Source of the DNA: Xanthobacteraceae bacterium
GTDB taxonomy: Bacteria; Pseudomonadota; Alphaproteobacteria; Rhizobiales; Xanthobacteraceae
Reading direction: 5' to 3'
NCBI GenBank assembly: GCA_039808405.1
Contig: JBDHSY010000001.1
Coordinates: 2,061-66,060 of the forward strand
DNA length: 64,000 nucleotides
A model generated the notes under the pieces. It was given only the letters and a program-made list of their open reading frames with translations, searched no databases and was not told the origin of the DNA. This document shows positions 1-64,000 of the stretch, in pieces. A program made the translations under genes and the position numbers. Within the stretch, counting starts at the first letter, position 1. Every line of letters starts with the position of its first letter.

Positions 1-1578
1 GCCCGGAGCCGGGATGATCTGCTGGATGCGCGGCTCGCCCTTGGTAAGCGTGCCGGTCTTGTCGAAAGCGATCGCATCGAGCGAGCCGAGCAGTTCCAGC
101 GGTGCACCACCCTTGACGAGGACACCACCGCGCGCCGCGCGTGCTACGCCGGAGAGAACTGCGCTGGGGGTGGCGATGGCAAGCGCGCAAGGACTGGCCG
201 CCACCAGCACCGCCATCGAACGGTAAAAGCTGTCACGGAACGGTTCGTCGACCACGACCCAGGCAAACAGCAACACGACCGCCAGCACGAGAACGAGCGG
301 CACGAACACGCGCTCAAAACGATCGGTAAAGCGCTGTGTCGGCGACTTCTGCGTCTCCGCCTCGCTCACCATCTTGACTACCTTGGCCAGCGTGCTTTCG
401 CTCGACAGGCGTGTCACCTCGATTTCGATAAGACCGCTGCCGTTGATCGTCCCTGCAAACACCCGGCTTGCGGTATCGACCCGATCGGGATTGGCGCGCG
501 CCGCCGCATCGTCCATCACGGGCTGCTTGTCGACGGGAATGCTTTCGCCGGTCACGGGCGCCTGGTTGATGGCCGACGTGCCCTTGACGACGAAGCCATC
601 AGCCGCGACGCGCGCATCGGGCTTGACGATGACGGTATCGCCAACCTTCAGCTCGTCGACAGGGATTTCCTCCATTGTGCCGTCCGTTCGCCGGACCGTG
701 GCGGTGCGTGGCGCCAGTTCGGCCAAGGCTTCAATCGCCCGCTTGGCGCGACCCATCGCATAATGCTCGAGCGAATGGCCGAGGCTGAACAGGAACAGAA
801 GCAACGCACCTTCGGCCCAGGCGCCGAGCGCCGCCGCGCCGGCAGCGGCCACCAACATCAACGTGTCGATCTCGAACCGTTTGAGCCGAAGATTGTCGAC
901 CGCTTCCCGCAGCGTATAAAAACCACCGAAGAAATAGGCGGCGATGTAGCAAGCTGTCGGCCACCAGCCCGGCGCGGCGGCCACCAGCTTCTCTATCGAA
1001 AAGCCCGCCACAAGCAGCGCCCCGCAAATCAGTGCGAAAATAAGCTCGCTGTTGTGACCAAAGAGGCCGCCGTGAGCATGATCGTGACCCTCAAGCTCTT
1101 TTACTGGTAGGGCTCCCACGGCAAAGACCCCGACGGATGGGGTTACACCCATGTCAATGAGCGCATCGCGGATCACCCGTTCAGAGCCGCGTTCGCGATC
1201 GAACTCGATCCGCACAAGGCCCGAAGCATTCGCTTCCGCCTCGATCACGCCGGGTAAAGTGCGCAGTCGGTCGCCAATGGTGCGCGCGCGGCGCTGGTGC
1301 GCAATGCCTTCGACTGGCCACAGCACATGGCCGAAGCGTTCGGTGATCGCGGCACCCGCCGCCTGGACGATTTCGCGAATGCGTGGAAGCGGCAGGATGT
1401 CGGGGTCGTAATGGATGCAAAGCTGCGCCGGAGCATCGCCTTTGGCTGCAACGACGTGCGCCTGTTCGATGCCAGGGCGACCGTCAAGATCGGCAATCAG
1501 CCGACCGATACAGCCGTCCGAAGCGTCGGCGACATCGGGTAGTAGCAAGGGAATGTCGAGTTGGAGTGTCGTAGTCAT
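1..1578 (-). CDS. Heavy-metal P1B-type ATPase, N-terminal ~525 aa only (gene runs off the left edge). The SPC membrane motif suggests the P1B-4 (CzcP/Zn-Co-Cd-like) subclass.
   Basis: Absent from the ORF track because no stop lies in the window. My reverse-complement translation from ATG 1578 (AGGAAG 7 nt upstream) stays open to position 1. It reads ...VLVAASPCALAIATP... and ...AFDKTGTLTKGEP (DKTGT at about 49-63). Confidence 0.85.
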   Translation of the reverse strand, partial: MTTTLQLDIPLLLPDVADASDGCIGRLIADLDGRPGIEQAHVVAAKGDAPAQLCIHYDPDILPLPRIREIVQAAGAAITERFGHVLWPVEGIAHQRRARTIGDRLRTLPGVIEAEANASGLVRIEFDRERGSERVIRDALIDMGVTPSVGVFAVGALPVKELEGHDHAHGGLFGHNSELIFALICGALLVAGFSIEKLVAAAPGWWPTACYIAAYFFGGFYTLREAVDNLRLKRFEIDTLMLVAAAGAAALGAWAEGALLLFLFSLGHSLEHYAMGRAKRAIEALAELAPRTATVRRTDGTMEEIPVDELKVGDTVIVKPDARVAADGFVVKGTSAINQAPVTGESIPVDKQPVMDDAAARANPDRVDTASRVFAGTINGSGLIEIEVTRLSSESTLAKVVKMVSEAETQKSPTQRFTDRFERVFVPLVLVLAVVLLFAWVVVDEPFRDSFYRSMAVLVAASPCALAIATPSAVLSGVARAARGGVLVKGGAPLELLGSLDAIAFDKTGTLTKGEPRIQQIIPAPG

Positions 1579-1652
1579 CGCGTATCTTCCTGTCTGTCCA
1601 TCTCAGACCGCCGCCGCCCACTGTCAGGACGGCGGCGGCCGTGATCGGATGA

Positions 1653-4600
1653 TCAATCGGCCGGGATAGCTTCGACTGCGTCCGGGACATTCGTTGCCCG
1701 CTGTTCCGGCAGCTCCGTTTCCCTGCGCCCGTAGCGGGCGTAGAGTGTCGGCAGCACGAACAGGGTGAGCAGCGTCGCTGAGATCAGACCGCCGATCACG
1801 ACAGTCGCGAGCGGCTTCTGCACTTCAGATCCCGCACCAGTGGCAATGGCCATGGGCACGAACCCGAGCGAGGCGACGAGCGCCGTCATCACCACGGGTC
1901 GCAACCGCATCATGGCGCCTTCACGAGCGGCCTTTGCCCGGTCCATGCCGCTCGCCATCAGCCCTTGGATAGACGTCACCATCACCAGGCCGTTGAGAAC
2001 CGCGATGCCGGACAGCGCAATGAAGCCCACCGCCGCCGAGATTGAGAACGGCATACCTCTCAGGAACAGCGCCAGCACGCCGCCAACTAGCGCCATTGGC
2101 ACGCCCGTGAACACGATCGCGGCGTCGCGAACGCTACCCAATGCGCCGTAGAGCAGCAGGATGATCAGCGCGAAGCAGGCGGGAACGACCAGCATCAGCT
2201 TCTTGGTGGCCGACTGGAGATTCTCGAACTGCCCGCCCCAATCGAGATACTGGCCGGCAGCGAGGCGCACGTCCTTGTCGATCACTTCCTGGGCATCGGC
2301 GACAACACTTGCAACGTCGCGGCCACGCACATTGGCCTGCACGACGACACGCCGCTTGCCGTTCTCGCGGCTGATCTGGTTGGGACCGTCCGTCACGCCG
2401 ATGTCTGCTATGCTTTGCAAAGGCACGTACCCACCATTCGGCAGGGGAACGGGAACCTGCGCCAGCGTCTGGAAATCGGCGCGCGCCGCGTCCGACAAAC
2501 GGATAGTAACGGCAAAGCGCCGGTCGCCTTCGAAGATCATGCCAGCATCCCGTCCACCGATTGCGGCGGAGACCGTGTCCTGCACCGTTTGAGCGGTAAT
2601 GCCGAGCCTCGACATGATGTCGCGGCGAGGGCGGATGTCGAGCATCGGAAGCCCCTCCGTTTGCTCGACCCGGACATCGACCGCTCCTTCAGTCTGGCGG
2701 AGGATCGCCGCGATCCTGTTGGCGGTGTCGTTCATGGCGTCGAAATCATCGCCGAACACCTTGACCGCGACGTCGCCGCGCACTCCGGCGATCAGCTCGT
2801 TGAAGCGCATCTGGATCGGCTGGGTGATCTCGAACGCACCGCCCGGAATGCTTTCGAGGACAGTTTCGACCTTGGCGATCAGCGCGGCCCTGGACAATCG
2901 GCTATCCGGCCATTCATCCTTTGGCTTCATAATGATGAAGGTGTCAGAGATGTTGGGCGGCATCGGGTCGGCCGCGAGTTCCGCCGTGCCCGTCTTGGAG
3001 AAAACGAACCGCACTTCCGGCAGTTTTGCGATCTCCCGCTCGATCCGCAATTGCATCGCCTGGCTCTGATCGATCGACGTTCCGGGAACCCGCAGAATCT
3101 GCGCGGTCAGGTCGCCCTCGTCGAGCTGGGGAAGGAACTCCTGCCCCAGGAACGAGAAGGTCAGGATCGCCGCCAGAAAGGCGCCAACGCCAACACCCAT
3201 GGTAAGTGAAGGTCGTTTCATCGCCTTGTCGAGGCCTGGCTCATATTTGCGCTTGAGCCAGGACATGATGCGTCCTTCTTTCTCCTCGACCGGCTTCGAT
3301 AGCCAGATGGCCAGCATCGCCGGAATAAAGGTCAGGGAGAGGACGAAGGCCGAGACCAGCGCCATGATGACGGTCAGCGCCATGGGCGTGAAGGTTTTGC
3401 CCTCAACGCCGCTCAACGTGAGCAGCGGCACATAGACAAGGATGATGATGGCTTGCCCGAACACGGTCGGGCGGATCATCTCGCGCGCGGCCTGGGCAAC
3501 CACCGACAGGCGTTCTTCAAGCGTGAGCGTTCGGCCGTAGTGATGCTGCCGTTCAGCGATGCGACGCAGCGCGTTCTCGACAATGATGACCGCGCCATCG
3601 ACGATAAGGCCGAAGTCCAGCGCCCCGAGACTCATGAGATTTGCCGAAACACCGCCTTGCAGCATCCCGAAGCTGGTCATCAGCATGGTGATCGGGATCA
3701 CCAGCGCCGCGATTAATGCCGCCCGGAAATTACCGAGGAGCAGAAAGAGCACGACGATGACGAGCAACGCACCCTCGGTCAGGTTCTTCGCGACCGTCTT
3801 GATCGTGGAATTGACCAGCGCGGTGCGGTCGAGCACCGGCTGTATCGCGACGTCGGTTGGCAATGATGCGTTGATCTCTTCAAGCCGCTCGGCGACAGCC
3901 GAGGCAACCGTCCGGCTGTTCTCGCCGATCCGCATGATGGCGGTTCCGACGACGACTTCCTTGCCGTTCTCGGAGGCCGAACCGGAGCGGATGGCCTGAC
4001 CGAGGCGCACCTGCGCCACCTGATCGAGGCGGATAGGCACGCCTTCGCGCGTGGCGATGACGGTGCTGGCCAGCTCCCCGATGTTGCGGATGCGCGCGTC
4101 CGAGCGAACGGCCAGCCCCTCACCACCGCGATCGACGACGCCTGCGCCTACGCCGACATTGTTCGCTTCGAGCGCGCGGGCGAGATCGGTGAGGTTCATG
4201 CCCAACGCGGCAAGCCGCTGCACGTTAGGGATTACCTGAAACTGCTTCACATAGCCGCCGATCGTATCGACGCCAGCCACGCCGGCTGTGTTCTTGAGCA
4301 GTGGTGCGACGATCCAGTCCTGCGCGGTGCGCAGATAGGTCGCCTTGTCAGCTTCGGTGATGAGTCGATCGCCTTCCGGCGTGATGTAGCTACCGTCCGG
4401 CTGAATACCGGGTTCACCCGGTTTGTGGGCGTCCTCCTTGCGATGTTCGAAATGGACCGTCCACATATAGACTTCGCCCAGCCCGGTCGCGACCGGCCCC
4501 ATGGTCGGCGTGGCGCCTTCGGGCAGGCTTTCTTCGGCGACACGTAGCCGCTCGGCGACCTGCTGACGCGCAAAGTAGATGTCGGTCGATTCAGAGAAGA

Positions 4601-4892
4601 CGGCCGTGACCTGGGCAAAACCATTTCGGCTCAGCGAACGTGTGTATTCAAGCCCCGGAACACCCGCCAGCGCGGTTTCGATGGGAAAGGCGACTTGCGT
4701 CTCGACCAATTCGGGCGAGAGCGCCGGTGCGGTGATGTTGACCTGCACCTGATTGTTGGTGATGTCGGGAACGGCATCGATCGGCAGGCGACTGATCGCC
4801 CAGCCTCCGATCACCATGGCGATGAGCGTCATGAGCAGGATGAACCAGCGACGCTCGACGGAAAATGTGACGATACGGTCGATCATGATCAA
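1653..4892 (-). CDS. czcA: RND heavy-metal efflux pump, CzcA family (divalent-cation HME type)
   Basis: 1079-aa ORF with 12-TM RND architecture. It carries the divalent HME signature GALDFGLIVDGAVIIVEN and overlaps the upstream MFP gene by 4 nt. Confidence 0.9.
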   Translation of the reverse strand: MIMIDRIVTFSVERRWFILLMTLIAMVIGGWAISRLPIDAVPDITNNQVQVNITAPALSPELVETQVAFPIETALAGVPGLEYTRSLSRNGFAQVTAVFSESTDIYFARQQVAERLRVAEESLPEGATPTMGPVATGLGEVYMWTVHFEHRKEDAHKPGEPGIQPDGSYITPEGDRLITEADKATYLRTAQDWIVAPLLKNTAGVAGVDTIGGYVKQFQVIPNVQRLAALGMNLTDLARALEANNVGVGAGVVDRGGEGLAVRSDARIRNIGELASTVIATREGVPIRLDQVAQVRLGQAIRSGSASENGKEVVVGTAIMRIGENSRTVASAVAERLEEINASLPTDVAIQPVLDRTALVNSTIKTVAKNLTEGALLVIVVLFLLLGNFRAALIAALVIPITMLMTSFGMLQGGVSANLMSLGALDFGLIVDGAVIIVENALRRIAERQHHYGRTLTLEERLSVVAQAAREMIRPTVFGQAIIILVYVPLLTLSGVEGKTFTPMALTVIMALVSAFVLSLTFIPAMLAIWLSKPVEEKEGRIMSWLKRKYEPGLDKAMKRPSLTMGVGVGAFLAAILTFSFLGQEFLPQLDEGDLTAQILRVPGTSIDQSQAMQLRIEREIAKLPEVRFVFSKTGTAELAADPMPPNISDTFIIMKPKDEWPDSRLSRAALIAKVETVLESIPGGAFEITQPIQMRFNELIAGVRGDVAVKVFGDDFDAMNDTANRIAAILRQTEGAVDVRVEQTEGLPMLDIRPRRDIMSRLGITAQTVQDTVSAAIGGRDAGMIFEGDRRFAVTIRLSDAARADFQTLAQVPVPLPNGGYVPLQSIADIGVTDGPNQISRENGKRRVVVQANVRGRDVASVVADAQEVIDKDVRLAAGQYLDWGGQFENLQSATKKLMLVVPACFALIILLLYGALGSVRDAAIVFTGVPMALVGGVLALFLRGMPFSISAAVGFIALSGIAVLNGLVMVTSIQGLMASGMDRAKAAREGAMMRLRPVVMTALVASLGFVPMAIATGAGSEVQKPLATVVIGGLISATLLTLFVLPTLYARYGRRETELPEQRATNVPDAVEAIPAD

Positions 4893-6046
4893 TGTCCGTG
4901 CTCCGCTTCGCCCTTGCCTAGCTCTGCCTTGAGGGTGAAGCTGTTCGGCCCGGCGATCTGCTCGTCACCCTTGAGTCCCGACATAACCACCACATTGTCG
5001 CCGCTTGGGTTTCCAAGCGTGACGGGCGTGGCCTTGAAGCCGTCATCGGTGCGGACGAATACCGTGGGCCGCCCCTCAACCGTCTGGATCGCGCTTTGCG
5101 GGACGAGCACCGATCCGGCACCGCCGTCCGGCAGCCGGATCGACGCCGTCACCGGCTCACCGACGCGCCACTGGCCTGAGCGGTTGTCGACGATGGCGAT
5201 CACGGTGGCGAGGCGCGTCGTCTCGTCGAGGATTGGCGAGACGAAATCGACCCGTGCCGCCGACCTGCGATCGCCGGAGACGATCTCGATCTCGGAGCCG
5301 GGCCGCACTTTGCCGGCATCAGCCGGGGACAAGGCAAGCGTGACCGCAACGCGGGAGAGGTTTGCCACGCGAAACAGCTCGGCGTCCGCAGCGACGGTCT
5401 GACCGAGCGTCACGTTTCGGGATACAATCTGTCCGGCGATCGGAGCGGTGATGGCAATGCGATTGAGCGCACCGCCGCCGCCGCCAGCCGCTGCGACTTG
5501 CTGCCGGGCAAGCCGCAGGGCTATCTGAGCCTCCGTCGCGGCCGTGCGTGCGGCGATCAGGTCCTGTTCGGGCGAAACCCGCTCATTGAACAGCCTCTGC
5601 TCGCGGCTCAGGTTCGATTCCGCGAGCGCCAGCCGCGCCCGCGCCGCTTCGATCTCGGCATTGAGCGACGCAGCCTCGCGGCTCTCGATAATCGCCAGCG
5701 TCTGCCCACGCCCGATCGACTGGCCAAGATTACGGGTCAGGGAGACGACGCGGCCGCCGATAGCGGCGGACACAACCTGCATCCCCTGCGGGTCGCCTTC
5801 GATCGTTGCGGGTAATGTCAGCGCGCCCCCGCCACTACGGATGATGCGGACAAGCTCGATACCAGCCTTGGCGATCTGCTCGGCGCTAAGGTTGATCTCG
5901 CCTTCTTTTTCAGCGTGGCCAGCCTCTTCACCGGCAGCAGTATTTTCGGTGTCTTCCGGGAGCGTTTCGCCACTGGAGCAACCCGCCACAAGCAATGCGG
6001 CGAGGGTCAGCGGCAGCGCCGCTTTCAGATAGAACTTCATGATCAA
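4889..6046 (-). CDS. czcB: RND membrane fusion protein (CzcB-like), lipoprotein-type signal (LVAGC)
   Basis: 385-aa ORF with HlyD/MFP-like coiled-coil and beta-barrel regions. It is translationally coupled to both neighbours. Confidence 0.85.
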   Translation of the reverse strand: MIMKFYLKAALPLTLAALLVAGCSSGETLPEDTENTAAGEEAGHAEKEGEINLSAEQIAKAGIELVRIIRSGGGALTLPATIEGDPQGMQVVSAAIGGRVVSLTRNLGQSIGRGQTLAIIESREAASLNAEIEAARARLALAESNLSREQRLFNERVSPEQDLIAARTAATEAQIALRLARQQVAAAGGGGGALNRIAITAPIAGQIVSRNVTLGQTVAADAELFRVANLSRVAVTLALSPADAGKVRPGSEIEIVSGDRRSAARVDFVSPILDETTRLATVIAIVDNRSGQWRVGEPVTASIRLPDGGAGSVLVPQSAIQTVEGRPTVFVRTDDGFKATPVTLGNPSGDNVVVMSGLKGDEQIAGPNSFTLKAELGKGEAEHGH

Positions 6047-7308
6047 TTCCCCTGTTCGGGCGCGGGAGCGGTCAGGCGCTCAAGCCGTGCCCTGGCGTTC
6101 TGATAGGCGACGAGCGCGTCGATCGCGGCCAGCCTGATCTCGGCCAGCGTCCGTTCGGCATCAAGAAGATCGAGCTGACCGAACTTTCCCTCGCGATAGC
6201 CGATCCGCGCGATGCGGGCGGCTTCCTGGGCGGCCGCCAGCGCGGGACCATTGGCCGTCCGCGCATTGGTGCCGGCATTGTCCGCTTCCGTCCGGACATC
6301 GAGGATTGCTTGCTGGACATCGAGCGCGGTCATGCGGCGCTGTGCTTCGGCACGATTGCGCTCGGCGCTGGCCTGCCCAACGGCAGCTCTGCCGCTGTTG
6401 AAAAGCGGAATCGGAACCGAAATGCTGAACAGCGCGGCGGTATCATCAGACTCCGAGAACCGCCGCACACCTGGCCCGACCGTGATGTCGGGAGTGCGCT
6501 GCGATCTGGCCAGCCGAACGCCTGCATCGGCAACCGCAAGGTCTGCGTCGGCAGCGGCGAGCGCCAATGTGCCTTCCGCAATGGGCGTCAGGCGTGGACC
6601 ATTGGTGGCTGGCAGATTGTCGAGAGCAGTCGGATCAAGTTGTCCCGTTACAGGCCGCCCGATCCTGCGACCGAGATTGAGACGCGCGGCATCAAGCAGG
6701 CGCCGTGCATTCTCGGCCGCCGCCTCGGCATTGAGGCGGGTGACGTCCGCGCGCTGTTCCTCGATCGGTGAAGCGCGTCCGGCCCGAACACGCACGCGAG
6801 CCGCGTTAAGCGCTTCGCTCGCGATGCGTGCCTGGTCGAGGGCCGTCGCTAACCGGCGGTCGGCAGCCACCGCGTTGATATATAATTCGGTGACTTGAAG
6901 GCGAATGTCCGCCTCGGTGATCGCGGCGGCGAGCCGGACTCGCGTCGTCCGGGCATCGGCAACAGCAATCCGTGCCGATCGTTTGCCACCAAGCTCAATC
7001 GGGATAGAGAGCCCAACGGTCATCTCTGCGCCCCGGAAGCCGCTATAAGGGCCGGTGCCAACAACATTCTCGACTTCTGTTGTGACGGTGGGATTGGGGC
7101 GCAGGCCCGCAACTGTCCGGGCCGCCTCGGCCGCCGTGATGTCGGCGCGCGCTGCGTCTGCCGCCGGAGCGCTGCCCCCCGCTGCCGCAACCGCTTGGTC
7201 AAGGGTAAGCGGTGGTCCCGCTGAGGGAACTGCCGAGACTATATCCTGTGCCTGCGCCACGGAGACGCAAGACACGGCAGCCAGCAAGGCTGCAAACATT
7301 CTGTGCAT
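6043..7308 (-). CDS. czcC: Outer membrane efflux factor (CzcC/TolC family)
   Basis: 421-aa ORF with a signal peptide and two TolC-like repeats. It is the first large gene of the CBA operon. Confidence 0.85.
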   Translation of the reverse strand: MHRMFAALLAAVSCVSVAQAQDIVSAVPSAGPPLTLDQAVAAAGGSAPAADAARADITAAEAARTVAGLRPNPTVTTEVENVVGTGPYSGFRGAEMTVGLSIPIELGGKRSARIAVADARTTRVRLAAAITEADIRLQVTELYINAVAADRRLATALDQARIASEALNAARVRVRAGRASPIEEQRADVTRLNAEAAAENARRLLDAARLNLGRRIGRPVTGQLDPTALDNLPATNGPRLTPIAEGTLALAAADADLAVADAGVRLARSQRTPDITVGPGVRRFSESDDTAALFSISVPIPLFNSGRAAVGQASAERNRAEAQRRMTALDVQQAILDVRTEADNAGTNARTANGPALAAAQEAARIARIGYREGKFGQLDLLDAERTLAEIRLAAIDALVAYQNARARLERLTAPAPEQGN

Positions 7309-7384
7309 GTTGATTTTCCTGATTGAAACGAATCAGGCTCGCCGCCTCGCATTGCGAGGCTCAGACGACCCGCTTACCGATCAA

Positions 7385-7714
7385 TCAGGCGTTGGGAGGT
7401 CGCAACGCGGGGTCGACTGACCATCGCGCAAAGGCATCGGAAGCCGGAAAATGGAACTTGGATGACGCCCCATCCATCAAGGCGTGGGATGGACCGGAAA
7501 CAGGGGCAACAAGGCAATGGCCATGGCAACTGCCATGATGGTGCGGCACACCCCTATCGGAGTCGCCGGGTGACTGATCTGCGTCGCCATCGCTATGGAT
7601 TTCGCCCGAACAGTCGAGCGTTCCGGCGATTGAAAACTCGCTCGCATGCACCGTCGTCGACACAACTAGTGACGTCATCAGAAGGCAAAAAAGGAGCAGG
7701 CTCCGGCGCAGCAT
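7385..7714 (-). CDS. Small exported Cys/His-motif protein heading the czcCBA operon (family member 1 of 3 in this window)
   Basis: Internal ATG at 7714 of the 244-aa track ORF gives a 109-aa protein, MLRRSLLLFCLLMTSLVV..., with a signal peptide. It has an HHHGSCHGHC motif and a Pro-rich C-terminus (RPPNA). Confidence 0.6.
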   Translation of the reverse strand: MLRRSLLLFCLLMTSLVVSTTVHASEFSIAGTLDCSGEIHSDGDADQSPGDSDRGVPHHHGSCHGHCLVAPVSGPSHALMDGASSKFHFPASDAFARWSVDPALRPPNA

Positions 7715-7857
7715 GGCTATCCCATAGCCGTTGATACTCTTTCTGTCATCTGAAAGCCTGGACAGAAGCCGTGACGCCTTGCCCCGATTGACAAGTTTTG
7801 CGCTACAAGCCCAAGCTTTCTCCGAACGGTTGGGGCTGTTGCTGTTCCCGATCATTC

Positions 7858-8709
7858 TCATGCGCGGCCGACCTGTGCGAGTTCTCGCCGCGCATCGCGT
7901 ATGATCGACCAGGCAGATTGCAGGAACAGTGCTGCGACCACGAACGCCATAAGCAGATCGGGCCAGGTCGAGTCTAGCCACCAGACAAGGCCGGCCGCAG
8001 CGACCACCGCGAGATTTCCGATCGCATCGTTGCGCGAGAACAACCACACGGCGCGCACGTTGGCATCGCCCTTCCTGTGCGGGATCAGCACTACGGCTGC
8101 GAGAATGTTTACGACGCAAGCCACCAGCGCAAATCCAGCCATCAGCAGAGTTTGCGGCTCATATTCGGCAAACACGCGATAAACAGTGGAGCCGATGACG
8201 CCGAGGCCAAGCAGAGCCAGGAAAATGCCTTGTAGCAGCGCTGCCCGAGCACGGGCCACAAGACCCCATCCGATTGCAATTAGCCCCAGGAAAGAAATGA
8301 GACCATCGCCAATGAAGTCGAGAGCATCTGCCTGCAAGGCTTGAGATCCAGCCAGGAAACTCCCTGCAATCTGCACCACGCCATAGCCGGCGTTGAGCAG
8401 CACGACGATCCACAAGGCGCGCTTGTATGCGGGATTGACGTGCGTCAGATCGGGAATATGGCCATCATCCTCCCCCTCGGCAGTGCCGAGACGATCGAGT
8501 TGATAGCCAAGGCTCTGCACCGATGCCTCCACCTGTCGCAGATTCTTTGCCGGATCATTGATATCGAGGGTCATAACCTGGGTAGCGATCGACACGCTAA
8601 CATCCCGGACGCCTTCGACCTTACGCGCCGTGCCCTCGATCTTCGCGGCACAGGACGAACAATCCATGCCGGCGACGGCATAGCGGATTAGGTCGGCGTT
8701 GGCCCTCAT
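7858..8709 (-). CDS. HMA-domain / cation-diffusion-facilitator membrane-domain fusion transporter, without a C-terminal cytoplasmic domain
   Basis: The N-terminus carries GMDCSSCAAKIEG (CxxC HMA fold). Six predicted TM helices follow, with ADALDFIGD and SRNDAIGN motifs. The protein ends about 20 aa after the last TM. Confidence 0.8.
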   Translation of the reverse strand: MRANADLIRYAVAGMDCSSCAAKIEGTARKVEGVRDVSVSIATQVMTLDINDPAKNLRQVEASVQSLGYQLDRLGTAEGEDDGHIPDLTHVNPAYKRALWIVVLLNAGYGVVQIAGSFLAGSQALQADALDFIGDGLISFLGLIAIGWGLVARARAALLQGIFLALLGLGVIGSTVYRVFAEYEPQTLLMAGFALVACVVNILAAVVLIPHRKGDANVRAVWLFSRNDAIGNLAVVAAAGLVWWLDSTWPDLLMAFVVAALFLQSAWSIIRDARRELAQVGRA

Positions 8710-8739
8710 AGCTTCCTCGATTCTCTGTTCTGAGGGCGC

Positions 8740-8766
8740 TACAATCTGTAGCGACTACAGGAGCAA
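8740..8766 (-). promoter_or_regulatory. MerR-type operator/promoter for the HMA-CDF gene
   Basis: Perfect dyad CTGTAG-CGA-CTACAG at 8746-8760. On the minus strand it reads TTGCTC-CTGTAGTCGCTACAGATTG-TAGCGC (-35, 19-nt spacer, weak -10). It lies in the 65-bp gap between divergent genes. Confidence 0.55.
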
Positions 8767-8774
8767 GAGAAAAA

Positions 8775-9242
8775 ATGCAGATTGGCGAATTATCCGCTCG
8801 TTCAGGCGTGAACATCGAAACAATCCGGTATTACGAGCGCATCGGAGTTTTGCCTCAACCTGTCCGCCAATCGAACGGCAGACGCAGCTATGGCGAGGTC
8901 GACGCGCAACGGCTTGGCTTTGTCCGCCATGCCCGCGATCTTGGTTTCGATCTGTCAGCGGTGCGGACGCTTCTGGCTTTGCAGGAGCAGCCGGAAGCAT
9001 CTTGTGAAAATGCAAGCAAGATTGCGCGAGGGCAACTTGAAGCGGTCGAGGAACGCATCGACCGCTTACTCAAGCTGCGGGACGAACTCGCTCGCATGGT
9101 AGATGAGTGTAGCCGTGGCGTGGTTTCAGAGTGCCGTGTGATCGAGACGTTAGCAAACCCAGTCGGGGAGGGCTTATCAAGGCTGGGTCGCGGAAGGAAT
9201 ATCGCGAATACATTTGGTAGTCGGTGGTCGCGCGACCCTTGA
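8775..9242 (+). CDS. MerR-family metal-responsive regulator (CadR/ZntR/PbrR-like)
   Basis: N-terminal HTH MQIGELSARSGVNIETIRYYERIGVL, a coiled-coil region, and Cys residues (ASCEN, DECSRGVVSEC). It is divergent from the HMA-CDF gene. Confidence 0.85.
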   Translation: MQIGELSARSGVNIETIRYYERIGVLPQPVRQSNGRRSYGEVDAQRLGFVRHARDLGFDLSAVRTLLALQEQPEASCENASKIARGQLEAVEERIDRLLKLRDELARMVDECSRGVVSECRVIETLANPVGEGLSRLGRGRNIANTFGSRWSRDP

Positions 9243-9515
9243 ACGTGGAATTAGGGGCCAATGAGCTTCCGAAGCGAGTCAAGGGGGCGACCGGAGATGA
9301 CGCGAAATGCTCCTCGCGCTCCGGCCTGGCCCAGACGAGAACGTTGTGCATTGATATTAGGCTGGAATCCGAACCAGCGCTGGAACGCGCCGGGATTGTC
9401 GAGCGCTTTTTAGACGACCGAGGACGCCATCCAGAAATTACAGGCGCACTTCTGACGTCCCCACCCACTCAGATACCTCCATAATAAACTACAAAGCCTT
9501 GTGGTTGAAGGCACG

Positions 9516-9548
9516 GGACCGGCCTGTCTCAATGAGGCAGGCCGGTCC
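9516..9548 (-). terminator. Hairpin immediately downstream of copB
   Basis: 11-bp perfect stem GGACCGGCCTG / CAGGCCGGTCC with an 11-nt loop, 17 nt after the copB stop. There is no strong U-run. Confidence 0.45.
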
Positions 9549-9564
9549 TGAAACAATACCCTCT

Positions 9565-10581
9565 TCAGAACCAGGAACGGATTCCGATCAGGAGATGCCA
9601 TCCCCCCGCCTTTTCGTCCCGGGCACGCCGGAAATCCGCCGTATCGCCAAAGGCGCGTTCGTACTTCACGCCGACATACGGCGCGAACTCTGGCACGAAC
9701 TGATAGCGCAGCCGTAATCCCAGTTCGGCGGTGGAAAGACCGGAGCCGATGCCCAACTCGGGGACGTCCTGTGCGGCAAGATTGAATTCGATTGCCGGCT
9801 GGAGGATCAGTTTCTGGGTCAGGCGTTGATCATATTCTGCTTCGAACCGCGCGGTGACATCGCCCTTGTCCGAGAGAAACAGGGCTCCGTCGACTTCGAA
9901 CCAGTAAGGAGCAAGGCCCTGGACGCCGACAACAGCGTAAGTCCGATCAGGCCCCGCGCCAAAATCCTGACGGATACCGGCCTGAAGATTCCACCACGGG
10001 TCGAGCGCACGGCTCCAGAGCGCTTGCACCTCGGCGCTTTCGAGACTTTCGCCGAAGCGGCTCTCGCCCTCGGTCTTGACCCAGAACCGGTCGATATCGC
10101 CGCCATACCAGCCTTGCGCGTTCCACGCATAGCCATCCTTGCCCTTGCCGATGACTGCTTCCAGCTGATCGATCAGGATCATGCCGCTTTTGATATCGCC
10201 ATGTTCCTTGCGGGCGATTTCGCGCGCCGGGGACATTGCCGGAGCGCCGAAAATGGCATCGGCAGCGTGATCGGGGCCACGCAATGCCGCCGCTGACGGC
10301 GGCGCCACCGGCGGATCGGGAATGCCGGGCTCATGCCCGACATGAGCATCGTGTGCGTCCTTTGCCGGGGCCGTAGGCATCTGGTGGCCAGCGTGCGGAT
10401 CTGTCGGCTCGGAAGGCTTCGGTGGCATGTCGTGCCCGGCATGTGGATCGCCGCCGGTCTCATCGACCTGATGCTGCGCGTGCGGATCGGCCGGTGCCTG
10501 CTGCACGGCGGCACCATGATCCTGCTGCGCCAGGACGGGCGTTGCTATCCCGACAAGGAATAGGCCCAGGAGAGACTTCAT
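9565..10581 (-). CDS. copB: Copper resistance protein B (outer membrane)
   Basis: Signal peptide and N-terminal His/Met repeats (DPHAGHDMP, DPHAGHQMP). The C-terminal beta-barrel ends ...LLIGIRSWF. It overlaps copA by 4 nt. Confidence 0.9.
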   Translation of the reverse strand: MKSLLGLFLVGIATPVLAQQDHGAAVQQAPADPHAQHQVDETGGDPHAGHDMPPKPSEPTDPHAGHQMPTAPAKDAHDAHVGHEPGIPDPPVAPPSAAALRGPDHAADAIFGAPAMSPAREIARKEHGDIKSGMILIDQLEAVIGKGKDGYAWNAQGWYGGDIDRFWVKTEGESRFGESLESAEVQALWSRALDPWWNLQAGIRQDFGAGPDRTYAVVGVQGLAPYWFEVDGALFLSDKGDVTARFEAEYDQRLTQKLILQPAIEFNLAAQDVPELGIGSGLSTAELGLRLRYQFVPEFAPYVGVKYERAFGDTADFRRARDEKAGGWHLLIGIRSWF

Positions 10582-12344
10582 GCTGCTTCTCCCTCAAGCG
10601 GACGGACGGTGACGACACGGAACATCCCCGCGTGCATGTGCAGCAGCAAATGGCAGTGAAAGGCCCAGTCGCCCGGCGCATCGGCGGTCAGGTCGAAGCT
10701 GACCTTGCCGCCCGGCAGCACATTGACGGTGTGCTTGCGGGGGTAGCTGCCGGTATGGCCGTTCACCACCTCAAAGAAATGGCCATGCAGATGGATCGGA
10801 TGGGTCATCATCGTATCGTTGATGAGGACGACACGGGCGCGCTCATTACGCTCGAAGCGGATCGGTTCGACACCCTCGCTGAATTTTTCGCCATCGAACG
10901 ACCACATGAAGCGCTCCATATTGCCGGTGAGGTGGACCTCGATCGTGCGTTGCGGCGGGCGCGTGTCAGGGTTTGGGGTAAGCGACATAAGGTCACGGTA
11001 GGTCAGCACCTTGTGCCCGACATCTTCCAGCCCGACGCCCGGATCGCCGGTACGATCGACTGGTGACATGGCGATGGCATCCACGCCAACACCGACCTTG
11101 ACGCTGTCGGGGACCAAAGACTTGTCGCGCATGTTCATGCTGCCCATCGAATGGGAGCCGCCATGATCCATCCCGGCCATTGCGCCATGGTCCATTCCAG
11201 CCATTGAACTATGATCCATGCTGCCCATGCCCATGTCCCTCATGGTGAGTGTCGGACGTGGGCGAAGCGGTGGAACGGGCGCGGTCATCCCCATGCGCGG
11301 CGCGAGCGTGGCGCGCGCCATGCCGGAACGATCGATCGATTCCGCGACGAGCGTGAACGCCTTGTCCTCGGTTGGCTGGATAATGACGTCATAGGTCTCG
11401 GCATTGCCGATCTGGAATTCGTCCACGGTCACCGGACGGACATTCAGCCCATCAGCGCTGACCACGGTCATGGGCAGACCCGGAATGCGGATATTGAAGA
11501 TCGTCATGGTAGCAGCATTAATGAAGCGCAGCCGCACCCGCTCGCCGGAGCGAAAGAGGCCGGTCCAGTTTTCCTGCGGCCCGTGACCATTGACGAGATA
11601 AGTATAGGTGGCAGCCGTCACGTCCGCGATGTCCGTGGGGTCCATCCGCATCTTTCCCCACATGGCGCGGTCGGAAGCGGACATGCTCTCCTCGGGACCA
11701 CCACGCAGCATGCCGAACAGCGTCTGCCTCTGGCGGTTGAAATAGCCGCCTTCTGATTTGAGCTTGGTGACGAGCTGGTGCGGATGCAGGAAGGTCCAGT
11801 CGCTTAGCACGATCACATGCTCGCGATCATAGGCGACAGGATCGGACTCCGCTGGATCGATCACGATCGGTCCGTAATGGCCCTGCTGCTCCTGGAGGCC
11901 CGAATGGCTGTGATACCAATAGGTGCCGCTTTGCAGCAGCGGAAATTCGTAAACGAAGGTGGTGTGCGGCTTGATGCCGGGAAAGCTGACGCCGGGAACG
12001 CCGTCCATCTGAAACGGAACGATCAGCCCGTGCCAATGGATCGAGCTGTCCTCATCCAGCGTGTTTTCGACATGGAGGCGCACATTCTGCCCCTCGCGCA
12101 GCCGGATCAGCGGCGCTGGGAGTACACCGTTCATCGTAACGGCGTGGCCGGTACGCCCGCCGACCGTGAAAGCGGTATTGGCGATCTTGAGATGGATATC
12201 CTCGCCCGAAAGCGTGGGCATCTGTGGTGCCAGGCCCAGCGAGCCGGTCTGCGCCCAGGCCGGAAACAGGCCGGAAAAGCCCAGTCCGGCGGCACCGACC
12301 GCGCCGGCACGCAGTAGGGATCGTCGATCGATCGTCTGTGTCAT
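10578..12344 (-). CDS. copA: Multicopper oxidase CopA/PcoA
   Basis: Tat signal (RRSLLRAG), Cu-site motifs (HWHG, HSH, HPIHLHGH, HCHLLLHMHAGM), and a Met-rich insert (MGMGSMDHSSMAGMDHGAMAGMDHGG). Confidence 0.92.
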   Translation of the reverse strand: MTQTIDRRSLLRAGAVGAAGLGFSGLFPAWAQTGSLGLAPQMPTLSGEDIHLKIANTAFTVGGRTGHAVTMNGVLPAPLIRLREGQNVRLHVENTLDEDSSIHWHGLIVPFQMDGVPGVSFPGIKPHTTFVYEFPLLQSGTYWYHSHSGLQEQQGHYGPIVIDPAESDPVAYDREHVIVLSDWTFLHPHQLVTKLKSEGGYFNRQRQTLFGMLRGGPEESMSASDRAMWGKMRMDPTDIADVTAATYTYLVNGHGPQENWTGLFRSGERVRLRFINAATMTIFNIRIPGLPMTVVSADGLNVRPVTVDEFQIGNAETYDVIIQPTEDKAFTLVAESIDRSGMARATLAPRMGMTAPVPPLRPRPTLTMRDMGMGSMDHSSMAGMDHGAMAGMDHGGSHSMGSMNMRDKSLVPDSVKVGVGVDAIAMSPVDRTGDPGVGLEDVGHKVLTYRDLMSLTPNPDTRPPQRTIEVHLTGNMERFMWSFDGEKFSEGVEPIRFERNERARVVLINDTMMTHPIHLHGHFFEVVNGHTGSYPRKHTVNVLPGGKVSFDLTADAPGDWAFHCHLLLHMHAGMFRVVTVRPLEGEAA

Positions 12345-12428
12345 GATTTTGTCCTCGGCTCCACCGGGGAGCCTTCTATGTGCTGAATGGACCGGGAGGC
12401 GAGAAGTCGCCTCCCGGTTCGCGTCCGA

Positions 12429-12707
12429 TCAGTGCTGACCCGTGCCATGTCCGGCATGCGGATCGGCGGCAGGCGCTCCCGAAGGGGACGTCGCCTTGCC
12501 CTCGGCCTTCATTTTCTCGCAGCAGGCCATCTTGCCATCGGCATCCTTGTCGCAGCAGCCGCTGGACATATCGTGGCCTTCATGCCTGCCTTGGCCGGTC
12601 GTTCCGGCTTGAGTGGTGTGTTGGGTATGCACATCGGCCGGTGCGACGCTTTGGGCGAAGGCTGGCGTGGCGATCATCATCGTGATCGCAGCAATTATCA
12701 ACTTCAT
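12429..12707 (-). CDS. Small periplasmic Cys/His-rich protein (92 aa) upstream of copA
   Basis: Signal peptide (ATPAFA-Q), CCDKDADGKMACCEKMK motif, His-rich termini. GGAG lies 6 nt upstream of the ATG. Confidence 0.65.
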   Translation of the reverse strand: MKLIIAAITMMIATPAFAQSVAPADVHTQHTTQAGTTGQGRHEGHDMSSGCCDKDADGKMACCEKMKAEGKATSPSGAPAADPHAGHGTGQH

Positions 12708-12738
12708 GGCTAATCTCCGGAAGAAAGTGGGGTGAACC

Positions 12739-13077
12739 TCAATTCCTCGGAGTCATACGCGGCGGCGGCGTTTCTCCCTCAAGCGTGATCGCGGCGAGAT
12801 ATCGCTGTCCCACAATAGAATATAACGTCTTTGTTGGCCGATCCCGCTGCTCGATGAGGGGAGGCATTGCCGGGAACGCCGCGCAGGCAACGGCGCAGTG
12901 CATGCCGGGTTCGGGTGATTTACGATCAGAGGAAGACTCGCTGCCGGCACAATGTCCTGCCACCGAAGCCACCTCCACTGCGCCCTGGTACGGCATAGCC
13001 GCTGCATTGCCGCTCGCCATGGATACAGACGAGAAGAGCATGACAAGCGCAATCAGGAGTGACGAAAGCAACTTCAT
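12739..13077 (-). CDS. Small exported Cys-motif protein heading the copAB operon (family member 2 of 3)
   Basis: Internal ATG at 13077 (AGGA 5 nt upstream) gives a 112-aa protein, MKLLSSLLIALVMLFSSVSMA.... It has a GMHCAVACAAFPAMPP motif and a Pro-rich C-terminus (TPPPRMTPRN). Confidence 0.6.
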   Translation of the reverse strand: MKLLSSLLIALVMLFSSVSMASGNAAAMPYQGAVEVASVAGHCAGSESSSDRKSPEPGMHCAVACAAFPAMPPLIEQRDRPTKTLYSIVGQRYLAAITLEGETPPPRMTPRN

Positions 13078-13143
13078 CACAATCCTGTGGGGTGGTTGGC
13101 CATTGGTGACAACGATTCGAATCCTTCTAGAACTCTCGATGCA

Positions 13144-13205
13144 CCTTGACACTATGACAAGGTCAAGGCGCATATTGACTCTAACATAGTGTCAAGCCCC
13201 ATATT
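13144..13205 (+). promoter_or_regulatory. Two tandem MerR(CueR)-type promoters upstream of the Cu ATPase
   Basis: Site 1 is CCTTGAC-N11-GTCAAGG (13144-13168). Site 2 is TTGACtCTAacaTAGtGTCAA (13175-13195). Each gives TTGAC(A/T), a 19-nt spacer, then CATATT (13171-13176 and 13200-13205). Confidence 0.6.
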
Positions 13206-13231
13206 GCTGTGTGATAGAAGGAGACGGTGTA

Positions 13232-15598
13232 ATGGCCGAGTCGAACCAGAGCGATCATTCCGGGGACCACAGTCGTTGTGGAGGCCATGACAAGCATTCC
13301 GCCGGACTGGTTGTCGACCCGGTTTGCGGCATGACGGTCGATCCCGAAACCACCACGCATCACGCAAGCCATGCCGGCCATGACTACCATTTTTGCAGCG
13401 CCGGCTGCCGCGAGAAGTTCATCGCCGACCCGGAAAAATATCTGAACAAGTCGGCGGCCGACCGCGCCGTCGATGCTCCTCCGGGCACGATGTGGACCTG
13501 CCCGATGCATCCCGAAATCCGGCAGGATCATCCCGGCGCCTGCCCGATCTGCGGCATGGGGCTTGAGCCGGAAATGGTCAGCGCCGACACCGGACCGAGC
13601 GCCGAACTGACCGACATGTCGCGCCGTTTCTGGATTGGCCTCGTGCTGGCGATCCCGGTCTTCATCCTTGAAATGGGCGGGCATCTGTTCCCGGCGCTGC
13701 ATCATCTCGTGCCGATGAAGGTGTCGATCTGGATTCAATTCGCACTGGCGACGCCGGTCGTGCTGTGGGCGGGCTGGCCCTTCTTCGAGCGTGGCTGGGC
13801 ATCGCTCAAAACCCGCAATCTCAACATGTTCACGCTCATCGCGATGGGGACCGGGGTCGCATGGGCCTATAGCGTCGTCGCGACGCTGGCGCCCGGCATC
13901 TTCCCGGATGCCTTCCGCGCCGCCGACGGGACGGTTGCGGTCTATTTCGAGGCGGCCGCCGTCATCACCGTGCTCGTGTTACTGGGGCAGGTGCTGGAGC
14001 TGCGCGCCCGCGAGCGCACGTCGGGCGCGATCAAGGCGTTGCTGAACCTTGCCCCGAAAACCGCGCGACGTATCGCCGACGATGGCAGCGAAGCGGAAAT
14101 CCCACTGGAGGATGTGGCGGTGGGCGACCGGCTACGGGTGCGGCCGGGTGAAAAGGTGCCGGTCGACGGCGTCGTCGAGGACGGGCGCTCGGCGCTCGAT
14201 GAATCGATGGTGACGGGCGAATCCATGCCCGTCACCAAGTCGGATGGCGATACGGTGATCGGCGGCACCATGAACCAGAGCGGCGCCCTGGTCATCCGCG
14301 CCGACAAGGTCGGGCGCGATACGATGCTTTCGCGTATCGTCCAGATGGTCGCCGAGGCGCAGCGCTCCCGCGCGCCGATCCAGCGCATGGCCGATCAGGT
14401 CTCCGGCTGGTTCGTGCCGGTTGTCATCGGGGTCGCTGTCCTCGCCTTCGTCATCTGGGGCGTCTGGGGTCCAGAGCCGCGCTTTGCCCATGGGCTGATC
14501 GCGGCGGTATCGGTGCTGATCATCGCTTGCCCCTGCGCATTGGGACTGGCGACACCGATGTCGATCATGGTCGGCGTCGGGCGCGGCGCAGGGCTTGGCG
14601 TCCTCATCAAGAACGCCGAGGCGCTGGAGCATATGGAGAAGGTCGATACGCTGGTCGTCGACAAGACCGGCACGCTGACCGAAGGCAAGCCCGCCGTCAC
14701 CCGGATCATCGCGGCGGACGGATATGTCGAAGCGGAAATTCTGCGAATCGCCGCCGGTGTGGAGCGCGCATCGGAGCATCCGCTGGCGCTGGCGATCGTT
14801 GACGCGGCGACGGGCCGGAACATCGAAATTCCGCCCGTCAGCGACTTTGACTCGCCGACCGGCAAGGGTGCCCTGGGGGTGATCGAGGGCAAGCGCGTCA
14901 CGCTCGGCAATGCGCGTTTTCTGGCGGAATCGGGAATCGACACCGCGCCGCTTGCCGCCGAGGCCGATGCGCTTCGCAGCGATGGCGCGACCGCGATCTT
15001 CATGGGGCTGGATAATCGGGCCGTTGGTATTTTCGCCATCGCCGATCCGATCAAGCCGACGACGCCCGAGGCGCTGGCCGCCCTCCGCGCCGACGGCATC
15101 AAGGTGGTGATGCTGACTGGCGACAATCGGACGACCGCTGAGGCGGTCGCGCGCCAACTCGGCATAGATGCGGTCGAGGCTGATGTCTTGCCCGACCAGA
15201 AAGCAGATGTCGTCGTGCGGCTGAAGCAGGAAGGCCGTGTCGTCGCGATGGCGGGCGACGGGGTCAATGATGCCCCGGCATTGGCGGCCGCCGATGTCGG
15301 CATCGCGATGGGGCACGGCACCGATGTCGCCATGGAAAGCGCGGGCGTGACGCTACTCAAGGGCGATCTCAACGGCATCGTCCGCGCCCGCCAGCTCAGC
15401 GAGGCGACGATGGCCAACATTCGCCAGAACCTGTTCTTCGCCTTCGTCTACAACGCGGCAGGCGTGCCGATCGCTGCTGGATTGCTCTATCCGTTCTTCG
15501 GCATCCTGCTCTCGCCGATGATCGCCGCGGCGGCGATGGCCTTGTCGTCGGTGAGCGTCGTCGCCAACGCACTGCGTCTCAACCGGGTGAAGCTGTGA
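13232..15598 (+). CDS. Copper-translocating P1B-1 ATPase with an N-terminal YHS/TRASH-like domain and a CPMHP..CPICGM domain instead of a classical HMA
   Basis: [25 protein letters not shown] motifs. N-terminus reads DPVCGMTVD...[12 protein letters not shown] and [26 protein letters not shown]. Start chosen at ATG 13232 (AAGGAG 8 nt upstream) rather than the track GTG at 13211. Confidence 0.9.
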
Positions 15599-16008
15599 AT
15601 ATCGGCGCAGCCTCGAAAGAGAGCGGGGTCTCGCAGCGGATGATCCGCCATTATGAGAAGATCGGCCTGATCCCGGCGCCACCGCGCCGGGACAGCGGCT
15701 ATCGCGATTATGCCGATGCCGATGTCCACCGCCTGCGCTTCATCGCCAATGCGCGCGATCTTGGCTTTCCGATCGAGGACATCCGCGATCTACTCGGGCT
15801 GTGGAGCAACAGCCAGCGCGCCAGTGCGGAGGTAAAAGCGCTCGCCATCGCCCGCGCCGAAGAACTCGACCGCAAGGCCAAAGCGCTTCAGGCCCTGCGC
15901 CGCACGCTACTGGAACTGGCCGACCGCTGCCATGGCGACGACCGTCCCGATTGCCCGATCATCGAGCGTATGTCCGGCTACGCGAACGGTGCAACCAGTG
16001 ACATGTGA
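15595..16008 (+). CDS. cueR: MerR-family Cu(I)-responsive regulator (CueR/HmrR type)
   Basis: [28 protein letters not shown] and C-terminal [10 protein letters not shown] metal loop. It overlaps the ATPase stop by 4 nt. Confidence 0.85.
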
Positions 16009-16222
16009 AGCTTTGGGTTACAGACAATGTAGGTGAGTATGTTGGACTCCGCTGTCGGAATCGGGGCGGCACCTCTCAACCTGTAATCGCTGGCGGCCGT
16101 TCATGTGTGAAACAGGATCGGCGAAATCTGAGCCTGTGTAGCGCGCCCAACCGACCGATGCCATTAGCTGTTCTTTTTGAGCGCCCGGCGCCTGTCGTCG
16201 CGCTTGTTTGAGGCGCTTCTCG

Positions 16223-17143
16223 TCACCCTGCGGATGCTGGTGGCAGCAGCGTTCCCAGCCATGCGACCAAAGCGAGGATGAGTATCCCGGCGCCAACTTC
16301 GAGCCAGAGGCTTCGACGCAGCCGCGACACCGCTCCTTCTATGTTGCCGTCTTTGATTCCTGTCGCCAGCGCTGGGGTCAGACTGAAGCGATTACTAGCT
16401 GCCAGCGCAAGCATCAGTCCGAAAAGGACGAGCTTGATGAGGAGCAGCCGGCCATAGGCACTCTGGAATAGCCCCGACATATTTTGCGGCCCGATCAGCG
16501 CGTAACTGTTCACAACGCCCGTCACGAAGATCAAGCCAACGATGACCGTGCCAGCAGTGGCGAAACCGGCAAGCGCCCGATGTGCTGCATCGAGCGGCTC
16601 AAACATTGGAGAGCGGCGTGACAGGATCAGGATAAAGGCGGCCAGGGCACCAATCCACGCCGATGCGGCAAGCAAATGAAGGATGTCACCGACAAGGTGG
16701 ACCATCCCCGTGAGACCTTCCGACGCGGCGCCATGACCTGACCAGGCGAGGCTGGCGACTGGGATCGCGGCAATAAGGGCAAGAATTGTTATCCCGGCTT
16801 TCCGGAACGCCCAGGAAGCATGAACGGCAGCGCATAATATGGTCAGCGCCAATATACGCGCGAGCAGTGCCCAACCGACGGGCGTCTCGGTCAATATCAT
16901 CATAACCGAGGCATGATCGACGTCCTTCAGATCGACGCCAAGCATCGCGGCGACGGCAAGAACGAAGCTCAAGCCGCTCAGCCCAATGCCCAACCCGGCC
17001 AACGCTGTTGTCAACCAGCGGAGCGGGAGCAACTCCTCGCGCTCAGACCCCTTCAGGGCATAGAGCGCGAAGAGGAGCAACCCGAACAACAGTCCAAGAT
17101 CCGCGTAGAGTGACCAGCGGATCGCGACAAGCGGACCGTCCAT
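16223..17143 (-). CDS. copD: Copper resistance protein D (inner membrane)
   Basis: 306-aa polytopic membrane ORF directly downstream of copC. Confidence 0.85.
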   Translation of the reverse strand: MDGPLVAIRWSLYADLGLLFGLLLFALYALKGSEREELLPLRWLTTALAGLGIGLSGLSFVLAVAAMLGVDLKDVDHASVMMILTETPVGWALLARILALTILCAAVHASWAFRKAGITILALIAAIPVASLAWSGHGAASEGLTGMVHLVGDILHLLAASAWIGALAAFILILSRRSPMFEPLDAAHRALAGFATAGTVIVGLIFVTGVVNSYALIGPQNMSGLFQSAYGRLLLIKLVLFGLMLALAASNRFSLTPALATGIKDGNIEGAVSRLRRSLWLEVGAGILILALVAWLGTLLPPASAG

Positions 17144-17146
17144 TCT

Positions 17147-17533
17147 TCAGCGCACCGTAAAGGTTAAACTGCCAGTGATCCGATGAGTGTCGGCCGCGAC
17201 GGCATGCCAGTCGACCTTGTAGCTGCCAGCGGTCAGCGGACGCGCCAGGGTCACGATGAGCGTCTTGCCATCCTCTCCAATCGCAGTTGTCACTCCACCA
17301 ATCTTCATCGGGGCATGGTTTGCCATGCCCGGCATACCGGTCATCGTAAGATCGACACCGGACAGGCGCGGCATCAGTCGCTCGCTAAATGTAAGCGTCA
17401 GGCGGTTTGTGGCACCAACCGTCGCACTGGCCGCCGGCGTCGAGCTAACGAGCTTGGGATGGGCGAGCGCCGGCGTTGACAGGCCGATTGACAGAATTGC
17501 CAGCAGGGCTGCGAATTTCGTCTTTGTCTTCAT
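17147..17533 (-). CDS. copC: Periplasmic copper-binding protein CopC
   Basis: Signal peptide ending ALA-HPKL (N-terminal His after cleavage), a Met-rich loop (MTGMPGMANHAPM), and a C-terminal ...HRITGSLTFTV. Confidence 0.88.
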   Translation of the reverse strand: MKTKTKFAALLAILSIGLSTPALAHPKLVSSTPAASATVGATNRLTLTFSERLMPRLSGVDLTMTGMPGMANHAPMKIGGVTTAIGEDGKTLIVTLARPLTAGSYKVDWHAVAADTHRITGSLTFTVR

Positions 17534-17616
17534 CGAACATCTCCGTTGGGTTCGATGTATTTTACGCAGCCTGGCCGCTTACCCCTCGTTACCAAGCGTC
17601 GAGGGGTTTTCCGCTA

Positions 17617-17640
17617 CCATGCGTAAACTGCCATGCGTAA
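17617..17640 (+). repeat. Direct repeat CCATGCGTAA-N4-CCATGCGTAA upstream of the cnrY-like gene
   Basis: Exact 10-mers at 17617-17626 and 17631-17640, 32-55 nt upstream of ATG 17672. Function unknown. Confidence 0.4.
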
Positions 17641-17671
17641 TGTGGCGGATTGGGGGGGCGGGAGTAGTGAG

Positions 17672-17950
17672 ATGATGGACATAGATGCGGCGCTCAGGCG
17701 CTTAAGAGAGCTTCCGGTAGACCCCAGGTTGGAACAAATCGACGGTGCCGTAATGGAAGCGGTTATCTTCCAACGAAGGTATGGCACTCCGTTGCCGAGC
17801 ACGGCTTTCGGCATAGCGGCCGTCTTTGCGCTCTCGATCGGATTGTTTGGCTCAGTGATAGCAACACACGAGACTAGCACCACATCGATCGCCCCTCTCG
17901 GCGCGCCGCCGGCATTGGCTCCTTCGACGCTTCTCGGTGCAAGCGAATGA
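17672..17950 (+). CDS. Small membrane-anchored protein, CnrY-like anti-sigma candidate
   Basis: About 92 aa with one TM segment (FGIAAVFALSIGLFGSVIA). It is the first gene of a three-gene unit and overlaps the next gene by 4 nt. Start at ATG 17672 (GGAG about 7 nt upstream); the track start at 17633 is also possible. Confidence 0.55.
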   Translation: MMDIDAALRRLRELPVDPRLEQIDGAVMEAVIFQRRYGTPLPSTAFGIAAVFALSIGLFGSVIATHETSTTSIAPLGAPPALAPSTLLGASE

Positions 17951-18387
17951 CGGACCGTCGCCGTCTGTTGCTTATCGCGGTAATTGCCTTTCTCGCGGCG
18001 ATAGCGGGTGCATTTATTGGCCGCGCGTTCATCGCAGGGCCGGCACCAGTCGAAAATGAACTTCACTCCTTGCTTCACCATGAGCTTAAACTCGACCGCG
18101 CACAGCAAACGCAAATGGATGAGATCGAGCGTCGTTTCGCTATCCGTAGGCAGGCACTGGAACTAGAACTGCGCGCTGATAATGCCAGGCTTGCCGATGC
18201 CATTCAGGCCGAACACGGCTATGGTCCTGCTGTTGGCGCTGCGATTGATCGTTCACATCAGGCGATGGGCGAGCTTCAGAAAGAAACGCTTGAACATATC
18301 TTCGCCATGCGGGCCGTTCTCACACCTGAACAGGCCGCCAAGTTTGACGCCACAGTAGTCAGGGCGCTGACGGCCAAAGAACGGTGA
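17947..18387 (+). CDS. Periplasmic metal sensor, CnrX/Spy-CpxP-like
   Basis: N-terminal TM anchor, HSLLHHE and LEHIFAMRAVLTPEQ motifs. Reading it against CnrX from memory gives an overall helical match (ADNARLADAI...). Confidence 0.7.
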   Translation: MTDRRRLLLIAVIAFLAAIAGAFIGRAFIAGPAPVENELHSLLHHELKLDRAQQTQMDEIERRFAIRRQALELELRADNARLADAIQAEHGYGPAVGAAIDRSHQAMGELQKETLEHIFAMRAVLTPEQAAKFDATVVRALTAKER

Positions 18388-18947
18388 GTCTCGATCTCGC
18401 CGCCTGCTCGGATGGCGAGCTGGCAGCGCTCGCGTTGGGCGGACGACAACTCGCCTATAGTGAATTGATGCAGCGTCACCGAGGCAGCGTGTTCCGCTTG
18501 CTGCGCAGTCATGTCGGTGACGCGGACGCCGCCGTCGACCTTACCCAGCAGAGCTTCATCGCCGCATTTTCGGCTTTGCACAGCTATGATGGCGAACGCC
18601 CGTTTCGGCTATGGATCTCGCGCATCGCAATCAACAAGGCGCGGGACTGGGCACGACGCCGCGCTGTCCGCCGCTTCTTTACCTTTGCCCGCCCTATTGA
18701 AGAAGCGTGGCACATCGCGGACGGCACCGCAGGCGCCGATGTCGAACTGGCCGATCGACACGAACTGGAACGCACGATGGCGGCTATCGGCACACTGCCG
18801 GCCAATCTCCGAGAAGTGCTCGTGCTCCGCACGATCGAGGAGTTAAGTCAGGCCGAAACGGCAGGAGCGCTTGGGATTAGCGGGAAGGCCGTGGAAACCA
18901 GACTTTATCGCGCCCGTGCCAAGCTTGCAGAAATATTGGGGGGTTGA
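18384..18947 (+). CDS. ECF RNA polymerase sigma factor (CnrH-like position)
   Basis: 187 aa with a sigma-70 region 2 (FRLLRSHVGDADAAVDLTQQSFI..WISRIAINKARDW) and region 4 (VLVLRTIEELSQAETAGALGISGKAVETRLYRARAKL). Confidence 0.88.
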   Translation: MSLDLAACSDGELAALALGGRQLAYSELMQRHRGSVFRLLRSHVGDADAAVDLTQQSFIAAFSALHSYDGERPFRLWISRIAINKARDWARRRAVRRFFTFARPIEEAWHIADGTAGADVELADRHELERTMAAIGTLPANLREVLVLRTIEELSQAETAGALGISGKAVETRLYRARAKLAEILGG

Positions 18948-19046
18948 GGCTGGCGCCGGTTGTTCGGACAGTTTGGCGGCTTGGCTAAGGTTGCTTCAGA
19001 TTACGCCGCCAGTCCGCGCACCCGGGGTATCCTCCGGTCACTTCAA

Positions 19047-20760
<1,714 letters not shown>

Positions 20761-20771
20761 GAGGACTCCTT

Positions 20772-21137
20772 TCAGTAGAAGAACGGCAGAGCATAAGGAA
20801 ATGCGAGGGCGACCAGCACGAGAGCCACCACGATCCAGAAAGTGATCTTGTAGCCGGTCCTCACACGGGGGATCGCACACATATCGTTCGGATCGCAGGC
20901 GTGGGCTGGACGGAAGATGCGGCGCCATGCGAAAAACAACGCGATCAGCGCCGCTCCAGTGAAGAGCGGCCGGTAGGGCTCCAGCACGGTCAGATTGCCG
21001 ATCCAGGCGCCTGAAAATCCGAGCGAGACCAATACAAGAGGGCCGAGGCAGCAGGCCGATGCCAGGACCGCGGCAATTCCACCTGCAACCAGCGCGCCGC
21101 GCCCCTTTCCGGGCTCCTCCAAAGGCATTTCCGACAT
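20772..21137 (-). CDS. merT: Mercury transport protein MerT
   Basis: MSEMPLEEPGKGRGAL...ASACCLGPLVL...YRPLF...FPYALPFFY. Start at ATG 21137, by analogy with canonical MerT length. Confidence 0.9.
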   Translation of the reverse strand: MSEMPLEEPGKGRGALVAGGIAAVLASACCLGPLVLVSLGFSGAWIGNLTVLEPYRPLFTGAALIALFFAWRRIFRPAHACDPNDMCAIPRVRTGYKITFWIVVALVLVALAFPYALPFFY

Positions 21138-21170
21138 ATATTTCCTTTCGCGCATCGGCTTGTTGAAATA

Positions 21171-21201
21171 AGGCTACCTCCGGACTTAGGTACGGAGTCA
21201 A
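21171..21201 (-). promoter_or_regulatory. mer operator/promoter (PmerT) with MerR dyad
   Basis: The minus strand reads TTGACT-CCGTACCTAAGTCCGGAGG-TAGCCT (19-nt spacer). The dyad TCCGTAC-CTAA-GTCCGGA closely resembles the Tn501-type merO as I recall it. Confidence 0.8.
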
Positions 21202-21217
21202 GCTGGAGGAGTTCGCG

Positions 21218-21619
21218 TTGGGAAATCTGACCATCGGAGTGTTCGCCAAATCGGCCGGGGTCAGTATTGAGACGATCCGTTTTTATCAGCGCAAAGGGCT
21301 GCTCGTCGAACCGGATCGCCCTTATGGTGGTATCCGGCGCTACGGTGAAGCGGACGTGGCCCGCGTGAAATTCATAAAGGCCGCTCAGCGCCTGGGTTTC
21401 AGCCTGGATGAAGTCGCGCAATTGTTGCGGCTTGAGGATGGTACGCATTGCAGCGAAGCTGCGGAAATTGCCGGTGCGCGCTTGACGGACGTACGCGCAC
21501 GGCTCGCGGACCTCAAGCGGATGGATGCGGCGCTCTCCAGAATGGTCCGCGATTGTCGTGTCCACGACAGCAACGTGAGTTGTCCGCTCATCGTCGCGCT
21601 GCGTTGCAGGTCGGAATAA
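21218..21619 (+). CDS. merR: Mercury-responsive regulator MerR
   Basis: [26 protein letters not shown], Cys in ...GTHCSEA... and ...NVSCPLI.... TTG start at 21218 with GGAGGA upstream. Divergent from merTPA. Confidence 0.9.
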
Positions 21620-21670
21620 GGCGCGTTCGGCGACCGCATCGAGAGGACGGCCAATCTCACAATCATTACG

Positions 21671-21898
21671 TTGTCGTTGATCGCCTTTTTTAGTTCGTTT
21701 GCTTTGATCCGAACCCAGGCAACGATCGGCGATCGTGCCTTTCTGCGCTCAATGATCCCCCATCATTCAGGCGCGATCCTGATGTGCCGTGAAGCGGATC
21801 TGCGCGATGGAGAAGTCGAACGTCTATGCGGCCAAATCATCGCATCGCAACGCCAGGAAATCGACGAGATGAAGGCGATTCTCGATCGCCTCGACTGA
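21671..21898 (+). pseudogene. DUF305-like single-repeat fragment (possibly truncated)
   Basis: ...FLRSMIPHHSGAILMCREA...IIASQRQEIDEMKAIL resembles one DUF305 repeat. It has no ATG start. The frame opens directly after the merR stop codon (same frame), with only a TTG at 21671. Confidence 0.4.
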
Positions 21899-21968
21899 CA
21901 ATCGACAAATTTCGAGGGGTCCGCGCCGCGGGTGCGTAAAGGTCGTGGAATATGAGAGGACTCGGAGC

Positions 21969-22409
21969 ATGAAATTTCATCTAGCTGCGGCGGCATTGAT
22001 GCTATCCGCAACGGCGGCGAGCGCGGCAGGACCGATTGTGGTGCATCGCGACCCAGGCTGTGGCTGCTGCGAGCAATGGGCTGCCCAGGTGCGGACACAA
22101 TTCGACAGGCCCGTCAGGATGGTCGATGATCAGAAGCGATCCACCCTTCAGCGTGCGCGTGGCGTTCCTGTCTCGCTTTCCTCCTGTCACACCGCTCTCG
22201 TCGACGGCATGGTCTTCGAGGGTCATGTTCCCATCGCAGACATGAAGCGGGTGCTTGCCCAGCGCCCGAGAGGCGTATCAGGACTGGCTGTCGCTGGAAT
22301 GCCGATTGGATCGCCAGGAATGGAAGTGCCGGGGCGGCGCGGCGATCCCTATGTGGTCACGGCCTTTGGCTCCAACGGCACCCGTATATATGCGCGGCAT
22401 CAAGGATAG
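21969..22409 (+). CDS. DUF411 (CopG-like) periplasmic metal-binding protein
   Basis: MKFHLAAAALMLSATAASA signal peptide, then DPGCGCCEQW and SCHTALVDG..EGHVP motifs. Confidence 0.8.
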   Translation: MKFHLAAAALMLSATAASAAGPIVVHRDPGCGCCEQWAAQVRTQFDRPVRMVDDQKRSTLQRARGVPVSLSSCHTALVDGMVFEGHVPIADMKRVLAQRPRGVSGLAVAGMPIGSPGMEVPGRRGDPYVVTAFGSNGTRIYARHQG

Positions 22410-22454
22410 ACGGCGATTGCCGTCAGGACAGGGTTGTTATAGATAAATTCCATC

Positions 22455-22814
22455 GTGAAGCGTTTCCTCGTCTCGCTGCTCCTCATCGGAGCCCTGATCG
22501 GCCTCTTCGGAGCTGAGTTGGCCTATGCGCGCAGCGTTCCCGCGACCGCGCCGGCCAAGACAATGGCGATGGACGCGGATTGCATGGCCATGATGGCCAT
22601 GCAGCTGCCGGCGCCAAAGGAAAAGCCATGCAAGGGTCTCACCCTTGATTGCATCGCCGCCATGGGGTGCGTCGTGCCGTTGATGGCGGTTGATCTTCCT
22701 GGAAACCTCGCGGCACTTCACATCCACGGCAAGCCGATTTTCTGGTCGGCGACGACCGTACTCACTGGCAAGAACTTCGCCCCCGATCCCGATCCTCCCA
22801 TGAACCTTGGCTGA
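22455..22814 (+). CDS. Small exported Cys/Met-motif protein heading the cus operon (family member 3 of 3)
   Basis: 119 aa with a GTG start and an N-terminal hydrophobic segment. It has an LDCIAAMGCVVPLMAV motif and a Pro-rich C-terminus (APDPDPPMNLG). Confidence 0.55.
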   Translation: MKRFLVSLLLIGALIGLFGAELAYARSVPATAPAKTMAMDADCMAMMAMQLPAPKEKPCKGLTLDCIAAMGCVVPLMAVDLPGNLAALHIHGKPIFWSATTVLTGKNFAPDPDPPMNLG

Positions 22815-22896
22815 TTGACCGATCGCGTCTGTTCGGCACGCGGCAGCACCGCGCCCCGAACCCGATCCGTTTCCATTCAGTCAAAGGATATTCGTG

Positions 22897-23172
22897 ATGA
22901 CTATGAAGTTGCTTTCGGCCGCATTGCTGGCGGCCCTCAGCTTCACCACGCCCGTATGGGCGACCGACAACGCCCAGACCACGCCTCAAGGGCATTGGGA
23001 GTGGCAGTCGGCGCCTCAATACGGCCCGCGGGCTACCGGCCCTGCGCGGAAGCGCGTGTGGGTGCCCGATCAGGCACAGATGGCGAACTGTTCGTGCGAC
23101 ATGATGAAGATGAATGCCGCTGATTGCATGAAGTCCATGCATGATGGTCATTCCATGCCATCGGCCGACTAA
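22897..23172 (+). CDS. Small periplasmic Met/Cys/His-rich protein (about 91 aa) upstream of cusC
   Basis: Signal peptide (TTPVWA-T), CSCDMMKMNAADCMKSMHDGHSM motif. AGGA lies 8 nt upstream of ATG 22897. Confidence 0.6.
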   Translation: MTMKLLSAALLAALSFTTPVWATDNAQTTPQGHWEWQSAPQYGPRATGPARKRVWVPDQAQMANCSCDMMKMNAADCMKSMHDGHSMPSAD

Positions 23173-23304
23173 AATCAGCCCCGGCGCCTTCGGGTCGCAT
23201 CATTGCCGGGCTGGCGGTGGCGGCGGAACGCCCCCTGTTTCGTCGCCACCCTATGCCTGCAATCCTGCCCCGCGCTGGTCCGATCTCTCCAACGGGAGTT
23301 TTCC

Positions 23305-24531
23305 ATGCGCTATGTGTTCGTTGCGCTGCTGTCCGCCGCAATGCCGAGCTTTGCCTTCGCGCAACCGCTGACCTTTGAGGATGCCCTTTCCAGGGCGGAG
23401 ACCGCGCCGTCAGTACAGGCCCGTAGCCTCGATGTTGAGGCGCGCCGGGCGACCGCGATAGCCGCCGGGCGGCTTCCTGACCCCAAACTTGGCGTGGGTC
23501 TCGACAATTTCCCCGTCTCGGGTCCGCCCGCCTTCACCTATGCCGGCGACAGCATGACGATGGCGCGGGTGGGCATCAGCCAAGATGTGCCCAATGCCGC
23601 CAAGCGCCATGCCCAGCAGGGGCGCGCCCAGGCTGACATCGCGGCAGCCGAGGCCAACGGCGTGGCCGAAGCCCGTCGCGTCAGGGTGGCGGCCGCGCTT
23701 GCCTGGATCGATCTCTATTATGCAGGCCGACGTCTTGCAGTGATTGATGCCATCATTGCGCGGCAAAATGGCCTCGCGGTCGCCGCGCGTTCGGGCGTAG
23801 CGTCGGGCTCAGCGCGGCCCGCGCAAACACTCGACATCCGCCAGGCAATTGCCGCGCTTGAGGACAGGAGAAGCGAAGTCGCGGCCGATGCAGTTCGTGC
23901 TCGCTCGATGCTCGCCCGTTGGACGGGCGATGCGAACCCGGAGGTCGTTGGCACGATCCCCGATTTCGCGATCAATCCGTCCGGCTTGCGCGAGGCGGTC
24001 GACCAGCATCCCGATCTGAACGCAGCGATGGCGCGAACACGACAGGCGGAGGCGGATGTCACCGCAGCCCGCGCCACGAAACGGCCGGACTGGAGTTTCG
24101 ATGTCGCCTACCAGCGCCGCGCCGATCGCTATGGCGACATGGTGTCGGCCGGCGTCACGATCAGCCTGCCACTATTCGCGGGCACGCGGCAGGACCCGAT
24201 GATCGCGGCCAGCAGCGCGAGCGCGAGCGCGGCGCTCGCCGAGCAGGAAGACATGCGGCGCGCGCTGGCGGCTGATCTCCAAGCAGGGATTGCCGATCAT
24301 GTCATGCACCATGAGCAATGGATGCGCTCGCGCAACGACCTGCTGCCGCTGGCGCGACAGCAGGTCGATCTCGAGATCGCCAGCTATTCGGCGGGCCGTG
24401 CTGGATTGCTCGACGTGATCCAGGCTCAGACCATGCTGGCTAACACCGAAATCGAGACGCTCGACCGCGAGGCGCTGGTGGCGCGTGACGGCGCACGTCT
24501 TGTCCTCACCTATGGGAGCGACCGCCGATGA
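23305..24531 (+). CDS. cusC: Outer membrane efflux factor (CusC-like, TolC family)
   Basis: Internal ATG 23305 gives MRYVFVALLSAAMPSFAFA-QPLTFEDAL, followed by TolC-type repeats. It overlaps cusB by 4 nt. Confidence 0.85.
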   Translation: MRYVFVALLSAAMPSFAFAQPLTFEDALSRAETAPSVQARSLDVEARRATAIAAGRLPDPKLGVGLDNFPVSGPPAFTYAGDSMTMARVGISQDVPNAAKRHAQQGRAQADIAAAEANGVAEARRVRVAAALAWIDLYYAGRRLAVIDAIIARQNGLAVAARSGVASGSARPAQTLDIRQAIAALEDRRSEVAADAVRARSMLARWTGDANPEVVGTIPDFAINPSGLREAVDQHPDLNAAMARTRQAEADVTAARATKRPDWSFDVAYQRRADRYGDMVSAGVTISLPLFAGTRQDPMIAASSASASAALAEQEDMRRALAADLQAGIADHVMHHEQWMRSRNDLLPLARQQVDLEIASYSAGRAGLLDVIQAQTMLANTEIETLDREALVARDGARLVLTYGSDRR

Positions 24532-26003
24532 ACCTCGATCTTTCTCCGCGCGTAAAGCTTGGCCTCGTCGCTGCTGCTATTGCTCTGGCAGCAGGGGGCG
24601 TGGGCTATGGCATTGCCACCCTCAGCCATGACCGGGCAGCTGATCCAGGAACCGATGCGAGCGGGAAAATACTCTATTGGTATGACCCGATGGTCCCCAG
24701 CCAGCATTTCGACAAGCCCGGCAAATCGCCGTTCATGGATATGCAACTCGTCCCCAAATATGCCGACGAGGGGCCAAGCGAAGCAGGGGTAACGATCGAT
24801 CCGGCACGTACGCAGAGCCTTGGCCTGCGCGTGGTCGAGGCCCGGATGGGATCGTTAGGGTCCAGCCTCACCGCCACCGGCACGATCGATTTCAACCAGC
24901 GTGATGTCGCTATCGTGCAGGCGCGCGCTTCCGGCTTCGTCCAGCGCGTTTATGGCCGTGCGCCGGGCGATGTGATGGGTGCGGGCGCGCCGCTCGCGGA
25001 TTTGCTCGTCCCCGAATGGGCGGGTGCGCAGGCAGAATATCTGGCGGTTCGCCGGACAGGCGATGCGGCGCTGACTCGCGCCGCGCGTCAACGGCTCGCG
25101 CTGTTAGGCATCCCTTCGGGCACCATTGCCGCAGTCGAACGCGGCGAACGACCCAACAATGTCATCACCGTGTCGGCTCCAACCGGCGGCGTCATCAAAA
25201 CGCTCGGCGTGCGTGCCGGCATGACGGTGGCGGCGGGCCAGACGCTGGCGGAGATTAATGGACTCGGAACCGTCTGGCTCAACGCCGCCGTTCCCGAAGC
25301 CGTCGCGGGGTCGCTGCGGCCAGGACAGAGCGTGCAGGCAACGCTGGCTGCCTTTCCCGGCGAAATCTTGACCGGCCGTGTATCGGCCGTGTTGCCCGAG
25401 ACGCAGACCGACAGCAGGACACTGACCGTCCGGATAGAGCTGCCCAATCGTGGTGGCCGCCTGCGGCCAGGCATGTTTGCTACGGTCTCGTTTGGGGGAA
25501 GCGCGCAACCGGCGCTGCTGGTGCCTTCCGAAGCACTGATCCGCACTGGCAAGCGGACATTGGTGATGCTCGCGCTCGACAAGGGCCGCTACCGGCCCGC
25601 CGAGGTGCAGCCCGGACGCGAGTCCGGCGACGACACAGAGATCCTCGCGGGTCTCAGCGAAGGGGAGAAGATCGTCGTATCGGGACAGTTCCTGATCGAT
25701 TCCGAAGCGAGCCTGTCTGGCGTGGAGGCACGGCCGATTGGCGCTCCCTCCGCTACACCGGGAAAATCCGCTTCGACACTCTATGAAACCACGGGAAAGA
25801 TCGAGCAGATCACGGCGCAGTCGGTCACGCTCAGCCATGAGCCCGTCCCCGCCCTCGACTGGCCGGCGATGACCATGACCTTCCAGCTCGCGAATCCAGC
25901 GCTCGCGCGAGATCTTAAGACTGGTGACCGCGTCCGTTTCGGCTTTGACCGACCGCCGGCTGGGCCGACGGTACGGCGCATGTCGAAGGTGACAGGCCAA
26001 TGA
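24528..26003 (+). CDS. cusB: RND membrane fusion protein CusB-like with a C-terminal fused CusF-like domain
   Basis: N-terminal [27 protein letters not shown] metal site and an MFP core. The C-terminal ~75 aa, [27 protein letters not shown], matches the CusF H/W/M/M pattern. Confidence 0.88.
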
Positions 26004-29000
26004 TCGCCCATCTCATCCACTGGTCGGTCAGGAACCGCTTCCTTGTCGTGATCGGGGTCCTCGCTCTGATGGGCGTCGGGATATGGGCGGTGCGTTCGAC
26101 CCCGATCGATGCGTTGCCCGACCTCTCAGACACACAGGTTATCATCCGCACCTCCTATCCAGGCCAGGCGCCGCAGATCGTCGAGAATCAGGTCACCTAT
26201 CCGCTCACCACCACCATGCTGTCGGTGCCGGGCGCCAAGACGGTGCGTGGCTATTCCTTCTTCGGCGACAGCTTCGTTTATGTGATCTTCGAGGACGGCA
26301 CAGATCTCTATTGGGCGCGCAGCCGTGTGCTCGAATATCTCAATCAAGTGCAGGGGCGATTGCCGGCCGGCACGCGTAGCGCACTCGGACCGGACGCAAC
26401 CGGTGTGGGCTGGGTTTATGAATATGCGCTGGTGGATAAAAGCGGCCGGCACGACCTGTCACAACTTCGTTCCTTGCAGGACTGGTTCCTCCGCTATGAA
26501 CTGAAGACCGTGCCGGGTGTTGCGGAGATCGCCAGCATCGGCGGCATGGTGAAGCAATATCAGGTGCTACTCGATCCGGTGAAACTCGCCGCCTACGGTA
26601 TCACCCACGCCCAGGCGGTCGAGGCCATTCAGAAGGCCAATCAGGAAACCGGCGGCTCGGTGCTCGAGATGGGCGAAGCCGAGTATATGATCCGCGCCTC
26701 AGGCTATCTGAAGACGCTCGACGATTTCCGCACGATCCCGCTCCGCACCGCTGCGGGCGGCGTGCCGGTGACGCTTGGCGATGTCGCCACGATCCAGATC
26801 GGACCCGAGATGCGACGCGGCATCGCAGAGCTCAACGGCGAAGGCGAAGTGGCGGGCGGCATCGTCATTCTTCGTTCGGGCAAAAACGCGCGTGAAACGA
26901 TCGCAGCGATTAAGGACAAGCTCGATACACTCAAGACGAGCCTTCCGCCTGGGGTGGAGGTCATTACCACCTATGATCGTTCGCAGCTCATCGACCGCGC
27001 AGTGGAGAACCTCACCCATAAACTGCTCGAAGAATTTGTCGTCGTCGCAATCGTGTGTGCACTCTTCCTGTGGCATGTCCGTTCGGCGCTAGTCGCGATC
27101 TTTACCTTGCCCCTGGGCGTGCTGGCGGCGTTCGTCGTCATGCGGTTCCAGGGGGTCAACGCTGACATCATGTCGTTGGGCGGCATCGCCATCGCCATTG
27201 GCGCGATGGTCGATGCGGCAGTCGTCATGATCGAGAATGCCCATAAGAAGATCGAACATTGGGAGCAGGATCATCCCAGCCAGCAGCTCGATAACGATCA
27301 ACGCTGGAGGATCGTCACCGATGCGGCCGCCGAGGTCGGCCCGGCCCTTTTCTTCAGCTTGCTGATCATTACGCTGTCGTTCGTGCCGATCTTCACGCTC
27401 CAGGGGCAGGAAGGCCGGCTGTTCGCCCCGCTCGCTTTCACCAAGACATATGCGATGGCGGCGGCGGCGATCCTGTCGGTGACTTTGGTACCGGTCTTGA
27501 TGGGCTGGTTAATCCGGGGGCGCATTCCGGCCGAACAGGCCAATCCGATCAACCGTTGGCTTACTCATATTTATCGCCCCGCGATCGACTGGACGCTGCG
27601 TCGGCCGAAAACCGTGCTGCTGATCGCGGCGCTGGTGTTTGCGACCACGGCCTGGCCGCTATCGCGGCTCGGCGGCGAGTTTATGCCTAATATGGACGAG
27701 GGCGATCTGCTCTATATGCCCTCCGCATTGCCGGGCATGTCGGCGGCGAAAGCCTCGGAGCTGCTCCAGCAGACCGACCGGCTGATCAAGACGGTGCCTG
27801 AGGTACAAAGCGTGTTCGGCAAAGCTGGGCGAGCCGAGACCGCGACCGATCCTGCGCCGCTGGAAATGTTCGAGACGACCATTCAGTTCAAGCCGAGAGA
27901 CCAATGGCGCCCTGGCATGACGCCGGAGAAGCTGGTCGACGAACTGGACCGCACGGTGAAACTGCCCGGCCTTACCAATGTCTGGGTGCCGCCGATCCGT
28001 AACCGCATCGACATGCTGGCGACCGGCATCAAGAGCCCGATCGGAGTCAAGGTGTCGGGGTCGGATCTCGCCCAGCTCGATCGTATCGCGCATGCCATAG
28101 AAACGGTCGCCAAAACCGTGCCAGGCGTCAGCTCGGCGCTAGCCGAGCGGTTGACCGGCGGGCGCTATGTCGATGTTGATATCGACCGCGCCGCCGCCGC
28201 CCGGTACGGGCTTAACATCGTCGATGTGCAGGCGATCGTCTCGGGTGCGATTGGCGGCGAGACCATCGGCGAGACGGTCGAAGGGCTGGCGCGCTATCCG
28301 ATCAGCGTGCGCTATCCGCGCGAGCTGCGCGACAGCCTTGAAGGACTACGGACGCTACCGGTCCTGACTCCATCGGGCCAGCAGATCACCCTGGGCACGG
28401 TCGCGAGCGTCTCGATCGCCGAGGGGCCACCGATGCTCAAGACCGAGAACGCTCGGCCTTCGACCTGGATCTATGTCGATGTGCGCGACCGCGATCTCAC
28501 CTCGGTGGTTAGCGACCTCCAGCGGGCAGTGGCGAAGCAAGTGCAGCTCTCGCCGGGCGTTAGCATCGCTTATTCGGGCCAGTTCGAATATCTTCAGCAC
28601 GCTATTGCCAAACTGACGTTGGTGGTGCCGGCGACGCTCCTCATCATTTTTGTCCTGCTTTATATGACCTTCGGCCGGTTTGATGACGCTGCGCTGATCA
28701 TGGGCACGCTGCCATTCGCGCTCACCGGCGGCATCTGGTTCCTCTACCTGCTGGGTTTCAACCAATCGGTGGCAACGGGCGTCGGGTTTATCGCGCTGGC
28801 CGGTGTCTCCGCCGAGTTCGGCGTGGTGATGCTGATCTACCTGAAACACGCGTTGGCGGAGCTTGGCCCCGATCCGGACACCGCCCAGGTTGAAGCCGCC
28901 GTGCGGGAAGGGGCGCTCCTGCGCGTCCGGCCCAAGGCGATGACGGTCGCGGTAATCTTCGCGGGGCTTTTGCCGATCCTGCTGGGGAGTGGCACCGGAT

Positions 29001-29128
29001 CAGAGGTGATGAGCCGGATCGCGGCCCCCATGATCGGCGGAATGCTCACTGCACCGCTGCTCTCTATGCTCGTTCTGCCGGCAGCCTATCTGCTGCTGCA
29101 TCGACCGAAATCGAAACCTGTTTCATGA
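26000..29128 (+). CDS. cusA: RND Cu(I)/Ag(I) efflux pump CusA
   Basis: 1042 aa with the monovalent HME signature [20 protein letters not shown]. It sits in operon context with cusC, cusB and cusF. Confidence 0.92.
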
Positions 29129-29139
29129 AGGAGAAAACC

Positions 29140-29502
29140 ATGAACTACTTGCGATTAAGCTTAGTCTTGGGCCTTGCAAGCCTGACCGCCGCCTGCGGGC
29201 AGAAGGCCGAGAGATCGGCCTCTTCCGAGATGACCGACAGCATGGATAATATGGCAATGGCGCCTGCTGCCACCACACCGATCCTGGCCAAAGGGCACGG
29301 CACCGTCACCGCGATCGACAAGGGCGCGGGCACCATCACGCTGGCGCACGGCCCGATCCCGGAAGTGAAATGGCCCGCGATGACTATGGCGTTCAAGGCG
29401 GCGCCCACGATAACGGACACGGCGCAAGTCGGCGACGAAGTGAATTTCGATCTGAGAATCGACGGCAGCGCCGGGGAAGTCACCGCTATTAGCAAGAAAT
29501 AG
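29140..29502 (+). CDS. cusF: Periplasmic copper chaperone CusF-like, lipoprotein-type signal (LTAAC)
   Basis: ...GHGTVTAIDKGAGTITLAHGPIPEVKWPAMTMAF.... Start at ATG 29140 (AAGGAG 7 nt upstream). Confidence 0.85.
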   Translation: MNYLRLSLVLGLASLTAACGQKAERSASSEMTDSMDNMAMAPAATTPILAKGHGTVTAIDKGAGTITLAHGPIPEVKWPAMTMAFKAAPTITDTAQVGDEVNFDLRIDGSAGEVTAISKK

Positions 29503-29603
29503 TGTACGGAGGGCGGCGCTACGGGTGTCTAGACAGCCGGTGCCAGCCTGCGATCGTCCCGCCGCAAACTGGGCATACCCCCATCAGCGGGGGCACCCCG
29601 CAA

Positions 29604-29694
29604 CGCCCCGAGAGTGAGAGGATAGCCGGATTATCCGTGACGGGTTGAAAGGCAGAGGGAGTGGCCCGATGCCGGCCCGTCGCGGAGACTCGCG
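29604..29694 (+). promoter_or_regulatory. GA-rich conserved leader element, copy A (upstream of ardC)
   Basis: AGAGTGAGAGG at 29611, GTGACGGG 26 nt later, GCAGAGGGAGTGGCCCG, CCCGTC..GGAG, then ATG 84 nt after the first motif. It aligns along its length with copy C. Confidence 0.55.
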
Positions 29695-30651
29695 ATGGCG
29701 CGCACCACCACCTCTCGCACCGGCAACGACCGGACAGACCTCTACCAATCCATCACCGACAAGATCATCGCCGAACTGGAGGCCGGACGGGTGCCGTGGG
29801 TTCAGCCCTGGGCCACGTCGAAGGCGTCGCTCGACATGCCGCGCAACGGCAAGACCGGCGATCGTTATTCCGGGATCAACATCCTGATCCTCTGGGACGC
29901 CGTGGTCGCCAATGGCTTCTCGACCCACACATTTCTTACCTTCCGCCAGGCGCTGGCGCTGGGCGGCAATGTCCGCAAGGGCGAGAGCGGCACGACTGTC
30001 GTCTATGCCCATCGTTTCACGCCGGACAGCGAACGCCGCCGCGCCAGCGAGGATGGTCGCGAGCCGGGCTCGATCCCCTTCCTCAAACGCTACACCGTCT
30101 TTTCGACCGACCAGTGCGACGGATTACCCGAACGCATCGCCGCCCCGCCGCCACCCGTGCCTGAAGGGCTTATCCTGCCTGAAGCCGAGGCGCTGATCGC
30201 CGCGACCGGCGCCGACTTCCGCATTGGCGGCGATCGCGCCTTCTATGCGCCCGGTCAGGACTATGTGCAGGTGCCGCGACCGGATGCCTATTTTGATCCC
30301 ATAAACTGGCATCGGACGGCATTTCACGAGCTATCGCACTGGGTCGGCGGCCGAAGCCGGCTCGACCGCGATCAGACCGGCGCGTTCGGTTCGAAAGAAT
30401 ATGGACGCGAAGAACTGATCGCGGAAATGGCGGGCGCCTTCGTCTGCGCCGCGCTCGGTATCGTGCCCACCGTCCGGCACGCCGATTACCTGGGCTCCTG
30501 GCTCGATATCATCCGCGAGGATAATCGGGCCATCGTCCGCGCCGCCAGCGCCGCCTCGAAAGCCGCAAACTTCCTCCTCGACTTCCGGGACGAGGACGCC
30601 GCCGATCAGTCTGCGGTCGCGGACGCGGAAATCCAGCGGAAGGCGGCGTGA
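29695..30651 (+). CDS. ardC: ArdC-like antirestriction protein (ssDNA-binding N-domain plus zincin metalloprotease)
   Basis: DLYQSITDKIIAELEAGRVPWVQPW N-domain and FHELSHW (HExxH) C-domain. Confidence 0.88.
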   Translation: MARTTTSRTGNDRTDLYQSITDKIIAELEAGRVPWVQPWATSKASLDMPRNGKTGDRYSGINILILWDAVVANGFSTHTFLTFRQALALGGNVRKGESGTTVVYAHRFTPDSERRRASEDGREPGSIPFLKRYTVFSTDQCDGLPERIAAPPPPVPEGLILPEAEALIAATGADFRIGGDRAFYAPGQDYVQVPRPDAYFDPINWHRTAFHELSHWVGGRSRLDRDQTGAFGSKEYGREELIAEMAGAFVCAALGIVPTVRHADYLGSWLDIIREDNRAIVRAASAASKAANFLLDFRDEDAADQSAVADAEIQRKAA

Positions 30652-30689
30652 GGTGCTTGCCCTTCCAGCGCTGGCGCCTGGGGCCAGGC

Positions 30690-30779
30690 CGGAGGGAGAG
30701 TGAGGGGCTGGCCTTCGGCTTTGTGACGGGCTTGCAGCCGAGAGAGAGTCTCCCGGCGACCCGTCATGGAGTAACCGAC
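30690..30779 (+). promoter_or_regulatory. GA-rich conserved leader element, copy C (upstream of the parB-like gene)
   Basis: AGAGTGAGGGG at 30697, GTGACGGG 26 nt later, CCGAGAGAGAGTCTCCCG, CCCGTC..GGAG, then ATG 83 nt after the first motif. Confidence 0.55.
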
Positions 30780-32936
30780 ATGGCAAAAGCTGCCCCAAAA
30801 ATCGTCCTCAGCAGCGCGCGGGATATCCCGCTCGATCTGATCGACCTGTCCCAGTCCAATGTCCGGCGCGTGAAGGCCGGCGTCTCGATCGAGGCGCTTG
30901 CCGATGACATCGCCCGGCGTGGTCTTCTGCAAAGCCTCAACGTCCGTCCGACGCTCGACGACGAGGGCCAGGAGACCGGCCGCTTCCATCTGCCTGCCGG
31001 CGGCCGGCGCTTTCGCGCGCTGGAACTGCTGGTCAAGCGCAAGCGGCTGGCGAAGAACGCCCCGGTGCCCTGCATCGTCAAGGATGCGAACGATCCCATC
31101 TCGGCCGAGGAAGACTCGCTTGCCGAGAACACGCACCGCGAGCAGTTGCATCCGCTCGATCAGTTCCGTTCCATGAAGCGCCTTGTCGACCAGGGCGACG
31201 ATATCGAGGCGATCGCCGCCACCTTCATGACCACGCCCGCCGTGGTGCGCCAGCGCCTGAAGCTGGCATCGGTGTCGCCCGCGCTGCACGAGATCTATGC
31301 CGAAGATGGCATGACGCTCGATCAGCTCATGGCCTTCTCGGTCAGCGAAGACCATGCCCGCCAGGAACAGGTGTGGGAGCTGCTTGCCCATAGCTGGAAC
31401 AAGGAGCCGTCATTCATCCGGTCGCGCCTCACAGAGAATACGGTGCGCGCGTCGGACAAGCGGGTGCTGTTCATCGGCATCGACGCCTATGCCGAGACGG
31501 GCGGGTGCGTGCTGCGCGACCTGTTCGAGGCCGATGACGGCGGGTGGCTCCAGGATCCCGCGCTTCTCGACACGCTGGTCGCGGCGAAGCTCCAGGCCGA
31601 GGCCGAACGGATCGGCAGTGAAGGCTGGAAGTGGGTCACGGCCGCCGTCGACCTGCCCTATGGTCATCTCAACAGCCTGCGCGAGATCGACAGCGATCCG
31701 GCGGCGCTCACCGATGTGGAATCGGCGCGCGCCGAGGCGTTGACCGCCGAGGGCAATGCCATCGAGGCGGACTATGAGGATACCGAGGAACTGCCGGAGG
31801 ACGTGGCGGCGCGGATCGAAGCGATCGATGAGGAACTGGCCGGCCTGATCGAACGGCCGAGGACCTATGATCCGAAGGAAATAGGCATCGCCGGCGCTTT
31901 CGTCAGCCTCGACACCGACGGGTCGCTCTTTGTCGAACGCGGCTGGGTCCGCGCCGAGGACGAGCCGCAGGTCGAGATCGAGCCGGGCGACGATGAGTCT
32001 GGGGGCGATCAGTCCGCCGACCCGATTGGCTCGCAGCAGCCGGCTGCCCGGTCCGCCGTCGTCACGGTCGGCGGGGCTGTTGTGGACGAACCGGATGATG
32101 ATGACGAGCAGATCATCAAGCCGCTGCCCGATCGTCTGGTCTCCGAACTGACCGCGCATCGCACGCTCGCCTTGCAGGATGCGTTCGCCGCCAGTCCGTC
32201 GACGGCGTTCGCCGCCGTGCTGCACACGATGGTGCTGTCCAGCTTCTATCATGGGCGCACCGAATCCTGTGTCGGTATCTCGGTCACGCGCACCAGCTTT
32301 CCGAACCAGGCGCCGGGCATGAAGGACAGCCCATCGGCAAGGTCGATTGCCGCACGCCATGAGTCCTGGGAGAAGCGGCTGCCCGATTCCGACAAGGACC
32401 TGTGGGACGCGCTGATGCTGCTCGACGGCGGCGATCAGGCGGCGCTGTTCGCGCACTGCGCCGCGTTCGGGGTCAACGCGCTGTGGGAGGCGACCAGTCG
32501 CTATGACGGCCGCGTCTCGGCACATGGCGTCGAGCGGCGGCTCGCGCACAGTCATGTGCTGGCGCGCGCGGTCGGTCTCGACATGGTGGCGGCAGGCTGG
32601 AAGCCGACGGTCGAGAATTATCTCGGCCGGGTCGCCAAGCCGCGCATTCTGATGGCGGTCGCCGAAGCTAGGGATGACCATACGGCCGGTCTGATCGACC
32701 ATCTCAAGAAGGGCGACATGGCCCGCGAAGCCGAGCGGCTGCTGGCCGAGGCGGACTGGTTGCCCGAACCGCTTCGCACGCCGGCGATCGAAGATGCGTT
32801 TGATCCGGCGGCGGTCGATCAGGGCGAGATCGCCGACGCCGATGTCGAGACGCTGCCCGCGTTCCTCGGCGGAGACGATGATCAACCGGCTGACGAGGAC
32901 GACCTGTCCGAAGGCTATGCGATCGCGGCCGAATAG
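30780..32936 (+). CDS. ParB/Srx-like N-terminal nuclease-domain protein (718 aa) with acidic C-terminal tracts
   Basis: Internal ATG 30780 (GGAG upstream) gives MAKAAPKIVLSSARDIPLDLIDLSQSNVRR...AGGRRFRALELL (ParB box). It has acidic runs (EPDDDDEQ, GGDDDQPADEDD). Confidence 0.8.
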   Translation: MAKAAPKIVLSSARDIPLDLIDLSQSNVRRVKAGVSIEALADDIARRGLLQSLNVRPTLDDEGQETGRFHLPAGGRRFRALELLVKRKRLAKNAPVPCIVKDANDPISAEEDSLAENTHREQLHPLDQFRSMKRLVDQGDDIEAIAATFMTTPAVVRQRLKLASVSPALHEIYAEDGMTLDQLMAFSVSEDHARQEQVWELLAHSWNKEPSFIRSRLTENTVRASDKRVLFIGIDAYAETGGCVLRDLFEADDGGWLQDPALLDTLVAAKLQAEAERIGSEGWKWVTAAVDLPYGHLNSLREIDSDPAALTDVESARAEALTAEGNAIEADYEDTEELPEDVAARIEAIDEELAGLIERPRTYDPKEIGIAGAFVSLDTDGSLFVERGWVRAEDEPQVEIEPGDDESGGDQSADPIGSQQPAARSAVVTVGGAVVDEPDDDDEQIIKPLPDRLVSELTAHRTLALQDAFAASPSTAFAAVLHTMVLSSFYHGRTESCVGISVTRTSFPNQAPGMKDSPSARSIAARHESWEKRLPDSDKDLWDALMLLDGGDQAALFAHCAAFGVNALWEATSRYDGRVSAHGVERRLAHSHVLARAVGLDMVAAGWKPTVENYLGRVAKPRILMAVAEARDDHTAGLIDHLKKGDMAREAERLLAEADWLPEPLRTPAIEDAFDPAAVDQGEIADADVETLPAFLGGDDDQPADEDDLSEGYAIAAE

Positions 32937-32996
32937 CCGCCCACTCAGGCGGGTCGGCTCAGGTCGCTCCGCCACCCTTTCCAACACCCATCACCG

Positions 32997-33030
32997 AAAG
33001 CCCGGCCATTGCGCCGGGTTTTTGCGTTTT
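32997..33030 (+). terminator. Rho-independent terminator after the parB-like gene
   Basis: AAAGCCCGGC-cattgc-GCCGGGTTTTTGCGTTTTT. Confidence 0.65.
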
Positions 33031-33046
33031 TACGGAGATACGGAAA

Positions 33047-33517
33047 ATGTCCGATGAAACCCCAAAGCCGGTCATCGACCTCGACGCTGTTTTTGCCGAA
33101 TGGAACGCCCATGAAGCGCGCCGGTCGGAACTGCATCCGGCGAACAAGGCCAGCCTGTTCGCAGCCCTTGGCGACGCAGGCATCACCCGCGTCGTCCTGA
33201 CATTCAACGGGGGTGGCGACTCCGGTCAGACCGAGAAGATCGAAGCCTTTGCAGGCGGCGATGCTCGCGACCTGCCGGACGCGACAATCGACCTGCGCGA
33301 TCTCCTGTTCCGGGAGAGCGAACCCAGATCACTCAGCCAGCCGCTTGCCGAAGCGATCGAGACGCTGGCCTATGCCTGCCTCGAAAGTCGGCATTGCGGC
33401 TGGGAGAATAATGAAGGCGGTTACGGCGAGTTCGTGTTCGACGTCGCGAAGGGCACGATCGCGCTCGACTATAATGAGCGGGTCGAGACCTCCGAAAACT
33501 ACACCCATGAGTTTTGA
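33047..33517 (+). CDS. Conserved hypothetical protein (156 aa)
   Basis: Clean ORF with GGAGA upstream and GGGDSGQ and GWENNEGGYGEF motifs. I recall similar proteins in alphaproteobacterial conjugative elements, but no function. Confidence 0.65.
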   Translation: MSDETPKPVIDLDAVFAEWNAHEARRSELHPANKASLFAALGDAGITRVVLTFNGGGDSGQTEKIEAFAGGDARDLPDATIDLRDLLFRESEPRSLSQPLAEAIETLAYACLESRHCGWENNEGGYGEFVFDVAKGTIALDYNERVETSENYTHEF

Positions 33518-33527
33518 GGAGGGCGCG

Positions 33528-33896
33528 ATGGGACATTGCTATCATCACGCCCTGTCGTCGGTGAAAAAATGGGGCGGCGCACCCGACGACTATCTGCCGC
33601 TGCACCAATGGTTCGACGAGCCGTCGAAGCTGATCATCGCCGACTTCCGCCATCGGGCGCTAAGACACCATGCCGAGGGTGTGTTCATGCTCGAACGCTT
33701 CTTCGGTACGACCATCACAATCTCGACGGGCCGGGACGTGCCGGTCCGCCTGATCGGCGAGCAGCATATCGTCGAGGATCTGGGGTTCATTCCCAGCTTC
33801 GCCGATTGGGTGCGCTGCATTCGCCCCGAGCCCTGGATGGGCCGCGCCCAGCCCATTCACAAGCTGGTCGATCCGTTCGCGGCGACCGCAGACTAA
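33528..33896 (+). CDS. Conserved hypothetical protein (122 aa)
   Basis: Internal ATG 33528 gives MGHCYHHALSSVKKWGGAPDDYLPLHQWFD..., 10 nt after the previous stop. Confidence 0.6.
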   Translation: MGHCYHHALSSVKKWGGAPDDYLPLHQWFDEPSKLIIADFRHRALRHHAEGVFMLERFFGTTITISTGRDVPVRLIGEQHIVEDLGFIPSFADWVRCIRPEPWMGRAQPIHKLVDPFAATAD

Positions 33897-33923
33897 GCGG
33901 CGCACATCTCTCAACAATCCTTA

Positions 33924-33950
33924 GAAAGCCGGCCATTGCGCCGGGCTTTC
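33924..33950 (+). terminator. Hairpin sharing the CCGGCCATTGCGCCGGG core with the 32997 terminator
   Basis: GAAAGCCGGC-cattgc-GCCGGGCTTTC with one bulge and a weak U-run. Confidence 0.4.
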
Positions 33951-33969
33951 GCGTATCTGGAGAAATTCC

Positions 33970-34470
33970 ATGACTTCACCATGTATTTTCGGCGCCAATG
34001 CGCTGAGCGACCTCATCCGCACCGCGCCGCTGGGCGCGCTCCTGCGCTATTCCGACGGCCAACCCCGACCTCCAGCCCGGTTCAACAAGAAGCTCGCCGC
34101 CTGGGAGCGCAGCAATGGCGTCGGACGTCTGATCAAGAAGACCCCGGCGGTCGTGCGGCCGAGCTATTCCCTGCCTGAGGGTTTCACGCTCCATCATGGC
34201 GATTTTGGCAGCGGCGGCGTCATTATGATGGTGGTGACGATGACCTGGCATGTCACCAGCCCGCTGCATTTCGAGATCATCGAACAGCCGGCAGATGGCA
34301 TGGTGCGCGTGCTCACCCAGGGGGAGGGTGTGGACGAACTGCGTCACCTCGCGCCCGACATGGCGGCGGCGCAAAGCTGGTTTGCCAGCCATCGCTATTC
34401 GAACGCCCGGTTCGAGGTGGTCGGCGACGAGGCGAACGCCATCCTGCCAGACCTCGGGAGGGCGGCATGA
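33970..34470 (+). CDS. Hypothetical protein (166 aa)
   Basis: ORF with GGAGA upstream. It overlaps the next gene by 4 nt. Confidence 0.55.
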   Translation: MTSPCIFGANALSDLIRTAPLGALLRYSDGQPRPPARFNKKLAAWERSNGVGRLIKKTPAVVRPSYSLPEGFTLHHGDFGSGGVIMMVVTMTWHVTSPLHFEIIEQPADGMVRVLTQGEGVDELRHLAPDMAAAQSWFASHRYSNARFEVVGDEANAILPDLGRAA

Positions 34471-35297
34471 ACGCGGATGATACTATCGCCGCCGTCTTTG
34501 GCCGTTCCGCCGATGGTCATCTCGCTGCACGGGTAGAGGATATCGGCTTCATCGCCATCCCGGTGAAAAACGGGTTCAGGGTGGCGACCGGCTGGCGCCT
34601 GACGCGGCCGATCGACCAATGGACCGCCAACGATGTTTATGGCGCGTCAGCCAGCGTCGCCGATGAAGCCGCCTTTCGTGCCCATGTCGAGGAGAATGCC
34701 GAGCATCGCCGCCAGCTTCGAATGCTTGGGCGTCGTGAGGATCGGCTGCGCATCTCCACGCCCTGGGGCATGGCGCAGTCGAGTGAGATCTATGCCGAGG
34801 GCGTCGTCTTCCATTCGACCGCCAGCCATGGCGGGATCAAGCTCGACCGGGCGCGCAATGCGGCGCTGCGCGCCGTGCTGCGCGTTTCGGGCGGGTGGTA
34901 TGAAGAAGATTGCGAATGGGCCAAGGTCGCCATCGGCTTTCCCGATCTGTTCACGGACTATGAGCGTCGCCACGCCGATCGCACGCTACGCGACTATTAT
35001 CCCGAATGCTGGGAGGCGGTGCATGGCCACGCTCTCGAACCAGGGGAATCCTTCGCCAATGATCGCCGGCTTTTCCGCGAAGCCTACGCCCATAGCTGGG
35101 TGGTGGTCTCGGCGATCACCTCGAAGGAGCGGTTGGGGTTCGTGGATTGCGTCGCGACCCTCGGCGGCGACCGTGCGGCATCGACCCGTCGGCGGTTTCT
35201 GGTGCCCGAACCTGAATATCGTGCGGGATCACATGGGTTCGTGATCGACGAACAGCGGCACCGGGCCTGGGATGGTCCCACAATCAGCGCCGCCTGA
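34467..35297 (+). CDS. Conserved hypothetical protein (276 aa)
   Basis: ORF translationally coupled to the previous gene, with the motif STPWGMAQS..GVVFHSTASHGGIKLD..GGWYEEDCEWA. Confidence 0.6.
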   Translation: MNADDTIAAVFGRSADGHLAARVEDIGFIAIPVKNGFRVATGWRLTRPIDQWTANDVYGASASVADEAAFRAHVEENAEHRRQLRMLGRREDRLRISTPWGMAQSSEIYAEGVVFHSTASHGGIKLDRARNAALRAVLRVSGGWYEEDCEWAKVAIGFPDLFTDYERRHADRTLRDYYPECWEAVHGHALEPGESFANDRRLFREAYAHSWVVVSAITSKERLGFVDCVATLGGDRAASTRRRFLVPEPEYRAGSHGFVIDEQRHRAWDGPTISAA

Positions 35298-35311
35298 ACC
35301 TGAGCCATCAG

Positions 35312-35350
35312 CCGGGCGATCCCGAGTGCGGGATCGCCCGGATTTTTGTG
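35312..35350 (+). terminator. Rho-independent terminator
   Basis: 13-bp stem CCGGGCGATCCCG-agtg-CGGGATCGCCCGG followed by ATTTTTGTG. Confidence 0.8.
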
Positions 35351-35486
35351 TCAAGCGGGCTTCGTCATCGTCGTGGCTCCGTGCAGGGCATCAGCGTGGA
35401 TACGCCAAGGCCGCTCGCGCGTCTGCGAGCCGCTGATCGAGTGTGCACAACGTCGCGCTGGCGACGCCAATAGCTAGCGGGGCTGG

Positions 35487-35590
35487 CGCCCCGGCCAGAG
35501 TGAGAGGCAGGCCGGAACGGAGCGAGCCGGTCGGATCGAGAGAGAGCGTCCGCTGGCTTACTCCAGTTCCGCTCTCCTCGGACATTTCCC
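35487..35590 (+). promoter_or_regulatory. GA-rich conserved leader element, copy B (upstream of the methylase-helicase gene)
   Basis: CGCCCCGGCCAGAGTGAGAGGCAGGCCGGA (compare copy A, CGCCCCGAGAGTGAGAGGATAGCCGGA), then CGAGAGAGAGCGTCC (compare copy C). ATG lies 94 nt after AGAGTGAG. Confidence 0.5.
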
Positions 35591-38500
35591 ATGACCCCAT
35601 CTGCATCCGCTGCCCGTTCGGCGGCGTCGTTTCCTGCCGCGTCCGGTTTCGCCGCAATCGGCCAGGCGATCCTCGCCGCCGCTAATCTCATCCTGCCCGA
35701 CCTCGAACGGGGCCGCGCCATCGACGCCCGTGCGCTGCGCGCCGCGATGGAGACCGCTTGTCGCGGCTCCGATGCGGACGGCGCCTGGGACTGGAAGACC
35801 GCCTATGACGCCTGCGAGGCGGCGCAGATTCTGTTTCTGCGTAAATACGGTTCTACGATTCTCCGTAAATCCGCGTCTCCGGCCGCTGCGCTGGCGTCGA
35901 TCGGGAAGATCGGCGCCTTGTTGCCGACCCATACGCGTCGATCCCAAACCTCCCAGGCCTTGCAGCAATTCTCGACGCCTGCCGGGCTCGGCGTCGTCGC
36001 GGCGATCGCCGCCGCCATCCGGCCCGGTGACGTGGTGCTGGAACCATCGGCCGGCACCGGGCTACTCGCCGTTCAGGCCGAGAGCCGGGGCGCGCGTCTG
36101 ATCCTCAATGAACTGGCCGAGACGCGCGCCGAGGTGCTGGCCAGGCTGTTTGGCGACTGCGCCGTCACCCGCCATGACGCCGCGCATATCCATGATCATC
36201 TCGACGCGAGCCTGGTTCCCACCGTAGTGCTGATGAACCCGCCATTCTCGGCGGTCGCCCATGTCGATCGCACCATGAAGGACGCGGCGCTGCGCCATAT
36301 CGGCTCGGCGCTGACGCGTCTGGCGCCGGGCGGTCGTCTGGTCGCGATCACCGGCGCAAGCTGCGCGCCCGACAATCCGGCCTGGACCGACGCCTTCGTG
36401 CTGCTTCAGGAGCGCGGTCGCGTCCTGTTCTCGGCGGCGATCGACGGCCGGGTCTATGCGAAGCACGGCACCACCATCGACACGCGCCTGACCGTGATCG
36501 ACCGCGTGCCCGCCGACGACCCCAGGATCTTCCCGGTCTCGCCGGGCGTCGCACCTGATACCGCCACGCTGCTGACCTGGGTGCTCGACCTCGTGCCGCC
36601 GCGCACACCTTCGCCCGATGCACCGCCGCCCGCCATGCCGATCGCCATGCCCCCGATCGCGGCAAAGCCCACGCGCTCACGTGTTGCGTCCATCCCGGTG
36701 TCGGCTCCGGTCAGCGCGCCCGATGCGGTGGAACTGGTCTATGAGACCATCGACTGGACACCGGCCGAAGCCGGCCAGCTGACCGAGGCGATCTACGAGC
36801 CCTATGCGCTCCAGTCGATTCATATCCCCGGCGCCCGACCGCACCCCACACCGCTGGTCCAGTCGGCCGCGATGGCTTCGGTTGCGCCGCCCAGACCGTC
36901 TTATCGTCCGATGCTGCCGTCCCGGCTGATCGCCGACGGCATATTGTCCGATGCCCAGCTCGAATCCGTCATTCTCGCGGGCGAAGCGCATGGCGGCCAT
37001 CTGGCGGGATCGTGGAGCGTCGATCCGACCTGGGATGTCGTCACCGCGTCACCGGACGATGCCGAAAACGCCGTGCGCTTCCGGCGTGGCTGGATGCTGG
37101 GTGACGGAACCGGCGCCGGCAAGGGCCGTCAGGTCGCGGGCATCATCCTCGACAACTGGCTCAAAGGCCGCCGCCGCGCGGTCTGGGTGAGCCGGTCGGA
37201 GACCCTGCATCAGGACGCGATGCGCGACTGGGAAGCGCTCGGGCAGGAACGGTTGCTGGTGACGCCGCTGTCCCGGTTCCGCCAGGGCACGCCGATCAGG
37301 CTCGATGCGGGCGTGTTGTTCACGACCTACGCGACGCTGCGTTCGCAGGAGCGCGGCGAGAAGGTCAGCCGCGTCCAGCAGATCATCGACTGGCTGGGGG
37401 CGGATTTCGACGGCGTGATCGTGTTCGACGAGGCACATGCCATGGCCAATGCGGCCGGCGGCAAAGGCGAGCGCGGAGATCAGACCCCTTCGCAACAGGG
37501 CCGTGCCGGGCTGCGGCTCCAGCACGCCTTGCCCGATGCGCGCATCGTCTATGTCTCAGCGACCGGCGCGACCACCGTGCAGAACCTCGCCTACGCCCAG
37601 CGCCTCGGCCTGTGGGGCGGTGAGGACTTTCCCTTCTCGACGCGCTCTGAGTTCATCGCCGCGATCGAGGATGGCGGGGTCGCGGCAATGGAGGTGCTGG
37701 CCCGCGACCTGAAGGCGCTCGGCCTCTATGCGGCCCGCTCGCTGTCGTTCGACGGCGTCGAATATGAGATGCTCGAACATCGGCTGACGCCCGGCCAGAT
37801 CGGCATCTACGACGCCTATGCCGGCGCCTTCCAGGTCATCCATAATAATCTCGACGCCGCGATGCAGGCCGCCAACATCACCGGCGAGACCGGCACGCTC
37901 AATGCCCAGGCCAAATCGGCGGCACGCAGTGCTTTCGAGTCGGCCAAGCAGCGTTTCTTCAACCATCTGATCACCGCGATGCAGACACCGTCGATGATCG
38001 CCAGCATCGCGCGCGATCTCGAAGCCGGGCACGCCGCCGTCGTCCAGATCGTCTCGACCGGCGAAGCCTTGCAGGAGCGCCGGCTCGCCGAGATCCCGAC
38101 CGAGGAATGGGGCGACGTGCGCGTGGATGTGACGCCGCGGGAATATGTACTGTCGTACCTCGAACACAGCTTCCCGGTGCAGCTCTATGAGCCGTTCACC
38201 GACAGTGAGGGCAATCTCTCCTCCCGGCCCGTCACCGACGAACACGGCAATCCGGTCCAATCCCGCGACGCCGTCGATCGTCGCAACCGACTGATCGAAC
38301 GCCTCGCGTCGCTGGCGCCAGTGCCCGCCGCGCTCGACCAGATCCTCCACCATTTCGGGACGGAGTTGGTCGCCGAGGTGACGGGCCGATCGCGACGGAT
38401 CGTGCGCAAGCGCGGTTCCGACGGCATCGACCGTTTCGTCGTCGAAAGCCGGCCCGGTTCGGCCAATGTCGGCGAGACCGACGCCTTCCAGGCCGATGCC

Positions 38501-39943
38501 AAGCGCGTGCTTGTCTTCTCGGACGCGGGCGGCACCGGCCGGAGCTACCATGCCGATATCGGCGCACGGAACCAGCGGCTGCGTGTCCACTATCTGCTGG
38601 AGGCTGGATGGAAAGCCGACAGCGCCATTCAGGGGTTCGGGCGGACCAACCGCACCAACCAGAAGCAGCCGCCGCTGTTCCGGCCGGTGACGACCGACGT
38701 GAAGGCGCAGAAGCGCTTCATCTCGACCATCGCCCGCCGCCTCGACACGCTGGGCGCGATCACGCGCGGCCAGCGCCAGACCGGCGGTCAGGGCCTGTTC
38801 CGGCCCGAGGATAATCTGGAATCCCACTATGCGCGCGATGCCCTGCGCCAGCTCTACCATCTACTTTACGGCGGCAAGATCGAGGGCTGTTCGCTCGGGG
38901 CTTTCGAGGCGGCGACGGGATTGTCGCTCAGCGACAGCAATGGCCTCAGGGACGAACTGCCGCCGATCACCACCTTCCTCAACCGGATGCTGGCGCTGAC
39001 CCTCGACCTCCAGAACATCCTGTTCACGGCGTTCGAGGATTTGCTGAGCGCCCGCATCGAAGGGGCGATCGCGTCGGGCACCTATGAGCTGGGACTGGAG
39101 ACGCTCCAGGCCGAGAGCTTCACCATCGTCGATCGCGCCACCATTTATACCCATCCCGGAACCACGGCGGAGACACGGTTGCTGACGATCGAACGCAAGG
39201 ACCGCAACCGGCCGCTGACGCTGAATAGCGCGCTCGCCCATCTCGGCGATGACGAGGCGGTCCTGCTGGTCAATGCGCAGTCGGGCCGGGCCGCCGTGCA
39301 GATCCCGACGCGCGGCCTGCTGCTCGACGACGGCAGCATCGAGCGCCGGGTGCGGCTTGTCCGGCCGATGGAATCGACGCCGATGCCGCTGGAAGCGATG
39401 GGCGAGACGCAGTGGCGCGTAGCGACCCGCGCCGCCTTCGCCCGTGCCTGGGAGGCGGAGCTGGCCGAGGTGCCGGCGTTCGCGACCAGCACGATGCACA
39501 TCGTCACCGGACTGCTGTTGCCGATCTGGAAACGGCTTCCCCAGGAATCCAGCCGCGTCTATCGGCTCCAGGCCGATGACGGCGAACGCATCGTCGGCCG
39601 CCGGGTCTCGCCCGCCTGGGTCGCGACGGCGACCGCCAACGACACTGGGCCGCATCTCGACCCGCAGGCGGCGTTCGCCGCGCTGATGGACGGGCGCACG
39701 ATCCTCGATCTGGCCGAAGGTCTCCAGCTTCGCCGCGCGCGCGTCATGGGGGTCAACCGCATCGAGCTGGCCGGGTTCACCGACGCCATGCGCGAGCGAT
39801 TAACCGCCTATGGTCTGTTTCATGAGATCATCTCGTGGAAACTGCGCATGTTCGTGCCTGTCGATGCGGGCGGCATCGCTGTGCTCGACCGGGTGATGAA
39901 ACGCTGGCCGATCCAGCGCGTCGGCGACCGGGCGGCGGCATGA
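35591..39943 (+). CDS. Large bifunctional N6-adenine/N4-cytosine-type SAM methyltransferase plus strawberry-notch/SNF2-like helicase (1450 aa)
   Basis: VVLEPSAGTGLLAV (SAM motif I), VVLMNPPFS (NPPF motif IV), GDGTGAGKGRQVAG (P-loop), VIVFDEAHAMAN (DEAH box). Confidence 0.85.
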   Translation: MTPSASAARSAASFPAASGFAAIGQAILAAANLILPDLERGRAIDARALRAAMETACRGSDADGAWDWKTAYDACEAAQILFLRKYGSTILRKSASPAAALASIGKIGALLPTHTRRSQTSQALQQFSTPAGLGVVAAIAAAIRPGDVVLEPSAGTGLLAVQAESRGARLILNELAETRAEVLARLFGDCAVTRHDAAHIHDHLDASLVPTVVLMNPPFSAVAHVDRTMKDAALRHIGSALTRLAPGGRLVAITGASCAPDNPAWTDAFVLLQERGRVLFSAAIDGRVYAKHGTTIDTRLTVIDRVPADDPRIFPVSPGVAPDTATLLTWVLDLVPPRTPSPDAPPPAMPIAMPPIAAKPTRSRVASIPVSAPVSAPDAVELVYETIDWTPAEAGQLTEAIYEPYALQSIHIPGARPHPTPLVQSAAMASVAPPRPSYRPMLPSRLIADGILSDAQLESVILAGEAHGGHLAGSWSVDPTWDVVTASPDDAENAVRFRRGWMLGDGTGAGKGRQVAGIILDNWLKGRRRAVWVSRSETLHQDAMRDWEALGQERLLVTPLSRFRQGTPIRLDAGVLFTTYATLRSQERGEKVSRVQQIIDWLGADFDGVIVFDEAHAMANAAGGKGERGDQTPSQQGRAGLRLQHALPDARIVYVSATGATTVQNLAYAQRLGLWGGEDFPFSTRSEFIAAIEDGGVAAMEVLARDLKALGLYAARSLSFDGVEYEMLEHRLTPGQIGIYDAYAGAFQVIHNNLDAAMQAANITGETGTLNAQAKSAARSAFESAKQRFFNHLITAMQTPSMIASIARDLEAGHAAVVQIVSTGEALQERRLAEIPTEEWGDVRVDVTPREYVLSYLEHSFPVQLYEPFTDSEGNLSSRPVTDEHGNPVQSRDAVDRRNRLIERLASLAPVPAALDQILHHFGTELVAEVTGRSRRIVRKRGSDGIDRFVVESRPGSANVGETDAFQADAKRVLVFSDAGGTGRSYHADIGARNQRLRVHYLLEAGWKADSAIQGFGRTNRTNQKQPPLFRPVTTDVKAQKRFISTIARRLDTLGAITRGQRQTGGQGLFRPEDNLESHYARDALRQLYHLLYGGKIEGCSLGAFEAATGLSLSDSNGLRDELPPITTFLNRMLALTLDLQNILFTAFEDLLSARIEGAIASGTYELGLETLQAESFTIVDRATIYTHPGTTAETRLLTIERKDRNRPLTLNSALAHLGDDEAVLLVNAQSGRAAVQIPTRGLLLDDGSIERRVRLVRPMESTPMPLEAMGETQWRVATRAAFARAWEAELAEVPAFATSTMHIVTGLLLPIWKRLPQESSRVYRLQADDGERIVGRRVSPAWVATATANDTGPHLDPQAAFAALMDGRTILDLAEGLQLRRARVMGVNRIELAGFTDAMRERLTAYGLFHEIISWKLRMFVPVDAGGIAVLDRVMKRWPIQRVGDRAAA

Positions 39944-41007
39944 TGGGCCGTCCGTCACATCAGGCAGGAGAACTGGCGCACCGTCTCGGCGAACAGGCCG
40001 AGGCGGTGTGCCGCCACTATCTGTCGAAGGGGCATCGTGAGGGCCGCTACTGGCTGGTCGGCGATGTCCGCAATACGCCGGGCCGCAGTCTCTATGTCCG
40101 TCTTGCAGGATCGCAGGACGGACGCGGCGCGGCGGGCAAATGGACCGATGCATCGACCGGCGAACATGGCGACCTGCTCGACATCATCGCGATCGCCGGT
40201 GGCCATCATCATCTACGCGACACGCTTGACGAGGCCCGACGCTTCCTCAGTCTGCCACGCCCCGAGCCTGTGGGTGATGATCCGCGATATCGGCGGGAAC
40301 CCAAGGCACCGACCGGCACGCCCCAAGCCGCGCGGCGCTTGTTTGCGGCCTCAAAGCCGTTTCTGGCGACAGTCGTGGAAGCGTATCTCCGTAACCGTGC
40401 GATTACGGATATACGGAAAGACGATCCGCTCCGCTTCCATCCGCATTGCTACTACCGGCCATCGCGGGATGATCCGCCGAAGACGCGCCCGGCCTGGCCC
40501 GCGATGATCGCCGCCGTCACCGATCTCGACGGCGGCGTGACCGGCGTTCATCGCACATGGCTCAACCCGGCCACGATCGACAAAGCGCCTGTATCCTCGC
40601 CGAGACGCGCCATGGGTCATCTTCTCGGCCACGGCGTCCGGTTCGGGGTTGCCGATAGCGTGATGGCGGCGGGCGAAGGGATCGAGACCCTCTTGTCGGT
40701 GCGCCAGATCATGCCCGCCATGCCCATGATCGCTGCTCTGTCCTCTGCCCACCTTGGAGCGATATTGTTCCCGACGGCGCTGCGACGGCTCTATGTCGTG
40801 CGCGACGACGATCCTGCCGGCGATGTGGCGGTGGCGACGTTGAGCGAGCGAGCTTCCAGCGCCGGGATCGAGGTCGTGCCCTTGTCGCCGATGCTCGGCG
40901 ATCATAACGAGGATCTGCGGCTGATCGGGCCGGAGCGGATGCGGGCGGCGTTGCGGCCCCAACTCGTGCCCGCCGATGTCGGCCGGTTCCTGATGCCGTC
41001 CCGGTGA
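39940..41007 (+). CDS. Toprim-domain protein (primase-like)
   Basis: ATG 39940 overlaps the upstream TGA (ATGA). GEGIETLLSV and VVRDDDPAGD are Toprim acidic motifs. Confidence 0.75.
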   Translation: MMGRPSHQAGELAHRLGEQAEAVCRHYLSKGHREGRYWLVGDVRNTPGRSLYVRLAGSQDGRGAAGKWTDASTGEHGDLLDIIAIAGGHHHLRDTLDEARRFLSLPRPEPVGDDPRYRREPKAPTGTPQAARRLFAASKPFLATVVEAYLRNRAITDIRKDDPLRFHPHCYYRPSRDDPPKTRPAWPAMIAAVTDLDGGVTGVHRTWLNPATIDKAPVSSPRRAMGHLLGHGVRFGVADSVMAAGEGIETLLSVRQIMPAMPMIAALSSAHLGAILFPTALRRLYVVRDDDPAGDVAVATLSERASSAGIEVVPLSPMLGDHNEDLRLIGPERMRAALRPQLVPADVGRFLMPSR

Positions 41008-41298
41008 AGCCGGAAAGGCGGTAGGCTTTTGGCGGGTCCGGTGCCGCAGAAGACCCCCGGTTGTCAGGGTGACGCAGAGATCGGAAAGGCCAGCCCTCGG
41101 CCTTCTCTAGAGGGCGATCGGAACGGCAAACGCCCCGGTCTAGCAACGGCGGGCTTCAGCTTTCTTCCCCTGGCGGCAGAGCCGCCATTCCTCGCGAGAC
41201 AAGAAAGCCTCGCCCGCCGTCCTCCGCTTCGCTGCGGCCCCTTCGCTGGCGCTTGGGGTGCAGGCCCGGTTCGCCCGCCGTCTTTCGTCGCCTGCGAA

Positions 41299-41328
41299 GG
41301 CCGCGAAGGGCGCGGCCAACCGAAGAGG
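41299..41328 (+). promoter_or_regulatory. GC hairpin plus AACCGAAG leader upstream of gene 41336
   Basis: GGCCGCG-aaggg-CGCGGCC followed by AACCGAAGAGG. The same layout occurs at 46126-46154. Confidence 0.4.
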
Positions 41329-41335
41329 CATCACC

Positions 41336-42277
41336 ATGACAACCGACAATCCGCTTCCCGAGCACGAACCCGAACACGCAGAATCCCCCACCGCTTATCT
41401 TCTCCAGGAAATGGCCCTTTACGGCTACCGGCCTTACTCCGACGAACCCGATGACCGGCCGCTGCCCGATGCCCGCATCGCCGGGGGCGCCATCATCGAC
41501 ATCTTCGACGCGATGGTCATGACCTTCATCGACACGCGATTAGAGCCCGATCTTGAAGACCTGCTGTGGAACCTCACCAACGTCTTCCACCGCGCCGGCG
41601 AACGGATCGAGCGCGAGCTTGACGATAATGAGGTCGCCCAGAAGCGCAGCCAAACGGAACAGGACGGCTCCGAGGTGAAGTCGGTCGAGCTGGAGACGCT
41701 GCTGCGCGAGGGCACGACGATGCTCGAACGCCGCGACGCGATGGAGTTCTTCCGCGACGGCTGCGCCGACCAGTTCCGCATCCACATCCGCAAACCCTGG
41801 ACACCGCGCTCGGGCTCGAAGGTCAACCGCAAGGCGCTGACCTCAGCGGTCGTCTCCAGCCGGGATTTCGTCAATGCGCGGCAGCGGGCGGAAAAGCAGG
41901 TGCTGATCCCCGCCGGGACGCTGATCGCCTTCAGCTCAGGGCCGACCTTCAACGATCATCGGTTCATCTGGGACCTGCTCGACCGTGTCCACGCCAAACA
42001 TCCGCAGATGGTCCTGGCGCATGGCGCAACGCCGACGGGCGGCGAGAAGATCGCCGCCCTCTGGGCCGATCAGCGCAATGTGCCGCAGGTCCCCTTCAAG
42101 CCCGACTGGAACCGCCACAAGAAGGCCGCGCCGTTCAAGCGCAACGATGCGCTGCTGGAGGCCTTGCCCGCCGGCGTCATCATCCTGCCGGGCACCGGCA
42201 TCCAGGACAATCTGCACGACAAGGCCAAGGCAATGGGCATCAAGCGCTGGGACTTCCGGCACCAGGGCAGCGCGTGA
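41336..42277 (+). CDS. Protein with a C-terminal DUF2493/SLOG-like domain (313 aa)
   Basis: Internal ATG 41336. C-terminus reads MVLAHGATPTGGEKIAALWA...FKRNDALLEALPAGVIILPGTGIQDN. Confidence 0.7.
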   Translation: MTTDNPLPEHEPEHAESPTAYLLQEMALYGYRPYSDEPDDRPLPDARIAGGAIIDIFDAMVMTFIDTRLEPDLEDLLWNLTNVFHRAGERIERELDDNEVAQKRSQTEQDGSEVKSVELETLLREGTTMLERRDAMEFFRDGCADQFRIHIRKPWTPRSGSKVNRKALTSAVVSSRDFVNARQRAEKQVLIPAGTLIAFSSGPTFNDHRFIWDLLDRVHAKHPQMVLAHGATPTGGEKIAALWADQRNVPQVPFKPDWNRHKKAAPFKRNDALLEALPAGVIILPGTGIQDNLHDKAKAMGIKRWDFRHQGSA

Positions 42278-42383
42278 GCGCCGCCTTGGTGTGGCTGTCA
42301 AACATGGCCGAAACGCCCATCTCAGCCACCGAGGCGCTATCATTATCCGCAAAGCCTAACATTCAGAGATGGCCAGCCGCATA

Positions 42384-42403
42384 ATATCCGTTATTCGGGA
42401 TAT
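42384..42403 (+). promoter_or_regulatory. Candidate ArsR operator
   Basis: Imperfect dyad ATATCCG-ttatt-CGGGATAT abutting the arsR ATG. Confidence 0.3.
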
Positions 42404-42736
42404 ATGGAAAACGAATCGGCCATCCTCGCGCTGGGCGCGCTGGCGCAGACCACGCGGCTCGATACCTTTCGCCTGCTGGTGCGTCACGAGCCGGACGGTC
42501 TGGCCGCAGGCGACATCGCCCGCGCGCTCGATGTGCCGCAAAACACCATGTCGGCACATCTGGCGACGCTGGCGCGCGCCGGGCTGGTGACGTCGCAGCG
42601 GCAGAGCCGCTCGATCGTCTATCGTGCCGATCTCGACGCGCTGAAGGCGCTCACCCTGTTCCTCGTCAAGGACTGCTGCGGCGGTCGCGCGGAACTGTGC
42701 GAGCCCCTGATCGCCGAACTCGCCCCCTGCTGCTGA
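42404..42736 (+). CDS. arsR: ArsR/SmtB-family arsenite-responsive repressor
   Basis: Winged HTH (DIARALDVPQNTMSAHLATLARAGLV) and a C-terminal Cys cluster DCCGGRAELC. Confidence 0.88.
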   Translation: MENESAILALGALAQTTRLDTFRLLVRHEPDGLAAGDIARALDVPQNTMSAHLATLARAGLVTSQRQSRSIVYRADLDALKALTLFLVKDCCGGRAELCEPLIAELAPCC

Positions 42737-42747
42737 ACGGACCCGAC

Positions 42748-43179
42748 ATGACCGCCTCCGACATCACGATCTGGCACAACCCCGACTGCGGGACCTCGCG
42801 CAACACGCTGGCGATGATCCGCAATGCCGGGATCGAGCCGCATGTCGTCGAATATCTGAAAACGCCGCCGACGCGGGAGAAGCTTGCCGCGCTGATCGCG
42901 GCGGCGGGTCTTGCGCCGCGCGACGTGCTGCGCGCCAAGGGCACGGATTATGACGGGCTATCCGGGGACGATCCGGCCTTGGCTGACGATATCCTGCTCG
43001 ACGCGATGATGCGGCATCCGATCCTCATCAATCGTCCACTGGTCGAAACGCCGTTGGGCGTGCGGCTGTGTCGGCCCTCCGAAGTGGTGCTGGAAATCCT
43101 GCCCACACCCCAAGGCGGGGTCTTCGCCAAGGAAGACGGCGAACAGGTGATCGACGCGTCCGGCAAGCGGATCGGTTGA
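42748..43179 (+). CDS. arsC: Arsenate reductase, glutaredoxin-coupled type
   Basis: Internal ATG 42748 gives MTASDITIWHNPDCGTSRNTLAMIR (catalytic Cys) ... ILINRP. Confidence 0.88.
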   Translation: MTASDITIWHNPDCGTSRNTLAMIRNAGIEPHVVEYLKTPPTREKLAALIAAAGLAPRDVLRAKGTDYDGLSGDDPALADDILLDAMMRHPILINRPLVETPLGVRLCRPSEVVLEILPTPQGGVFAKEDGEQVIDASGKRIG

Positions 43180-43181
43180 CC

Positions 43182-44246
43182 ATGACCACGACGGCACCGG
43201 CCGCGCCCCCGGCGATCGGCATCTTCGAACGCTATCTGTCGGTCTGGGTCGCCCTGTGCATCGTCGTCGGTATCGGGCTGGGTTTTGCGCTGCCCGGACT
43301 GTTCGCCGTGATCGCCAGGGCCGAGGTGGCGAAGGTCAACCTCGTCGTCGCGGTGCTGATCTGGCTGATGATCGTGCCGATGCTCTTGAAGATAGACTTC
43401 GGCGCATTGGGATCGGTGCGCCGGCACTGGAAGGGTGTCGGCGTCACCCTGTTCATCAACTGGGCGGTCAAGCCCTTCTCGATGGCGCTGCTCGGCGCGA
43501 TCTTCATCGGCTGGCTGTTTGCGCCGCTGCTCCCCGCTGGCGAAGGCCCCTCCTATATCGCCGGGCTGATCCTGCTCGCCGCCGCACCCTGCACGGCGAT
43601 GGTATTCGTCTGGTCGAACCTGTGCGACGGCGACCCCGCCTATACGCTGAGCCAGGTGGCGCTGAACGACCTCATCATGGTGTTCGCCTTCGCGCCACTG
43701 GTCGGGCTGTTGCTCGGCGTGGCGGCGATCACTGTGCCGTGGGGCACGCTGCTGATCTCGGTCGCGCTTTATATTGTTGCCCCGGTGATCGCGGCGCAAA
43801 TCCTCCGCCGCGCGGTGCTGGCATCGGGCGGGCAGCCGGCGCTCGACCGGCTGTTGTCGCGCCTTGGCCCCGCCTCGATGATCGCCTTGCTGGCGACGCT
43901 GGTGCTGCTGTTCGGCTTTCAGGGCGAGGCGATCATCGCGCAGCCGCTGGTGATCGCGCTGCTTGCCGTGCCGATCCTGATCCAGGTCTATTTCAACGCG
44001 GGGCTGGCTTATTGGCTGAGCCGGAAGTTCGGCGTGGCATGGTGCGTCGCCGCCCCATCGGCGTTGATCGGCGCGTCCAACTTCTTCGAACTGGCGGTGG
44101 CCGCCGCCATTGCGCTGTTCGGTCTCAAATCCGGCGCGGCGCTCGCCACAGTGGTCGGCGTGCTGGTCGAGGTGCCGGTAATGCTGTCGGTCGTGGGAAT
44201 CGTGAAGCGGTCGCGCGGCTGGTATGAAAAAGGAAGCATCGTTTGA
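43182..44246 (+). CDS. acr3: Arsenite efflux permease, ACR3 family
   Basis: Internal ATG 43182 gives ...[22 protein letters not shown]...[14 protein letters not shown]... About 10 TM segments. Confidence 0.9.
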
Positions 44247-45010
44247 CCCGTATCCGTGCGCTGTCCGACCCCGATCATCTGCCCGCGCTCGATCGCCGCT
44301 ACGTCCATGAACGGCCCGCGCGCGGCCTTGGCGCGAGTGATCCGCCGCCGCGCATCCTGCTGCTCTATGGATCTTTACGCGAACGCTCCTTCTCGCGCCT
44401 CGCGGTCGAGGAAGCCGCGCGGTTGCTTCAATTCTTCGGGGCGGAGACGCGAATCTTCGATCCGTCCGACCTGCCGCTGCCCGACCAGCACGCGGGCGAC
44501 GATCATCCCGCCTTCCACGAACTGCGCGAACTTTCGATGTGGTCGGAAGGCCACGTCTGGTGCAGCCCCGAGCGCCATGGCCAGATCAGCGGCATCATGA
44601 AGACGCAGATCGACCATCTGCCGCTGGAGATGGGCGGGATGCGGCCGACCCAGGGCCGCACGCTGGCGGTCATGCAGGTGTCGGGCGGGTCGCAGTCGTT
44701 CAACGCGGTCAATACGCTGCGTCTGCTCGGCCGCTGGATGCGGATGGTCACCATCCCCAACCAGTCGTCGGTGGCGATGGCGTATAAGGAGTTCGACGAG
44801 GATGGGCGGATGAAGCCGTCGCCCTATTATGACCGGATCGTCGATGTGATGGAGGAGCTGGTCCGGTTCACGGTGCTGCTCCGCCCGCACGCCGGCCAGC
44901 TCGTCGACCGCTATTCGGAGCGAAAGGCAGTGGGCGTGCCGGTCGATCCAGCGACAGACCTGTCAGCCATCGCGGTCGGCCAGATTGCTACGCCCGTTCA
45001 GCAGGTATGA
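44243..45010 (+). CDS. arsH: ArsH, NADPH-dependent FMN reductase
   Basis: [17 protein letters not shown]...[18 protein letters not shown].... TTG start overlapping the acr3 stop. Confidence 0.88.
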
Positions 45011-45474
45011 CGAGACCGTTCCCCCGCGTCATTGGCGATCATGACGCTGCGTCGACCGAAGGCCGACGATGGCGTCGCGCCAGCGGGTTCAAGGGCGAGA
45101 CGCAACATGATCCTGGCGGACCGCAACGCGATCCGCATCACAGGAGCGAGATCAGGGCTGGCGCTGATATCAAGAACGGCCGGTTTCTTGTTGCCTGACC
45201 TGAGGAGACTGAGCAGGTGTCGTTCGTCTCCGGAAAATCCGACATAATCAGGCGCGGCAGTGCGGAACCGCCGCCCCGAGCACGCCTCATAGAGCGCCAA
45301 TACACTGTCGATCACGGGCGCGAGAATACCGCAGCCATAGCCCACGAGTGCGCGATAAAGCGCAGGCTGGACCGGATTACCGCTGTCGCGCGCCTGTCGC
45401 CAGCTACGCACGGCGTCCAGAATGAGCGAATTGGCCACGATCGTCGCGGCCGGGGGCGTAAAGGCGCAGGTCAC
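44998..45474 (-). CDS. Hypothetical protein (158 aa), convergent with arsH and overlapping it by 13 nt
   Basis: GTG start with GGAAGGA 6 nt upstream and coding-like third-position bias. I recognise no motif. Confidence 0.45.
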
Positions 45475-46125
45475 AGTTCATCCTTCCAATCTCCCCCCTT
45501 TACAAATCAGGACTGCGGTACGCTGCGATTGTTGCGTCGGAAAGACTGAAGCGGGCACTTTGCCCTGTCTTCACGTCTGATCGCCGCCACCGCACCTAAA
45601 AGCCGGTTCAACCGCCCAGCATCAGCGCGGATTGCCCACCACGCTGAACTGGTCAGCGAGCGCCATCGCCCAGGCTGCTCGGAGGCCGATCAGCTCGGCG
45701 GGCTACAGATCGAGCCTCTCCAACGGCGCGCACCGATACGGGGGTACGAGACTGGATGCGCACCGATTTCCAGAGCCAGAACCGACGCCGGGATTCGACG
45801 ACCATGTCCGGGTTGTGGCGGTCCGGGCCTGTGCATCTGTGTCAGGCCGATGCGCTCATTCGCCCGTCTATCATTTCCCCAGCCAGCGTGCGTGGGACCG
45901 CATAGCGATGCGAAAATAGAGCGCGAGACAGCGCCTCTTGCCGTCAACCCCGGTTGGATTGCTATGGCCACAAAAGGTCGTTTCCCCAACGGCTGCTTTG
46001 GACCAACCCCTATTCATGCCGCCCTTGTAGGCATCCGCCCGCCTAGTGCCGCCAACCCCACAAGGGGGTTCCCCTGCGCTTACGCTCCGGTGACGGCGGC
46101 GTTCGCCCGCCTCCTTCAGCGTCAT

Positions 46126-46154
46126 CGGGGATGGTCCCCGAGCAACCGAAGGAA
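46126..46154 (+). promoter_or_regulatory. GC hairpin plus AACCGAAGG leader upstream of DUF736 gene
   Basis: CGGGGA-tgg-TCCCCG (15-mer identical to 47250-47264), then AGCAACCGAAGGAAC. ATG lies 22 nt after the hairpin. Confidence 0.45.
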
Positions 46155-46162
46155 CTGACATC

Positions 46163-46483
46163 ATGGCCACCATCGCAAACCTCACCCAGAAGCAGGACGG
46201 CAGCCTGGAAGGCACGCTCGCCACCCTCAACGTCACCGCCCAGATCGCGGTGATCCAGAACACCCGCAAGACGAAGGAAAACGAGCCCGACTACCGGATC
46301 ATCAGCCGCAAGAACGGCTTCGAGCTGGGCGCTGGCTGGAACCGCTTCTCCCAGAACACCGGCGCGGAATATATCTCGGTTTCGCTGTCGGCTCCCGAAT
46401 TCGGCACCATCTACGGCAACGTCGCCCCGGCCCCTGGCGATGACCCGATGAAGAAGGTCATCATCTGGAACCCGCCGAGCTGA
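46163..46483 (+). CDS. DUF736-family protein
   Basis: MATIANLTQKQDGSLEGTL...PDYRI...GAGW... It is a paralogue of the gene at 52516. Confidence 0.8.
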   Translation: MATIANLTQKQDGSLEGTLATLNVTAQIAVIQNTRKTKENEPDYRIISRKNGFELGAGWNRFSQNTGAEYISVSLSAPEFGTIYGNVAPAPGDDPMKKVIIWNPPS

Positions 46484-46496
46484 TCGGCGCCCCGAG

Positions 46497-46534
46497 CCGG
46501 CCTCGCCCCCCGCGAGGCCGGTTCTTTTCCTTTT
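46497..46534 (+). terminator. Rho-independent terminator
   Basis: CCGGCCTCGC-ccccc-GCGAGGCCGG followed by TTCTTTTCCTTTT. Confidence 0.8.
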
Positions 46535-46556
46535 CACCGTCGCAAGGGAGGCGATC

Positions 46557-46851
46557 ATGAGCCGCTACGCCATCACCCTGCGAACCGACGCCGCGACCGA
46601 CGACAACGCCGTCATCGGCTACGATCCGCCACTTCGCACATATTTCATCCAGGGGTTCAAAGATCCGAAGACCGAACAGCCGGTTCTCTGGCTCGGCACC
46701 CACCTTGTTGATGACGCTGCTCGCCGCTCTTGATGTCCGCGGCTACCAGCTTGACGGCCTCACCGCCGCCATCAAGGCCGACATGGGCGCGGAGGCCACC
46801 CGTCCTTCGTCACCAAGTCCTGTCGAGCGATACGGCTGGCCGTTCCGATAA
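46557..46851 (+). pseudogene. Small conserved gene apparently split into two frames (58-aa ORF 46557-46733 plus 46-aa ORF 46711-46851 in the +1 frame)
   Basis: ORF1 reads MSRYAITLRTDAATDDNAVIGYDPPLRTYFIQGF..WLGTHLVDDAARRS*. The +1 frame is open throughout and continues ..LMTLLAALDVRGYQLDGLTAAIKADMG... Both ORFs fall below the track cutoff. Read together they give a single protein of about 100 aa. Confidence 0.35.
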
Positions 46852-46949
46852 ACCTGAGCAGCGGCGGCGGCGATGCGTCGCCGCTGACTTTCCCTGCGCG
46901 AACAACCTCATCTTCCTCACGTCCCGTAGGTTGGTCGCTGGTCGATCAC

Positions 46950-46975
46950 CGGGATCGCCGTCCCATTCGGCGGCC
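46950..46975. repeat. Left arm of a 26-bp inverted repeat (25/26 match, 21 perfect)
   Basis: The reverse complement is GGCCGCCGAATGGGACGGCGATCCCG, against GGCCACCGAATGGGACGGCGATCCCG at 47396-47421. Confidence 0.85.
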
Positions 46976-47249
46976 ACTGCACCAAGCCTGCAAGTCTCCG
47001 TTCAACGCTGGTGGAAACGCCAGCGCGTGCCCGAGAGGCCAGGGTTCGGCAACGACGGTCAGCTACGGCAGGACAGGCAGCTCCTGTTCGCCGGGAACCA
47101 CCCCGCTCTTTGAGGCTCATTCCTTGGTCCGGCGCATGGCCTGACGCCATCAACCCGTAAAGGGTCCGCTTACGCTGCGCGTGCGGCCTTCAGGCTGCGC
47201 CTGCGCGGTGATCGCGGCCATGCGCCTGACACTTCGGGAGCCTGTCGAG

Positions 47250-47264
47250 CGGGGATGGTCCCCG
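47250..47264 (+). promoter_or_regulatory. Second copy of the CGGGGATGGTCCCCG hairpin, 21 nt upstream of ATG 47286
   Basis: Exact 15-mer shared with 46126-46140. Confidence 0.45.
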
Positions 47265-47285
47265 CCTCCGAGACAGGAGCCGAAA

Positions 47286-47459
47286 ATGTCCAACTCGCTG
47301 AAAACCGCCCAAGCCTATGCCTGGAGCCTCGCGCGCAGCCTCATGGTCTGCATCATCGTATTCCGCGCCGAAAACGGCATGTTCGGCGCCATGCCGGCCA
47401 CCGAATGGGACGGCGATCCCGACCTCGTCCTCGCGGAACTCGACCCTTTCGGGCGGTGA
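47286..47459 (+). CDS. Small hypothetical protein (57 aa)
   Basis: Internal ATG 47286 with AGGAG upstream gives MSNSLKTAQAYAWSL...ATEWDGDPDLVLAELDPFGR. Confidence 0.5.
   Translation: MSNSLKTAQAYAWSLARSLMVCIIVFRAENGMFGAMPATEWDGDPDLVLAELDPFGR
47396..47421. repeat. Right arm of the 26-bp inverted repeat (inside the small CDS)
   Basis: See 46950-46975. Confidence 0.85.
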
Positions 47460-47491
47460 GCCCGAAAGGCGATCAGCCAGTGCGTGCAGCG

Positions 47492-47722
47492 CTACGCACT
47501 GGCGCCATCCTCGTCATAATCGGCGATCAGGTCGACGGGTTTTACCCCTAACGCCGTGGCAAGATGGAAAAGCGTCACCACTGTCGGATTGCGCCGACCG
47601 CGTTCGAGATCACTGACATATTGCTGCGTGAAACCGGAAACCTCGGCGAAACGCTCTTGGGTGACGCCTTGCTCACGCCTCAATCTGGCAAAGTTCAATC
47701 CAACAAGGCGACGCATATCCAT
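47492..47722 (-). CDS. XRE/Cro-C1-family HTH regulator (QseC-like position)
   Basis: 76 aa: LRREQGVTQERFAEVSGFTQQYVSDLERGRRNPTVVTLFHLATALGV. It is divergent from the DUF2285-like gene across an AT-richer 157-bp gap. Confidence 0.85.
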   Translation of the reverse strand: MDMRRLVGLNFARLRREQGVTQERFAEVSGFTQQYVSDLERGRRNPTVVTLFHLATALGVKPVDLIADYDEDGASA

Positions 47723-47826
47723 GCGTGCGACGCTGGACGATACACACTATCGGGTTTATCTCTTATAAGATGTATTGGCTGATTCAGTGGTCAGCACTGT
47801 CGTGCGCTTTTCATGCTTTAGGACTA

Positions 47827-47839
47827 TGCAAGCATTGCA
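47827..47839. promoter_or_regulatory. Palindrome TGCAA-gca-TTGCA in the divergent regulatory gap
   Basis: Seen directly in the sequence. An operator role is a guess. Confidence 0.25.
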
Positions 47840-47879
47840 GAGCCTTGAGAATTTGGACGTACGAGCCAGGGAGATATTC

Positions 47880-48158
47880 ATGAAACCCCCACCGCTCGAT
47901 CCTGCCGTTGCTGACACAGCGCCGGACGCAGCCTTCCTTACGCCTTATGATGAAGAGCATCTGATCACCTATTTGCGCTTGCTCGACGCCCAGAGTGATG
48001 ATGCGGGGTGGGAAGAAGTGGCACGCGTCGTTCTGCACATTGACCCGGAACTGGAACCCGCGCGCGCCCATAAAGCCTGGACAACGCATCTGGCCCGCGC
48101 GCAATGGATGGCCAAATCTGGATATAAACATCTGCTGCGCGGCGGCCCGCCAAACTGA
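47880..48158 (+). CDS. Small DUF2285-like protein (92 aa), QseM-like antiactivator candidate
   Basis: ATG 47880 (GGGAGA 6 nt upstream). HLITYLRLLDAQSDDAGWEEVA...LARAQWMAKSGYKHLL parallels the C-terminus of the downstream split gene (LILSIRLLDAERDGATERQMA...AHRLLDGGYLQIL). Confidence 0.65.
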   Translation: MKPPPLDPAVADTAPDAAFLTPYDEEHLITYLRLLDAQSDDAGWEEVARVVLHIDPELEPARAHKAWTTHLARAQWMAKSGYKHLLRGGPPN

Positions 48159-48303
48159 ACGGACGTGACCTGAGCGACGCTCAGCTATCACCATTCGTGC
48201 TGCCGGGATAACCGGGCGGTGGCTAGTCAAACACACGCACTACGCGAATCTTCCAATGTTGTGCCGCGGCGCATGAACCGCGGCCCTCTTGGGAGGTGTC
48301 GCC

Positions 48304-49084
48304 ATGCACAAGGCAGATTGGCGTTCTCCGGCAGAATATCGGTCCTTTCAACATTATGACCGCGCCGGATTCGCTTGGGAAATCGTTCGTCGCAATCGGG
48401 ATTACTGCCGAGAATATAGAGAAATACTTCGGACGAAGCCGCCAGACCCGCTTCAGATCGAGAGTTTCGTCAAGCGCTGGGGGTTGCGATTTCGGCTCTG
48501 ACCCGGACATCGCCTACGAAGGACAACCTGTCTTCTGGCTTCCCGAGGTTCTTCCCTCGGTTCTGCATATCCGCTCCGTAACGCCGGGCATGACGTCCTG
48601 GCCGCTCGATCCGGCGGCGCTGATGTCGGCGCCAAACGCCGTGCGGAGCCGAGACGGAGACCATGTCATCGTTGCGCCCGATGCGACGCACCGCGTCTGG
48701 ACCGATGGCTATTCCAAGGGCGTCATGGCGATTGTCCTGCCGCTGGATTTGCTGTTCGCCGACCGGGCGGCCGCCGCGATCCGCTTCTGGAATTCTCTCG
48801 TCGGCAATCGGGCGGGCCCGGAGCCGAAACCGCTCACGCCCTATGCGCGCGGCCAGCTCATCCTCTCTATCCGTCTGCTGGACGCCGAGCGAGATGGCGC
48901 CACCGAGCGTCAGATGGCCGAATATATCCTGAAGGAAAGTGCGCCGACGCGGCGTGACTGGCTGGCGACCGAGCATCGCTCGCGCCTTCGCCGCCTCTTG
49001 AAGAAGGCGCACAGGCTGCTGGACGGCGGCTATCTGCAAATATTGTGTCCGCCACCACGTCGCCCGCGACGCAAGGCAAAATAA
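48304..49084 (+). CDS. FseA-like transcriptional activator (DUF6499-like N-terminus plus DUF2285-like C-terminus) encoded in two frames: 48304-48492 (frame 1) joined to 48494-49084 (+1 frame)
   Basis: Frame 1 reads MHKADWRSPAEYRSFQHYDRAGFAWEIVRRNRDY...VKRWGLRF-RL*. The +1 frame continues GSDPDIAYEGQPVFWLPEV...GYLQIL. The junction at TTT_CGG matches the unsplit layout ..RWGLRF..DP....W.. that I recall for this family. Confidence 0.7.
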
Positions 49085-49199
49085 TTACACCCCTGAAAAG
49101 TCGACTCTCCCCCCACGCTGATCCGCTTCGCCAATCTGCACTCCGATGCGCTGACAGCCACTGCTGTCCGCCGTGACCCATTCGGAAGGCAGGACTGAG

Positions 49200-49487
49200 A
49201 TGCACCCTGATACGGATTTCGACTCGCTGCCCGGTTCGAAATATCTGCGGACGCCTGACGCGGCCCAGCTCCTCGGACTTTCCCCGAGAACACTCGAAAA
49301 GCATCGCACCTTCGGCACCGGGCCCACCTATCGCAAGCTCGGGGGCAGGATCGTCTATCGCGTGGATGACCTGCGCCAATGGGCCGATCGCGGCGTGCGC
49401 CAGTCCACCTCCGACCCAGGCGCGGGCACGGTGTTCGCCGCCAGACCTCTGACGGCCGAAGAAATAGCCGTAAGCGACGGTCGCTGA
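49200..49487 (+). CDS. Excisionase/AlpA-type HTH protein (RdfS-like candidate)
   Basis: Internal ATG 49200. YLRTPDAAQLLGLSPRTLEKHRTFGTGPTYRKLGGRIVYRVDDLRQWA is an HTH_17-like fold. Confidence 0.75.
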   Translation: MHPDTDFDSLPGSKYLRTPDAAQLLGLSPRTLEKHRTFGTGPTYRKLGGRIVYRVDDLRQWADRGVRQSTSDPGAGTVFAARPLTAEEIAVSDGR

Positions 49488-49493
49488 ACCATC

Positions 49494-50606
49494 ATGGCCG
49501 GCAATCATCGACCACTGGGCCAGAGCGAACGCGCGCGCCTCGATCCGTTTGAAGCGCTGTCCGGAAACGTGCCGCCGCGCGACCAGCGCGACCTCATGGA
49601 GCGCCCCTTCTTCTCGCTGGCGAAGGCCCGGCGCATCGCGCCGATCCTTTATAAATCCGGCGATACCGAAGTGCAGGTCTATGCCGTGCCCGAACATGGT
49701 CTGGCGACCATTTGGGATGCCGATGTCCTGATCTGGGCCGCGAGCCAGCTTCTCGCCGCCGACGATCGCGGACTGCCGACCTCCCGGTTTTTCCGCTTCA
49801 CGCCCTATCAACTGCTCACCTCCATCGGCCGGGGAACGGGCGCGCGCAACTACCACCTTCTCAAGGGCGCCCTGACACGGCTGCAATCGACGGTCGTGCG
49901 CACGACCATTCGGCACGGTGAGCATTGGCGACGCCAGCAATTCTCCTGGATCAACGAATGGGAGGAACTGGCGACACGGACCGGCCGGATCGAGGGCATG
50001 GAATTCGTTCTCCCCGACTGGTTCTACCATGGCGTCCTCGATCGCCGCCTCGTGCTGGCGATCGATCCAGGCTATTTCCGGCTCACCGGCGGCATTGAGC
50101 GCTGGCTTTATCGGATCGCGCGCAAACATGCCGGACGACAGCCCAATGGCTGGCGTTTCGAGCTGCGCCACCTTCACGCCAAAAGCGCCAGCCAATCACG
50201 CTTCTCCGATTTTGCACTGCACATCCGCGCCATTGTGCGGAGCCAATCGCTCCCTGGCTACGTCCTGGAGTTGGTGCCAGGAACGGGTTCGGAGACCCTC
50301 CTGGTGATGCGGCCGCGCATTATTGAGATCAGCGCAGGGCCTGTGGATAACTTTCCGCGTCATAAGCGCCGTATCGGTACTTCGGACGCAATGGCTATCG
50401 GTACTTCGAACGCAGTCCTATCCGTACTTCGGACGCACGCATCCCAGCTAAACCTTTGGCCTTCCAGCACAAAACTGGACTCTAAAGACTCTAAATCAGA
50501 ATCTAAAGAAGTAGTAGAAGCGCGCGGAGCTGGGGATAGATCGTCCAACGCCTCGCTTGGCGGCCGCTCCGACATCTCCCGAACTCGACAGGAGCGCCGC
50601 TCATGA
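49494..50606 (+). CDS. repA: Replication initiator protein A (RPA family)
   Basis: RDQRDLMERPFFSLAKARR...VYAVPEHGLATIWDADVLIWAASQL. 370 aa. Confidence 0.85.
   Translation: MAGNHRPLGQSERARLDPFEALSGNVPPRDQRDLMERPFFSLAKARRIAPILYKSGDTEVQVYAVPEHGLATIWDADVLIWAASQLLAADDRGLPTSRFFRFTPYQLLTSIGRGTGARNYHLLKGALTRLQSTVVRTTIRHGEHWRRQQFSWINEWEELATRTGRIEGMEFVLPDWFYHGVLDRRLVLAIDPGYFRLTGGIERWLYRIARKHAGRQPNGWRFELRHLHAKSASQSRFSDFALHIRAIVRSQSLPGYVLELVPGTGSETLLVMRPRIIEISAGPVDNFPRHKRRIGTSDAMAIGTSNAVLSVLRTHASQLNLWPSSTKLDSKDSKSESKEVVEARGAGDRSSNASLGGRSDISRTRQERRS
50373..50438 (+). repeat. Three iteron-like 19-bp direct repeats (period 23-24 bp) inside the 3' end of repA
   Basis: TATCGGTACTTCGGACGCA (50373), TATCGGTACTTCGAACGCA (50397), TATCCGTACTTCGGACGCA (50420). 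An AT-rich CTCTAAAGA/CTCTAAATCA/ATCTAAAGA patch follows at about 50470-50510. Confidence 0.75.
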
Positions 50607-51241
50607 TCGTCGCGCTCCTCAATCAGAAGGGCGGCGTCGGCAAGACCACGCTCGCGCTGCACCTTGCTGGACAATGGGCGAGGCAAGGGCGCCGTGTCCT
50701 GCTGATCGACGCCGATCCTCAAGGGTCCGCGCTCGACTGGTCGCAGCAACGCGCCGCCGAAGGACTGCCTCGGCTGTTCAGCGTGATCGGCCTCGCCCGC
50801 GACACCCTGCACATCGAAGCGCCGGAGCTGGCGCGCGGCATGGATCATGTGGTCATCGACGGGCCGCCGCGTGTCGCCACCTTGCTCCGCTCGGCGCTGT
50901 TCGCCTGCGACCTCGCGCTGATCCCGGTGCAGCCATCGCCGCTCGACGGATGGGCGTCGGCCGAGATGCTGAAGCTGATCGACCAGGCGCGCATCTTCAA
51001 ACCCGCGATCGGCGCGCGCTTCCTGCTCAACCGCTACCCCACGCGCACCCTGATCGCCCGCGCCACCGCCGAGAGCCTTGCCGAACACGACCCGCCGCTG
51101 CTGGCGCAACATGTCGGTCAGCGCGTGGTGTTCGCCGACGCCATGCAAACCGGGCGGCTGGTGTCGGAGGTCGATCCCGAAAGCACGGCAGCGCATGAGA
51201 TCACCGCGCTGGCCGCCGAGATCGAGGCGATCAGATCATGA
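50603..51241 (+). CDS. parA: ParA/Soj-type partition ATPase
   Basis: MIVALLNQKGGVGKTTLALHLA (deviant Walker A), LIDADPQGS. Confidence 0.9.
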   Translation: MIVALLNQKGGVGKTTLALHLAGQWARQGRRVLLIDADPQGSALDWSQQRAAEGLPRLFSVIGLARDTLHIEAPELARGMDHVVIDGPPRVATLLRSALFACDLALIPVQPSPLDGWASAEMLKLIDQARIFKPAIGARFLLNRYPTRTLIARATAESLAEHDPPLLAQHVGQRVVFADAMQTGRLVSEVDPESTAAHEITALAAEIEAIRS

Positions 51242-51492
51242 CGACGCGCAAGCTCAGAACAGGGTTCACGTCCCGGCCCGGTGCGGCCGAAGCGTGGATT
51301 GCGGGACCGCAGGACGCCGCTGCACCAACCGCGCCGCCGCCGGTCAACAGCGCCAGATTGACGATCGACGTGACGCCTCAGTTGCGGCGACGCCTCAAAC
51401 TCGCGGCGCTCCAGCGCGGCGTGTCGCTCGCCGACATGCTGCGCGAGCTGCTGCATCGTGAGTATCCCGACGATGCGGAAAACGGATCATGA
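51238..51492 (+). CDS. Ribbon-helix-helix partition/centromere-binding protein candidate
   Basis: 84 aa. The C-terminal RLTIDVTPQLRRRLKLAALQRGVSLADMLRELL is an RHH pattern. It is coupled to parA. Confidence 0.65.
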   Translation: MTTRKLRTGFTSRPGAAEAWIAGPQDAAAPTAPPPVNSARLTIDVTPQLRRRLKLAALQRGVSLADMLRELLHREYPDDAENGS

Positions 51493-51968
51493 GCGCCGCC
51501 CGCCACGCCGGTCGCACGCGCGTCGATCTGCTGTGGATCGAGCGCCGCATCGAGCGCTGGATACGCTTCGGTCGCCTGGTCGAGGATCAGATCCTCGACC
51601 GCCAGCGCCGCCGCGTCGCCTTCGCACAGGACAGCGTGTTCGCCTACGTCCGTTGGGCATCCAATGACTTCGGCACGCTGGTGTCGCGCATCGACATCCT
51701 GCGCGCCGTCAATCCGGGCGAACCCTGGCAGACCGTGCCGGGCGTCACGCCCGGCGGCGAGATTCTGCTGCGCGTCAATGGTTGGCCCAAGGTCCAGCGG
51801 GTGTTCGAGGCGATCGACGCCGTGGATGCGCTGAACATCGATCCCGCCGACGCCGCGCCCGACCATTGGCGACACGTCCATAACCGTCTCGCAGCGCAGG
51901 AAAGCCCGCGCCCCTACACGCTGGAGCGTCATCGCGCCTGGCTCGCCCGCAAGGGAGCATTGCAATGA
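51489..51968 (+). CDS. DUF2840-like conserved protein
   Basis: 159 aa, translationally coupled on both sides. It sits in the position seen upstream of traF in related elements (from memory). Confidence 0.6.
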   Translation: MSAARHAGRTRVDLLWIERRIERWIRFGRLVEDQILDRQRRRVAFAQDSVFAYVRWASNDFGTLVSRIDILRAVNPGEPWQTVPGVTPGGEILLRVNGWPKVQRVFEAIDAVDALNIDPADAAPDHWRHVHNRLAAQESPRPYTLERHRAWLARKGALQ

Positions 51969-52480
51969 GATTTCGCTGGGGAACGCTGGTGACGATGGTC
52001 GCGGCAGTCAATGTCATCGCAATTTCGGTGTGGATCAATCCGCCGCCGAAGCTGATCTGGAACGCCTCGGCCAGCGTGCCGATCGGCTTCTACACCGTCC
52101 GTCCGTCGAACAATCTGCGCGTCGGCGATCTCGCCGTCGTGACGCCGCCCGACGATGTCGCCGCGTTCCTTTCGGCGGGCGGTTATCTGCCCCTCGGCGT
52201 GCCGCTGATCAAACCGGTCGCCGCGCTGCCGGGCCAGATGGTGTGCCGCACCGGCATCGCCATCACCATCGACGGAAAGCCGTTCGGCGCTGCACGCGAA
52301 CGGGATCGGCTGCATCGGCCGTTGCCCGTCTGGAAAGGGTGCCGTGTCGTCGCCGCCGACGAGATTTTCTTCATGAACGCCGACCGCCTCGACAGCCTAG
52401 ACGGCCGCTATTTCGGGCCGCTGCCCGCATCGTCCGTGATCGGTCGCGCGACGCCGCTGCGCACGCGCGCATCATTCTGA
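51965..52480 (+). CDS. traF: S26-family conjugal transfer signal peptidase TraF
   Basis: N-terminal TM, ...NASASVPIGFY...GDLAVV...DSLDGRYFGPLP. Confidence 0.8.
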   Translation: MRFRWGTLVTMVAAVNVIAISVWINPPPKLIWNASASVPIGFYTVRPSNNLRVGDLAVVTPPDDVAAFLSAGGYLPLGVPLIKPVAALPGQMVCRTGIAITIDGKPFGAARERDRLHRPLPVWKGCRVVAADEIFFMNADRLDSLDGRYFGPLPASSVIGRATPLRTRASF

Positions 52481-52515
52481 TCGCTTTCCCCCTGCCAGCA
52501 CAAAGGAGATTGGCA

Positions 52516-52851
52516 ATGTACGCAGGCGCCTTCAAACCCACCGAGGACGGCTATTCAGGCCGCATCCGGATGTTCGGGATCGACGAGGCGATCATCATCG
52601 TCCCCGCCGAACCGAATGACGCCGAGAACGCGCCCGACTACCGGGTTCATCTCGACGAAGACGCCGGCCCGGAGATCGGCGCGGGATGGAAGCGCGTCGG
52701 CGAAAAGGCCGGCGACTATGTGTCGATCGAGATCGACAGCGCGATTTTCACCGGCCCGCCGTTGCGCGCCAATCTGTTCCGCGCCGATGACGAGGGCACG
52801 ACGTTCAACCTGTCGTGGAACCGACCGCGGCCGCGCGAAGACCGGAGCTGA
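52516..52851 (+). CDS. DUF736-family protein (second copy)
   Basis: Internal ATG 52516 (AAAGGAG upstream) gives MYAGAFKPTEDGYSGRI...PDYRV...GAGW... Confidence 0.78.
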   Translation: MYAGAFKPTEDGYSGRIRMFGIDEAIIIVPAEPNDAENAPDYRVHLDEDAGPEIGAGWKRVGEKAGDYVSIEIDSAIFTGPPLRANLFRADDEGTTFNLSWNRPRPREDRS

Positions 52852-52876
52852 TCGGTTGCGCCCGCGTCGCCGTTCC

Positions 52877-53581
52877 ATGCGTGGCCGGGCGCTGTCGCTG
52901 GCGTGGCTCGCCATCATGGCGAGCGCGCCGGCGACGGCCTTGCCCGTTCCCGCCGCCGCGCAAATGATCGCGCCGCACACCGCCGATCCTGTCGCCCGCC
53001 ATGTCGCCGAGGCATCGCGGCGGTTCGGCATTCCCCAGGCGTGGATATGGGCGGTGATGCGCGCCGAAAGCGCCGGCGACGTGCGCGCTATCTCCCATGC
53101 CGGGGCGATGGGCCTGATGCAGATCATGCCCGACACCTGGGCCTATCTGCGCGCCCGATACGGTCTTGGCGACGATCCCTATCATGTCAGGGACAACATC
53201 ATCGCGGGCACGGCTTACCTTCGCGAACTGCATGACCGCTTTGGATCGCCCGGTTTTCTCGCCGCCTATAATGCGGGACCGGGACGCTATGAACAGCACC
53301 TCGCAACCGGTCGACCGCTCCCCCGAGAGACCCGCGCCTATCTCGCGATCCTCGCGCCGATGGTCGGCGGATCGCAGCCTGACCGTGCGACTATCGCACC
53401 CGTCGATCCGCTGGCGTGGATGCGCGCGCCGCTATTCGCCATGCGCGCGGACGACGCCCGAGCTGCACCGCAAGCCGCAACCGAGACGCCGCCGGATGAC
53501 GAAACGGCCGCACAGAATGTTGCATCCGAAGAGCCTCCCGAACGCCTGTTCGTCCCTCTTTCCGGCCAGGAACCGTTATGA
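52877..53581 (+). CDS. Lytic transglycosylase (SLT domain)
   Basis: Signal peptide, AVMRAESAGD...GAMGLMQIMPDTW...AYNAGPGRY. Start at ATG 52877 (TTG 52856 is also possible). Confidence 0.85.
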   Translation: MRGRALSLAWLAIMASAPATALPVPAAAQMIAPHTADPVARHVAEASRRFGIPQAWIWAVMRAESAGDVRAISHAGAMGLMQIMPDTWAYLRARYGLGDDPYHVRDNIIAGTAYLRELHDRFGSPGFLAAYNAGPGRYEQHLATGRPLPRETRAYLAILAPMVGGSQPDRATIAPVDPLAWMRAPLFAMRADDARAAPQAATETPPDDETAAQNVASEEPPERLFVPLSGQEPL

Positions 53582-53834
53582 CGCGGGCTGGCGTGCCCCG
53601 TCGCGTCATAGGGTGCAAACGGATACAGACGGTCGGAAGCTCTTGGGATTTGGGTAGAAGCAGGGAGGCATGGCCAGATAAAAGGACCGCCGTCTCGCGG
53701 GGTCCATGTGGTTGGTTGGGCTTGCTTTTCTTGTCGGCTCCCAAAGTGGGCCTGCCAGCCGTGCTTTCAGAAAACAGCATGAAATCAATCGGCGCGCGTA
53801 TGGCGCCCGCTATTCGGCCCGGAAGCCGCGCCCG

Positions 53835-55589
53835 ATGAGCGCCCGCGACGATGATTTCCGGGTGCGCCCAGGAAGGCCTCGCGATAGCGCCAAGCAAGAC
53901 AAGCAGGCCAAGTCGTTCGTCGGTCAGGTGATGCGCGCCGCCAGGAAGGCCGGACACACAGGACGCGGCTTCGGACCTCGCCGGCAAGGCGGCGGAGGAT
54001 CGCGCTTTGGTCGCGGCAATGCCGCAGGCTCCAGTCGCGCTCGCCGGCCCGACATGCGCCGCGTCATCGTCAAGATGCGGGTCGTGCGCCATGCGGGCAC
54101 AAAGTTCCGGGCGGCGCCGATCGCCCGGCATGTGGCTTATCTGGAGCGCGAGGGCGTCACCCGCGATGGCGCGCCTGCCCAGATGTTTGATGCCGGCACC
54201 GACCGGGTCGATGGCGAAGCCTTCGCCGCACGGTGCGAAGACGACCGGCATCATTTCCGGTTCATCGTCTCGCCCGAGGACGCCGGCGAAATGCAGGACC
54301 TGCGCGCCTTCACCCGCGAACTGATGGCCGACGCCCAGCGCGACCTCGGCACATCGCTCGACTGGGTGGCCGTCGATCACTGGAACACGGATAATCCCCA
54401 TATCCATGTGCTGGTGCGCGGCCGCGCCGATGACGGCGGCGACCTCGTCATCAGCCGCAATTATGTGCGCGAGGGATTCCGGGGGCGAGCGGAGGATCGC
54501 GTCACGCTCGAACTCGGCCCGCGCAGCGAGCGCGAGATCCAGGCAGCGTTACGCAAGGATGTCGAGGCCGAGCGCTGGACCGGTCTGGACCGAACCTTGC
54601 GCAACATCGCCGACCATCACGGCGGCATCATCGATCTTCGCCCCGAAACCGGTTCTCACGATGCGGAAGAACGACGCCTGCTGGTCGGTCGGGCGCAGAA
54701 GCTCGAACGCCTCGGTCTTGCCGATCCTATCGGTCCCGCGTCATGGACGCTGAAGCCCGGCGGCGAAGAAACCTTACGCGCCCTGTCGATCCGCGGCGAC
54801 ATCATCAAGACCATGCACGCGGCGATGTCGCGAGGCGTCGGCACGCCAGATATTGCATCGTTCGCGATCCATGACGAACAGGTCGGCGATCCCGTGCTTG
54901 GCCGCCTGGTCGAACGCGGCCTGCATGACGAGCTGGCGGGCACAGCCTATGCCGTCGTCGAAGGTGTGGACGGGCGGACCCATCATCTGCGGTTCAGCGA
55001 TATCGACATGACGGGCGACGCAAGGCCGGGGGCGATCGTCGAACTGCGGTCCTGGGAGGACCACAAGGGCCAGCAACGCCATTCGCTCGCCACCCGTTCC
55101 GACCTCTCGCTGTACCGGCAGGTCACGGCCGACGGTGCGACATGGCTCGATCGCCATCTGATCGCGCGCGATCCGCCCATGCTTGGCGGCGGGTTTGGCG
55201 CGTCGGTGTCCGATGCGCTCGACGCACGGGCCGATCATCTGGTCGATGAAGGTCTGGCGCGGCGGCAAGGGCAGCGCATCATTTTCGCCCGTAATCTGAT
55301 CGGCACGCTGAAGCAGCGCGAACTGGACGGCGCCATCGCCCGGATCGCGGCCGAGACCGGATTGGCGCACAGGCCTTCGGCTCCGGGCGATCATATCGCT
55401 GGGACCTACCGCCAGCGCATCACGCTCGCGTCGGGCCGGTTCGCGATGATGGATGACGGACTGGGGTTCCAGCTCGTGCCCTGGCGGCCGGCGCTCGATC
55501 CGCAGCTTGGCAAGCACATCACCGGGACAATGGCGCCCGGTGGCGGGGTGGACTGGAGTTTTGGTAAGCAGCGTGGTCTGGGACTGTAG
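53835..55589 (+). CDS. Conjugative relaxase (VirD2-like relaxase domain plus DUF3363-like C-terminus)
   Basis: Internal ATG 53835. HVAYLEREG..., HFRFIVSPED, DHWNTDNPHIHVLVRG (His triad). Confidence 0.85.
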   Translation: MSARDDDFRVRPGRPRDSAKQDKQAKSFVGQVMRAARKAGHTGRGFGPRRQGGGGSRFGRGNAAGSSRARRPDMRRVIVKMRVVRHAGTKFRAAPIARHVAYLEREGVTRDGAPAQMFDAGTDRVDGEAFAARCEDDRHHFRFIVSPEDAGEMQDLRAFTRELMADAQRDLGTSLDWVAVDHWNTDNPHIHVLVRGRADDGGDLVISRNYVREGFRGRAEDRVTLELGPRSEREIQAALRKDVEAERWTGLDRTLRNIADHHGGIIDLRPETGSHDAEERRLLVGRAQKLERLGLADPIGPASWTLKPGGEETLRALSIRGDIIKTMHAAMSRGVGTPDIASFAIHDEQVGDPVLGRLVERGLHDELAGTAYAVVEGVDGRTHHLRFSDIDMTGDARPGAIVELRSWEDHKGQQRHSLATRSDLSLYRQVTADGATWLDRHLIARDPPMLGGGFGASVSDALDARADHLVDEGLARRQGQRIIFARNLIGTLKQRELDGAIARIAAETGLAHRPSAPGDHIAGTYRQRITLASGRFAMMDDGLGFQLVPWRPALDPQLGKHITGTMAPGGGVDWSFGKQRGLGL

Positions 55590-55626
55590 GTCTCGGCCAT
55601 TTCCCCCACCACCCCATCAGTCCGCA

Positions 55627-55655
55627 TTGAAATCAGCATCATTCGATGATAAATA
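55627..55655 (+). promoter_or_regulatory. Sigma-70-like promoter with a palindromic operator for vapBC
   Basis: TTGAAA-17 nt-TAAATA. The spacer holds the palindrome ATCAT-tcg-ATGAT (55638-55650). Confidence 0.55.
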
Positions 55656-55681
55656 TGTGCCTTCTGTGGAAAGGCTTCGAT

Positions 55682-55879
55682 ATGCGAACGACTATTGTGC
55701 TTGATGACGAACAGGTGGCGAAAGCTCAGGCATTCACCGGCCTGAAGGAAAAGTCCCAGCTGGTGCGGGAGGCATTCAAGGCACTTATCGAGCGTGAGAG
55801 CGCCCGCCGTCTTGCCTTGCTTGGTGGTAGCGAACCAGACTTGCAAGTCCCCGCCCGTCGTCGGTCTGTGGTCGAATGA
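55682..55879 (+). CDS. vapB: Type II antitoxin VapB
   Basis: MRTTIVLDDEQVAKAQAFTGLKEKSQLVREAFKALIERES. It overlaps vapC by 4 nt. Confidence 0.82.
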   Translation: MRTTIVLDDEQVAKAQAFTGLKEKSQLVREAFKALIERESARRLALLGGSEPDLQVPARRRSVVE

Positions 55880-56247
55880 TCCTTGTCGACAGCACGGTCT
55901 GGGTCGATCATCTGCGGCGAGGCGATCCTCTGCTTGCGAGCCGCCTCGACGCAGGGCTGGTTTACATCCACCCTTTCATCATAGGCGAGATCGCCCTGGG
56001 CAGTTTGCGCCAGCGCGATAAGGTACTGTCGGCGCTGCGCGATTTGCCGATGGCGAACCAGGCTTCCGACGATGAGGTTCAGGGCCTCATCGAACAGCAG
56101 CCGCTCTACAGCCTCGGTATCGGCTATATCGATGCACATCTCCTTGCCGCCACACGTCTGACGCCAGGGCTGCGACTCTGGACCCGCGACAAGCGGCTCA
56201 ATGACATCGCGTCCCGCCTCGGCGTTGCCGAAACCGCCCAACACTGA
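55876..56247 (+). CDS. vapC: PIN-domain toxin VapC
   Basis: MILVDSTVWVDHLR...GEIALG...GIGYIDAHLLA...LWTRDKRL (acidic PIN residues D5, E, D, D). Confidence 0.85.
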   Translation: MILVDSTVWVDHLRRGDPLLASRLDAGLVYIHPFIIGEIALGSLRQRDKVLSALRDLPMANQASDDEVQGLIEQQPLYSLGIGYIDAHLLAATRLTPGLRLWTRDKRLNDIASRLGVAETAQH

Positions 56248-56398
56248 TCGGCAGGGCTCCCAAGGCCTAGATCACGCTCTACGCGAGCGTTTCTTTTTGC
56301 GCGCCAAACCCGCCATTACTTCGACCCCCATCGCCAACATCTTGTAAAATCGGAGTTCCGCACCCGACCTCTACGGCATTTGCCGGGAAGGAAGGGCC

Positions 56399-58417
56399 GT
56401 GTCCGCCACCAAAATCCTCTGGGGCCAGATCCTCGTGGTGTTCGCCATCGTGCTGACGTCGATCTGGTCAGCGACGCAATGGACGGCGGCGGCGCTTGCT
56501 CACCAGCCCCAGTTGGGTTCGCCCTGGTTCACCGCTTTCGACACACCGGTCTATCCGCCGCCCGCCTTCTTCTGGTGGTGGTTTTCCTTCGACGCCTATG
56601 CGCCGGAGATTTTCCAACGCGGCGCCTATATCGCGGTATCGGGCGGTTTCCTGTCGATCATCGTCGCCATCGGCATGTCGGTGTGGCGCGCCCGCGAGGT
56701 TCGCAACGCCGAGACCTTCGGCACCGCGCGCTGGGCAAGCGTCAAGGAAATCCGCGGCGCTGGCCTGCTCGGCGATGACGGCGTGGTGCTCGGCCGGTTC
56801 CAGCGTGAATATCTGCGCCACGATGGCCCCGAGCATGTGCTCTGTTTCGCGCCGACCCGATCCGGCAAGGGTGTCGGTCTGGTGGTGCCATCACTGCTGA
56901 CCTGGCCGGGATCGGCGATCGTCCATGACATCAAGGGCGAGAACTGGGGCCTGACCGCCGGGTTCCGTAGCCGGTTCGGCAAGGTGCTCCTGTTCGATCC
57001 GACCAATGCATCGTCGGCCGCCTACAATCCGCTGCTCGAAGTGCGGCGCGGCGAATGGGAGGTGCGCGACGTCCAGAATGTCGCCGACGTGCTGGTCGAT
57101 CCGGAAGGCAGTCTCGAAAAGCGCAACCATTGGGAAAAGACCTCCCATGCATTGTTGGTCGGCACGATCCTGCATGTCCTCTACGCCGAACCCGACAAGA
57201 CCCTGGCCGGCGTCGCCAACTTCCTGTCGGACCCGAAGCGCCCGATGGAGACCACGCTGAAGGCGATGATGCTCACCCCGCATCTGGGCGAAGCCGGCGT
57301 CCACCCCGTCGTCGCCTCGGCCGCGCGCGAACTGCTCAACAAATCGGAGAATGAACGGTCAGGCGTGCTGTCGACGGCCATGTCGTTCCTCGGCCTCTAT
57401 CGCGATCCCGTCGTCGCGGCCGTGACCCGGCAATGTGACTGGCGCATCGCCGATCTGGTCGACGGCGCCCATCCGGTCTCGCTCTATCTGGTGGTGCCGC
57501 CGAGCGACATCAGCCGGACCAAGCCGCTGATCCGCCTGATCCTGAACCAGATCGGTCGCCGCCTGACCGAAGATCTGAAGTCGAAGGACGGACGACACCG
57601 GCTGCTGTTGATGCTCGACGAGTTTCCGGCGTTGGGGCGGCTCGACTTCTTCGAGAGCGCGCTGGCGTTCATGGCAGGCTACGGGATGAAGGCGTTCCTG
57701 ATCGCCCAATCGCTCAACCAGATCGAGAAGGCTTACGGCCCGAACAACGCCATTCTCGACAATTGCCATGTGCGCGTCAGTTTTGCGACCAATGACGAGC
57801 GCACCGCCAAGCGGGTGTCCGACGCGCTCGGCACCGCCACCGAGATGCGGGCGATGAAGAACTATGCCGGGCATCGCCTGTCGCCATGGCTCGGCCATTT
57901 GATGGTATCGCGCTCGGAGACCGCTCGCCAGCTCATGACGCCGGGCGAGATCATGCAGCTTCCGCCTGACGATGAGATCGTCATGATCGCGGGTGTGCCG
58001 CCAGTGCGGGCGAAGAAGGCCCGCTATTTCACCGACCGGCGCTTCACGTCACGCCTGTTGCCCGCGCCCAAAACCCAGCGGGCCACGACCACGCCGCGCC
58101 CGGATGACTGGACCGCATTGGCAGCGCCGCCGCGCCCGGTTCTTGCAGACCCGGCAGCCTCCAATGGACCGGACCGTAAAGGCGGAAAACCAACAAAGCC
58201 CGTAACCGCGAACCAAAGTGACACCGCCAACGCTAATATCCGGCGCGAGCCGGGCCTGCCCGATCATGAGGAGGTGGTGCGCGAGACGCCTGCGCCCAGG
58301 CAGGAGTTCACATTCGACGACATGGAGGCGGCGGACAGCGACGCCGCGACACAGCGCCGGATGCAGCGCCTCGCGCGCCAGGCCAGCCTCGATCCCGGCG
58401 ACGGCATCCAGCTCTGA
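56399..58417 (+). CDS. traG: Type IV coupling protein TraG/VirD4
   Basis: GTG start, two N-terminal TMs, Walker A APTRSGKGVGLVVP, LLLMLDEFPALG. Confidence 0.9.
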   Translation: MSATKILWGQILVVFAIVLTSIWSATQWTAAALAHQPQLGSPWFTAFDTPVYPPPAFFWWWFSFDAYAPEIFQRGAYIAVSGGFLSIIVAIGMSVWRAREVRNAETFGTARWASVKEIRGAGLLGDDGVVLGRFQREYLRHDGPEHVLCFAPTRSGKGVGLVVPSLLTWPGSAIVHDIKGENWGLTAGFRSRFGKVLLFDPTNASSAAYNPLLEVRRGEWEVRDVQNVADVLVDPEGSLEKRNHWEKTSHALLVGTILHVLYAEPDKTLAGVANFLSDPKRPMETTLKAMMLTPHLGEAGVHPVVASAARELLNKSENERSGVLSTAMSFLGLYRDPVVAAVTRQCDWRIADLVDGAHPVSLYLVVPPSDISRTKPLIRLILNQIGRRLTEDLKSKDGRHRLLLMLDEFPALGRLDFFESALAFMAGYGMKAFLIAQSLNQIEKAYGPNNAILDNCHVRVSFATNDERTAKRVSDALGTATEMRAMKNYAGHRLSPWLGHLMVSRSETARQLMTPGEIMQLPPDDEIVMIAGVPPVRAKKARYFTDRRFTSRLLPAPKTQRATTTPRPDDWTALAAPPRPVLADPAASNGPDRKGGKPTKPVTANQSDTANANIRREPGLPDHEEVVRETPAPRQEFTFDDMEAADSDAATQRRMQRLARQASLDPGDGIQL

Positions 58418-58432
58418 CAAAAAGGAACCGTC

Positions 58433-58870
58433 ATGCGCATCAAACACACATTTCGTCTGCCCGCCGATCTATCCGGTCGGCTCGCCGATTATGCGGCACG
58501 AAAACGCGTTGCCCAGACCCAGATTGTCGAAGCCGCGCTGTTGTCGTTCCTTTCACCCGATGGGTCCGAACGGCTGGAGGCCGCGATCGGCCGTCGTCTC
58601 GACCGGCTGTCGCGGCAGGCCGACCGGCTCGAGCATCATATCGGGATCTCGAACGAGGCGATGGCTCTATTTGTCCGCTTCTGGCTGACCACGACGCCGC
58701 CCTTGCCGGACACGGCCTTCGCCGCCGCCCAGGCCAGCGGCCGGGAGCGCTATCGCAGCTTCGTCGAGTCGCTCGGCCGGCGCATGGAGACCGGCGCAAG
58801 CTTGGCGCGTGAACTATCCGAAGATATCAAATCTACGCCAGAGCACGATACCGGCGATTTCGAGCAATAG
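58433..58870 (+). CDS. CopG/RHH-family regulator preceding the trb operon
   Basis: MRIKHTFRLPADLSGRLADYAARKRVAQTQIVEAALLSFL is an RHH N-terminus. Confidence 0.7.
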   Translation: MRIKHTFRLPADLSGRLADYAARKRVAQTQIVEAALLSFLSPDGSERLEAAIGRRLDRLSRQADRLEHHIGISNEAMALFVRFWLTTTPPLPDTAFAAAQASGRERYRSFVESLGRRMETGASLARELSEDIKSTPEHDTGDFEQ

Positions 58871-59010
58871 TCCAAACTCGCCGATCGTTTCTATTTGCAC
58901 GCCATAGCACGACGGCTTGATTTTAGTGTTGCGATTACCGGGTTTGTGTCTCTCTTACTTGTCCCCGATCGCAGCGCGCGTCGCCCGGCGGTCCTTGCAG
59001 GGGACAGATC

Positions 59011-60030
59011 GTGCAGCATCAACAGGTCGGATCGGAGGCGGATTCTCGCGGCGCGCGCATGTTGCGCACCGCGCTCGGCCCGTTAATCGCCGCCTGGCTG
59101 GCCGAGCCCGCCATCGTCGAAGTCATGCTCAATCCCGATGGACGCCTGTGGGTCGACCGGCTCGGTGAGGGCCTGGCCGACACGGGCGAACGTCTGTCGG
59201 CCGCGGACGGCGAACGCATCGTCCGCCTGGTCGCACATCATGTCGGCGTCGATGTCCATGCGCGTAATCCGCGCGTTTCGGCGGAACTGCCCGAGAGTGG
59301 CGAGCGGTTCGAGGGGCTGATCCCGCCCGTCGTCGCCGCGCCCGCCTTCGCGATCCGCAAGCCCGCCGTCGCGATTTTCACGCTCGACGACTATGCCCAA
59401 GCGGGGATCATGTCGCGCTTGCAGGCGGCGGTGCTCAGGAAGGGCGTTGCCGATCGCAGCAATATCCTGGTCGCGGGCGGCACCTCAACCGGCAAGACCA
59501 CGCTCACCAATGCGCTGCTGGCCGAGGTGGCGAAGACCGCTGATCGCGTCGTCCTGATCGAGGACACTCGCGAACTGCAATGCGCCTCCCCCAATCTGGT
59601 CGCGCTGCGCACCAAGGACGGCGTCGCTTCGCTCTCGGATCTTGTCCGTTCCTCGTTGCGCCTGCGCCCCGATCGCATCCCCATCGGTGAGGTGCGCGGC
59701 GCCGAGGCACTCGACCTTCTCAAAGCCTGGGGCACCGGCCATCCGGGCGGGATCGGCACCATCCATGCTGGCTCGGCACTGGGCGCGCTGCGCCGGATGG
59801 AACAGCTCATCCAGGAAGCGGTCGTGACCGTGCCGCGCGCGCTGATCGGCGAGACCATCGACATGGTGGCGGTGCTGGCCGGGCGCGGATCGGAACGCCG
59901 CCTGGCCGAACTCGCGCGCGTCGATGGTCTCGGCCCGGACGGCGACTTCGCGCTCACCCACCTCCCATGCCCTTCACCCGTATCGGCGGCGCCAGCGGCG
60001 ACCGTTCTTTCAGCAGGAGAAAGCCAGTGA
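59011..60030 (+). CDS. trbB: Mating-pair-formation ATPase TrbB (VirB11 family)
   Basis: [14 protein letters not shown], Walker [30 protein letters not shown]. The GTG start at 59011 is uncertain. Confidence 0.88.
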
Positions 60031-60386
60031 ACCCGACATCCAACGTTTGGCGGCCGATCGCCGCCATCTCGCATATGCGCCGGCAGGTCGCCGCTGGCGC
60101 ATTGGCGTGCGTCGTGGCCGTGACCCTGTCGGCCCCGGCGCGCGCCTCCGGTTCGTCGATGCCCTGGGAAGCCCCACTCCAGTCCATCCTCGAATCGATC
60201 GAAGGGCCGGTGGCGAAGATCATCGCCGTGATCGTGATCATCGTCACCGGCCTGACGCTTGCGTTTGGCGATTCCGGCGGCGGCTTCCGCAAGCTGATCC
60301 AGATCGTGTTCGGCCTGTCGATCGCCTTCGCCGCGTCGAGCTTCTTCCTGTCCTTCTTCAGCTTCGGCGGCGGGGCGCTGATCTGA
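60027..60386 (+). CDS. trbC: Pilin precursor TrbC (VirB2 family)
   Basis: GTG 60027 overlaps the trbB stop (AGGAGA upstream). Long signal, then two hydrophobic helices. Confidence 0.78.
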   Translation: MNPTSNVWRPIAAISHMRRQVAAGALACVVAVTLSAPARASGSSMPWEAPLQSILESIEGPVAKIIAVIVIIVTGLTLAFGDSGGGFRKLIQIVFGLSIAFAASSFFLSFFSFGGGALI

Positions 60387-60655
60387 TGCTGGAGGATGGC
60401 GAAGTCGCGGGCTTCTACGCCCCTGTCCACCGGGCGCTCACCGAGCCGATTCTGCTCGGCGGCGCCCCGCGCGCCATCGCCATCGCCAACGGCACCCTGG
60501 CCGCCGCGATCGGCGTCGGCCTCCAGCTCTGGATCGCCGGCGGCGTGCTCTGGCTGATCGGCCATCTGGCGGTGGTGTGGGCGGCCAAGCGCGATGCGCA
60601 GTTCCCCGACGTCGCCCGCCGCCACCTTCGCTACCCCGCCTATCTGCGCGTCTGA
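60386..60655 (+). CDS. trbD: TrbD (VirB3 family)
   Basis: Internal ATG 60386 overlapping the trbC stop. 89 aa: FYAPVHRALTEPILLGGAPR. Confidence 0.8.
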   Translation: MLEDGEVAGFYAPVHRALTEPILLGGAPRAIAIANGTLAAAIGVGLQLWIAGGVLWLIGHLAVVWAAKRDAQFPDVARRHLRYPAYLRV

Positions 60656-60667
60656 GGTCCACACCCC

Positions 60668-63118
60668 ATGATGAACCTTGCCGAATATCGAAGCCGCGCC
60701 AGCCATCTGGCGGATTTCCTGCCCTGGGCGGCGCTGGTCGCCGAGGGGATTGTGCTCAACAAGGACGGGAGCTTCCAGCGCACGGCGAAGTTTCGCGGTC
60801 CCGATCTGGATTCAGCGACGCCCGCCGAACTGGTCGCCGTCACCTCGCGCCTCAACAATGCGCTGCGCCGTCTGGGATCGGGCTGGGCGATCTTCGTCGA
60901 GGCGCAGCGCGTGCCGGCGGGCGGCTATCCTGAAAGCACATTTCCTGACGCCGCCTCAAACCTGGTCGACCGCGAACGCCGCGCACAGTTCGAGGAACAG
61001 GGCAGCCACTATGAGAGCGGTTATTATCTCACCCTGCTGTGGATGCCGCCCGCCGAAGACGCGGCGCGCGCGGAAAGCTGGCTCTATGAGGGCCGTACGC
61101 AAAAAGGCGTCGATCCCTGGGAGCTGGTCTCCAGCTTCGCCGATCGCACCGACCGCGTGCTGCAACTGGTCGACGGGTTCGTGCCCGAGGTCCGCTGGCT
61201 GGATGACGGCGAGACGCTGACCTATCTGCATTCGACGATCTCGACCCGTCGCCAGCGCGTGCGGGTGCCCGAGACCCCGATGCATCTCGACGCGCTGCTG
61301 GCCGACGAACCGCTGACCGGCGGCCTCGAACCGCGCCTGGGCGATCATCACTTACGCACGCTGACCATCACCGGTTTTCCATCGATGACCTGGCCGGGCC
61401 TGCTCGACGAACTGAACCGGCTGGCCTTCCCCTATCGCTGGGCGACGCGCGCGGTGATGCTCGACAAGACCGACGCCACGAAACTGCTCACCCGCATCCG
61501 GCGGCAATGGTTCGCCAAGCGCAAGAGCGTGGCGGCGATCCTGCGCGAGGTGATGACCAATGAAGCGTCGACGCTGGTGGACAGCGACGCGTCGAACAAG
61601 GCCGCCGACGCCGATGCCGCCTTGCAGGAGCTGGGCGCCGACGATGTCGGCCAGGCCTATGTCACCGCCACCGTCACGGTGTGGGATACCGATCCCGGCG
61701 TCGCCGCCGAGAAGCTGCGGCTGGTCGAGAAGGTCATCCAGGGCCGCGACTTCACCTGTATCGCCGAGGGCGTCAACGCAATCGAGGCGTGGATGGGCAG
61801 CTTGCCCGGCCATGTCTACGCCAATGTCCGGCAGCCACCGATCAGTACCTTGAACCTCGCGCATATGATCCCGCTGTCGGCCGTCTGGGCAGGGCCGGAG
61901 CGCGATGAGCATTTCGACGCGCCGCCCTTGTTCTTCGCCAAGACAGAAGGATCGACGCCGTTCCGTTTCTCGCTGCATGTCGGCGACGTCGGCCACACGC
62001 TGATCGTCGGCCCGACCGGCGCGGGCAAATCGGTGCTGCTGGCGCTGATCGCCATGCAGTTCCGCCGCTACGAACGCGGCCAGGTGTTCGCGTTCGACTT
62101 TGGCGGCTCGATCCGCGTCGCGGCGCTGGCGATGGGCGGCGACTGGCAGGATCTCGGCGGCAGCTTGTACGGCAAGGATACTGGGACCACTGCGGCGGCC
62201 AGCGTCTTCCTGCAACCGCTCGCGCGGATCGACGATCCCGCCGAACGTAATTGGGCGTCCGAATGGCTCGCCGCCATCCTGACCGCCGAAGGCGTGACGG
62301 TCGATCCCCAGGTGAAGGACTATCTCTGGTCGGCGCTGGGGTCGCTGGCATCCGCGCCGGTCGCCGAGCGCACGCTGACCGGCCTTGCCGTCCTCCTCCA
62401 GCAGCAACAGTTGAAGCAGGCGCTCGGCCCCTATTGCGTTGGCGGACCTTACGGCCAGTTGCTCGATGCGGAATCCGAACATCTCGGCGATGCCGATGTC
62501 CAGGCGTTCGAGACCGAGGGTCTGACCGGAACCGGGGCCGCGCCCGCCGTGCTCTCCTATCTGTTCCACCGGATCGAAGGCCGGCTCGATGGCTCGCCGA
62601 CCCTGATCATCATCGACGAGGGCTGGCTGGTGCTGGACTCGCCAGCCTTCGCACAACAGCTCAAGGAATGGCTGAAGACGCTTCGCAAGAAGAACGCCAG
62701 CGTCATCTTCGCCACCCAGAGCCTCGCCGATATCGAAACGTCGACCATTGCGCCGGCCATCGTCGAGAGTTGCCCGACCCGCATCTTCCTGCCCAATGAA
62801 CGCGCGATCGAACCGCAGATCACCGCCATCTACCGGCGGTTCGGCTTGAACGACCGCCAGATCGAGATTCTGAGCCGCGCCACCCCCAAGCGCGATTATT
62901 ATTGCCAGTCGCGGCGCGGCAACCGGCTGTTCGATCTTGGCTTGGGCGATGTCGCGCTCGCCTTCACCGCCGCCTCGTCGAAGACGGATCAGGCGCGCAT
63001 CGCCGATCTGATCGCCGAGCAGGGCCGCGACGGCTTCGCCGCCGCCTGGCTGCGCATTCGCGGCCTCGAATGGGCCGCCGATCTCCTTTCCCCCGCAGCC
63101 CCGGAGTATGAGCCATGA
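60668..63118 (+). CDS. trbE: TrbE (VirB4 ATPase)
   Basis: 816 aa with Walker A GPTGAGKS and Walker B LIIIDEGW. Confidence 0.92.
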   Translation: MMNLAEYRSRASHLADFLPWAALVAEGIVLNKDGSFQRTAKFRGPDLDSATPAELVAVTSRLNNALRRLGSGWAIFVEAQRVPAGGYPESTFPDAASNLVDRERRAQFEEQGSHYESGYYLTLLWMPPAEDAARAESWLYEGRTQKGVDPWELVSSFADRTDRVLQLVDGFVPEVRWLDDGETLTYLHSTISTRRQRVRVPETPMHLDALLADEPLTGGLEPRLGDHHLRTLTITGFPSMTWPGLLDELNRLAFPYRWATRAVMLDKTDATKLLTRIRRQWFAKRKSVAAILREVMTNEASTLVDSDASNKAADADAALQELGADDVGQAYVTATVTVWDTDPGVAAEKLRLVEKVIQGRDFTCIAEGVNAIEAWMGSLPGHVYANVRQPPISTLNLAHMIPLSAVWAGPERDEHFDAPPLFFAKTEGSTPFRFSLHVGDVGHTLIVGPTGAGKSVLLALIAMQFRRYERGQVFAFDFGGSIRVAALAMGGDWQDLGGSLYGKDTGTTAAASVFLQPLARIDDPAERNWASEWLAAILTAEGVTVDPQVKDYLWSALGSLASAPVAERTLTGLAVLLQQQQLKQALGPYCVGGPYGQLLDAESEHLGDADVQAFETEGLTGTGAAPAVLSYLFHRIEGRLDGSPTLIIIDEGWLVLDSPAFAQQLKEWLKTLRKKNASVIFATQSLADIETSTIAPAIVESCPTRIFLPNERAIEPQITAIYRRFGLNDRQIEILSRATPKRDYYCQSRRGNRLFDLGLGDVALAFTAASSKTDQARIADLIAEQGRDGFAAAWLRIRGLEWAADLLSPAAPEYEP

Positions 63119-63837
63119 CCCGTTTTCAGTTGCGCCGCGCGATGATCGCCGGCGTCGCCCTGCTTGCCGTTGCCGGCGTCTCGGCCCCCGCCAGCGCACA
63201 ATTCGGCTTTGGTGGGATTGTCTATGATCCCACCAACTATGCCCAGAATGTGCTGACCGCAGCTCGCTCACTCCAGCAGATCAACAATCAGATCCAGTCG
63301 CTCCAGAACGAGGCGTCCTCGCTGATCAATGATGCGAAGAATCTCGCCAGCCTGCCATTCTCCTCGCTCCAGCAACTCCAGGCGCAGGTCCGCCAGACCC
63401 AGCAGCTTCTCGGTCAGGCGCAGCGTATCGCCTATGACGTCCAGCAGATCGAGCAGGCGTTTTCGACCCGCTACCGCAACATCGACCTCAATGCCTCCGA
63501 TCAGGCGCTGGTCGACGGCGCGCAAGACCGCTGGGAGACCAGCGTCGCCGGGTTCGAGGATGCGCTGAAGGTCCAGGCCGGCGTCGTTGGCAATATCGAC
63601 GGCGCCCGCACGGCCATGTCGAACATCGTCGGCGCGAGCCAGTCGGCGACCGGCGCATTGCAGGCGGCGCAGGCCGGCAACCAGCTTCTCGCCTTGCAAT
63701 CCCAGCAGATCGCGGACCTCACGGCGCTTCTCGCCGCGCAGGGCCGCGCGCAGGCGCTCGAATCCGCCCGCGACGCCGCCGCCGAAGCGCAAGGCCGCGA
63801 GCAGTTCCGCCGCTTCATGACGCGCAGCGGCAACTGA
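63115..63837 (+). CDS. trbJ: TrbJ (VirB5-like)
   Basis: Signal peptide, then GGIVYDPTNYAQNVL and coiled-coil Q-rich repeats. Confidence 0.85.
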   Translation: MTRFQLRRAMIAGVALLAVAGVSAPASAQFGFGGIVYDPTNYAQNVLTAARSLQQINNQIQSLQNEASSLINDAKNLASLPFSSLQQLQAQVRQTQQLLGQAQRIAYDVQQIEQAFSTRYRNIDLNASDQALVDGAQDRWETSVAGFEDALKVQAGVVGNIDGARTAMSNIVGASQSATGALQAAQAGNQLLALQSQQIADLTALLAAQGRAQALESARDAAAEAQGREQFRRFMTRSGN

Positions 63838-63877
63838 TCGGACGCGGCCGGGCATCGGCCGGAAAGGGAGAATGGGA

Positions 63878-64000
63878 ATGAGCCGTAGCGCGAAGATCGC
63901 AAGCGTAGCGCTGGCCGCTGGCATATTGCTGGCCACCGCTATCGTCATCGCCGTCGATGACCGACCGGAGCAGAAGGCCCCGCCACGGATCGAGGCGATC
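63878..64000 (+). CDS. Small membrane/lipoprotein-like ORF, 5' part only (entry-exclusion TrbK-alt-like position); runs off the window
   Basis: ATG 63878 (AAGGGAG 7 nt upstream) gives MSRSAKIASVALAAGILLATAIVIAVDDRPEQK... Confidence 0.45.
   Translation, partial: MSRSAKIASVALAAGILLATAIVIAVDDRPEQKAPPRIEAI

Follow-up and report, generated by a model that had tools for sequence, protein, structure and literature searches.

Gene content and control regions of the locus

Five genes occupy positions 47492-49487 of the window, by which we mean the whole 64-kb stretch of Xanthobacteraceae DNA analysed, and ORF coordinates and Pfam matches place all of them where the initial annotation had put them (Table 1). 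An XRE regulator gene lies on the minus strand and is transcribed divergently, across an intergenic gap that is indeed the AT-richer one first described, from a gene for a 92-aa DUF2285-only protein; an activator split between two ORFs and an excisionase-type HTH gene follow, and repA and the transfer genes lie downstream. HMM searches on the four proteins matched the HTH_3, PF10074, PF20109 and HTH_17 families. NCBIfam has no models for QseM, FseA or RdfS, the proteins to which we relate these genes below, and among its models only the relaxase matched, as RlxS under the curated cut-off.

Table 1. Genes and sequence features of the module and of the genes downstream, in window coordinates.
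Feature	Position	Strand	Description
Predicted hairpin	47445-47469	none	perfect 10-bp stem, CCTTTCGGGC ggtga GCCCGAAAGG; read directly from sequence
qseC-like gene	47492-47722	-	76 aa; XRE / C-protein-type HTH; HTH_3 at 2.6e-15 (Pfam)
Divergent gap	47723-47879	none	157 bp; 47.8% GC vs 63.9% GC for the window
Two ATA-N5-TAT dyads	47740-47750, 47765-47775		within the conserved 36-bp block
Predicted sigma-70-like promoter	47741-47746 (-35), 47764-47769 (-10)		TACACA, 17-nt spacer, TATAAG; points at qseM
qseM-like gene	47880-48158	+	92 aa; PF10074 (formerly DUF2285) at 4e-08
Inverted repeat between qseM and fseA	48184-48212	none	arms GCTATCACC (48184-48192) and GGGATAAC (48205-48212)
Predicted structured fseA leader	48243-48303	+	AAUCUUCC (48247-48254) pairs with GGGAGG Shine-Dalgarno (48291-48296); encloses hairpin 48263-48284
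fseA ORF1 (msi172 equivalent)	48304-48501	+	PF20109 (formerly DUF6499) at 8e-23
Predicted +1 programmed frameshift site	48478-48501	+	UGG GGG UUG CGA UUU CGG CUC UGA; from sequence
fseA ORF2 (msi171 equivalent)	48494-49084	+	+1 frame; PF10074 at 1.3e-22
Presumed rdfS promoter region	49079-49137	none	AAATAATTA (49079-49087), 13 nt, GTCGAC (49100-49105), TCTCCCCCC, CTTCGCCAATCTG
Predicted rdfS leader hairpin	49150-49171	+	GCTGACAGC cact GCTGTCCGC
rdfS-like gene	49200-49487	+	95 aa; HTH_17 at 5e-10
repA	49494-50606	+	RPA family (Pfam)
parA	50603-51241	+	Pfam
RHH gene	51238-51492	+	Pfam
DUF2840 gene	51489-51968	+	Pfam
traF (S26)	51965-52480	+	Pfam
rlxS	53706-55589	+	RlxS model at 4.9e-169

In an intergenic alignment, a 36-bp block of the divergent gap (47740-47775) is kept in seven elements while the remaining intergenic sequence has diverged. 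The two dyads within it are candidate QseC operators that would overlap the promoters PqseM and PqseC; the C-box of C proteins is GACT/AGTC, and the candidate operator appears to differ from it. The block was picked out by phylogenetic footprinting, a generic repeat finder having picked no operators in the 157-bp gap. A conserved inverted repeat between qseM and fseA reads GCYATCACC-N3-GGTGATRGC when the spacers of related sphingomonad elements are compared, and its arms lie ~12 nt apart here and in the loci of Sphingopyxis granuli type (L001) and of Sandaracinobacteroides sayramensis (L008). This palindrome may be the operator of an fseA promoter.

A scan of 47100-49600 for promoter and terminator consensus gave little of use, with a single promoter-like match inside fseA and two terminator-like matches, all three on the minus strand, and an Rfam search gave zero family matches inside the module. 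The hairpin at 47445-47469 lies between the end of the XRE gene and that of a convergent 57-aa ORF (47286-47459). It is possibly a bidirectional transcription stop lacking a U-tract, and it does not appear in the terminator scan because it has no T-run.

A QseC-like regulator related to restriction-modification controllers

The best PDB matches of the XRE protein are C.AhdI (1.9e-9), C.BclI (1.6e-8) and QseC (9XZ9, 4.3e-8), in keeping with the XRE repressor that the initial annotation had recognised. The best solved relatives of the protein are controllers of type II restriction-modification systems (C.AhdI, C.BclI and C.Esp1396I), which it resembles in being a small HTH protein of the dimeric type encoded beside paired dyads between putative divergent promoters, an arrangement with which QseC has also been described. 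The restriction-modification C proteins control an endonuclease, whereas the protein encoded here would control an antiactivator gene. With no partner genes nearby, we rejected the idea that the XRE gene serves a toxin-antitoxin or restriction-modification system. No Shine-Dalgarno-like motif was seen in the 20 nt 5' of the XRE gene ATG.

The locus had been proposed to form a bistable switch. The parts of such a switch are present, and that it is bistable is an inference. Heritable bistability in ICEMlSymR7A required both C-proteins, the second being the tandem QseC2, which gives it together with an antisense promoter. The QseC-like gene is single-copy in the window, and a search for a second QseC-like sequence across the 64 kb found none; the neighbouring 57-aa and 58-aa ORFs have zero Pfam matches.

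A small acidic protein of the QseM type

PF10074 is the sole Pfam match of the 92-aa protein, which lacks DUF6499, and 40 of 77 residues (52%) are identical to QseM (PDB 7UQT, 1.3e-19). Its start codon is preceded by a GGGAG Shine-Dalgarno sequence 7 nt upstream, and both the 92-aa length and M1 are kept in homologues. Residues R33, D36, R73, W76 and G81-Y82 are the counterparts of QseM R28, D31, R68, W71 and G76-Y77, which mutagenesis has found to be required for antiactivation, and among 27 homologues all are invariant except Y82, which is nearly so. The motif that had been noticed in both the small protein and the activator C-terminus corresponds to 37% identity over 70 aa (E = 5e-9), as against ~18% between QseM and the FseA DUF2285 domain in R7A. 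The two differ in net charge, -5 for the 92-aa protein and +12 for the DUF2285 part of FseA, which matches the published pattern of an acidic QseM and a basic FseA domain. The earlier suggestion that the small protein is an antiactivator mimicking the activator domain agrees with these charges and with the conserved antiactivation residues, and the assignment as a QseM-type antiactivator is supported by the sequence comparisons.

FseA and RovC both bind DNA through DUF2285, a variant helix-turn-helix, and Pfam names PF10074 a DNA-binding domain, so that the 92-aa protein might be conceived as one more regulator that binds DNA and represses or co-activates the module promoters. We regard this as very improbable: the protein is acidic, like QseM, which is negatively charged and does not bind DNA; it is 52% identical to QseM with every residue needed for antiactivation conserved; and it has no DUF6499 partner domain. 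As a QseM-type antiactivator it would instead recall TraM of the Agrobacterium Ti plasmids, a small protein that inactivates a transfer activator, TraR, by direct binding and keeps transfer off by default. The proteins of the two systems are unrelated, and TraM acts on an AHL receptor of the LuxR type, a kind of protein not encoded in the window. QseM of R7A has TraR-AHL as a second target; no TraR-type gene was found in the 64-kb window, and the literature suggests that TraR-AHL binding by QseM is a later addition rather than a defining feature.

A split activator of the FseA type and its frameshift site

When corrected for the frameshift, join(48304..48492, 48494..49084), the two activator ORFs give a chain of 259 aa that matches both PF20109 (2.3e-21) and PF10074 (2.2e-22). 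This is the FseA domain pair, and with the frameshift site it upholds the reading of the two ORFs as a split DUF6499-DUF2285 activator. ORF2 encodes a middle domain together with DUF2285, which is basic and binds DNA in FseA; the DUF6499 domain of ORF1 has an alpha2 motif, AWEIVRRN, at residues 24-31, which differs from the conserved AWEFLRRN only in its two central hydrophobic residues, and the partner Asp of this motif in DUF2285 helix H1 is the D of IRLLDAE. Without a shift, ORF1 terminates as ...WGLRFRL*. At the predicted site, tRNA-Phe would slip from UUU (48490-48492) to UUC, with base 48493 skipped. Published fseA has the same features, a UUUC slippery site and a UGGGGG element, and needs the +1 frameshift. 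We consider an FseA-type activator to be supported on these grounds.

Two overlapping ORFs in different frames do resemble a frameshift mutation, and gene callers annotate the two as separate hypothetical proteins. That the activator is a pseudogene and the module a non-functional remnant is nevertheless scarcely credible, and we rejected this reading: the same +1 offset of the DUF2285 part recurs in 62 of the 65 related loci, which come from many families, at an almost invariant UGGGGG-NNN-CGA-UUU-CGN; each half gives a strong Pfam match; and ~61% of 4709 fseA homologues share the frameshift that published fseA requires. A further relative is RovC, the Yersinia type VI secretion activator (PDB 6XZ5), which fseA ORF2 matches weakly (E = 0.011) and whose fold relationship to FseA is published. 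RovC is a single ORF with no frameshift and no QseM-type partner and is not encoded on a conjugative element, unlike the FseA type found here. Gene callers label qseM a T6SS DNA-binding protein; a T6SS (RovC) role was rejected because no such partner genes lie nearby.

The fseA leader is predicted to be structured, with a minimum free energy of -31.9 kcal/mol (z = -3.1) that 2 of 200 shuffles equalled in stability, and none of 40 shuffles paired the Shine-Dalgarno sequence as strongly. Across loci, the predicted mean Shine-Dalgarno pairing probability is 0.80 for fseA vs 0.57 for qseM. The two genes are co-directional with qseM upstream, and the terminator scan detected no intrinsic terminator between them. 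If they are co-transcribed, repression of qseM would lower fseA as well, and a simple toggle would thus need a separate fseA promoter.

An RdfS-like protein heads the transfer genes

The HTH_17 protein is 44% identical over 64 aa to RdfS (PDB 8DGL, 5e-11). With the downstream Pfam matches, this accords with the excisionase-type gene followed by repA and transfer genes of the initial annotation, and supports its assignment as an RdfS-type winged-HTH excisionase, or recombination directionality factor, encoded by the first gene of the output operon. From repA to traF, the four junctions overlap by 4 nt, so that these tightly packed genes are probably coupled in translation, and further downstream on the same strand come DUF736, SLT, the RlxS-type relaxase, traG and trbB to trbE; the output operon likely continues through DUF736, SLT and rlxS.

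The published FseA box consists of two inverted hexamers, 15/16 bp apart, that abut the -35 of the rdfS promoter. We compared 57 distinct regions upstream of rdfS and found clear inverted hexamers in other clades (e.g., TGGCGAT-N16-ATCACCA). In the sphingomonad clade, to which the window belongs, the canonical box described for R7A is not recognisable in this comparison or in a repeat scan: only AAATAATTA-N13-GTCGAC-N2-TCCCC is conserved, which is no inverted repeat and the first element of which overlaps the fseA stop codon in the window. Next come TCTCCCCCC and CTTCGCCAATCTG, which correspond to the 'box-TCCCC ... CGCCACCGTG' layout found in other clades. The position of the rdfS leader hairpin is common to other clades and its sequence differs; the fold of the leader as a whole is not unusually stable (z = -0.4). 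RNAalifold found no consensus fold for 29 rdfS leaders, since their hairpins do not line up in the raw MAFFT alignment that it was given. Given these two results, we do not claim a conserved RNA element there.

The position of repA (RPA family) and parA directly 3' of the HTH_17 gene, with overlapping codons, raises the question of whether this is an integrated or free plasmid-like replicon whose main output is replication and partition, the HTH_17 protein being a transcription factor rather than an excisionase. We found no integrase, att site or tRNA gene in the 64-kb window, so that the description as an ICE rather than a plasmid rests on relatives; rdfS homologues also occur on plasmids. 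A near-identical module is located in the 4.68-Mb chromosome of Sphingopyxis granuli TFA, adjoining metal-resistance islands, and the paper on that strain interpreted the region as an integrated plasmid. That paper detected no free plasmids in the strain, however, and traF, SLT, rlxS, traG and trb genes follow on the same strand as repA and parA here. In R7A, moreover, RdfS acts as an excisionase and also regulates conjugation, which makes the two readings partly coincide. We judge such a plasmid-like replicon to be quite unlikely, and retain the RdfS-type assignment. Megablast of the module against plasmids gave only short 75-79% matches to the repA/parA part and no annotated equivalent. The element also carries copper, mercury, arsenic and RND-efflux resistance genes.

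Distribution of the module and absence of quorum-sensing genes

At least 569 species genomes encode the 92-aa protein, which accounts for at least 992 protein clusters. A synteny survey of sphingomonad and other alphaproteobacterial elements showed that most of the 80 loci sampled have the order qseM-fseA-rdfS-repA and keep the gene order downstream of rdfS as well, in Sphingomonadales, Hyphomicrobiales, Acetobacteraceae and further groups; besides S. granuli TFA, the layout occurs in Sandaracinobacteroides sayramensis, Hephaestia, Bradyrhizobium, Mesorhizobium, Acetobacteraceae and many MAGs. In a large clade, the divergent XRE gene is replaced by a co-directional 87-aa HTH gene. Picking the longest ORF upstream of qseM yields many spurious ORFs in GC-rich loci.

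Pfam scans of all large non-overlapped ORFs in the 64 kb gave no autoinducer-binding or autoinducer-synthase domain, and tblastn with six LuxR/LuxI seeds, among them a TraR and a TraI seed that match annotated traR and traI at 100% identity, returned nothing in the window even at E <= 1. The absence of luxR and luxI from the window that the initial annotation had asserted is thereby substantiated. Its implication that such a layout is unusual is not: Ramsay & Ronson (2015) reported numerous ICEs that carry QseM and FseA with no recognisable quorum-sensing genes, and this arrangement is the norm among the relatives sampled. Such an on/off module is standard in a widespread family of alphaproteobacterial conjugative elements, most commonly without quorum-sensing genes, and the finding, although correct, is ordinary, because that form prevails in the sampled relatives and was noted in 2015.

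It might be argued that the module is wired as described and takes its real input from a signal system outside the 64 kb, such as a LuxR/LuxI pair of the host or the element, or a different sensor that acts in trans on fseA or qseC; the lack of quorum-sensing genes would then merely reflect where the window ends. The window includes neither end of the element, as judged from the missing integrase and tRNA genes; TraR drives fseA in R7A; and at L072, the one of the 80 survey loci with luxR/luxI within 10 kb, the pair lies 4 kb from an orphan qseM. L072 lacks fseA, however. In R7A, traR and traI lie directly beside fseA and qseM, whereas here luxR and luxI are absent across 47 kb upstream and 15 kb downstream of the module; none of ~60 syntenic relatives has them within 10 kb; the literature reports many such ICEs with no recognisable quorum-sensing genes; and the region upstream of fseA has a clade-specific palindrome and no recognised tra box. 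An outside signal is therefore unlikely.

A model for transfer control

With homologies, domain architecture, frameshift site, charges, interface residues, gene order and luxR/luxI absence observed as described above, we put the probability at roughly 85% that transfer of an ICEMlSymR7A-type integrative conjugative element is controlled from this locus; the binding events, promoters, transcripts and phenotypes of the module, as given below, are all ones that we infer. The QseC-like regulator and the small acidic QseM-like protein would be made divergently from the short AT-rich region with its 36-bp promoter/operator block, and the QseM-like protein would take the place of FseA's own DUF2285 domain, leaving FseA inactive. 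FseA itself would be made only upon a +1 slip at CGA-UUU-CGG, directly after the Shine-Dalgarno-like UGGGGG, and the leader helix is predicted to hide its ribosome-binding site as well. Once QseC switches qseM off, free FseA would activate the promoter 5' of rdfS and turn on rdfS-repA-parA-RHH-DUF2840-traF, probably through to rlxS, with excision, maintenance of the excised circle and conjugation as the expected output. Without input from an acyl-homoserine-lactone system, it is presumably the QseC/QseM toggle, along with some further control of fseA transcription, that decides.

This model shares much with ICEMlSymR7A of Mesorhizobium japonicum R7A, in which the same four families (QseC, QseM, FseA and RdfS) are found, the C-protein gene is transcribed divergently from qseM, the antiactivator is an acidic DUF2285-only protein with the R/D/R/W/GY interface residues, the DUF6499-DUF2285 activator is shifted by +1 on UUUC after UGGGGG, and rdfS heads the traF...rlxS genes. 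In contrast to that element, the window has neither traR nor traI and no QseC2. In R7A, qseM converges on traI2-fseA, and fseA is at a separate locus from rdfS, whereas here qseM precedes fseA on one strand and fseA is directly 5' of rdfS. The repA, parA, RHH and DUF2840 genes between rdfS and traF are likewise unlike R7A. From the proteobacterial ICEs with qseM and fseA but without quorum-sensing genes (Ramsay & Ronson, 2015), the locus shows no difference in kind. Mechanistic work found in the literature searched is all on the quorum-sensing-linked Mesorhizobium element, and no experiments were reported there on a DUF2285 member without quorum sensing. The system is said to have been called a 'widely conserved molecular switch' by Ramsay and colleagues in 2013.

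A more specific proposal, which is tentative and on balance doubtful, is that elements without quorum-sensing genes use a self-contained QseC/QseM/FseA decision circuit. In such a circuit, fseA would be transcribed from its own promoter under the palindrome at 48184-48212; FseA would be limited by three serial post-transcriptional layers, the Shine-Dalgarno-sequestering leader, the +1 frameshift and titration by QseM; and FseA of the sphingomonad clade would recognise the non-palindromic AAATAATTA-N13-GTCGAC rather than an inverted-hexamer box. If so, a single C-protein would be enough to set the donor fraction.

Gene callers split fseA and assign qseM to type VI secretion. Once the module is identified correctly, this metal-resistance island can be seen as a conjugative element that is tightly repressed and potentially mobile. 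The form without quorum-sensing genes is by far the commoner one, present in hundreds of alphaproteobacterial species. As to what triggers transfer where there is no AHL system, this window is no more tractable than the hundreds of equivalent loci; S. granuli TFA, for which growth experiments have been published, carries the nearly identical module.

Gene content and protein identities

The initial annotation read this region as a minus-strand XRE repressor gene, an AT-richer divergent gap, a gene for a small DUF2285-only protein, a split DUF6499-DUF2285 activator and an excisionase-type HTH gene, and this five-part order is matched exactly by the ORF map, the sequence and Pfam, with HTH_3, PF10074, PF20109 and HTH_17 each matched on the respective protein (see table). 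PF10074, earlier DUF2285, is at present named RovC_DNA-bd in Pfam.

Features of the module, its operon and its surroundings (window positions)
Feature	Position	Strand	Remarks
XRE gene (qseC-like)	47492-47722	-	76 aa; HTH_3 and HTH_31 matches, 2.6e-15 (Pfam)
Divergent gap	47723-47879		157 bp; 47.8% GC vs 63.9% for the window
Conserved block in gap	47740-47775		36 bp, by the qseC start
92-aa protein gene (qseM-like)	47880-48158	+	GGGAG Shine-Dalgarno ahead; sole Pfam match PF10074, 4e-08
Palindrome arms	48184-48192, 48205-48212		about 12 nt apart
fseA leader	48243-48303		predicted fold
fseA ORF1	48304-48501	+	65-aa product; PF20109 (formerly DUF6499), 8e-23
ORF1 end and +1 shift site	48478-48501	+	UGG GGG UUG CGA UUU CGG CUC UGA
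fseA ORF2	+1 frame, to 49084	+	second PF10074 match, 1.3e-22
Frameshifted fseA product, predicted	join(48304..48492, 48494..49084)
Region lacking the inverted-hexamer FseA box	49079-49115		upstream of rdfS
HTH_17 gene (rdfS-like)	49200-49487	+	Pfam HTH_17
DUF736 paralogue	46163-46483		upstream of qseC
DUF736 paralogue	about 52510-52851		after traF
Small ORF	46557-46733	+	58 aa
Small ORF	47286-47459	+	57 aa
Hairpin	47445-47469		perfect, 10 bp; at the end of the 57-aa ORF
Efflux cargo	1653-45010		two RND/HlyD/OEP systems, one with a CusF domain; CDF/HMA protein
Further metal-resistance cargo	1653-45010		MerR, CopA/CopB/CopD, P-type ATPase, MerA-like reductase with HMA protein
Other cargo	1653-45010		ECF sigma factor; ArsC-Acr3-ArsH
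ICE backbone genes	1653-45010		ArdC, ParB-like, DUF6878, DUF6915, DUF7007, Sno/SNF2-like helicase, Toprim gene, YAcAr
CDF/HMA efflux gene	7385-8709	-	seems split

Solved and functionally characterised relatives exist for three of the four module proteins, and they support the QseC- and QseM-like identities and the excisionase-type assignment. The solved relative of the 92-aa protein is QseM from ICEMlSymR7A, known from an NMR structure (7UQT; 1.3e-19, 40 of 77 residues identical), and that of the HTH_17 protein is RdfS (8DGL, 5e-11). For the XRE protein the best solved relatives are the restriction-modification controllers C.AhdI and C.BclI, followed by QseC (9XZ9, 4e-8). The split activator has the FseA domain pair, which a +1 join unites in a single 259-aa chain, and it matches RovC weakly, a resemblance already published for FseA.

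The motif noticed earlier is genuinely shared: the small protein aligns with the C-terminus of the activator at 37% identity across 70 residues (E = 5e-9). The small protein is acidic (net charge -5), whereas the DUF2285 part of the activator is strongly basic (+12). In QseM, residues R28, D31, R68 and W71 and the GY turn are required for antiactivation (Jowsey et al. 2023); their counterparts here are R33, D36, R73, W76 and G81-Y82, invariant across 27 homologues except for Y82, which is nearly so. The α2 motif of FseA, AWEFLRRN, reads AWEIVRRN in the window, and the partner aspartate in helix H1 is retained. Judged from sequence, the features that mattered in Jowsey et al. 2023 are all present in the window proteins.

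The predicted fseA frameshift

At the published fseA site, tRNA-Phe slips by +1 on UUUC, and an SD-like, WGL-coding UGGGGG lies ahead of this slippery sequence; the window has exactly the same arrangement. The DUF2285 part lies in the +1 frame at 62 of 65 related loci in which both domains were found, and UGGGGG-NNN-CGA-UUU-CGN is nearly invariant across them; a chance frameshift mutation is therefore excluded. There are 4709 known FseA homologues, about 61% of them with the frameshift.

Conservation across hosts

At 90% identity the protein collection contains at least 992 clusters of the 92-aa protein, almost all of them exactly 92 aa long, and the species-representative genomes that encode it number at least 569. 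The synteny is shared by sphingomonads and other hosts: most of the 80 best loci keep qseM, fseA-N (+400), fseA-C (+620) and rdfS (+1300), followed by repA, (parA), DUF2840, traF, relaxase and traG, and Pfam-annotated contexts agree with this order. Hosts include Sphingomonadales, Bradyrhizobium, Mesorhizobium, Rhizobium, Reyranella, Methylocella, Acetobacter, Komagataeibacter and Gluconacetobacter, together with many MAGs. Among the matches listed, the closest relative is an element of Sandaracinobacteroides sayramensis (92.7% DNA identity over 20 kb). The Sphingopyxis granuli TFA chromosome carries the same module beside copper, mercury and arsenic islands, in a region interpreted in the TFA paper as an integrated plasmid or ICE, and a 2013 paper is already entitled 'A widely conserved molecular switch...'. 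Given these numbers, the syntenic loci and the literature, this is a known and very widespread regulatory module; the initial annotation read it correctly, but the arrangement is not unusual.

At many loci, among them L026 of a Methylocella MAG (9681-9944), a co-directional 87-aa HTH gene (MITGRQVRAARALLNWKQ...) lies directly upstream of qseM. In a large clade this gene takes the place of the divergent QseC-type XRE gene, and the module's top-level regulator is thus interchangeable.

Proposed mechanism and differences from ICEMlSymR7A

By homology, the module most likely works as follows. Transcription of qseC and qseM would proceed in divergent directions, and QseM would sequester FseA, itself made rarely through the +1 shift, via the DUF6499 domain of FseA. 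Repression of qseM by QseC would allow FseA to activate the rdfS promoter, and the active promoter would lead to expression of the coupled rdfS-repA-parA-...-traF(-rlxS) genes. The HTH_17 gene is followed by repA (RPA family), parA, a ribbon-helix-helix (RHH) gene, DUF2840 and a TraF-type S26 peptidase gene, with repA through traF joined by four 4-nt stop/start overlaps in the ORF map; beyond traF lie DUF736, a lytic transglycosylase, an RlxS-type relaxase, traG and trbB to trbE.

Unlike ICEMlSymR7A, the window contains neither traR nor traI. As the initial annotation had stated, the 64 kb are devoid of luxR/luxI. No autoinducer-binding or AHL-synthase domain turned up when the large non-overlapped ORFs and the leftover ORFs were scanned against Pfam, and tblastn with six LuxR/LuxI seeds gave no match across the window at a cut-off as loose as E ≤ 1. 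Two of these seeds, TraR and TraI, were validated by 100% identity to genes annotated as traR and traI, and the remaining four were drawn from annotated plasmid genes. In the genome survey, luxR/luxI lie within 10 kb at a single one of the 80 loci, L072 of Bradyrhizobium sp. 190. The LuxR-type gene and LuxI fragment there (about 13760-14710) are close to an orphan qseM with neither fseA nor rdfS nearby. What triggers transfer in elements lacking quorum sensing is the question to which the module points, a real but generic one.

R7A also has a second C-protein, QseC2, and none was found in the window. Since heritable bistability in R7A needed both QseC and QseC2, the term 'bistable' is unproven here. 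Whereas qseM is convergent in R7A, in the window it lies upstream of fseA and co-directional with it, with no terminator detected between the two. Further differences are that fseA abuts rdfS and that repA, parA, the RHH gene and DUF2840 stand between rdfS and traF.

Candidate cis elements

Cis elements were sought by comparison of relatives. The 36-bp block persists in relatives whose gap has otherwise diverged. It contains a -35 TACACA / 17 nt / -10 TATAAG pair facing qseM, together with two ATA-N5-TAT dyads; it is plausibly a promoter/operator unit resembling the 35-bp operators of C-proteins. Between qseM and fseA, sphingomonad elements carry the conserved palindrome GCYATCACC-N3-GGTGATRGC (about 2805-2825 in locus L093, about 800-822 in L092), the arms of which are more widely spaced in the window and in the elements closest to it. 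At this position TTGC-N7-GCAA-N6-TTGC is found in other clades. These repeats suggest a clade-specific operator for an fseA promoter.

In the predicted fold of the fseA leader, AAUCUUCC pairs with the Shine-Dalgarno around an inner hairpin (-31.9 kcal/mol, z = -3.1), and the same anti-SD/hairpin/SD layout is predicted in many other clades with different sequences. Across loci, which are non-independent, Shine-Dalgarno pairing of fseA was modestly higher than in shuffles (0.75 vs 0.67, p = 0.004) and, with the same reservations, than that of qseM (0.80 vs 0.57, p = 0.0015), the leader of which is predicted to be much more open. The fold may further restrain translation of the activator.

In other clades, the sequence ahead of rdfS has clear inverted arms at about 16-bp spacing and then TCCCC, which fits the published FseA box. 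Comparison within the window's clade revealed no inverted-hexamer box in this region; as a further difference from R7A, what the clade keeps instead is AAATAATTA-N13-GTCGAC-N2-TCCCC, which contains no inverted repeat. The FseA DNA-binding domain of this clade is about 30-35% identical to those of other clades, and a diverged FseA site is therefore plausible.

Neighbouring genes and cargo

Two DUF736 paralogues (26% identity, E = 3e-7) flank the regulatory/replication block, and both positions are kept in relatives. The 58-aa and 57-aa ORFs are called as genes and kept in the closest elements, with no Pfam match to either. The 57-aa ORF converges on qseC, and transcription from its side would run antisense to qseC, recalling the antisense-qseC promoter of R7A.

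Dense metal-resistance cargo lies upstream of the transfer genes. Its CDF/HMA efflux gene seems split: 7858-8709 encodes HMA and matches the Cation_efflux profile over its C-terminal two-thirds only, and an overlapping 244-aa ORF (7385-8119) has no Pfam match. The split may reflect a frameshift or a start-site problem.

Follow-up and report, generated by a model that had tools for sequence, protein, structure and literature searches.

A split gene of the FseA activator family with a candidate +1 recoding site in an apparent metal-resistance conjugative element

The split gene and its neighbours

The stretch of DNA analysed here, the window, spans 64,000 nucleotides and carries two overlapping reading frames that together resemble an activator of conjugative elements (Table 1). 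ORF-A starts at an ATG (48304), with GGGAGG seven bases before it (48291-48296), and its 0 frame ends in AAG CGC TGG GGG TTG CGA TTT CGG CTC TGA, giving a product with the C-terminus ..KRWGLRFRL; the TTT near this end occupies 48490-48492, the following C is 48493, and the TGA stop lies at 48499-48501. In the +1 frame no stop interrupts reading from 48296 until the terminal one at 49082-49084, and from 48494 this frame reads GSDPDIAYEGQPVFWLPEV... Both frames had been described in the earlier note and are confirmed in the sequence. Skipping of one base at TTT_C (48490-48493) joins them into a 259-aa fused protein with the junction RWGLRF/GSDP; the predicted junction peptide is WGLRFGSDPDIAYEGQPVFW / WGLRFGSDPDIAYEGQPVFWLPEVLPSVLHIR, and its predicted tryptic form is FGSDPDIAYEGQPVFWLPEVLPSVLHIR.

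Each part belongs to a recognizable domain family. ORF-A alone matches PF20109 (DUF6499, now Trans_reg_dom) over residues 5-64 with an E value of 8e-23, the +1 part matches PF10074 (DUF2285, now RovC_DNA-bd; E 1.3e-22), and Pfam finds both domains on the conceptual fusion in the expected order. The DUF6499 motif AWEIVRRN (residues 24-31, from nt 48373) corresponds to the AWEFLRRN-like alpha-2 motif, and W25, E26, R29 and R30 are invariant among the aligned homologues. The DUF2285 part of the fusion (residues 180-259), in this family an extended-turn HTH domain, has a net charge of +10.9. The 15-mer GGGGGTTGCGATTTC occurs a single time in the window, as do the motifs of each domain, the DUF2285-only gene upstream excepted.

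This upstream gene is a homologue of qseM, the product of which matches QseM itself (PDB 7UQT, E 1.3e-19) and PF10074 (E 7.6e-8) and has a net charge of -5; a DUF2285-only gene on the common strand also lies upstream in most related loci. The divergently transcribed gene next to it encodes a protein with similarity to C.AhdI (E 2e-9) and QseC (9XZ9, E 1.7e-7) among PDB sequences, and the rdfS-like product encoded 115 nt downstream of the fseA stop matches RdfS (PDB 8DGL, E 4.2e-11).

Table 1. Positions of the split gene, its candidate recoding site and the surrounding features (window coordinates)
Feature	Position	Strand	Basis
QseC-like XRE/C-protein repressor gene, divergent from qseM	47492..47722	-	Pfam HTH_3, E 2.5e-15
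qseM homologue, DUF2285-only acidic antiactivator; ATG 47880 after AGGGAG	47880..48158	+	PDB 7UQT, PF10074
ORF-A, msi172-like 0 frame, DUF6499, 65 aa	48304..48501	+	PF20109
Candidate recoding site TGG GGG TTG CGA TTT CGG	48478..48495	+	CGATTTC conservation; published site
+1-frame part, msi171-like: middle domain and DUF2285 DNA-binding domain, 196 codons and stop	48494..49084	+	PF10074
Perfect inverted repeat GACAGC-cact-GCTGTC, 32 nt upstream of the rdfS-like ATG	49153..49168	+	
rdfS-like excisionase/recombination directionality factor, presumed target operon of the activator	49200..49487	+	Pfam HTH_17
RepA (RPA), ParA, RHH, DUF2840, S26 peptidase TraF, DUF736, SLT transglycosylase	49494..53581	+	Domain matches
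DUF3363 relaxase, TraG coupling protein, TrbB/VirB3-like/TrbE type IV secretion	53706..63837	+	

The intergenic regions of this module contain several repeats. The 157 nt between the QseC-like gene and qseM (47723-47879) are AT-rich and include ATGCTT-N11-AAGCAT (about 47812-47834); by analogy with OL/OR of QseC, the operator and promoter of the switch probably lie here. The qseM-fseA spacer (48159-48303, 145 nt) holds a palindrome, CTGAGCG-a-CGCTCAG (about 48170-48184), and a 7-bp stem, GCCGCGG-N8-CCGCGGC (about 48262-48284), the latter immediately ahead of the ribosome-binding site of fseA; neither of the two has a T-run after it. A promoter and terminator scan of 47400-49300 gave nothing useful on the plus strand.

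Upstream of rdfS, the known FseA box consists of inverted hexamers 15-16 bp apart that adjoin the -35 element. Perfect inverted hexamers of this type, searched with spacers of 12-19 bp, are absent upstream of the rdfS-like gene in the present clade, and a distant clade carries GGGCGA-N18-TCGCCC upstream of its rdfS-like gene. Two conserved blocks, 49096-49114 (AAAGTCGACTCTCCC, about 95 nt upstream of the rdfS-like ATG) and 49127-49139 (CTTCGCCAAnCTG, about 65 nt upstream; TTCGCCACCGTG in distant relatives), are likely to be promoter or activator-site elements. The core of AAAGTCGACTCTCCC, TCGA(C/T)(T/A)C(T/C)CCC, is also found in distant relatives, where it lies between the inverted hexamers GGGCGA and TCGCCC.

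The inverted repeat close to the rdfS-like start has counterparts elsewhere: in 22 of 31 related loci, compared with 8% of shuffles, the matching position holds a repeat whose stem measures 6 bp or more. These stems are 6-7 bp long and end 26-32 nt before the rdfS-like start (L001-L004, L011-L013, L018-L021, L024-L044 and others), and their sequence changes by clade while pairing is kept (GACAGC/GCTGTC, GACGGC/GCCGTC, GCCGCTG/CAGCGGC, GTCGCTG/CAGCGAC). The repeat could represent an RNA hairpin in the 5'-UTR or a co-evolving palindromic operator; we found no description of it in the FseA-system literature examined.

On a larger scale, the gene order from RepA to the SLT transglycosylase is common to split and unsplit relatives, and upstream of the switch lie genes for ArdC, a ParB-like protein, a 1450-aa Strawberry-notch-like helicase and a Toprim protein. 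Two DUF736 genes (46163-46483 and 52543-52851) flank the regulatory and transfer module and are duplicated likewise in the loci L078-L084. Metal-resistance cargo is dense at 1653-29128 and 43068-45010 and comprises two RND efflux systems with CusB/CusF-type adaptors and OEPs, an HMA-CDF transporter, CopA/CopB/CopD-type copper genes, a P-type ATPase, a MerA-like pyridine-nucleotide disulphide reductase, ACR3 and ArsH. The whole appears to be a metal-resistance conjugative element. Neither an integrase nor attachment sites were located within the 64-kb window, Rfam and tRNA scans over its full length returned nothing, and a Pfam scan of 43 window ORFs and reading-frame segments found no LuxI/LuxR domain.

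Conservation of the split and the weighing of alternatives

Searches with the fused protein separate two groups of relatives. Close relatives (74-98% identity) appear in the annotation solely as DUF2285 proteins (242 or 164 aa) and are therefore split, and full-length relatives with a single ORF (253-266 aa) share 47-56% identity. An alignment of the fusion with 12 of these unsplit homologues runs without a gap across RWGLRFG(A/S)DP, and D66, P67, Q74, W78, L79, P80 and L87, just past the junction, are invariant in it. The proposal of the earlier note that omission of C48493 restores the junction pattern of unsplit DUF6499-DUF2285 proteins is thereby upheld.

A scan limited to one genome per species yielded 77 related loci, nearly all of which are split +1 at the identical place. 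About 70 independent alphaproteobacterial loci share this position at protein identities of 25-98%, in isolates as well as in MAGs. They include Sandaracinobacteroides sayramensis RS1-74 (98% protein identity and 97.3% nucleotide identity over the gene), a Rhizorhapis MAG (75%), Hephaestia caeni (61%) and many other Alphaproteobacteria (25-48%); S. sayramensis and H. caeni are isolate genomes. The heptamer CGATTTC, set within TGG GGN TTG CGA TTT C, is 100% conserved in the 37 unique 105-nt segments obtained from 55 loci, and loci missed by the motif search proved in a tblastn frame check to be almost all +1 split, from N-frame to C-frame, with only one unsplit (L006). The earlier note had asked whether split and slip heptamer are conserved among homologues, and on these 55 loci and 37 unique sequences they are. 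Annotations of plasmid-borne relatives list a 'DUF6499' gene and a 'DUF2285' gene side by side, and a megablast of 47400-49600 against plasmids gave no match.

Some variants deserve mention in their own right. One locus (L018) has CGC TTT C in place of CGA TTT C, and five loci from Reyranella/Rhodospirillales (L005, L007, L008, L009 and L047) are split +1 at TGG GGG TTA CTT CTA CCC, without TTTC; these may use a different slip motif (CUU_C?) in one gene family. Identical match statistics and site sequence are seen in Dyella sp. (L013, Gammaproteobacteria), a Mesorhizobium MAG (L014) and Bosea (L015), and such identity of the fseA region across different classes and orders suggests recent horizontal transfer of one element.

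Split and unsplit forms differ by a single extra C: unsplit relatives continue directly to Gly or His, and TTT GGC in these corresponds to TTT C GGC in the split genes. This one-base difference, together with the existence of unsplit homologues at about 50% identity in a matching gene context, is what could be expected from a sequencing or assembly error, or from a recent inactivating mutation that has left a pseudogene. We consider either origin extremely improbable, since the same split and heptamer recur in the approximately 70 independent loci, isolates and MAGs alike. The behaviour of the codons at the site points the same way. Unsplit relatives vary in the codons of WGLRF (GGA/GGG/GGC, TTG/CTG, AGG/CGG/CGC/TGC and TTC/TTT), whereas TTG CGA TTT is frozen in split genes; synonymous freedom at the site is thus confined to the unsplit genes, the opposite of what decay would produce. 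Within the window, TTG, CGA, TTT and GGG account for 9%, 6%, 20% and 15% of the codons for their respective amino acids. This contrast between frozen and free site codons is one gain from the comparative data, the other being that they draw attention to CGA as a possible signal component. Substitution patterns also argue against a pseudogene: upstream of the junction, differences fall mainly at ORF-A codon position 3 (4/4 for L001, 17/26 for L002, 26/39 for L011), and downstream of it, differences against the same three loci concentrate at position 3 of the +1 frame. Both gene parts are under purifying selection, each in its own frame.

The split could alternatively reflect two independent proteins that associate non-covalently, the DUF2285 part being started in the +1 frame at GTG 48296, ATG 48356 or ATG 48590. 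Gene callers do annotate the locus type in this manner (242-aa and 164-aa products, separate plasmid genes), the main product is certainly the DUF6499 peptide of the 0 frame, which may have a role of its own, and QseM of R7A binds Msi172 (PMC10359603). Nonetheless, this arrangement is very unlikely. Upstream differences read in the +1 frame lie mainly at codon position 2 (17/26 and 26/39), which shows that the +1 frame is not coding upstream of the junction. The earlier note raised the question whether the parts have starts of their own; from 48356 to 48590 the +1 frame offers no further ATG, GTG or TTG. Conserved residues are nevertheless encoded by the 32 codons at 48494-48589, and a protein begun at 48590 would lose these 32 residues with their invariant positions. 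Independent initiation also leaves the invariant CGA-TTT-C unexplained, and the literature reports that activity in R7A depends on the fusion and that bona fide DUF6499 is always accompanied by an adjoining DUF2285 (PMC4755241, PMC10359603). Codon freedom, codon phase and the lack of an alternative start in combination make an indel artefact, a pseudogene and independent initiation very unlikely. A change at the RNA level, through polymerase slippage on G5 (48479-48483) or on T3 with loss of one transcript base, can be given hardly any credence either. The G5 run does lie just upstream, and a one-base deletion in it would likewise enter the +1 frame. Such runs of 3-5 bases are, however, shorter than those known for productive polymerase slippage, and deletion within G5 would yield ..RWGCDFGSDP.., yet it is WGLRF that unsplit homologues conserve. 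The G5 run is moreover not invariant in split loci, where GGA, GGT, GGC, CGA and AGG also occur, unlike CGA-TTT-C, and the published work on R7A ascribes the event to ribosomal frameshifting (PMC4755241).

The candidate slip site and its signal elements

The gene is, in our reading, very probably a deliberately split member of the FseA family of conjugative-element activators, the parts of which would be joined by a +1 programmed frameshift. The earlier note had proposed an FseA-type activator with a +1 site, and domains, junction, site conservation and the QseC, QseM and RdfS neighbours agree with that proposal. The occurrence and efficiency of the shift, as well as the target promoter and the antiactivation by QseM, are extrapolated from the Mesorhizobium R7A system. 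The msi172 site described there contains a slippery UUUC, at which tRNA-Phe moves from UUU to UUC, with a conserved G-rich region upstream and an efficiency of 4-13% (PMC4755241); the WGL motif of the family is encoded by the ribosome-binding-site-like UGGGGG (PMC10359603). Both elements, UGGGGG and UUUC, are present in TGGGGGTTGCGATTTC at 48478-48493, which comprises the Shine-Dalgarno-like GGGGG (48479-48483) and the heptamer CGA_TTT_C (48487-48493), the skipped base being C48493 or, equivalently, T48490.

Most ribosomes would accordingly remain in frame on ORF-A and release a 65-aa peptide with DUF6499 only, at the TGA of 48499. A minority would shift by +1 at CGA_UUU_C (48487-48493), and in the standard model this would involve P-site tRNA-Phe (anticodon GAA) exchanging its wobble-paired UUU for a Watson-Crick-paired UUC. 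GGC would then be the next codon, and reading on to 49084 would give the 259-aa DUF6499-middle-DUF2285 product with ..RWGLRF/GSDPD.. at its junction. The UGGGGG six bases 5' of UUU is probably an internal Shine-Dalgarno-like stimulator or pause. The spacing between GGGGG and UUU amounts to 6 nt; at prfB, the distance from the Shine-Dalgarno-like element to the slip is a shorter 3 nt.

The slip-site logic set out in the earlier note stands in part. Re-pairing from UUU to UUC is in accordance with the published msi172 site (PMC4755241), and the roles assigned to the CGG codon and to the nearby stop are not sustained. CGG, the 0-frame A-site codon, makes up 24% of the Arg codons of the window (about 20 per 1000) and is not rare, so that a simple 'hungry codon' pause is unsupported; relatives have CCN or CGN at this position, and a hungry CGG codon was rejected as a conserved signal element. 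So was the 0-frame stop, which here comes two codons behind the slip but in relatives lies 7 to 56 codons past the Trp codon. RNA folding of 48470-48580 revealed no structure beyond that of shuffled controls (z -0.71), and a downstream stimulatory stem-loop or pseudoknot is therefore unsupported.

The codon preceding the slippery Phe codon may add to this picture. CGA is conserved as strongly as the Phe slip codon (37/37 unique sequences, with a single CGC exception elsewhere) and was never found at the site in the unsplit relatives sampled. Decoding of CGA proceeds via inosine-adenosine wobble. A rare and near-invariant CGA suggests, from sequence conservation, that this codon is part of the recoding signal; it further suggests either a destabilisation of the frame by tRNA-Arg(ICG) when this occupies the E or P site, or a shift one codon earlier than in the published model. 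The ..LRFGS.. product is identical whether UUU slips in the P site (skipping C48493) or CGA occupies the P site and UUC is read (skipping T48490), so the junction peptide cannot tell the two slip positions apart. In view of the widespread qseM-fseA tandem, frameshifting may also fix the ratio of antiactivator to activator on a shared transcript, and the abundant 65-aa 0-frame peptide could serve as a decoy for QseM. Taken jointly, a signal consisting of the heptamer CGA_UUU_C instead of UUUC alone, a ratio fixed on a shared transcript and a decoy peptide form a speculative combination that we regard as rather unlikely.

Relation to known systems and regulatory meaning

FseA (msi172-msi171) of Mesorhizobium japonicum/loti R7A ICEMlSymR7A is reportedly the subject of work by Ramsay et al. 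in PNAS (2015). Jowsey et al. (NAR 2023, PMC10359603) described the FseA family, whose DUF6499-DUF2285 activators share a conserved +1 programmed frameshift; it comprises 4709 unique homologues across Proteobacteria, about 61% of which are split by a conserved +1 site, and its members are routinely misannotated (PMC10359603). Mechanism and wide distribution are hence already published, and the present locus adds another member of the FseA family but opens no new question.

Similarities to the R7A system are extensive. As in FseA of R7A, the 0 frame encodes DUF6499 and the +1 frame DUF2285, and, by comparison with the published description, the slippery UUUC follows a UGGGGG that codes for the conserved WGL. 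Genes of a QseM-type antiactivator and a QseC-type C-protein are adjacent in both systems, the DUF2285 domain is basic and QseM acidic, and an RdfS homologue, TraF, a lytic transglycosylase and a DUF3363 relaxase are encoded downstream. The backbone as a whole recalls that of ICEMlSymR7A, with rdfS, traF (S26), lytic transglycosylase, DUF3363 relaxase, traG and trb genes.

The differences concern host, cargo and gene arrangement. The host here is sphingomonad-like, with Sandaracinobacteroides sayramensis as the best match (97% nt identity), and the cargo is metal resistance, whereas R7A carries symbiosis genes. qseM lies directly upstream of fseA on the same strand and occupies the place of traI2; in R7A, by contrast, qseM is convergent with fseA, which is expressed from a TraR-activated promoter downstream of traI. 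Unlike in R7A, no traI2, traR or other LuxI/LuxR gene is found among the ORFs scanned, and the input signal is therefore probably not quorum sensing. In addition, rdfS follows immediately after fseA here, repA-parA separate rdfS from traF, the region ahead of rdfS yielded no FseA-box-like inverted hexamers, and the 0-frame A-site codon is CGG as opposed to CCN in most relatives sampled. Judged by sequence, the locus appears to carry the testable features of an FseA system with the exception of the quorum-sensing input and the FseA-box hexamers.

Two further systems offer points of comparison. The release factor 2 gene prfB of E. coli sets the level of a regulator through a +1 P-site slip at a U-rich tetramer with an upstream Shine-Dalgarno-like G-rich element. 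The present site resembles it in the proposed +1 P-site slip onto an overlapping codon and in the upstream internal Shine-Dalgarno-like element, but differs in that prfB is autoregulatory and combines CUU_U with UGA in the A site, while here UUU_C is combined with the sense codon CGG and no feedback via the A-site codon is evident. RovC of Yersinia (PDB 6XZ5) shares an AWE.LRRN-like motif and the DUF2285 domain and is the top structural match; unlike the split gene, it is encoded by a single ORF, and it is hexameric and controls a T6SS, with marginal sequence similarity (E 0.011). AlphaFold2 modelling of the fusion on an alignment of 13 sequences gave moderate confidence with a mean pLDDT of 63, with 74-91 for the DUF6499 part, 83-92 for the DUF2285 part and poor values for the middle domain, owing to the small number of sequences. 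Foldseek placed RovC 6XZ5 on top (probability 0.99, E 0.02), followed by QseM 7UQT (E 0.34); with such weak E values, the structure matches of the model provide weak evidence in agreement with the published family assignment.

Altogether, the locus should be annotated as one recoded gene, join 48304..48492, 48494..49084, and not as two hypothetical genes or a pseudogene. By homology, its full-length product would activate the rdfS-like operon directly downstream and thereby excision and transfer, while the acidic QseM homologue would bind the DUF6499 domain of the full-length activator and block it, and the divergent QseC-like repressor would control qseM. Frameshifting would restrict activator synthesis to a few per cent of translation events and could so render the induction of costly transfer less leaky. 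The switch appears to operate here without a quorum-sensing input. The locus marks the metal-resistance element as probably self-transmissible and subject to the tightly damped QseC/QseM/FseA/RdfS switch known from symbiosis islands.
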